Positions 1-37,389 of a stretch of DNA of 37,389 nt are shown one piece after another. Position 1 is the stretch's first letter. Each line of letters begins with the position of its first letter. The position numbers were made by a program, and so were the translations under genes. The notes below the pieces were generated by a model. The model was not told the origin of the DNA and searched no databases. It worked only from the letters and a program-made list of their open reading frames with translations. This DNA is from Hydrurus foetidus. Lineage: Eukaryota. The stretch is from contig UYFQ01000105.1 of the NCBI GenBank assembly GCA_900617105.1, positions 1 to 37,389 of the forward strand, read 5' to 3'.

Positions 1-174
1 TCGGTTCGGATCGAGGACGATCCGAGCCATCCGATTCATGACTTGCCTATCTCTGTGTTTATCTGTAAGCTAACCACATCTCTTTAGCCAATAGCACCAG
101 CACAACAGCTGCCTTCCTCTTGCCCTCGCGCCCCGTCCCATCAGACCCACCGCAGAGCCCATAGTTAGGCCACA
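1..174 (+). repeat. 5' LTR of E1 (partial)
   Basis: Matches 7196-7369 with 2 substitutions (positions 14 and 152); ends ...GGCCACA. Confidence 0.96.
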
Positions 175-723
175 ATACTAGTATTTGGACCAACTTGGTG
201 CTCTTTTTAGAGACCAGTTCCAAAAAGCGTTCCAAAAACATCGCCACGACCCGTAAAACGGCGTGCAAACAAGCTAGTAACTTGGAAACAAGTGAAAACA
301 ACGTCGAAAGACACTACAAAGGCTACGTCTAATCGACAGCCTCTGAAACGCTTTCGTTAAAAAGCTCGAGTCGTCGAGATTTTCGCGACAAAATCGTGAC
401 GGCTTCAAAACTCGAAGCCTAACGAAGCAAGTAGCTCTGAGTCGAGCAAAAGCAAGTCCCATCGTTATAGAAACGAAAGCTGGCCAAAACGCCCGCAGTT
501 TAGCTCCTTGAAAGGTTCAAAACGCCAGGCAACTTTTCGAGCGATTTCCGACGAAATCGCGCGAAAGTAAACCACCAACAGCTCCATCAGTTAAAGGATC
601 CTACGATCCCACGACATCATAGCTGCGGGACCACATCCTCAGCTCCATAGAGCGCCGCGTCCGAGTTCCGTCGCTGTCCAAGACCCCAAGATCAAGACGT
701 TTCCAACTCAAGACAAAAGTCCC

Positions 724-3226
724 ATGACAAGGGCCCAAATAAAGAAGAAAGCGGCTGCTAACGCAGCCGCCTCTGCTTCTTCAGCTCCAAGCGCTTCGCG
801 CAGTGCTCCTCTCACTGAGAAGGAAAGCACAAAGCGGAGCAGGCCCTTGTAAAGCAAAACATCGAGAAATCGATACAGGCTCTGGCCAAAGAAGCAATAC
901 ATGTTTCGGCTACCCCAACTCGTCTTGAGGACGAACAAATTTCTTCCAAAGCGTCATAGCAGCAACAAAAGAAATGCAAGCAGCTCACAAACTAGAGCAA
1001 GCACAAATAGCTGCTGCACAAGCTGCTGCCGACGCTTTAGAACCCTCAAACGACGAGCTCCTCGGGTTGGCACCCGAGGAAGCCGAGGGCGAGACAGACT
1101 CTCCCCTCGATACCCGCGGGTACTTAAAAAGAGGGGGAGAAATCTCGATACTCCCTCCGCGACTGCAACAGATCGGTGCAGAGGACGATCTGTTCGAACC
1201 ATCAGTCGACGCCAAAGTCAAAACAAAAAAGGCATCCGACACCGGCAAGGCCGAGGCCGACGCCGAGTCAGATCCGGAGGCTGACGCCGACGGTGACGAC
1301 AATGCCAACAACAACGACGACGACAAACCCCCCGACGAGTCCGACGACGACAACGACAGTAACGTCGACGACGTTAACGACACGGGAGGCGATGGTGGCA
1401 ACCCCGACAGCTCCTCCGACGAGTCCGACGCAAGTAGTGGCGACGGGGACGACGGAGAGGGTGACGGGGACGACGACGGGACGACAACAGCGACGACGAT
1501 GAGGCGAAAGCTGAAGTCGAAGTCGAAGACGACGAGGAGGTCGAACCCGAAAAGTCTAAGCCCAAGGACAAGAAACCCCTTAAGATAAAACCCCTCGCCA
1601 AGAAAAAGTCCCCAAAGGCGGGTCCCAAACCCGCCCCAAAGGACAAAAAGGTGAAAACCAAAACCGATGCCAAATCCGGTAAAACACACCGCGCGCAAAA
1701 GGCGGAAAACTCGGAAGAGGATTCCCCTCCACAACGCAAAGCGGGTTTGCAAACCTCCATCATCAACATGAAGGAGGCGTACTACCTCACTCGAGAAAAA
1801 CTTCTCGACGACGCTGATAAAGCAGCAAGAGCGTTTACGAACAAGCATACCGCCCCGGTATGTTAACCAGTTGGGAAATGCTAATCGAAATGGATGCCAT
1901 CCAAACGATCCGCGACCAGTTGCTTCGATGCAAAAGCGAGACAGGTTACAACACCAAGACTTGTCTCGCCTGGCCAACGGTCGAAGGCAAAACGTTAACG
2001 TTAAAGAACATTGCAAATGATCTTAAAAAGATCTTTTACAAAAACAAGCGTACGTCTTCCCATTTCGACTTCGAAATGAAGTTGAAAAATTGCAAATTCC
2101 GCATCAGCTGGAAAGATCCTTCTGTTGAAGACAGAGCTCTCTGAGTTCCGTGACATCCTACTCGGATTCTGGACGTCATACGACAATATCGATGCCGACA
2201 TGCAAAATGATATCTGTAAGGCCTTCTACAAGAAGCTGCCAAAGAACAACAAGTTTACAGACAATTTCATGGCAAAGACAAAACGTAAGACGAAAAAGAC
2301 CGGGAAAGATACCATCTTCAAAATGCTCACGCGTCTTGTCGTCATGCTGGGCGAAGCACGCCAGATGATCAAAGACGCGGAGGACATGGGAGGTCTCGAC
2401 TTCGTCTTCGAGTCAAAGCTCACGCCAACCGACCAAGACGACGTTGAGGTCGCACCTCACCGTGACAGCCACTCGGCTAACGCCTACAAGGCAATCCCAA
2501 AACGTCAGGTGGACCCTGAGTCGTCCGGCCTCAGCCGGGCGACCAACTTCTGTCACACCTGTGGCAAAAAGGGACACAACCGTTACGAATGCCAAAACCA
2601 CATGAACCCTCACTGCAACCGTAGCCATCGCACTTGGTCGCAGTCTGAGGAGGCAAAGGACTTCAAACGGATTGGTCACGAATTCTTCGTACCAAATGTG
2701 TACATCAACGGGGAACTTACCCGGGACACCAACAACCCCGGGGCAGCTACCTACGTGTACCATCTGACGATGTTGAGAACGACTTCTCTCCTCCAGGGAG
2801 AGCCCAAGACGACCGTCCGACCAAGAAACAAAAGCTGGCCACCAACAACAACACCAAGTACAACAAGTACAAGAGCAACCAGACTCAACCGGATAGGGAC
2901 AACGATCGTTCTAACACGAACAAGTTGAGCTCCAACTACAAGGGAAAAAGTAAGTCACAACTTGCTAACCCAAGTACGGACATAATCGAGTACGCTCGAG
3001 AATTACCGTCAATGAAACAACTTCTATCAGCTGTATTAACTGAAAACATAGATGATTTCTTACAAGTTCACATATCTCTACCACAGATCCGATCGCCAAT
3101 TTCAAACCAAGTCGCGACCGACCTGACGATCGCAGGGACAACTCGCACCAGGCGGAGAGCAAGGAGGGGGACAGACATAAGTCTTCCTCTTCTTCCTCCT
3201 CCTCCAACCAATACGTGCCAAACTAG
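724..3226 (+). CDS. gag: E1 Gag: acidic/Lys-rich N-terminus, CCHC knuckle CHTCGKKGHNRYEC; predicted spliced form joins 724-2949 to 3087-3226
   Basis: ATG 724. ORF pieces 974-1588, 1651-1866, 1860-2144 and 2125-2928 join via small indels in simple runs and align with E2 Gag. Zinc knuckle at ~2551-2592. Confidence 0.8.
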
Positions 3227-6200
3227 AGGCATGGAAGCCTTGGCCCAAATCGACACTGGATGTCAAGTCGGGGACGTCATCAACGGCAGAGTCCTTCGGG
3301 GCCTCCGTGGCGAAAACCACTTGAGGAATTCCGACTCACCCATGTGGATGTGTAGTGGCTTAAATAATCAATGTGTAGAATCTACAAATGTGCTTGATAT
3401 TGTTGTATCATTTAATAAAGACGATTTAAAACACACTTTTAGTCTTCCTGTCCGAATAGCTCCGGAGTCAAAAGTCGACCTAATCTTAGGATTACAGACT
3501 ATAAAAAATTTAAATTTAGTAAAAATAATACCAGAGTTCTTCCAGAACCTCGATAAAATAACGCCTAGTGCGATACCAGCTTCACCGCTGAAGAAACAAA
3601 GGGTGTCGTTCTCGGCTGAGGACGATGCACAAGTACCACACACGGTACTCATAGACACCGAACTACCCCCCGAGGTAATATCAGCCGAATCAGCGTCAGC
3701 AGACACAATCCAAACGGAAATTCCTTTACCGTTACTAACGGAAAAGGACACTGTCCAAAAGGAAAGTAAAATAGCTGACCCAGGGTCCCCACTACCTCCT
3801 GGCATTTTTGTCATGGAGGGCATAAATCCCTCGACTACAGACTTTCCCCGGCAGGATAACCTGGTAGCTCGAGGTGCTTGTACACACAAGACTTGCAACT
3901 CTTCATGCGGGTGTTCTACAAGCTCAGCGACGGCAGTTGCTCAGCTTGCTTCCGATGAGTCCATACTACGCACCACCAATTTGACAACACTAGTGTTGCC
4001 ACTTCCGCGTCAGAATGGATCTGGTGTAAAAACCAAAAGGCGTAAGAGAGTAGCTACTCTTACACCCTCATCCATAACACCAACCGAAACGCGTGGTATT
4101 GCGGCAGCTCTACTTAGGGAGGAAGACGAAGACCTCCCTGAGGTTCGGTCTTTCCGTGATAAGGAAGGGATCGACTACAAGTCGAAGGATACCTTCGCTC
4201 CTTTTCAAGACAATCCAAACAACGATTCGATGTACTTAATTGATTTAATACATATCGATGGTACACCAACTGAGATTGCCGAAATTAAAGCGATTTGCAT
4301 AAAACACAAATCGCTTTTCAAAAACGAGCTGGGTCCAGAACCCGCTCGAATTCCTCCTTTTGATTTCAAAAAGGTAAACATACCTCAATGGAAACACTTC
4401 CGTAATCGGGGTGCTCCCAGAGTCGCTTCAACGATGCGACAAGAGGAAATCAGGAAACAAATCGTAGCAATGCTCAAAAAGGGAATAATAAAACCATCAG
4501 ATGCCTCATATTACTCCCAAGTAATACTTGCAAATAAACCAGACGGTTCACTCCGATTCTGCATAGATTACAGGAACCTCAATGAGGCAACCGAATCTGC
4601 AAGTTGGCCGATCCCAAATATAAAACAAATGTTATACAGACTTGGCGCGCAACGGCCAAACGTATTCGGCGTAATCGACCTTACGGCCGGATACCACCAA
4701 GCCCCAATAACACTGGCGGCACAAGTATTTACCGCATTTATAACATTTATGGGTATATACCAATTCACACGACTACCATTCGGTCCCAAGATGGCCCCAT
4801 CATACTTTCAACAGATGATGGCGTCAATAGTACTACTTGGCCTTATATACAGCATCTGTGAAGTCTATTTAGACGACATCATCATATATGCTGATGGACA
4901 CATCCAATTCTGTGAACGTTTAGAAACATTGTTTCAACGTCTAGAAGATAAAAACATTTCACTCAAAGCTGCAAAGCTAAGACTTAACGTCAAAGTAGTT
5001 GAATATGTTGGTAGACAAATATCTAAGGAAGGTATATCAATGAGCTCCAAAAAGATAACGGGTGTGACTGACTTTCCGATGCCAAGAAAGACAACTGAAC
5101 TACGTTCGTTCCTCGGTCTCACCAATTACTTTAGGGATCATGTACCAAATCACTCAAATGTGGTAGCACCGCTACACAAAATGATAGATCACGCCGCCAA
5201 AAAGCAAACATTGCTTGTCTGGACAGACGAAGCGGCCGACGCGTTTACGTTAGTCAAAGATCTTATCTCCAAGAGTCCCTTATTATATTTCATCGACGAT
5301 GTAGCACCTATTACCCTCATGACAGATGCGTCTGACTACGGTATAGGTGGTTATTTATATCAAGAAGTCGACGGAGTCAAACAACTCGTCGCTCTCGTAA
5401 GCAAATCTCTTACCAAGACCCAGTTGAAATGGTCCGTAATACAAAAGAGGCTTACGCCCTTTACTTTTGCTGTGACTATCTCGACGCCCTGCTACGAGAT
5501 CGTAAGTTTACTATCCTGACCGATCACAAAAATCTTACTTTCCTGCACAAGGATAAAAATGAGATGGTCGGAAGATGGCGCTGTGCGCTACAGGAATTAG
5601 ATTTTACGATAGGGTATATCCCTGGGAAAAATAATGAAGTCGCTGACGCAATGTCACGCCTATGTAAAACAAGATGCCGAAACACATCATAACAGCAATC
5701 CTTACTTGCAAACCGCTTGCAGCGGAAATATATGCATACTTAATGCGTGTCCACAACTCTACCGTTGGGCACGGAGGATTCAATCGCACTTTGCGAAACC
5801 TAAAAAATAGGGAAAGTATGGGAAGGCATGAGACACGATATAAGAGCATACATTAAACAATGCCCGTGTTGCCAAAAGATGTCTGCTGACAAACAAAAAC
5901 CCGTCACCCATCGTTTCACAACATCAACATATGCACCTATGGAATGCATAAACATAGACTTTATTGGTCCATTCCCGGATAAAGGATACATCCTTGTTAT
6001 GGTAGACACCTTCACAAGGTTTGTCGAACTATCAGCCACAACTGATAATACTGCAAAATCAGCCGTAACAGGCCTAATAGAACACATCGGTCGCTACGGA
6101 GCTCCCAAATTCCTGCGATCCGATAACGGTCCCCATTTCGTAAACAAAATCCTCGAGGAATTTGTAAAAGTTGCCGGTACAACACACAACCTTATTCTAC

Positions 6201-7015
6201 CATACTCTTCGCAAGAAAACTCGATAGTAGAGCGTATGAATAAGGAAATTAACCGACACATCACGGCATTTACATTTGACCGTGCAACTACGGAAAACTA
6301 CCGAGAAATTTTACCATTCGTACAACGAATTATAAATACGACATTCAACGTACGGACACAGTCAACAGCAGCAAAGCTTATATACGGCAATGCTATTGAC
6401 CTTGATGCCAACATCCTTCTCCCTCGAGATGAGATAAACTTAGACATGGCTCATGTCACCCATTCTACTGAGAAAATTATGCAGATGCAAGATGAACTCA
6501 TCAGAATCACTGCTGAACTACTCAAAGAAGCGGACGAGAAACGAAAAGCAGGCGGTTCCACCGACTACACAACGTTCGAAATCGACTCGTTGGTACTGGT
6601 TACCCACCGCACATCAAAACCAACACGCATGCACACTTTATGGAAAGGTCCCATGCAAGTGGTCGCTAACGATCTCGACGAGTATACACTACTCGATCTT
6701 ATTACCAACCGCGAAAAAAGATACCATGTATCAAATATTAAACAATTTGAGTTTGACCCCACAAAGGTCAACCCAACCGATATCGCCCGACGAGATTATC
6801 TCGAGTTCTTTATCGAAGATATCCTAGCAATGGAAGGAAACATCCGAGTCGTGGGAACATTAAAGTTTCACGTCAAGTGGCTAAATTATCCCCACGACAG
6901 AAACACTTGGGAACCGTGGAAAAACATGCGTGACGCTGAAAAAGTCCACGAGTTCTTAATTGCTAAAAACCTAAAACACTTGATTCCAAGTAAATTCGCT
7001 GAAAATTATCGTTAA
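2925..7015 (+). CDS. pol: E1 Pol (protease, RT, RNase H, integrase, chromodomain), in frame with corrected Gag; 3 apparent frameshifts at ~5443, ~5667, ~5803
   Basis: IDTG, RFCIDYRNLN, LPFG, YLDD, TDASDYGIGG, TDHKNL, H..GH...CPCCQ, IDFIGP, SDNG, VERMN, VKWLNY..NTWEP motifs. Confidence 0.95.
2950..3086 (+). other. Predicted 137-nt GT-AG intron at the E1 gag/pol junction
   Basis: A|GTAAGT donor, CTACCACAG|AT acceptor; removal shifts frame into a 46-codon exon ending TAG 3224-3226; same layout in E2. Confidence 0.75.
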
Positions 7016-7152
7016 CCGATATACAGTATGAAACATGAAGGTTTATAAAAAAAAAAAAAAAACTCAATGTTCAACGTGAAATAGTAGTTATATGTTAGTA
7101 TTTAAGCATAGATAAATTGTTCATGAAAAATTTAGTACACCCTTTTTTTTTC

Positions 7153-7164
7153 GAGAGAGGGAGG
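7153..7164 (+). other. Polypurine tract of E1
   Basis: GAGAGAGGGAGG 4 nt upstream of the TG of the 3' LTR. Confidence 0.85.
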
Positions 7165-7168
7165 CCAT

Positions 7169-7369
7169 TGTGACCCGCACCGTACCGGCGTACGTTCGGT
7201 TCGGATCGGGGACGATCCGAGCCATCCGATTCATGACTTGCCTATCTCTGTGTTTATCTGTAAGCTAACCACATCTCTTTAGCCAATAGCACCAGCACAA
7301 CAGCTGCCTTCCTCTTGCCCTCGCGCCCCGTCCCATCAGACCCACCACAGAGCCCATAGTTAGGCCACA
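7169..7369 (+). repeat. 3' LTR of E1 (201 bp)
   Basis: TGTGACC...GGCCACA termini; repeat of 1-174. Confidence 0.96.
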
Positions 7370-7370
7370 G

Positions 7371-9425
7371 CGTACACTCATAAATATGAATGAGGTATTC
7401 ATGCTCAACGCCGAGAAACTCTTGACAGATGGTCCCGCTACCATCCAAGCATTCCACGATCAAGCCAACCTGCCCAATTTCAAAACACATTGGAAGCAGA
7501 TCATTACCGAAAATGCTCTAGTTCCTATTAGGTTCAGACTAAATGGAGTGAAGGAGGTCCTTGGGTACACCCAACCAGAATGTTCCACTTGGCCAGTCAT
7601 TTGCGGTGTCACCCTATCGATCCGACAAATCGCGAAAGACTTGACAGCCTGCTTCTCACAAGCAACAAGGACGTCCGACACGACCTATGATTGCAACGAG
7701 AAGATCAGAGCATACAAGTTTGCGTACGACTTCGCTGATGCATACGTCGAAGAGGCATCGATCACTCGGTTTGAGGAGATCATCAGTCTGTACTACCCAG
7801 ACCGAACCGACCTCACACCTGAGCGCGAGAACGAAATCTGCAAAGCATTTTACAAAAAGCTTCCAGCAGAAAACGCACTCGGGATGAAATTCTTGGAGGC
7901 CACAAAGACGTCCATAAAAAAGACCAAAAGAGACACCATCCAAGACATGTACATGCGACTCAGCGACCACCTCAACATCGCACGTCAATGCGTCAACGAC
8001 GCAGCGGAGCTGGGGAACAGCAGATACCGCTGGACCACTCCAGACAGCCCAACTACCGAGGAAGCAAAAAGACAACGAAGCTCGTTGTCTAATGCATCAT
8101 ACTCCTCCAACCCGCACGCAGTGGGATTCCATCCAGAGGAGGACACACGCGCGCCACCATACAAGGCGATCGCAAAGCGTCAGCCAGAGGTACCACGTTA
8201 CCCCGGCCTTGACCGCAACACCAAGCTGTGCCACACCTGTGGACGCAGCGGACACAACCGTTACAATTGCCGCTTCCACATGAACGAGCATTGCAACAAC
8301 TCGCACAAAATGTGGTCCGAATCCCTCATGGGGATCGAATGGAAACGGCTCGGTCACAAATATTTTGTAATCGATGCACATCATCCATCGGGAGGAGTAT
8401 CTCGTGAGAGAAAACAAATCCACGTCTCGACAAACTTCGAATTCCTCACGGAGGAAGAGGACATTGACATGGGTAACACCCAACAAAAGTCAAACCCTCG
8501 GCAAGGCACCAGTGCACCACCATACAGCAAGGTTAAAAAGCCAGCGTACGACGACAGACGAAGAAGTGAGTTTTCAACACCACCTGTCAGTGTCGTAATT
8601 TTACCGCGTATCGACTTACCTCGAACACGCACCTTACTTTCAGCAATACTTCCTGAAAAAGTAAATGATTACTTACAGGTCAATATTTCTCTCCGACAGA
8701 TCAGTATGGCCCAAGACAAGACGACCGCCCTCGCAAAGACGACCGCGCACAAGCAGACACCGACAACCGCGACCGCGACCGCCAACGCAACGAGCGAGAG
8801 GCCTTCGCGCGCGACAAGGCGAAATACAAGGAAGGATCCGCCAACAGCTCCAACAAGCCCTACTCCTCAAAGTAGAGGCAAGGATGCACTGGCCCAGATC
8901 GATACGGGGTGCGAAGTCGGTGACGTCATTAACCGTAGAGTCCTTGAGGGCCAACGGGGCGAACACCGCTTACGTGACTCCGATTCACCCATGTGGATTT
9001 GTTCTGGTTTAGATAATAAGTGTATTGAATCCAAATCTGTGCTTGATATTGTTGTATCATTTAAGAAAGATTCTTTAAAATACACCTTTTCTCTTCCGGT
9101 CCGCATCGCAGAGGACTCCGAAATAGACTTAATTATAGTTATAAATACCATAAAAAATCTAAATTTAGTTAAAATTATGCCCGAACTTTTCGGTCATAAA
9201 AATCATACTGATCCGTGGACCCGTATAGAAAATTCGATGGTACTAACCACGAATAATCTGCCGGACACAATTCCATCCACCGCGGTCCAAGAATCTCCAG
9301 TCAATAATGACTTGGACGAGGCAAAACCCTCCAACACAGACAACCTGAGGCAAGGTGACATGGTGTCTGGAGGTGCTTGTACACACAAGAATTGCACATC
9401 GCCATATGGGTGTTCGCAGATTTGA
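7371..9425 (+). CDS. gag: E2 Gag-protease in one continuous frame (5'-truncated)
   Basis: 679-aa ORF with CHTCGRSGHNRYNC knuckle and IDTG at 8901; collinear with E1. Confidence 0.9.
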   Translation, partial: RTLINMNEVFMLNAEKLLTDGPATIQAFHDQANLPNFKTHWKQIITENALVPIRFRLNGVKEVLGYTQPECSTWPVICGVTLSIRQIAKDLTACFSQATRTSDTTYDCNEKIRAYKFAYDFADAYVEEASITRFEEIISLYYPDRTDLTPERENEICKAFYKKLPAENALGMKFLEATKTSIKKTKRDTIQDMYMRLSDHLNIARQCVNDAAELGNSRYRWTTPDSPTTEEAKRQRSSLSNASYSSNPHAVGFHPEEDTRAPPYKAIAKRQPEVPRYPGLDRNTKLCHTCGRSGHNRYNCRFHMNEHCNNSHKMWSESLMGIEWKRLGHKYFVIDAHHPSGGVSRERKQIHVSTNFEFLTEEEDIDMGNTQQKSNPRQGTSAPPYSKVKKPAYDDRRRSEFSTPPVSVVILPRIDLPRTRTLLSAILPEKVNDYLQVNISLRQISMAQDKTTALAKTTAHKQTPTTATATANATSERPSRATRRNTRKDPPTAPTSPTPQSRGKDALAQIDTGCEVGDVINRRVLEGQRGEHRLRDSDSPMWICSGLDNKCIESKSVLDIVVSFKKDSLKYTFSLPVRIAEDSEIDLIIVINTIKNLNLVKIMPELFGHKNHTDPWTRIENSMVLTTNNLPDTIPSTAVQESPVNNDLDEAKPSNTDNLRQGDMVSGGACTHKNCTSPYGCSQI
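8566..8699 (+). other. Predicted 134-nt GT-AG intron at the E2 gag/pol junction
   Basis: A|GTGAGT donor, TTTCTCTCCGACAG|AT acceptor; spliced frame runs 58 codons to TAG 8873-8875. Confidence 0.78.
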
Positions 9426-12400
9426 GTAGCGGCCGCTACCGACCCTGTTCAAGACAGGTCCGTCTTGCAAGTATGTGAGAAGTCAACAACCCACTTGACT
9501 TCTCCTCGACAAGATGGTTTAGAGCTCACGCTCGACGGAGAAAAGGAAGTAGCTATCCAAATCTCCCCTTCCATAACTCCACCCCAAACATATGGCTTTG
9601 TCGCGGCTCTACTTAGGGAGAAGGAATATCTCCCTGAGGCTCAACCTTTCGGTCCGGAAGAAATTGACTACAAGTCAAAGGATACATTCGCTCCTTTCAG
9701 GCTTTCCAAGCATACATCCACGGATATCATAGACCTCATTCACATTGAAGGTACTCATGATGAAATCGCACGGATTCGAGCAATATGTGTAAAACACATA
9801 GTCCTGTTCAAAAATGAACTTGGACCAGAACCGGCAAGAATACCACCATTTGATCTTCCCGTAATGGAGAAACAATGGAAGGTGCCCAAAAACAGACATG
9901 CATCACGCATACAGTCTACAAAAAGACAAACGGTTATACGCGAGCTAGTAACAACTATGCTTAAAAGCGGTATAATAGTAAAGTCAAATGCATCGCATTA
10001 TTCTCAAGTAATCCTGGCACCCAAACCGGATGGTACCTTCCGATTTTGCATTGAATACCGTGGACTAAACGAAGCTACGGAATCTGCAAGTTGGCCAATA
10101 CCAAATATAAGACTCATGTTAGGACGTCTAGGGGCGGCAAAAGCAGATACCTTTGGTGTGATTGACCTCACAGCAGGCTACCACCAGGCACCGATCACAA
10201 TGAGCACAAGAATTTATACAGCCTTCATTACACTCATGGGCATATATCACTTCACAAGACTTCCGTTTGGACCTAAACGGGCACCATCATATTTCCAGGA
10301 AATGATGGCGTAAATAGTCCTCATAAGTCTTATTTACTTTATTTGTGAGGTGTACCTTGACGACATCATAGTGTACGCAACAGGACACTTACAATTCTGT
10401 CAACGATTGGAAACAATATTTCAATGTTTAGAAGAGAAAAATATTTCACTCAAAGCAGCTAAGTTAAAACTTGGTATGAAAAAAGTGGAATATGTGGGTA
10501 AAGAAATATCAAAGGAAGGTATAACTATGAGTTCCACAAAGATAAAAGGCGTGACCGACTTTCCGATGCCAAGAAAGACGACAGAACTGAGGTCGTTTCT
10601 CGGACTCACGAATTATTTTAGGGATCATGTACCGAACCACTCAAACGTAGTCGCTCCTTTACAAAAGATGATCCTGCACGCATCCAAAAAGCAAACATTG
10701 CTAATATGGACTGACGAAGCAGCCGATGCATTCTATATGATTAAGCAACGAATTGCAGAGAGTCCCTTGCTATATTTCATACACGATACAGCCCCAATAA
10801 CCTTAATGACTGATGCGTCAGATTACGGTATTGGAGGTTACTTGTATCAGGAAGTCGACGAGAAGAAACAACTCGTCGCTCTCGTAAGTAAGTCTCTTAC
10901 CAAGACACAACTGAAGTGGTCAACAATACAAAAAGAAGCCTTCGCGCTCTATTATTGTTGTACTTACCTCGACGCACTACTACGAGATCGTAAATTTACA
11001 ATTCTCACGGACCATAAAAATCTTACCTTTATTGAAAAAGACAAGAATGAAATGGTTGGCAGATGGCGAGTCGCCCTGCAGGAATTGGATTATACGATAG
11101 GCTACGTACCAGGTAGAGAAAACGACATTGCAGACGCGATGTCACGCCTATGTTTAAACAGAATGGAAAAGAAATCATGTTAAACAATTAACGACAAATG
11201 AGCAATATGAACTCATTGGTAGTTGTCACAACGCAACAGTCGGACATGGTGGTGTACAACGTACGTTACGGAACTTAAAAACAAAGAAGAAAGTGTGGCC
11301 GGGCATGAAAGAAGCAGTAAAACTTTCATCAAAAATTGCCCTTGTTGCCAAAAGATGTCTGCGGTAAAAGTACCAGTCAACTCTTACACTTATACTACTT
11401 CAACATACAAACCAATGGAATGTCTCAACATAGATTTCATTGGACCATTTCCTGATAAAGGATACATTCTAGTCATGATTGACACATTTACACGATTCGT
11501 CGAACTATATGCAACAAAAGATGCTACCGCTAAGGCGGCATGCACAGCATTAGTGGAACACGTCGGTAGATACGGATCTCCAAGATTCCTTAGATCTGAC
11601 AACGGTCCTCACTTTGCCAACCACGTTATTGAAGAATTTACAAAACTCGCAGGCACAGTCCACGAGAAAATTCTCGCCTATTCTTCGGAACACAATTCAA
11701 TTGTGAAAAGAATGAATAAGGAAGTTAATAGGCATATTCGAGCATATACGTATGACAGATCTACCATTGTAACAGAAATCTATCAAGAAATTCTACCATT
11801 TGTTCAACGTATATTAAATACAACAACTAATGATAGAACAAAAATTTCACCGGCACAAATCCTCTATGGAAATGCCATTGATATGGATGAAGGAATTTTA
11901 ATTCCAAGAGGAGAAATTAACCTCATCCCCCAAAATATCACGATTTTATCTACAAATATGATAAAGATCCAAAGTAATCTTATTAGAATTGCAGCAAGAC
12001 TCCTTAAAATATCTGATGACGAACACAATAGAGTGGTGGAGCAACCGGGAATTCCGGTTCCAGGTTTTGAGAATTTCCGGATTATTTTGCATGATCGGAA
12101 CCGTGGTGGAGCACGTGAATTCCGGAATTTCGGATCCATGGAACCCCCAAGAAACCGGTGGGTTCGACTTCTCCCTAGTGCATGTGGGTAGGGAAGTATG
12201 AAATCGACTCAAAATCGACTATCGATGTAATCTTTTCACTAGATTTTAGATAGTTACGAGGTTCATTTAGTTTATCGTAGTAGCCATCATTTTTTCTTTT
12301 TTGCAGTTAAGTAAAAGTTCCTAATGCCGTCATTTTAGGCCTTCATTATTAAGTGATGATTTCTCCTATCAACCCCCAAGTATATCACCTTCTCAGCAGC

Positions 12401-13809
12401 TGAATGGCCCTCGGGCTCTCAAAACATTTTTGCAATCATATGGCATCTTCTTTTGCGTACATTCTTACCGCTGATCTCGAATTCTAAGAAATTTCGACTC
12501 CTGCTGGGAAGGTTTCAGAGACAGCGACCTTTTGGGACAGCTCGGGCAAGGCCTGCCGACAGTGTTCGGCTGCTGCAGCACGGCAGTCGATCTCAAAACT
12601 ACACACCTTTTTAAAATAAGAAAAGCTGTGCTTGAAGATTGTTTTCTTATATCTACAGGTAGACTACAAAAGTGATATCTAACCGTAAAAATGTATAGCA
12701 GGTAATTTGAGCGACCGCGAGAAGATTGGCACGCCGCCAGTCGCCGCAAGGCACACAGTTATCTTTGGTGCTCTTGATGACCTTGTGGGACACGAGCCGG
12801 AGCGATCTGAAGCTTTCGGCTTGGTCTGACGTTCGGGAACGTGGAAGCTTTCACCTGCAGTCCTTTATCAGCGTCCTGAGACTCGTTTGGGATCCAAAAA
12901 GAAGCGCCTAGCGCAATTTCCTGATTTGGTAGAGTCACAGCCGAAGAGCGTTGGCTCGGGAACGTTTGTTCCCACAAAAAGACATCCATTTTGAGGAGTG
13001 CGATGAAAATCACAGAGAAATCGGTGCTCAAGGCACTGTTGGATAAATTTCAAATGGCATGCATTGCCTGCGTCCGATGTTGTTGACTCCCGCAAAAAAT
13101 TCTGAGCGTGATGACCATTTTTGTGGTCCTTTGAGTGTGTATTCCTACTGTTATGAGAGCGGTACTGTAAGTTTAAACAGCAGCAGCTTCATTTTAGGGG
13201 GCGAATTGATCCGGAAGTTTGACTTCTGGATTGGAGTATTTTTGAGTGGGACATCCGGATCAATCCAGAAGTCAACTTCCGGATCAATCCGGATTTACCC
13301 CAAAAAAAGCGGGACTTCAGGATTGCTCCACCACTCTGATGAAAAACAAAACCCGGATATAATACATTTCGAGGTAGGCTCATATGTACTCGTTACTCAA
13401 CGCACACAGCCAGAGACACGCATGCACACATTGTGGCGCGGTCCTCTTCGAGTTCTAAGCAATAAGAAAGGAGAATATACGCTACTCAATCTTATTACTC
13501 TTAAAAATGTTAAATACCACATGTCACAATTAAAAACTTTCTTATTTAATCCACTGCACACTGATCCAACAGATGTAGCACGTCGAGATTATTTAGGACT
13601 CTTCATCGGAGAAATCATAGATATGAGGGGAAATATTTCATCTTATGGAGCATTAGAATTTGAGGTCAAATGGCTCAATTATCCCTCAGAGAGTAATACC
13701 TGGGAACCGTGGTGAAGTCTAAGAAAAACAGACAAACTACACAATTTTCTTATTAAGTAAGAATTTACGTCACCTAATTCCAAGAGAATTCAGGTTAGAC
13801 TATGTCTAA
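9426..13809 (+). pseudogene. pol: E2 pol (RT, RNase H, integrase, chromodomain) with in-frame stops, frameshifts and a TE insertion
   Basis: Stops at 9423, 10311 and 13713; YLDD 10353; integrase split by 12029-13338; chromodomain EVKWLNYPSESNTWEPW at ~13660-13712. Confidence 0.92.
12029..13338. mobile_element. Non-autonomous TIR DNA transposon (~1.31 kb) inserted in the E2 integrase
   Basis: Perfect 15-bp inverted termini AGAGTGGTGGAGCAA (12030-12044) / TTGCTCCACCACTCT (13323-13337). Subterminal TCCGGA-type repeats at both ends. Removal restores integrase ...DDEHN|EKQNPD... collinear with E1. Confidence 0.88.
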
Positions 13810-14022
13810 AAAGACAGAAAGAGAACAACAATATCGTTGATGATTCCGCCCATTTTTTTGCGTCTCATCCGAGATATTTTTGGAGGTTTAGTCAGTAGGC
13901 AATAATTTTTTTATCATTATAATTGAGTCTGACATAATTGTTGTTACTTACCATAGACTTACACGTAGTTTAGTATTTATCTTAAAGTAACAAATCTAGC
14001 TTCTAATTCGAGGAGGGGGCAC

Positions 14023-14246
14023 TGTGACCCGTACACCGAGTATACCGGGTATACCGTGTTCGGGTACAAACGTACGCACGGTTCGGATCGAGGACGATCC
14101 GATCCACACGATTTTTTGCATGATATCTGCTGTGCTTATCTGTAAGCTAATCACATTGCTACCATTTAGCATCGTTCCACAGCCACTTCACCTTTGCCCT
14201 CCGCCGTCCGGATTCCCGTTCCTGCCAAGGCCTCAGTGAGACCACA
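14023..14246 (+). repeat. 3' LTR of E2 (224 bp)
   Basis: TGTGACCC...GACCACA, follows PPT GAGGAGGGGG, shares blocks with the E1 LTR. Confidence 0.9.
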
Positions 14247-14326
14247 GAAGTGTTTGACTTATGAAATGTGAAATCATTCAAATAGAATTGAGCAGCGTTA
14301 TCCCTACACTAATGGATGCACATGTA

Positions 14327-15022
14327 CTACAAACCTTTGTGAGCTTTTACAACTGAATACTTCATAGCGAAGTAGCCGAACGTAAAAAGTCCAGAGGGGA
14401 TTTCAGTTGTCATGATCACACTTTCCTCTAATATATCCTCTGCTCTATCCACCGAAATGGCAGGCTTCTTCTTCGATGCCAGAAGATCATCGTAAATCTA
14501 AAAGATGGATGACCGAACATTAGTTCAAAGGTTGGAGAGAATACGATGCCGTATGCGAGGCAAGCGCACCTTCCGCAAAATCTTCAGCAATTCCATATCG
14601 GCGTTTCCACCGGAGTCCTCTTTAATCTCAACATCGAACTTCGATTTGTCAGGTCTCTCGCCGATTTCGACAAGAGGTTTGAGCACTGTGAAATTCAGAA
14701 TCTTTCCATAATCGGCGAGCCAAGAGACTAACTCTCTCCTTGCTGCCATACCCTTCTCCCAGATCTTCTCGCTGGTGAGAAAGCTGGTTTTCGTCGTCGC
14801 TCTAATCGCATCTGGGAGGAATTCGCCCTTGGAGAATTCGCTGATGTTTGCCCAGCGACCACGATGCTCATTGAAAAGAGCTAGCTCCGCTTCAAATGTA
14901 GCGAAGACTAGCTTTTCCTTCCCTTCCTTGTTCGTCTGAACACCGGAAGAATACACAGAATTGACTGCGACGAGGCAGATGAAACTCTGGAGGATTTTCA
15001 ACCTCTGATTTGTAGTCAACAT
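14327..15022 (-). CDS. Hypothetical protein, two predicted exons (15022-14570, 14497-14327)
   Basis: 192-aa ORF; AAG|GTGCGC donor and TTTTAG acceptor (72-nt intron) extend the frame; no recognised domain. Confidence 0.5.
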
Positions 15023-15440
15023 TGTTGCTTTGTTGTATAGCGTGAGAGCTTCGAGTTCGAATGTAATTCGTATTATTGAAGTCCTATTGAGATTTGAAAT
15101 CACTCCAACACTTTTCAGTCATCATTTGAGAGCTTTTTCCTTTCTGAAGAAGGAAATTTTTCATTTTGAGTTCGTAGCCCACAAGGATCGACACTGAAGA
15201 ATAAAACGGCTGAACTTCTTTTCGTGGTTTTCATTTTCGGAAATCAACCGGTAAGGAACGGTCTTATGTGTGATAATCAAGACAATTCCGGTGAATTGGC
15301 GATTTTATAAAACATCCTATACTAATTCAAGGAAAAAAACTTTAATGCTGACCAGACAACTTATTCGGACAGGAAAGTCTTGAAACTTTGACTTACTCAA
15401 GGTAATCAGTGAATATTCACTTGATTTCGCAAATTTTAAA

Positions 15441-15620
15441 ATGGAAGAGCATGCAGAACAAGCTCATGTTGGAAGAGGGGTAGGAGTTGCTTGGGTGGCA
15501 AAACAAACGTTTGAAACAGTGGCTGAAATGAGAGCCTAATGTGTTGAGAATCTGCTATGGAGAGGTCGCACCAATCATAACATTGGTAGACGCTTCACGT
15601 ACTTGATTTATATGTGCCAC
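15441..15620 (+). pseudogene. Possible N-terminal relic of a Mutator-like transposase
   Basis: Reads MEEHAEQAHVGRGVGVAWVAKQTFETVAEMRA*...FTYLIYMC, loosely like RG..W....F...E..Y.C MULE DNA-binding domains; weak resemblance only. Confidence 0.25.
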
Positions 15621-16110
15621 ACTTTCACTGTAAAATTGGTCAGAAAATAGAATGTATTATGCGGTTATCATGTAATCCGTCCGATTGTTCGAGTCCGCCG
15701 CCACCCTATGAATCGTTAAGTTGTCCTTCTCTTCTAAAGTTTTAAAACCAGAATTAAAACCAGAATTATGACTAATTCACTACGGATGTTTTTTAAAGAA
15801 AATAATTGGAAGAAAACTACGATAATAAGAATTAGAAGTTATTAAAAACGGTTCCGTATCTTACCACTACTAACTTCAATTTTCAAGCTTTTGTGGTCGC
15901 TTGTTTTTTTTTCTACGGTAGACATCTCCTGACAAACACTTCAAAGCACCGACCTTCACATGGCACCTCCGCTAATCCATTATGGCATACAATCTTGAAG
16001 GATAGATTCATATCTGCAAAACTTATGCTAGTGGATCTCGTGCGGGGTTTGATATCACTGGAGAAATTTGTGGCGCCACGGTGATAAAAAACCTCTAGCT
16101 CCGAAAAAAT

Positions 16111-16182
16111 TGCTCCCAGAGGGATTCGAACCCACGACACCAGATTCAAAGTCTGGGGTGCTAACCACTACACTATGGGAGC
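16111..16182 (-). tRNA. tRNA-Gln(TTG)
   Basis: 72 nt: acceptor GCTCCCA/TGGGAGC, anticodon arm CCAGA-CTTTGAA-TCTGG, GGTTCGAATCC T arm, downstream T6 Pol III terminator. Confidence 0.96.
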
Positions 16183-16375
16183 CGAATTCCTGCCTCCTTC
16201 AAAACACACTTGAATACATAACAAAATGCATAATAAAATTATTATGTTCTGCTGCTACCATCTTCTGTTCTACGCAGCTTTTCGAAAAAAATAACAGTAA
16301 CTTTTCAGTGACTGCTATGAGGAGCTAATTAGATAACTGGCGTTTTTCACAAGGTGAAGGTGTTATTGGGTAATC

Positions 16376-19300
16376 ATGATGCCCATGCCTGCGGCCATGT
16401 CGGTATCAACTGATAGTGTCCAATCAGCCTTGCGGATTTCTGAAGCAGTAGCAGCTGATTCTGGCCAAGCTAGTAGAAAGTTCATGATCTCAGTTGGGTT
16501 GATAGATTTCAAGGACTTAGCTGCATTTTGCACACGTGCATGCACCGGTAACACGGAGACTTCAGTTGACAGAACATTTTGGTTCTCATGGATTATCCTC
16601 GAGAAAACGTTCCAATCTGACGAATTTACAGCAGGAACAGAACCTCAGAAAATTAGAGACATCATAAGAGTACGCTGCTCAGAAGATGCCATGATGAAAA
16701 TAGCCTGTGATGAGGCAAGTCTACGGATATTTTTGTGCACACAGGGGAACGTTATGGCTGCTGTAAGCATACCTTTGCTCCAACCAACAGTCGTGAAAGA
16801 AGCAGCAAATTTTCCTCTATCGATGGCAGCGTGGCACGATCTGGAAAGATCACTAGGTCCAAATGAAACTCGATTGAATAAGCCAGCCATTAAAATAGGC
16901 GTCACTATCAGCTATGATCAGGAAGGAACTGCAGGCCATGTTATCTCTACCAAAGCAGCACCAACAGTTCCTAGGAGATTCTCATCGTCTCCTCTGCTGG
17001 TGGAGTATAATGCATTACAGGATTCAAGTGAACATAGATCTGACCCTGAAATCTTGATGGCTGTTGATAACTGTGCAGTTGTTTCTTTTTCAGAGAACAT
17101 TGACGGTAAAAAGAATCTTGCTGGCAGAAGAGTCCGCAGATCAAGGAATAGAAACCAAGATGAATTATGTGAGACAAGCAGCGAGGATGCGGGTGAATCT
17201 TACGATGAGACAGACAACGATGGATTGAACAGTTCAGAAGAAGATGATTACACAAGGCACTACCGACTGAGTGTAGAAGTGAAGAGTATAGGGGGCTTAC
17301 GAAGAGCTGCTAACGCTTCGATTCACTTCACCTATCCTTTCTTCGGAGCTGGGGGTTCAGTGCGCACTCACCCTGTATGGCTGCCAGCGAATTCAGAGGG
17401 AAGAGTGGATGGCGCTGTGGCTTCCTATGACTGCTGTATGTCACGGAACAGAATTCGGGATCTTCTTGCAGAACACCCCTTGAAGATATCAGCAGTTTCG
17501 AGAACACATCTGGGAAGCGCAAATATAGGAGAGGTTTCTGTCGATTTGTTTGGACTGCTAGAGAGTAAGCCCCATTCTTATCGCTGTGCAATGTCTAGCA
17601 AAGCATTTAAGACAACAGAGGAATACATCTCTCACAGGCAGTCCCTCCTAGCCCTCCGCTCTCTAGGTCAAATAGACAGGGTCCCTGCTAAAGACCCCAT
17701 TACGGTGTGGGCCGATGACAGCTTTCTGCCTCTTACTGTAGACAAAAGGAAGAGCTCCGACATGGCATTTTTAGGGGGTCGTCTCCGAGTTGTGGTGATC
17801 ATAGAAGAGATCGGAATAGTGGGTGCGCAGATCGCCACCTCAGTGAAGCCGGGTTACAAGATGCATAACGGTGCCCTCTATGTGGTGAAAGACTCCCAGC
17901 CTGAGATTGAAATGCTTCCCAGTGCAGCACCAAGTATGGATGAGACGGTTGAGATGCCACCCCTGCCTTCAGATCGTGTTGGTCTGACTGAAAGTGAGAG
18001 GGTGCTGCTTGACAAACTGCGTGGTGAATGGGAGACCTTCAGAATGGCGTCAGAAGTGCAGTGGCGCAATAGTTTGAGGGACAGGGAAGCTCAGATGAGG
18101 AGCAAGCTAGAAGCCGAAACATCTCGTAGTCTAGCGGACAGAGCAGATGATTTGAGGAGAGCTCAGGAGGAGGCTGGCAGACTTGAAGTGCGTCTTCGAG
18201 GCGCAATAGAGGAGGCAGAAAGACAGAGAAACCAACTAAAGTTAAGAGAAGAACAAATGCAAATGAATCTTGCTCAAAGAACGTCTGAGTTACAATTACT
18301 GCAAAGGCGAGTTAAGGATGAAGCGAAGGCAAGGATAGATGCTGAAGTGTTGAAATCTAGTGGTCTCCTATCACAAGTCAATTCTCAGAAACAGCAAATA
18401 GAGAAATACGAGAAGAGAGTCAAGGATGTTGAAAAAGAATTTGAGTCCTTCAGGGCATATTCTAGAGGCACACCTGAGTCCGTACTTAGAGAGGAAGTTG
18501 CACGCGTACGTGCTCAGCTAGGGGAGAGCAGAGCGGAGGTGGAGAGAGAAAGAAGAATTAAAAGTGAAGCCGACTTAGAGAAAGAGCATTTCAGAGCACA
18601 AATGCACCGTCTTGCTATAGCGCTGAAAAGGGAGAGGGAAAGAAGCTCTGCGTCAGCCCGACAAGATCTCGATCAGCTGCGACTGGAGTTCCTAGCAAGA
18701 GAAGAAAGGTGCGACTCCATGCATTCTATCAATGAACTTACATACTGTACGCGCATCTCACACTCATGCCTGTTGGCTGATTGCATTCTTTCTATCACTG
18801 CACTGCAAACTACAGATATGTACTAGATGGGGATAGAGAGGAGTTGAGGAATATTCGACATGAACTGGCGAGCCTACGCACTCAGTCACACGGACAAGCG
18901 AACACTGACAGACCTCAGGGATCTTGCCCATCCCCGCCCCCAAACTATGGGCCCGCACAGATCTTCCAACAGTCGCAGCAACGTCAGCCGTCATCGGTGT
19001 ATCAGACAAGCAATCCCATATCATCAGATTATTCACGTGATTCTTATTCAGATCAGAACATACAGCCGCCGTCACAGTCACAGTCGCGTGCATCAGCACC
19101 ATCTGACGTACGACACGTTCAAGAAAGGGGCAGTCGCTCTGATTCCTTTGAAGTCATCAACAGACATCATGATGTTTCTGATGGGGACAGGGATAGAAGC
19201 AGTGAAACAGTCCCATCGAATGTCCCAACTTCTTCTTCCTCTTCTTCCTCTCCATCTTACCATCTCCGCAGCTCTCCCTATGGGATAGAGGGCCCATCAC

Positions 19301-19754
19301 AAATGAAGAGGAGCAGTGTCGGTCCAGGATCTCCCCCCATAGGGACGGAAATAGGGGGGAAGAGGAGGAGGAGGAGGAGGAGGGCGAGTCCCCTCGTCCC
19401 CTCATACTCAGAGCACAAGCAGCGCCCATTCATCAGACACCCTCTAGCCAGCAGAACAGTACTAAATACACTGCACCTGTCTCCACCCCCTCCTCCCCCT
19501 CCCCTTCACTCTCCACCGCATACAGTCCAACAGCACCGGGGATGCGGGGGTACGCGAAGAGTATATCGCAGTCACTGGATGGAACGGCACGATTTCTGAA
19601 GCAAGAAATCCAGAGCCTTTTAGACACGGACATGTACGAAGATGGCGATCCCGTTATCGAAGCTTTGAGAAGGCAGCTAGAGCAAGCAGAGAGTGAATGC
19701 GGCAGACAGTCTACAGTCGCACCGACAGCTGGGAGGCAGTCAGATAGGCAGTGA
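16376..19754 (+). CDS. CEP120: Centrosomal protein CEP120 homolog (intron 18709-18815; apparent 1-nt deletion in G run ~19354-19359)
   Basis: C2-like domain with YPFFG motif; coiled coil with EKEFESF..PES.L and L.QLRL.FLA.EE; C-terminal LL.T.MY...D.VI..L.RQ. Confidence 0.88.
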
Positions 19755-20376
19755 GAATCTAACCGTTTATGCCGCACACCCTTCAGGGTGCCTTTCAAGT
19801 TCACGCTTTCGGCTCAACCTCATCCAATCATCCTGGAGAAATCTTCATTTGCACCTGATATTACCTTTCAAGTACATTTTATTACACCATTACTGGTGAC
19901 CGTTCCTTCATGATGTATAATTTGTATTCTGTATTCTTTCTGTACGTTCACAGATCCTCCCTAGAAATTTCATATTAAAAACCAAGAACAAGAAAAGAAC
20001 AACCTTGTCAGTGGTTCCCCACCCTTCAGTCAGCGATTCGATCTGTTTCTTTCTCAACTTTTCATTTATTTTATGCTGTCATAATAGGACCCTATAGCAA
20101 GAGTCAGTTGGTGACAACAGTTGCAAATTCGACATGTAAATAATTTGGCTGAAAATACCGTCAAATGCCGTTTAATGTTTATTTAAGGAAAGAAAGAAAA
20201 TGGGAAATAGAAATCCTCACAAATTGAAATCATTCACCCCAGCTATCAAAAGTCAGCAATAGCGCGCAAATCAAATGTTTCACGGAACCTTGACTGTTAC
20301 GCCATATCCCGTTGAATGCAGTACTGGTTCAGAGATAAACAAAGCAAATCATGGGAGACAGATATAGAGGTATGCC

Positions 20377-22518
20377 TCAAGATTCCATCCTCTGCATTTT
20401 CCTTGATCGGCTGCCAGGACAGCGGGAGGCCAGCAAATCGTCTGAATCAGCAGCAAATTTCAATTTTTGTCGACTTCTATTACAGCTCTCAGTAGGGTTC
20501 TTCGAATCACCTTTTTCTTCTGAAGTAACATAAGAATCAGGCTTGCAGTTTTTTTTCAAATTTATTTCCTTCTTTATCTTGACAGTGGACGACGGTGACG
20601 ATTCCTTTTTGTTTTCAATTTGTTGAAGTCCATTTTCTTTTTCTTTTGAAATTTTGACATATCCCGAGCATTCCTTTTCAATTTTAATTTCAATTTTTGA
20701 TGTGTGCTCAATCTCCGATTTACTTTCAGTTGTTGCGCATTTTTCTACTTTGATAATAGAGAGTGCGGCGATTAAACTTGCAGGTGTATCTGACGCAATG
20801 CTGCTTTCTCTTGTGCTAGAGTTCGTGTCAATCGCAATGTGGGAATTAGAACTAGAGGAAGAGGTAACAGTACCAACAGAGGTAACATTCTTTTGTTCTT
20901 GATGTTCCTCACTTTTAATCTCGATTTTGATGTCATTTTTGATATCGTCTGTAATATCATTTATATTTTCATTTTTAATCAATGGATTGGCTTTGTCAAT
21001 ATTGAGGTCCCTCACCCGTTGTCTTTTCGTTTCCTCCTCTTTCACCTTCATTAGTTTTACCCGTTTATTATTTTCAAGTCTTATTAAACGATCCAATCTA
21101 ATCTTTTCTTTTTCTTTATCTTCCCCCTGAAGATTTGCCTTGAGCAACTTCAACAATACATCAAATGTGGGTAATTCAGAATGCCAGCATTCCGCCTCTC
21201 GGACAGATAGAGATTTCATGATTTTCTCTTTCATGTCTCTTGGGATTACTAGACTGGCGCTATGCAGCAGTGATGTATATGCTCTCTTCACTGTAGTGAG
21301 CGTTGCCAATGCAGTGTCAATAGTTATCTGAATGTCCACATCACCTTTTTCAGGACGAAATAAATCAATTTGAGGTCTTTTACTGCCAGAGCTATTCGCA
21401 GTGTTTAAAGCAATTTTCTTGTTGAAGATGGACCGAATAGCGCCTATCATTATTATTGATGCTGCTGCTGATGCCTGTGGCGACTGACCATCTAAAATAC
21501 CCTCTTCTGATGCATTAAAACACATGTCCTGCATAATTAAAAAGATTTCTGTCAGATAACTCAGTGACGTAAAGTGGAATCGACTATATTTCTATCGATG
21601 ATGATGAAATCAATAATAATGTAAGGTGGTGAATCATACCTTGGCGTATTGTATCGTCACTGGATCAGTCATGCGTATCAAAGGATTGCAAACTATTCTG
21701 CTCACTAAATCTTGAGCTGCTACTCTTCCGGTGACGATTTGAAGATCTCGAGCCAGAATGGTTTGTATTCTGCTTATCGTAGACACGTCTAAATTTGTCA
21801 CTCTAGATATTTCTTGTAATGTCCTAGGATATCCTTCAAGTCTACAAGCTAGAGATATTACAGCTGCTGCTAGATGTTCTATTCTTTTCGCTTGCGAAGA
21901 ATTTTCCATTATTGCTCTCCCGCATAAATGGTACGCACAATCCTACATGCAATATCGTAAGTCGTAAGTAACATTGTGTTTTTAAGGGTGCTAGCACCTG
22001 ACGCATGGTTCAAAGTAGAAGATAAATCATCACACTTCGAGATCGATAAAAAGTGGAAGATATGACATAATGATACGAGACAAGGACAAATTGTAGAGAA
22101 ATTTAAAGCATGGCAAAAAAATTACCAGTATGTTCCTAGTAAGATGCAGGATAGATCCAATGTTTTTGATCACTTCAGTGGCTTTTCTAGTTTTCAGCTC
22201 TCTTTGATCGGTTGCCATCATTTGAGTCTTCGCGAGCGCAACTCGCGCCGCTTCACTGACTCCGCCAATAAATTCGGTAGTCGAACCATATTTGTCGACG
22301 GTGCAAGAAGATCTAGCCGCTGATCCATTATTGACTCTATCATCCTCACTAAACTCTCTCCATTCAGCACCCTCATCGATAATTCTGCCAACTTGAATTT
22401 CTCCACAGCTTCTGCAAACTACATCGCCGGCTGTTGTATCAGTAACGACATCGACTCCAAAGCATCGCTTGCATGGCTCATTGAAGGGATCATTCATCAT
22501 TCTCATTGATAGTATCAC
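20377..22518 (-). CDS. TFIIB-family transcription factor with long charged C-terminal extension (exons ~22518-22126, 21942-21640, 21528-20377)
   Basis: Zn ribbon CKRC..GDVVCRSCG, B-reader EWREF, cyclin repeats ACRLEGYPRTLQEI and GQSPQASAAASI; phase-compatible GT-AG introns. Confidence 0.88.
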
Positions 22519-23041
22519 ATCACAGAATCCAATTCAAATTGCTAATCGATTCGATTGGTGTCCAAACAGAAGCTTTGGTCAAAAATGCCATATATCCCGC
22601 TGACCGCCTCGACTTTGGCTGCTGTCTTGAGGAACAGATGATCAGGAATACTTAATGGTAATTAAACTTCTCACGACCTGGGGAGACATTTTGTGAAGTA
22701 ACAGTTTATTCAGCGAAGAATCATAACACAATTATTTACAAAGCAAAAAAATGTTGATTTCGTGTTGCAAACATTTGATAAACATTTGACACAAATAATA
22801 GCCGTACTAATTCGATGCGCTTTGGTCCGTGGCTCTTGGACCTTGTTTCTGGAATCCTCAGTGAGCAGCTACAACTATGGCACATAATCTATGAACAATC
22901 TAGAACTTTAATCTCGGCTAAGTGATGTTTGGTGTGATGTGAGTGAGTTGCGTTACATCAAGTTTGTCATGCCAGTCAGATTTCAACAATGTATAAAATC
23001 CACTGCTCTCTCTCTCTTGCTATTACGATGACTCCTCATCG

Positions 23042-24590
23042 TTATCGTTTGTTCTTCTTCTTCGCCTCTTGGTCTGCTAACTCTAGTGCCGCAGCCTCCG
23101 CGGCATCTTCCAATTCTATTTCCCGTATGGCATCAGTAGCTATCCCCGCAACAGTCTTCCCAAATAAATATATTAATCCTCCAGCTCCAGCGTAGAGATA
23201 CCATGGAAAGCCGCTGATTCCCTCGGAGAACAAGGCCTATGGAGTAGGTCATAGATTGTTCTTAATCATCAGTCAAGTATTACATTGAAATGCAAATGCA
23301 CTGTCTTCAACCAATATGCTAGTAACAAACGATAATCATAGTTGTTAGCATTGTAAACTGCTCCTTACCTTCCCTGCTGTGCCAGCATAAACTATACCCA
23401 GAGTCCCTGGAGCAAACCCCAAGAATGTCGCTGTTATGTACGACCTAGAAAGTCCAACAAACAATTGAGGGCATTAAAATCTGCGGACTGATTTTGCGTC
23501 AAGGCGCTTCAACCAAAATATCAACATGATCTCAAAACAGTGGAAAGCAGTCTCTTCCCAAATTCATTTTGGAAAAAGTCTTGCTGCTGCCAGTTCAGGT
23601 ATGTAGCACTCTCATACCAGAAATCAACTGAGGTCAAGCCGTACAAATAATTTGATAGAGCGAATGGCAGCAGTGGAGACATTCTCAGAAGCAGAATGAC
23701 TTTGAATCCTTGTTTCCCAACCGCTGAGTCAATGGCTCTCCACTTCGATGATCCTGTGTGAATGATGAGGGTGGTGGTGAGGGTGAGTACGTCATTGACA
23801 GCTGTGGGGCGTATTGTCAAATTTCTATCAATAAAGTTATTAGTGAATGTTGTCCTTGCCTGACGCGACTTTTTGTGCCCAGTCCCGCAGTAAGGTCCTT
23901 CCTATCAGGAAACTTATTGACGCTGCTATTGTCGCACTCGCCAACACAGTCAAGAAGCCAGGTATGAGCCCAAATAGATAACCACTCGATGCAGTGAGGG
24001 GAAGGGCCGGCACAGCCAGCACTTCCGCGACTATGTATATCTTCATAACAATTGTGAATCAGAGGAGTCAACAAAAGTGCTGTACGCATTATTTACTCCC
24101 ATGATCAGCAGATGAAATACTGGGAATATTTGCAGCTCTTCAATCTTACCGCTGCAAAATATAAATAGCCATAAGGTCCCATATTTTCTATCTTCGATAC
24201 GGACTCCTCAATGACTTGAGTGAAATCGAAGCTTCCAAATTTTCCACTTGCGACAACTGCAGCTGCTGCGGCAAGAACTGTCACGACAGGAATTATGACT
24301 TTCAAATTAAGGGGAGACGGCGTGCTCGTTTCTGTGTCATTTATCTTCTCTAGAGGAGCTGCTTGCATCAACAAGTCGGATTGCTTGTCTTCATAAATTT
24401 GGGGTAGAAGGTGAGCAATATGTGCTGATCTGAGCCTACAGGGTAAAGCCCTTGATACGAGGCCATGTGACAATACGCTTGGTCTTAAATTATAACCGGA
24501 CAAGAGCTGCGTGGATGATGACCAGATCACTACCAAAAAGGGCCAGAATGAAAGCATATTCATCGCTTTAACAATACGAATATTCTCCAA
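23042..24590 (-). CDS. VTT/SNARE-associated (DedA/TVP38-type) membrane protein, 5 exons, likely plastid-targeted
   Basis: GYLFGLIPG, SFLIGR, LLLRMSPLLPFALSNYLYGLT and TFLGFAPGTLGIVYAG motifs; hydrophobic leader. Confidence 0.88.
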
Positions 24591-25300
24591 TGGTCGGGCT
24601 TCTCAAGTCAGAGAACCCTCTGATAAACTTGGCCGGGGCAACTGCCGGTTGCATGCAGATTCTCCTGCAAAAGTTGCGCAACGCTGCCAAGGGATACGAG
24701 GTGGAGGGTGGAGGAGCAGGCAATGCTTCGCCTTCACTGTATACAGCAGCAAAACAAACGGAGGATAGAAGCACGTGCGACAGAGATAAAAGTGAGTGAG
24801 TTGAAGCCGGTTTTGTCAGAACAACACTTTCGTAATTTTCACGGATAACATCGTACGGAAACCGGAAACTGGCACTTCGCGCGTTCGTCACAGCTCTAGG
24901 TCACACACTGAAGGCTGAAGCAGCTAGCTGTATAATGAATGCCCAAATGGCACTTAAAACTCGTCTCATCGATAGATGAAGTTGTTGCATGGTATCTCAC
25001 CATGATTTCTGGCCGACTCTTCGAAAGAAGGCAATATCCAATCCTCAGAAACGGGCTTATTCACGACCGCAAGTGCAGGTGGTCCATAGTGTCGCTGTCT
25101 CCTACAAAACTCTGATTGCTCGTGACATCAGACGCAGGCTGCTGGCTACTCCCTGTCATTGATCAGTCTCGCAAGGTGTCAGGCTCCTGATGTGATTAAC
25201 TCGCAGTAAAATGGGTCTTTTGAAACCATCATTACATTTGAGCTACTGTTGAAATCCTCCATAAATTTACACTATCTTCATCTAATCAGGTGGAATAAAA

Positions 25301-26197
25301 ATGAGCAGCATAATGAAAAATGTATTCTCAAGAGTTCAATCTATGTATTCCAGGGGGCATAGACCATTTAATAAATCTGATCTAGATGCATGTCGCCGGG
25401 TCGACGGTAGCATGTTTTTCAATTATTTGAATCCTGGTATTAGAGTCGAACGCGACTATGTTAGCGAGAACGACGTCAATCAGCTTTTGGTATGCGCCAA
25501 TCAATTGAAGAAAGAGTACGGATTTTCGTCGTCTGAGCCACAGAAAGTTGTGGCGATTGAAGGTGACACTCATAAGGCTCTTGACTTACAAATTGAATCA
25601 TTGAGAGTGACTGGACGACCAGAGATGGAAACTCAAAAGCCTGCGCCTTGGGGATATGGTGATGATTTCAAAATTGAAAATGTTCCCACTGCGCTTCTCC
25701 AACTTGCACAGAAGATTGAAGGAGACAAAGATAATTTCGGAGCGTTACAGCAGCAAACTTTAAGAGATATCACCATCAATTATCGCTCTCGGGGAATGTT
25801 TAAGCTAGACCCTCATTGTGACCCATCCTCTGATGGCGACAATGTCTTCATAATAGGACTACTAAGTGATTGTGTGCTGACCTTCACGCCTCCAGATGCC
25901 ACGGAAGGGAGGCGTTTGAGTTTGGAAGCTGGGGTTAGTTGTGGTGGGGGGACTATGAGGACAGCTGCTGATGCCATTGCGCTACGCAGCTGGACCGACC
26001 ATGATATTGACGTCCTCATGACGAAGAACTCGATTGTTCATTTCTCTGGTGCTGCCAAAACGAAATGGAAGCACGCTATTCGAATTGGACTTGATGTCGG
26101 TGAGCCACATAACGGGATTTGTGACTGGTTTGGAGACTTAGACCACTTAATACTGAGGAGTTCGGAACGTATTTCTATTGTTTTCGCTTTCAAATGA
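25301..26197 (+). CDS. AlkB-like 2OG-Fe(II) dioxygenase
   Basis: Intronless 298-aa ORF with INY, PHCD (HxD), WKHAI and RISIVF motifs. Confidence 0.8.
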   Translation: MSSIMKNVFSRVQSMYSRGHRPFNKSDLDACRRVDGSMFFNYLNPGIRVERDYVSENDVNQLLVCANQLKKEYGFSSSEPQKVVAIEGDTHKALDLQIESLRVTGRPEMETQKPAPWGYGDDFKIENVPTALLQLAQKIEGDKDNFGALQQQTLRDITINYRSRGMFKLDPHCDPSSDGDNVFIIGLLSDCVLTFTPPDATEGRRLSLEAGVSCGGGTMRTAADAIALRSWTDHDIDVLMTKNSIVHFSGAAKTKWKHAIRIGLDVGEPHNGICDWFGDLDHLILRSSERISIVFAFK

Positions 26198-26397
26198 TAG
26201 CACTTTTGTTGCGTCATTGGCTTGAGGTCATTTCTTCTCTGATCGTGTCAGCCAGAAATCTGGCCTTCTGCGCAAGTTGATGGTAAAACGCCCTTGCAAC
26301 ACAATTGAAGATGCCAAGAAAATAAAGTGGGATATTTAATAACAAATGCAATTCCTAATCTGACCGTTTGGTGTGTACTGAAATTGATGGGACACGA

Positions 26398-27254
26398 TTA
26401 CTTTTCTGCACTTGCTTTACCCATGTATTTGCAATCAGCAGTTGACACAATGATCATCTGACCGTTTTCAATGAACATGGGGACGTTAACAGTTGCACCT
26501 CCCTCTACGACAGCGGGTTTCGTTCCGCCTGCGGCACTGTTGCCTTTGAAATTTGGAGGTGTGTCTATGACTTGGTACTCCACTGAAATAGGCAGCTGAA
26601 CATCAATGACCTGCTCGTTCCAGATGCTCACTTGGCAACTTAGTCCAGGCTTAAGCAGCATAACATTGTCGACTTTCTTCATAGGAATTCTCTGTTCCTC
26701 GAATGTTTCCATGTCCATGAAGCAGAGGTTGTCGCCCTCTGTGAATGTGTACTGCATTTCGCCTTTTGTGACCTGAACGACCATTTCATTAAATCGTAAT
26801 TTCGTTAAATTTCGTTTTTTATCATGCTTGAGGGCAATCTCGTTACATAGCAGTTACCTCAGCTGACGAGACGTTTTCTCCGGCGCGGAAAGTGCGCTCT
26901 TGTACGCTGCCGTTGACTAGATTCTTAATCTTTGTTCGTACAAATGCTGACCCTTTGCCGGGCTTCACGTGCAAGAACTCGAGCATTCTAACGGGAACAC
27001 CATCTGTAGCCAATATGGTCGAACCATTAAATCTATCAAGAGCCTTAAATGGCATTTAGTTGAGGATAGTTGTGCTAACCTATTTCTAATGTCATTCCAT
27101 TCTTGAAGTCGGCAGTATTCAGGAACCTACGGGTTAATGAGTTCTGGGTTGTTCTCGACTGGGAAATAGCCGAGAAGGGTTTCGATAGAAGGAATGATTG
27201 GACAAATATTGTCGGTAAGGTCAGCAGGCAAACGGCAAGGATTCTCGACATCAT
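26398..27254 (-). CDS. efp: Plastid-targeted elongation factor P (exons 27254-27080, 27003-26858, 26772-26398)
   Basis: [27 protein letters not shown] and VPMFI motifs; signal peptide plus transit-like leader (VQS-FLL); GT-AG introns in phase. Confidence 0.95.
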
Positions 27255-27978
27255 TTTCGGATTTTCTCCTCACTGTGAGGTAAGAAAAATGCTAAAGGAG
27301 ATTTCTTTAGTACGCTGAAGACCCTTGGTTGAATCTGGGTGCAATCAACCGATGAACGACCCATGATCGGTGAAGATATCAAGCGGCTACGAAAAATCAA
27401 AAATCAGAACAAAGCGGACAGCCGGTTCTCTTGGTCGGGGTCGTACGGTCGTACTGCTGCCTGGGATTTACAGTAACAGCGGTTGTTAGCTCACAATTCA
27501 CTTATTAAGATTGTGTGCAATAGCCATATCTAAGGTTACTTTGAGATACTGCATGAGAATCTCTTAATGGAGTGGATTTCTTAATCACGAAGGCACACAT
27601 TTCTTTGATCTGAATCCTACGATTAATCCCCCAACTGCTCGTGTAATGCCCGCATTTATTAAACCACTGACAAATACTTAAGAATCGGACTGCACGGATG
27701 TCGTATTCCTATATCATGTAGAGAAGAAATCGTGAACAGATTGCATAATATCGTTCTCAAAATTCATTGATAAGATACACGTCTCCTCCGTAGATACGAG
27801 AAGTTATCCACGAAATACTCATATCCGGTTGGGACACATTCTTCCAATATTTCATAAAAATTAGTGGAGAAAAAGACACTACCAAGTCGTGAATGGTGAT
27901 GCATTCACAGATAAATTTTGTGCAAATACCTAAACCTAAACAAATCATGTAAAAAAGGAGGGTAATCTATTGTGAAAT

Positions 27979-30914
27979 CTACGCAAGTCTCTCAACTCCA
28001 TTGAAAACTGCAGCATCCATTTCTTCCCTCGGTGCTCTTCTTTTATGCCAGAGTTCAAATTGCTCCATGCCTTGTTCTAGGAGCATGGTGGCGCCTTGCA
28101 CGAAGAGGCACTCTTTCTCTATCGCCTGAATTGAAATAGCGAAATAATGAAATAAGAAGTTATTAGTGCATATCCCGCAATGAAATGTGATATTGTAGGG
28201 CATCGCAGAAGAGAGGTTCAGTGGAAGGTGTTCGCGGCATATTCAGCTGTGATATATTGAAGCACCTGAGCTATCAGCTTCGTCATGGCTGGTTTATACA
28301 CCACATCGAATATGACTGGTGGAGACGCCGTTTCGAGGAGTTGTGGAGGGAGGGTGAACCCCACCTGGGCAGGGAGGGTGGAGATCACTACCTAAAAGAT
28401 ATTGAGAACTTGTCAGCACCATCTCTATCAGTGCTTCACTCATTCAAGTGATTCAACTTTTTCAAAGGTGACGCAGTGGCTGCAGTGCAGCAGTCATACG
28501 AAGCAAAGCACTAATGCGACTAAATTGACAGCACGAGTCATCCATCTCAGTACCTGTAGAATCGAAGGCTCCATGGTACTCATTTCTTCGAAAGAAATCG
28601 ATCGCCCTCCAAATCTAATCCGGAGATTTAAAATAACTTAAGAAGGTCGATTGCATACATAGAAATCTATATGCAAATGACATGGGGATGTAGGGGCAGT
28701 ATGTGTGGTGTGGTGCGCATGTGTTAAAGATTACTTACAAAGCGGCAACCTCCTCTGCTTTCTCCGGTGTTCTATTGTGCACCACCAAGTCTAGACCTGC
28801 ATTGAACGTAATCGTAATGAGAAGCAATCTCATAAGATGCTTGTGAAATTCTCTAGATTGGATCTTTTAGACTTCATACAGCTCTGTGCAAGTCAATGAG
28901 CTCTCAGGCTGTAAAGTGTAGTGATGAGACGAGAAGAGGGATGCAGCCATACCTAAGTCCTTCACTACGTAACAAGCTGCCTTCGCTGTTCCCCCAGCTC
29001 CGATCACAAGCCCCACAGACCTCTTTCTATCTCCACTAGTGACGTCATCGTTCTGCCACTTCCCGCCCCTAGCCACTAACTGACGCAAGAGGGGTCTCTT
29101 GATGCCCAGCCAGTCGGTGTTATACCCTATCAGCCGTGTGACAGCCTCACCATCAGAACCGACAGTCACCTCTGGCACAATAGTGTTAACTGCACCGATG
29201 CTCACAGCTGCTCCTCTGACTTCTTGGATCAAGGGGATGATGGTTTCCTTGTGAGGAATAGTCACTGATGCACCTCCAAATGTGGGCTGGGAAATAAGAG
29301 CAGAGTAGTCAGTTGCTAAGGCCTCTTCTCTAAGGCTGTATTTGTGAGGAAGGCGCAGAGCTTTGAATGCTCCATTGTGCATAGCCGGAGATAAAGACTG
29401 TTGAATTGGAGTGCCGAACAAGAAGTATTCTTTGGGAACGCATAATCCTTCTCCAACTCTAGCATCCATCAGCTGATCCACTGTCAGTTGACCCGGTGCA
29501 GCAACAGCCATGAGGGCATGTGTCACAGGGGTGAATCTTCTATTCAGCACTCTGCTGCGAGCACCTGCAGCACCGAGACACAATCCGATATACGGTTTGT
29601 CTCCAGCGACAGCAGCCCCTGAGGTGTGTATCAGTTCACAGTCCGCGTCAGTGGCCGCACCTGTCACAGCCTTCAACACGTTAGCACTTCCATTTAGTGA
29701 ACAGTCCTGGAAGATCTTATCTATCTCCTCTCTAGTCTGGGGTGTTGTCACATGATAGCTTCCGAGTAAACGGGAGGTTGTAGCGTATTCCTTAACGGCA
29801 AGAGCTGTAAATGCTGACACTTGATCATCAGGCCAGCATGCTTCCACATCGACCCATTCCGCACCAGCTCTCAAACCCTCCCTTAACAAGCTGAATATTC
29901 TCTCTGGCTCAGGGGGGAATTTGCCTATTTGACCGATAGAACGCACGGTGAATACAATTGGGAGTGGACATGTATCCCTCAGTAACGCTACTTGTCTGTG
30001 CAAAGATCGAACGGACATATCTTCTAAAAGATCGACACGCAGCTCAAAAGCATCTGCCCCAATTCGAAGCGCTGGTAGCGCATGTAAAGCTTTATCAATG
30101 CTTGGGAACGTCAAGGAGACGAAATGCGACCATTCTCCAGCGTCCAGTAGTGTATCAGCAGTACTTGGAGGAGGTGACCGAATGCGCTGAATCAGCTTTT
30201 TCAGTCTGTTCCCTGCGGCAGAGAAGTCGTCAGCCTCATCTTTATACTTTCTTTCTCCATTAGATACTGATAAATACATGTCGTAGCGGCACGAAAGTCT
30301 GACAATGTTTGCGGCTGTGGAGAGAGCGAAATCATCACTCGGTGCGTCCTCCATAAGGTAAATTGAATTTGTCTGGTATTGCAAGGTTTGCAGAGTGAGA
30401 GATTGATAAGCAGTCGGATTCTCGCCCATCATTGACTACTAACGTAAGAAATCGTTACCTTCACTAGTTTATGACTGTTGACTTCAGTTATGCTACTTGC
30501 ATCGACAACTATGATGGGCTTCCTCGATCCGCTTGCCTCCAGTGCGTCAACACCCAGTATCTGCAGTTCGAAGTTGTTTCGAGATGAAAAATCCCTCAGA
30601 AATCTCTCGCTACTGTCAGTCCTGCTGAACACAAGAACTGTTTGAAGGGAGTTTACAATGTTAAGAATGAATTATAACCACTGTATATAGATACGCGATG
30701 CAATTCCTTAATGTTTAGACTGTCACTCTCATCGAATCCTTATCTCACCGATTCTGGGATCATTTTCCACTGTATCATCCATAGAGGATAGTAACTGATG
30801 ACTTCCTGAGAGTTGAGAAACTCTACGGCCATTAACCAGCGAGCGAAGATGTACAAATCCTTCAATTGCGACAGCATGCAGCAAAAAGAGGCAGTTTGTC
30901 AGCCAAAACTTCAT
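27979..30914 (-). CDS. Plastid-targeted type I 3-dehydroquinate dehydratase / shikimate dehydrogenase fusion, 7 predicted exons
   Basis: ELRVDLL, PIVFTVR and APGQL (DHQase I); SLSPAMHN, VTIPHK, GAVNT, NTDWLG, GAGGTAKA, NRT, DVVY and QG.EQF.LW (SDH). Leader MKFWL..AIEG-F at 30914. Introns include 30748-30638, 30458-30373 and 28952-28797. Confidence 0.92.
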
Positions 30915-31113
30915 CGCAGAAGCCCAATGAAGTGGACAGGCTCTAGCAACTCGAAAGGGAAGTGATGCAATACAGTTTGTGCATTGTCGACGGTGAAGTC
31001 TGCTGCGACCAGTGTTGGGATATCCGGATTTTAGACTAGGATCTTGTACCTTATGTGATGAATGATTGTTTTCATGCACGGGTGTACGTACATTCAGAGA
31101 TAACATTGACCGC

Positions 31114-31302
31114 TGTGGCCTAGAGGGGTCTAGGCTAGGATGGGGAAAGGTCTTGCTTAGGTTAGGTACGGTAGGAAAACAACTGGCAAACGCTAGGAAA
31201 CATCCTAATGCATGGCTAGAAGTCTACCTAGAAGTCTACGGAGTTTAGGTGTACCTAGAGACGGAATCGGGTCCAAGGTCCCTAGGACCCCAGACGGCTA
31301 CA
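31114..31302 (-). repeat. 3' LTR of E3 (~189 bp)
   Basis: Element strand reads TGTAGCC...TAGGCCACA after PPT-like AAGTGGGGGTAG; same terminal TAGGCCACA as E1. Second LTR copy is not available to confirm. Confidence 0.8.
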
Positions 31303-31363
31303 CTACCCCCACTTATTTCTCATTTCAACAAAAATTGAATCAATTTTTCAGAGAATAAGAACT

Positions 31364-31530
31364 AGGCTAGCGCTTGTAGGAAGGGCATCAAGACTAACGC
31401 TTCTTAAGGAAGAGTACATAATAAAAATTATTCGACTTTTTTTTTCCTTTTTTTTAATTAACTAAACTAACGCTTCTTGTGAAGGGTGCGGAAACTAAGT
31501 AGACTAACGCTTCGGAAGGAAGGGCATAAC
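31364..31530. repeat. Four imperfect ~25-nt repeats in the E3 3' UTR
   Basis: CTA(A/G)CGCTT-N3-6-GAAG(G/A)G at ~31367, 31393, 31467 and 31504. Confidence 0.75.
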
Positions 31531-31698
31531 TCAAAACAAAGGTTAAACAATTTATGAACAAAATGTGAAAGGAGGGAGGTGTGCCGAGTGAACTCCTCGT
31601 GAATGATTATGTCAGATTCTTACTGACTAACTTCCATAAAAAAAAACTCAATTGAAATTGAGGCCAAAAAATTTAGGAGTAATCTTCATAGATATCAT

Positions 31699-34600
31699 TC
31701 ACGAATTCTCCATTAAAGAGGAGGGCGCAAGACGGAACTCTCTTGGAATAACATTTAACATGTTGTTTCCGCGCAGATACTTATGAAGTTGATCTGTCGA
31801 GCGCATGGACTTCCAAGGTTCCCATGAAATATGCGATGAATCATAGTTCAACCACTTTACATAAAACTTCATTGTGGATAGAGCTTTTTCGTTTCCAATA
31901 TGTGAAATAACTGCTTCAATGAAAAACTCCATGTAGTCACGACGAGCTGTGTCAGTCGGAGATTTCTGAGTCGGATTAAACTTGAAAAGTTTCAATTGAC
32001 TAGCATGAACCTCACGTGTTTTCTTCGTGATAAGATTCTGAAAAGTGTATTCGCTTTTATCAAAGCGTATAACTTTAAAATGGCCAAGCCACTGACAGTG
32101 TACTCTAGTCTCTGTACCCTTAGGGTTGAGAGCTACTGTTCTTGGCTCAGTATTAACTGAAACGCGTCTAGCGTCAGCAGTCATCAACTGGGTTCTAGCC
32201 GCAGTGTTGAGTTGTTGTTGTATAAGCAACATATTTGCTATAATAGTCGACGCTCTAGTCGGTAGTAGATTTGGGTCAGGAAATCTAATCAAGATACCTC
32301 TATCCAGGTTCAATTGATTTCCGAACAGCAGACTAGCTGGTGAAGCTCCTGTACTAGAATGTACAGAACTGTTTATTATTCTTTGCACAAAAGGCAGGCA
32401 AAGCTTATAAGCATTAAGATTTGTTAAATCAAAAGTAAACGCACGTAAGTGTCGATTAACCTCTTTATTAACCCTTTCCACAATGGCGTTCTCTTGCTTG
32501 GAGTATGCCAGGGTAAGATTGTGGGGGGTACCCGTACGGAGTAAAAATTCTCGTACGGTATCATTCATGAAATGAGATCCACGGTCTGATCGGATCATGC
32601 TGGGTGCACCGAATCTTCCAAAGAATTGGAGTAAACATTCACATGCAGAATGTGCTGTGTTATCAGCACACCAGTAAAGTTCAGTCCAACGAGTGTGCGA
32701 GCAAATCATGACTAATACATATCCCCCGTCGGGGTATGGACCTATGTAGTCAATGTTGACTGTATCAAACGGTCTATATGTAGACGTTGTATATTTGTGA
32801 ATGTGAACAGGGATTTTGATCACACTCATCTTTTGATCGCAGGTGCTGATAAAGTCTCTAACATGAGCCTCCACGTCGAGCTATTCTTCGTCTAAACTGG
32901 ATAGTTTACTAACGGTACGAGCAACGCCACCATGTCCCACCATGGAATTATGACACATTTCGATTGCCTCGACTTGTAACTCGGTAACTGGTGCAAGTTC
33001 ATGCAGAGCAGATAGATGAACTTGTAGTTCTACCTCTTGAGTAGGTGGCTGAAGAACAACTAATTGTGTTAAATTAGGACGTAGTCTCGAAAGTGCATCG
33101 GCTATGAATTTATTTGTGCCAGAAACATAGTTTACTGCATAATCAAGCTCTTGTAGAGCCATTGACCAACGGTTAACCATTGCAGATGGATCTGAATTGA
33201 TCAAAATAAGATTCTTGTGACCAGTATGAATCATAAATTTCCTTTCCCCAAGGAGAGAGTCCAATTGCTTGCAGCAATAGTAAATAGCATAAGCTTCTTT
33301 TTGAATGATTGACCATTTTACTTGTGTTGCGCTAAGCGACTTGCTCACAAATAAGATTGGATTCTTAACTAAATTCACGACGGGGAATAGTACTCCACCT
33401 ATTCCATAATCGGATGCATCAGTAAACAGCTCGATGGGAGATACTTCATCTAAAAAATGAAGAAGCGGGCAGCGGGATATGGCTTTTCTTATTGCAAAGA
33501 AAGACTTATCTGCCTGTTCGTTCCAGTCAATTTTAGATTTTTTACGCCCTTTAGGGTCGATCATCTTTTGAAGTGGAGCAACTATGTCGGCATGAAAGAG
33601 AACAAAGTTCCTGAAGTAGTTCGCCAAGCCCAATAAACTTCAAAAAGAAGTAAGGGTCATGGGTTTCGGGAAATTTAAAACCGTTTCTATCTTCTCTTTA
33701 GACATAGAAATGCCTTGAGAAGAGATTTGTCGACCGACATAATCGATTTGGGTCATACTCAATCTACATTTCTTTGCTTTAAGCAGTAAACCAAAACAAC
33801 GAAAACGTCGAAAGACTCGCTCTAGTCTCTCCAGGAACTCATCCTGACCTCGTGCAAAGACGATACAATCGTCTAAGTACATTTCACATGAAATGTAAAT
33901 GAGTCCATTGAGGACTATAGTCGCCATCATCTCTTGGAAGTAAGAGGGGGCTACCTAGGGGAAGAGGTCTGGTGAATTGGTATACACCATAATAGCAAAT
34001 AAATGCAGTCAGGACCCTGGATGCATGATCCATAGGTGCCTGATGGTAGCCTGAAGTTAGATCCATAACTCCGAATATGTCTGGCTGTTGATGGCCGATT
34101 CGCTCGAAAAGAGCCCGAATGTTCGGCAGCGGCCAGCTGGCAGCCTCGGTGCATTTATTTAGATTTTGGTAGTCAATGCGAAATCTGTATAAATCAGCTG
34201 TTCTCTGTACTATGACAGGATGGCTATAATAAACCGCCGTCGATTCTTCAATGACTCCCGAGCGCAACATCTCATCGATGGCTCGTTTTATCTCACGTTC
34301 TTTTCGAACGGTTTGCAGACGCAAGGCAGTCCCACTTCTAGGACTTTCCCATTCTCTCTTGTTGATTTTTATAACAAAGGGAGGAAGTCTAGCAGGTTTA
34401 GCTGCTAGTTTATCGCTAAATATGTCTGCGTATTTAAGACAGAGTCCTCTAATAGGTAATTGTTGGTGTTCCGTCCCTTCAATTGTTATTTGTGACTAAA
34501 AGTCCTCTGGCCCTATAGGCGAAGCATTCTGCTTAATGTGATTAGGCAAGAATGGGAGAAAAGTATCGGTCTTCTCATTATCTATCTCGTCTGAAGAGAT

Positions 34601-35400
34601 TACGATACCACTAGGTGTTTCCACTCTAGCGTCTGTTTTGGCACTGTCTACCATTTCACATAAATGTGCTAGGGTGTACGTTCGCAGACGTAGATCACCA
34701 CCATGAGTCGATACATGGCCACAACTGTCACACATAGTTTCAGCCCCAGAGGTGCTTGGTTGACTAGAGCATCCGACATCAAAACAGCGAGCTACTCTGT
34801 TAAAGTCTGTTTTGTGGAGTGGCATGGTACTATGACCAGAATAAGGACGTGCCAATTCACCCTTCTTGCCCTCACGTATGGACGGAATGCCCTCCGCAGC
34901 TAATAAAACTTCCATTCTTTTGAATGAGTTTATCACATTAGGCATCCCGATTTCAAAGGGGGTCAAAGTGAAGAAATCATAACTCCCAAAACTCAAAGTG
35001 AAGAAGAGTTGGTCGACCCAAAATTAAATCGATGGTGTTAGGAATAATCCTCACTGTTAAAAATATCGTTTTAATTAACAGGGTGTTCGTGACAAAAATC
35101 ATGCCTATATCGATTACTTAGTCTCTAAACATATAGTGAGTGGTTTATAAGACGTGTAAAGAAACTCATCTCCGTGACTGTTATGTACAAAAGTTTGACT
35201 AATAAAGTCGCCGGGGAGGCTCCCGGTATCCAGGAGAGTCTTCGCCAGAACCCTTTGGGGCCTATGGCTTTGGGGGTAGTTGGTGGGGTACGTATGGGTT
35301 GTGACCCTGACCCCATTCCTGACTCTGCTTAGCTGATTTACAAAAATCCAAGCAGACAAAAAATTAGAATCCATGTCTATTTTAGTCAGGGATACTGCTA
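31699..35400 (-). pseudogene. pol: E3 pol (PR, RT, RNase H, integrase, chromodomain), frameshifted
   Basis: ORF pieces 35114-35374, 33884-34324, 33640-33930, 32881-33633 and 31699-32874 carry the canonical motifs. Confidence 0.92.
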
Positions 35401-36974
35401 GGATAGCAGATTGGTGCAGAGGATGACCTTGTTTTTTGTTTCTGCGGTTCTCTGCGTGTTGGGCATTTGTAGCGGGGTCGTTCGCTTGAACTGATTCTTG
35501 GGTGGGTATAGCATACCCACTCTGAATTCAGACTGAGGTCTGTTCAGGTGTTGGGTCTCGTACCCTGGAAGTTTGACTCCCGCATCATAGGCTTGGAACC
35601 CATGGTGAGGCCACAGGTGACCCATCGTGGAGTCCTTCCATCGCAGATGGAGTTCATTGTTGGCGTCTGCAAAGAACAGAGCCGGACAGTCTCGGATCTC
35701 ATGTCCGGGATGTCCACACGAGCGACATGGTGGAGGTGGCGGTTGGGGCCGCATCTGGACCAGAGGGTCATTTGATGTTCTCCTTGCCAAGGGAGCGGTA
35801 GCTTGCATCGTTTGCATAGGTTGAGCAGGGGGAGGGAGAGGCAGTGCTGCTAGTACTGATTTAGCATAGACAGCAGCAGAGAATGATCTCTGTTCAGGTA
35901 TGATCATCTGTTGTGCTTTTGGTACCTGGGTTACTCGCTCATCATAGCGGCTCTCTCTCGAAGAGTAAGAGTGTCTCCCAACGGGGTCACCGCAGTTAGC
36001 GACTTCTTTGAGAAGCTTACGTACGTGTCCGATGCACGTTCCAAAACGGATGAATGCAGACTCCTAGGTCTCATTCGCAATGGGTTTACCATTGTTACCC
36101 TTCGCCCTGAAATAATCATTTTTTAGTTGACTATCAGGTTTGAGTTTTTTCTCAATCGTTACTATCAGTGCAGCATGCTGCTCCGGAGTGATTGGTTGGG
36201 TGTTCTCGTAGGTCTCATTCGTGAAAGAAAAATTAATTTCAATTGACGCGAAGTTCTCTACGAGGGTCCGACCCACATCATTTTTGTCGCCAAAATATTT
36301 GGATATGATGGTCGCAGCCTTTTTGACTGTAACATGGTTATACCATGTGTAGTAAACTCTGGGTCGCTTGCAAAAGCGTATTGTATGACATAGGTCGTGG
36401 GGTCGACGACGACCTGGTGAGTAAAAAAGTTGTCATGCCATTGATTGGCTTGATTTTGAAACTTCGCAGCTTGTTCTCCCGTAATGTTCGGGGTTTCAAT
36501 GATAAACGGCGGTTCTGGTAAAATGCTCTGTTTAACGGTTCTGATAACGGTAATGCTCTGTTTAAAAGCACTTGCAACGTGCTCCATATTGCACTGAGGA
36601 GTACGGAGTGGAACATCGACTACGATGGGAACGAGGGGTGACTACCGCACAGTCACCACACACGGTGACTGTACTTTCGCCAGCTTCGCCACGCATCGAT
36701 GCCTGTTGACACAATTCAGGTAAGGTCAAGGGCCTATCGGAGTTACTAGTGCTACTAGAGCTACTAGACGAGTTACTCGGGCTCGATTTACTCGGAGAGT
36801 TCTCGATATCACTCTCTTCAGAGTAATCGTAATTGTCTCGTGGTATTTCTCCACCATCTTCCAAGTCAAGTAGCTCATGACGGTGTGAGTTGGAAGGAAC
36901 GGCGTCAATTGACATCCGGTCTCATACGGAGTCTCTGCTAAATAATCAGCAGGTAAATTTGACATCATCTCCAA
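35398..36974 (-). pseudogene. gag: E3 gag, fragmented
   Basis: CCHC knuckle in 35398-35907; upstream pieces resemble E1/E2 Gag (F..QAN, KKL...L). Confidence 0.75.
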
Positions 36975-37389
36975 ATTTGAATTTTAGGGTTCTCGCTGTG
37001 TAAGCGGTATTGTTTGGTCTCTTTGCGGAACATAAGCACGTCGCAAAGGCTGTATAGGTGATTTCTTCACCATGAATTGGGGGTATCTACGAGATAATTC
37101 GACTCGTGAAGTCGAAAATATATTCGGGTCTGTTTCGTATGGAAACAGCGATTCCGCCAACTCGTCAAGCGAGGATTCAAGCTCAGCGAGATGCACTCTC
37201 GGAAATGTTTTTGCAACCAAGTTGATTGCTTGGGTTTGAGGTGGTTGGAATCATCCCCGGGAACGTCGACGTATAAGTCAGTGCAGAAAGTGAATTAAAA
37301 TCAGATGAAACAGACAAGAAATCGTGGGTTTCAAGCAAATTTTGCAAAGGCTTCTGGGGGAAACCATAGTATACAGCGTAGCGAGCTCA

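Follow-up and report, generated by a model that had tools for sequence, protein, structure and literature searches.

Comparison of related elements makes it very probable that a clade of Ty3/Gypsy retrotransposons carries, at the end of gag, a short intron that is optionally spliced, with the spliced RNA encoding Gag plus a second-frame tail and the intron-retaining RNA providing both Gag-Pol and the genome. The initial annotation had proposed this reading for a single element, and the sequence comparison supports it. How single-ORF Ty3/Gypsy elements produce more Gag than Pol is largely an open question; the strategies described in the available portions of the sources are frameshifting, readthrough and Pol degradation, and spliced Gag is described there for Copia only (PMC7730604, PMC7765848, PMC7197481), the one Gypsy Gag RNA in PMC7765848 being without an intron.

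The window (the whole stretch of DNA analysed, 37,389 nt) contains three Ty3/Gypsy elements, E1, E2 and E3, lying between host genes, and each is a broken copy. One host gene is closest, among named matches, to Ochromonas danica, Ectocarpus and Nannochloropsis, from which the host would be an ochrophyte, likely a chrysophyte. E1 spans 1-7369 and has nearly identical LTRs: the 5' LTR (1-174, plus strand) is cut by the window edge and shares 99% identity with 7196-7369, whilst the 3' LTR (7169-7369, plus strand) is bounded by TG...CA and stands just after a purine tract (7153-7164). Pfam matches to reverse transcriptase (RT; 4533-5018; RVT_1, 7.9e-19), RNase H, integrase and a chromodomain at the integrase end (6815-6955; Chromo, 1.2e-9) follow in Gypsy order, all on the plus strand, and the succession of protease, RT, RNase H and integrase between LTRs, together with the purine tract, identifies a Ty3/Gypsy LTR retrotransposon. 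A chromodomain at the integrase C-terminus was detected by Pfam in E1, E2 and E3; the chromovirus assignment rests on this domain, the RT tree having held no named chromovirus reference elements. E1 derives from a single-ORF Ty3/Gypsy element with a chromodomain, of which it is a broken copy, and it is inserted in the gag of E2, the sequence of which resumes at 7370 (junction 7369/7370), the 5' part of E2 falling outside the window. E3 lies on the minus strand.

Several further features of these elements were recorded. A standard tRNA-Met primer site was absent directly 3' of the E1 5' LTR (175-215). The spacer between protease and RT (3560-4150) is long and variable, and holds a conserved Cys-rich word (C-x4-C-x3-CGC-like) common to E1, E2, P0002-P0004, P0007 and P0008. 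A 1.3-kb insertion at 12030-13337, which ends in 26-nt terminal inverted repeats and is probably a non-autonomous DNA transposon, interrupts the E2 integrase, and a tRNA-Gln(TTG) gene occupies 16111-16182 on the minus strand. In run X1, two contigs return to an earlier position of the element, from 2649 to about 1954 (depth 526) and from about 5490 to 3944 (depth 60); these back-jumps, which touch 1954-2649 and 3944-5490, the first at a joint without GT/AG, suggest circular or tandem sub-element units.

The part of E1 gag that could be aligned by tblastn to intact relatives (P0001, P0002 and P0007) covers 1705-2949 (plus strand), where the predicted first exon ends. The frame changes several times along these alignments, so that gag is broken in E1. 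The change at 2759 is specific to this copy, as 13 family-copy contigs from run X5 have one extra base there. A putative Gag zinc knuckle (2551-2592, plus strand) was recognized from a CCHC-type pattern in the translation and a weak, sub-cut-off Pfam zf-CCHC_3 match; a knuckle-like pattern lies within the same ORF in 40 of 51 elements, and atlas look-alikes carrying zf-CCHC and Retrotrans_gag, at 0.89-0.91, are leads only.

At the end of E1 gag, the observation on which the proposal was founded proved exact at every coordinate and lies far beyond chance. A GTAAGT donor begins at 2950 and opens a predicted retained intron of 137 nt, or 3n+2 (2950-3086, plus strand), which ends in ACCACAG and is AT-rich (A+T 62%, versus 50% before and 45% after); relative to the gag-pol frame, its donor is in phase 1 and its acceptor in phase 0. 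In the dual-coding exon that follows (3087-3226, plus strand), the second (+2) frame stays open for 45 codons after the junction codon, up to a TAG at 3224-3226 that lies 25 nt upstream of the protease Asp codon (3252). Third codon positions of this frame (A13 C44 G24 T18%, 45 codons) resemble those of E1 gag (A17 C43 G25 T16%, 206 codons), as had been claimed, whereas these bases read in the pol frame are unlike gag (A/C/G/T 27/24/24/24). The catalytic DTG of the protease occupies 3252-3260 (plus strand), with its Asp and Gly invariant in 46 aligned sequences. The claim that no slippery site exists at the junction did not hold for E1 alone, since a canonical X XXY YYZ heptamer, GGGAAAA, lies in the gag frame at 2942-2948 (plus strand) just before the donor.

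The same layout was found in E2, in different letters: a single ORF runs from gag through protease (7290-9425), placing gag and pol in one frame as initially stated, with a 134-nt predicted intron (8566-8699, GTGAGT...CAG), a dual-coding tail exon (8700-8875) ending in TAG at 8873-8875, both on the plus strand, and an identical distance from TAG to Asp. E3 and its intact relative, L089, also share it. On the minus strand of the window, E3 has a 95-nt predicted intron (35333-35427) and a tail exon (35262-35332) that ends in TAG, and its donor reads GTCATC in the broken copy versus GTAATC in L089.

Scans of metagenomes with RT patterns gave 114 loci, of which 78 had enough upstream DNA and were examined; a protease-pattern scan of the metagenomes gave no matches. 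A recognisable protease motif was present in 58 loci, which with E1-E3 made 61 elements, and in 51 of these an unbroken ORF covers RT, the protease and at least 360 nt upstream of the protease. In a FastTree RT tree, E1, E2 and 36 loci formed a core clade (support 1.0), to which E3 was joined through L089. One short locus without an anchor (L025) was dropped, and the other 38 all gave an acceptor call. Statistics were calculated on 19 representatives, one per 85% RT-identity cluster, with E2 kept despite a later stop; the 34 intact members show the same picture. Pfam detected a chromodomain at 17 of 19 tested ORF ends, including all ten from the core clade. The contigs of L081-L114, many of them with a GFS label, come from bacterial genome bins, and the presence of these eukaryotic retrotransposons makes bin contamination likely. 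The contig of L020 holds a second, partly deleted relative (6324-8115) in which the donor-to-protease region is kept.

Across families, splice signals recur at fixed places. Within eight codons after the predicted first protease strand, a CAG or AAG acceptor is found in all 19 representatives, compared with 27% of 2303 pol windows, and it always falls 6-13 codons after the start of that strand. CAG alone accounts for 17 of the 19 (11% in pol windows), and the first Gln at the acceptor site is written CAG in 16 cases and CAA in 2, versus 277:489 in pol (p=7e-6), and as the two codons are synonymous, selection on the protein cannot account for this preference. Donors were sought 60-160 nt upstream of the acceptor. 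A phase-1 donor with a U1 consensus score of at least 7 of 9 was present in 15 of 19 representatives, against 6.4% of 545 pol windows, whilst none reached this score in phase 0 or phase 2 (0/19 each); four donors score below 7, and in L039 the best donor in the search span scores 4, with a stronger one 161 nt upstream. Given a donor in phase 1 and an acceptor in phase 0, every predicted intron is 3n+2 in length (77-137 nt across representatives), and the introns are T-rich (35% T, versus 18% and 11% in the flanks). As a host intron reference we took the EF-P gene of the window (26398-27100, minus strand), whose GT-AG introns (27079-27004 and 26857-26773) measure 76 and 85 nt, a size like that of the predicted introns. 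Because the search windows were set after the sequences had been viewed and the families share ancestry, these counts are strong but not independent.

Beyond the core clade, a phase-1 donor scoring at least 7 occurs in 12 of 14 outer representatives and in the other phases in 1 of 14 each (background 8.4% of 297), and the outer acceptors are less clear, some representatives having a phase-0 CAG upstream of the Asp and others none that is evident; as evidence that the splice design extends beyond the core clade, this is suggestive only. In L038, L044, L046, L064, L065 and L069 a candidate acceptor lies just after DTG and is followed by an immediate stop, possibly a second layout without a tail. 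Concealment of the donor in a hairpin was rejected as a general retention mechanism, with a z of 2.75 in E1 and a family mean of 0.03 (above 1 in five of 19 families, below -1 in three). Of the sequencing runs found to contain the element, none is listed as RNA. The joint 2949^3087 was absent from contigs of three 'RNA?' and four probable DNA runs, and one X3 contig covers 2802-3177 unspliced, neither of which says anything on expression. No spliced Gag protein was found among six protein matches.

Evidence that the second frame is itself coding comes from its stops and its substitutions. Read on from the acceptor, the +2 frame meets a stop ahead of the catalytic Asp in all 19 representatives (TAA 12, TAG 6, TGA 1), with the caveat that protease codons by themselves can create a stop beside the V-x-A motif of the protease. 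Inside the 14 of 19 loops long enough to be counted, it contains one stop in 290 codons, versus 9.1% in pol; codon shuffles predicted 12.9, and none of 5000 was as low as 1. The +1 control frame had 8 stops, versus 11.0 in shuffles (P=0.12). In ten disjoint pairs, loop substitutions were distributed over the three pol codon positions as 24/43/28, versus 90/50/157 in the protease (p=7e-8), a signal that comes mainly from four pairs, three of the ten being without tail change and E1/E2 aligning poorly. The loop peak at pol position 2 corresponds to tail position 3. Loop substitutions silent only in the tail numbered 33 and those silent only in pol 22, the latter indicating that pol-frame coding in the loop keeps some constraint. 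Among copies of E1's high-copy family, four of five variants in the tail leave its amino acids unchanged while altering those of the pol frame, none of the 10 listed variants (covering 2915-3177) falls on donor or acceptor, and downstream 11 of 23 variants are silent in pol and 3 of 23 in +2. Together, these patterns indicate that the +2 frame in the protease loop is open and under selection. The check that the initial annotation had named, conservation of donor, acceptor, 3n+2 length and stop with selection in both frames, thus came out in favour of its proposal both in the 19 family representatives and among copies of E1's family.

Not foreseen in the initial annotation was the character of the predicted tails, which are basic and often RGG-rich. 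They range from 4 to 57 aa, carry a net positive charge in 19 of 19 representatives and are rich in Gly, Arg and Lys, with RGG boxes in L007, L012, L014-L016, L018 and L027; the E1 tail is weakly basic (+1). Equally new is the placement of intron and tail exon in the protease fold. An AlphaFold2 model of E1 3039-3551, built with a 46-sequence alignment (pLDDT 83.6), places a strand at residues 7-13 and the DTG strand at 64-71, with low confidence for the stretch between them (about 14-63). Residues 1-171 of the model align with RSV protease 6-124 (Z 11.6, rmsd 3.3, 115 aligned), and the best structural matches, the RSV, EIAV and Ddi1 proteases (Z 11.5-11.6), point to a retropepsin-type enzyme; a PDB sequence search with A1 gave 0 matches. 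From the alignment of the model to these proteases, the 3' end of the intron is predicted to encode the first protease strand (3057-3077, plus strand, overlapping the pyrimidine-rich stretch before the acceptor) and the tail exon to occupy the disordered, variable loop after it, which measures 12-67 aa across families. The spliced RNA would consequently lack the code for one protease strand and be read out of the protease frame.

We propose that one transcript is made from the single gag-pol ORF. Where the intron is retained, Gag-Pol would be translated and the same unspliced RNA would serve as genome; where it is removed, whole Gag would be followed by a basic tail in the second frame and then a stop. 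Spliced RNA would be the main Gag source and probably account for the Gag excess, the splice ratio setting Gag:Pol, and the basic or RGG tail may help Gag to bind RNA. The spliced RNA would be kept out of replication, for which the absence of intron-less DNA copies among the 114 loci and the window, searched with 38 junction probes (the single match, in L030, being an indexing artefact), is weak evidence.

Other explanations of the junction were weighed against optional splicing. A -1 ribosomal frameshift could enter the tail frame (+2 being equal to -1) or end Gag, the GTRAG word then being kept for its -1 stop, and -1 frameshifting is used by most non-fission-yeast Tf1/sushi chromoviruses, according to the available text of PMC10085805. 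E1 does have its heptamer in phase directly before the donor, but such a heptamer occurs near the donor in only one of 19 families (background 4% of 1196 windows); five of 19 have one between donor and Asp, at positions that do not agree, and donors without a stop exist (GTAC in L036, GTCAGT in L095). Frameshifting would also leave unexplained the use of CAG over CAA, the acceptor position and the host-like intron size, and a Gag excess would presumably need most ribosomes to slip; we consider it highly improbable. Less probable still is that no splicing takes place, and that its composition keeps a low-complexity insertion in the protease loop free of +2 stops, the signals being by-products of protein motifs. 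The +1 frame is likewise mildly stop-poor in the loop (8/290 versus 6.6%), and Gag ends often carry basic K-G-K/E words (25 of 54 family-like proteins), but a test on these words did not discriminate, as 9 of 24 other proteins also have them. Against composition and protein motifs stand the shuffles, which keep composition and yet give 12.9 stops for the one observed, the synonymous CAG/CAA choice and the substitutions that follow the +2 frame.

Splicing might instead be real with a main role other than bulk Gag, yielding an RNA-binding Gag isoform or a Pol-limiting decay substrate, with Gag excess arising from Pol degradation as in Tf1. The tails do differ greatly (4-57 aa), the stop in spliced RNA would leave a long 3' UTR behind it, poly(A) hexamers after the stop share no position (six of 10 checked have one, at differing places), and, in the text available, the Gypsy element Cer1 splices to make the regulator CERV (PMC10309623). 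This account appears unlikely to us, however, given that the spliced product would keep the whole of Gag (379-641 aa, versus 1730-2010 aa for Gag-Pol, at eight loci) and that a tail frame under selection points to its stable translation.

Returning to optional splicing as the source of Gag, we see a somewhat better than even chance that a widespread protist chromovirus lineage evolved Gag-by-splicing independently of Copia, and that a surface loop of its protease became an expandable dual-coding exon. The intron 3' end would then double as a protease strand, and the loop, growing from 12 to 67 aa, would carry an RGG or basic RNA-binding tail found on spliced Gag only, so that Gag and Gag-Pol would differ in their RNA-binding end. 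Given the donors in 12 of 14 outer families, splicing may be a common, overlooked route to Gag excess in single-ORF Gypsy elements. The clade offers dozens of intact elements whose junctions are exactly placed and open to testing, together with what would be a clear natural example of an enzyme loop that has made room for a dual-coding exon, and it would mean that Gag and protease boundaries are mis-annotated in such elements.

Known systems, each taken from the available portions of its sources, were compared with the E1 clade. Tf1/sushi and plant chromoviruses share its domain order and chromodomain and are in some cases single-ORF; the strategies given for them are -1 frameshifting, an in-frame stop or a single ORF, with splicing not among them (PMC10085805). 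Optional splicing is known in Ty3/Gypsy from CRR, a rice centromeric chromovirus in which rt is removed, and from Ogre, in which splicing joins gag-pro to rt-rh-int, a logic opposite to that of the E1 clade; neither is described there as having a small gag/protease intron that gives Gag with a second-frame tail (via PMC3735527, PMC6317226). The initial annotation, which knew of no report of the dual-coding design in chromoviruses, needs the adjustment that splicing as such is already reported for one of them, CRR. In the literature searched, which covered few subscription papers, we found no small gag/protease intron in a Gypsy element or chromovirus, PMC2911113 and PMC9940879 contributing nothing on the point, and a prior report may exist. 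Cer1 of C. elegans, also Ty3/Gypsy and single-ORF, likewise uses an other-frame exon in its spliced RNA, but there splicing yields the export factor CERV, while Gag comes from unspliced RNA (PMC10309623, PMC3315495).

The Copia elements BARE1 and EVD provide the mechanistic parallel. BARE1 of barley has a single gag-pol ORF and a 104-nt U-rich optional intron at the gag end, the splicing of which shifts the frame to a stop and gives Gag only, with proof at the RNA level (PMC3735527). The E1 clade is like it in its single ORF, short optional gag-end intron and frame shift followed by a stop; BARE1 differs in belonging to Copia, in stopping three residues after Gag and in being RNA-proven where the E1 clade is known from sequence alone, and no selected tail or exon inside the protease fold is described in the accessible part of that paper. 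In EVD and other Arabidopsis Ty1/Copia elements, a splice-coupled frameshift produces Gag-only shGAG RNAs (PMC5580714, PMC12786077); retention gives Gag-Pol and the genome, as in the model for the E1 clade, whereas the EVD intron takes with it the entire protease domain and is linked to early termination. Like these elements, the E1 clade has a single gag-pol ORF without a recoding signal and, judged by its sequence, a gag-end intron whose removal shifts the frame to a stop, but its Gypsy domain order and chromodomain set it apart from Ty1/Copia, so that it would work like BARE1 and EVD without being a member of their group. It is likely that a mechanism known from Copia operates in this Gypsy clade.

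Follow-up and report, generated by a model that had tools for sequence, protein, structure and literature searches.

A predicted intron and an overprinted -1-frame Gag tail in the single Gag-Pol frame of a protist clade of Ty3/gypsy elements

For Copia elements it is established how a single Gag-Pol reading frame can yield much more Gag than Pol, whereas for Ty3/gypsy elements the literature covered here leaves this question open. This question is raised by a contig of Hydrurus foetidus (UYFQ01000105.1; the 37,389 nt analyzed are referred to as the window), in which a Pfam domain search revealed three Ty3/gypsy elements with chromodomain integrases, designated E1, E2, and E3. In E2, a putative intron lies shortly upstream of the catalytic DTG of the protease; once it is removed, ribosomes would read on in the -1 frame and stop behind a short tail.

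The gag gene of E2 contains the inserted E1 and is broken by the 3' LTR of E1 (boundary 7369/7370), and the 5' part of E2 lies beyond the left end of the window. Since the LTRs of E1 are 99% alike, this insertion is recent. LTRs were placed at about 7169-7369 and from 14023. E3 is located on the minus strand and is a distant relative of the other two. Between the LTRs, the protease is followed by RVT_1, RT_RNaseH, and rve, which is the gag-PR-RT-RH-IN order of Ty3/gypsy elements; the integrase thus follows RT-RH, unlike in Ty1/copia elements, where it precedes RT. A chromodomain (PF00385), as found at the integrase C terminus of chromoviruses, was present in all three elements. In an RT tree whose sole outgroups were two unnamed NCBI gypsy proteins, E1 to E3 fell into a clade on its own long branch.

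The E2 copy is dead, as judged from pol stops and insertions, and so records its active ancestors. The TGA at 9423 represents decay, and further pol stops occur at 10311 and beyond; the gag-protease part has remained a single open frame, and the same holds for those relatives whose sequence spans the junction. The E2 integrase contains an insertion of ∼1,311 nt (12028-13338) that is missing from other copies, with an inverted repeat near 13200-13310. The frame of E1 is broken at 2759, where other copies have one additional base. Losses of 1 or 2 bases in E1 lie behind positions 823, 939, 1480, 1833, 2136, 2759, 5442, 5665, and 5801, are absent from other copies, and reflect either decay or long-read assembly error. 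At its N terminus, Gag of the E1/E2 family carries a long extension of some 300 low-complexity, acidic and basic residues (window 900-1780; residues 1-320 of the relative P0121). A Cys-rich motif, GAC..K.C...CGC (window 9370-9420), is conserved in the protease-RT spacer of E1, E2, and P0122-P0125 and is possibly a metal-binding site. Host genes between the elements (window 16358-31000) code for a Cep120-like protein, an AlkB-like oxygenase, and an AROM-type protein; two others are presumably a TFIIB-like and an elongation-factor-P-like gene, labels that we assigned from motifs. The AROM-type gene (∼27900-30600) has at least four introns, and its nearest named relatives are from Ochromonas danica (48%) and brown algae, which points to a stramenopile and probably chrysophyte-like host.

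Features of the three elements and of the predicted splice region (window coordinates)
Feature	Position	Strand	Remarks
E1	1-7369	+	LTRs 99% alike
E2	7370 to about 14240	+	holds E1 within gag gene
E2 gag-protease part of single Gag-Pol frame	7370..9425	+	frame open 7290-9425; relative P0121 continuous
E2 Gag CCHC zinc knuckle	8229..8270	+	
E2 predicted splice donor GTGAGT	8566..8571	+	GAA/GTGAGT, phase 1, in Ser AGT codon
E2 predicted retained intron	8566..8699	+	134 nt, T-rich, coding in Pol frame
E2 predicted first beta-strand of protease, YLQVNISL	8670..8693	+	would double as branch-point and pyrimidine-tract region
E2 second in-phase CAG	8677..8679	+	E2-family-specific
E2 predicted splice acceptor CAG	8697..8699	+	Gln codon, phase 0
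E2 dual-coding stretch (-1-frame Gag tail and TAG)	8700..8875	+	58 codons, TAG 8873-8875
E2 protease catalytic DTG	8901..8909	+	
E2 AT-rich island in protease coding sequence	9000..9250	+	candidate early poly(A) signal for Gag RNA
E1 intron counterpart	2950..3086	+	137 nt, phase 1
E1 -1-frame tail and TAG	3087..3226	+	46 codons, TAG 3224, 25 nt before DTG
E3 intron counterpart	35333..35427	-	95 nt, donor decayed to GTCATC
E3 -1-frame tail and TAG	35262..35332	-	23 codons

A preliminary description of this DNA had proposed the E2 donor with its phase, the acceptor, the intron length, the tail, and its stop, as well as the same plan in E1; all of these coordinates were correct. In E2, the TAG is part of the sequence TAGAGGC and precedes the DTG codons (8901) by 25 nt. 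The 3n+2 length of the intron is not separate evidence, because any phase-1 donor combined with a phase-0 acceptor gives this length as long as the Pol frame is open. The T fraction was 0.31 in the E2 intron versus 0.09 and 0.04 in its flanks, and the four introns of the AROM-type host gene (124-162 nt, T fraction 0.31-0.34) resembled it in size and T content. The in-phase CAG at 8677-8679, which had been suggested as an alternative acceptor, was not conserved: E1 has CAA, and no other representative of the clade described below has Gln at that codon. It is probably too near the branch region to matter.

E3 follows this plan as well (95 nt, 23 codons), which the preliminary description had not noted. 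Where E3 has its decayed donor, its intact relative L082 has GTAATC, a better donor, within one open frame. An A-rich run in E3 that we considered as a slippery site was rejected, since L082 has a single open frame there. A short stretch upstream of the donor is missing from E3 and present in L082 (window 35260-35530, minus strand; L082:300-630). L082 sits in a bacterial genome bin, as do other matches, and these are probably eukaryotic contamination of the bins.

Conservation was followed through relatives retrieved by an RT scan (87 loci fetched; 79 from metagenomes and 8 from the genome collection). A quick tree gave a core clade of 37 rows including E1 to E3 (SH-aLRT 100), with L040 and L049 as a sister pair. 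Because low complexity prevented an ordinary protein alignment from defining the donor column, each locus was anchored by a protein column only, the Leu of a conserved protease strand; the first AG downstream was taken as acceptor and the best U1-matching GT upstream as donor, scored with a simple U1-match rule made for this analysis. The junction was intact in 31 loci (29 core and 2 sister), reduced to 23 representatives with RT identities of 42-92%. Omitted from the 31 were L008 (upstream frame broken; without a donor, with the tail kept), L020 and L037 (both too near the start of their contigs; acceptor and tail kept in the former, donor and acceptor in the latter), L017 (a permuted copy like L016, plan kept), E3 (broken and replaced by L082), loci without a protease in the RT frame or without an RT motif, and outer-clade loci, which were scored apart as 20 representatives. 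The clade is large: more than 1,000 protease clusters at 50% identity match its profile.

The full plan (donor in phase 1, AG in phase 0, stop ahead of the catalytic Asp) was found in all 31 intact-junction loci and all 23 representatives. Among the latter, the intron measured 86-161 nt, the stop fell 13-73 nt before the catalytic Asp, and the acceptor was CAG in 21 cases and AAG in 2. The selection on splice signals, open -1 tail, and stop that had been proposed from E1 and E2 thus extends well beyond these two elements. No donor, acceptor, or stop variant was listed among E2-family copies (four contig runs, threshold 3%), and no intact relative lacked the GT/AG signals, so that the outcome named as refuting in the preliminary description was not observed.

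Such signals might be by-products of protein constraint, imposed by a basic Gag end, a hydrophobic protease strand, and a low-complexity linker, with no splicing at all and the Gag excess produced by degradation or cleavage of Pol. Part of the pattern can arise in this way. When synonymous codons were shuffled with the protein kept (2,000 rounds), a phase-1 best donor was already obtained in 13.8 of 23 representatives, and the 3' part of the intron encodes a predicted protease strand, which by itself raises the pyrimidine content before the acceptor (null 0.64, observed 0.70). The full plan, in contrast, was reached in only 2.7 ± 1.5 of 23 (maximum 11). Applied at 750 other in-frame anchors, the same rule succeeded in 15% on average and 48% at most, and changed scan windows still returned 22-23 of 23. 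The representatives share ancestry and were chosen by eye from the quick tree, and the windows were set after the data had been seen, so that the nulls overstate independence; the margin over them is large despite this kinship and post hoc choice.

The individual signals pointed in the same direction. Donors scored 6.7 versus 4.3 in 829 control windows, with weak or nonconsensus sites in three representatives (L013 and L024, 4.5; L038, 5.7). The donor residue is Ser, Gly, Cys, or Arg, always encoded as NGT, and the next is Lys, Glu, Asn, Thr, or Asp, yet at the DNA level GT and a following purine are retained; residues therefore change charge or class while the splice motif stays, which argues against protein constraint as its source. 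Acceptor Gln codons were CAG in 21 of 21 cases, compared with a background of 294/781 (38%). Upstream of the acceptor, AG and G were depleted and pyrimidines raised, and branch-point enrichment was weak (CTNAY in 19 of 23 versus 13.1 ± 2.1 expected; YTNAY in 21 versus 19.0). A separate protein search found Gln directly after the protease strand in 27 of 31 proteins (chance, 0.23); these were the proteins with a recognizable strand among 57 long enough, and a few duplicate the 31 loci. We consider an origin of the signals as by-products very unlikely.

The tail provided a second line of evidence. In 11 close pairs, 37 of 74 tail substitutions fell on Pol codon position 2, which is silent in the -1 frame; this likewise speaks against mere protein constraint. 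Synonymous substitutions in the -1 frame made up 31/74 in the tail versus 37/319 in the protease (P = 1e-8; members are shared among some of the 11 pairs). Within the E2 family, 1 of 11 variants in the tail was synonymous in Pol versus 9 of 14 outside (P = 0.012; four contig-held runs). The one change that by itself would create a stop in the tail, at 8827, reads Glu when paired with that at 8825, a linkage suggested by their depths. This substitution pattern indicates that the -1 frame of the tail is under purifying selection, which implies that it is translated into a useful product.

Across the 23 representatives, tails comprised 5-58 residues, all were net basic, and overall they contained 26% Gly and 26% Arg plus Lys. 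Three or more RG pairs occurred in 7 of 23 tails; those of E1 and E2 are of mixed charge and have no RG. The divergence in tail length and sequence noted previously between these two thus holds for the clade, and the composition, which had been thought to be kept, is shared only as net basic character. We see about an even chance that a basic or RG-rich tail helps Gag to bind RNA.

Alternatively, the tail might be reached by -1 ribosomal frameshifting, with the GT and AG motifs incidental. Frameshifting is described as common among Ty3/gypsy elements in the accessible part of PMC3735527, and since the -1 frame is already open over the last 1-82 nt before the acceptor, a slip there is formally possible. 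A slippery heptamer was present in only 2 of 23 representatives, though, and frameshifting would account neither for a phase-1 donor located 86-161 nt upstream nor for Gln codons that are always CAG nor for the T-rich middle. Moreover, a Gag excess would require most ribosomes to slip. This mechanism therefore seems extremely improbable, more so than an origin by protein constraint, and splicing is the reading that we pursue below.

To place intron and tail within the protein, the translation of 8628-9245 was modeled with AlphaFold2 (mean pLDDT, 76.7). The segment at 8670-8693 formed a confident strand, followed by ∼60 low-confidence residues corresponding to the dual-coding stretch and then by the DTG strand. 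In structure comparisons, model residues 9-190 aligned with HIV protease 4-99 and Rous sarcoma virus (RSV) protease 6-124, and the best match to the retropepsin fold was Ddi1 (Z, 11.7; root mean square deviation, 2.7; 102 aligned). The Pol peptide at the 3' end of the intron, reported earlier as conserved, is indeed so, and its identity can now be corrected: it is predicted to be the N-terminal, first beta-strand of the protease, which would place the acceptor within the protease. The tail is predicted to overprint the first hairpin loop, between protease strands 1 and 2. To judge from the model, the peptide is conserved and the loop free in length because strand 1 lies in the intron and the tail in the loop that follows, and this position in a loop would also allow the tail to range from 5 to 58 residues without breaking Pol. 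The new elements here are the model-based identification of the intron peptide as the first protease strand and of the tail as an overprint of the hairpin loop.

Downstream of the active site, third codon positions 100-300 nt after the catalytic Asp were A or T in 80% of cases in the core clade versus 59 ± 2% expected, and in 71% versus 56% in the outer clade. AATAAA or ATTAAA was in modest excess at +99 to +198 (13 versus 5.7 ± 2.1). A second intron in this AT-rich island was considered and rejected, as its best donors scored a background-like 4.7 with mixed positions and phases. Since splicing of Arabidopsis Copia RNAs is coupled to early polyadenylation according to the available text of PMC5580714, the island may be read as an early 3'-end signal that ends the Gag RNA, an interpretation that we favor slightly.

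This island bears on a further possibility, namely, that splicing takes place but serves chiefly to route transcripts into decay, as a switch of the host or a self-limiting one, and is not the main source of Gag. With ∼5 kb of pol behind its stop, the spliced RNA would be targeted for decay if it did not end early, and the island is a candidate for such an early end. On the other hand, the island offers a short 3' untranslated region (UTR), and purifying selection on the tail frame implies a translated, useful product. We therefore give a decay switch very little probability as the main role.

Among the element copies in sequencing-run contigs, neither the joined form nor an intron-less DNA copy was seen. 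None of the runs listed with this stretch is recorded as RNA, and three that are presumably RNA gave neither coverage of the E2 junction nor a joint; one short contig crosses the E1 intron unspliced and may be DNA. These results weigh neither for nor against splicing. Junction-specific scans of metagenome and viral contigs gave no match, nor did an RT scan of viral contigs.

Very probably, then, the Gag:Pol ratio of these elements is set by alternative splicing, with unspliced RNA giving Gag-Pol and the genome and spliced RNA giving Gag with a basic tail. Gag and Pol are carried in one reading frame, and unspliced RNA would serve both as genome and as Gag-Pol message. Removal of the 86- to 161-nt intron would shift translation to the -1 frame, where it would end after the short basic tail and before the protease active site; the spliced form would be the main Gag source, and the AT-rich island might end its RNA early. 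That the junction is spliced in cells is what we infer from sequence. The single frame, phase-1 donor, phase-0 acceptor, host-like size and T content, pre-Asp stop, and -1-frame substitution pattern are directly observed.

A related arrangement was seen in the outer clade (20 representatives, one of them an outgroup). A phase-1 best donor was present in 18 of 20, compared with 39% in control windows, at the same boundary between purine-rich and T-rich sequence; L051 and L073 had none. Acceptors are ill-defined in this group; with the first YAG, a stop would be reached within 15 codons, via the +1 or -1 frame or at the joint, in 14-16 of 17. We infer that the conserved outcome is a Gag that ends before the active site and that the long tail was added later, in some members of the core clade. 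At L066:1640-1850, in-frame splicing would generate the stop codon directly where the two ends are joined, a third way of arriving at this outcome. L085 (2540-2630), a gypsy element that is only distantly related and not part of the clade, also shows a strong phase-1 donor, 65 nt ahead of its catalytic Asp.

If correct, splicing would offer a precise and testable answer to the question of Gag excess for a large protist clade, and it would mean that a plain Gag-Pol annotation of these elements misses the real Gag end. The region would also be an example of compact multiple coding, in which a protease strand coincides with a splice signal and the adjoining protease loop with the Gag tail.

Among known systems, Gag-only RNA made by splicing is described for sunflower shGAG isoforms, with the superfamily unspecified in the text available (PMC7730604), and the accessible part of a 2025 review names only Copia cases (PMC12786077). 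In the portion available of Oberlin et al. (PMC5580714), no such conserved splicing was seen in Arabidopsis Ty3/gypsy elements. A Gag-only splice in Ty3/gypsy elements was not found in the main texts of the open-access literature searched. Ogre, CRR, and env-class elements belong to Ty3/gypsy, and some of their transcripts are processed by the host spliceosome. In Ogre, however, splicing works in the opposite sense and joins Gag-PR to RT; in CRR it takes out rt, and in env-class elements it yields an env RNA. In the accessible parts of PMC3735527, PMC6317226, and PMC7197481, none is described as making Gag only by a frame shift. Foamy virus Gag resembles the tailed Gag proposed here in its Gly/Arg-rich C terminus (GR boxes), for which nucleic acid binding has been proposed, and the Gag:Pol ratio is likewise reached via splicing (available text of PMC7828637). 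The likeness is an analogy only, as foamy viruses splice for Pol and are without zinc knuckles, whereas the present clade keeps the knuckle and would obtain its RG-rich tail from the spliced, shifted frame.

The closest parallels are found in Ty1/copia elements. BARE1 of barley has a 104-nt alternative intron that yields a Gag-only product, with splicing shown in RNA (PMC3735527, as far as accessible). Like the present elements, it has a single Gag-Pol frame; its intron, like the one predicted here, is short, U-rich, and placed at the gag end, and splicing it out changes the frame and terminates translation. Unlike BARE1, the present elements belong to another superfamily and another host kingdom. 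The BARE1 stop lies three residues after Gag, whereas here the acceptor is predicted to fall within the protease and a tail of up to 58 residues is under selection; BARE1 splicing was seen in RNA, whereas that of the present clade is predicted from its genomic signals. In EVD and other Arabidopsis Ty1/copia elements, splicing of shGAG RNAs is coupled to early 3'-end formation (PMC5580714, in part). A conserved donor near the protease and a stop that splicing would create are shared with EVD, and an early 3' end is suggested here by the AT-rich island. Copia introns average about 300 nt, and the EVD intron removes the whole protease, with termination at the start of integrase (accessible text of PMC12786077). 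The splicing plan would work in the manner of BARE1 and EVD, and the element itself is not Copia. The best reading of these sequences is that a strategy known for Copia evolved separately in Ty3/gypsy, a convergence of the two superfamilies. Bolder, and to our minds just short of an even chance, is the proposal that this protist clade independently evolved the full Copia program (U1-type donor, splice-made stop, and early polyadenylation) within protease coding sequence, together with an overprinted RG-rich or basic RNA-binding module, accommodated in the first hairpin loop of the protease and present only on free Gag and never on Gag-Pol, and that single-frame Ty3/gypsy elements in general may use this solution to the Gag:Pol ratio.
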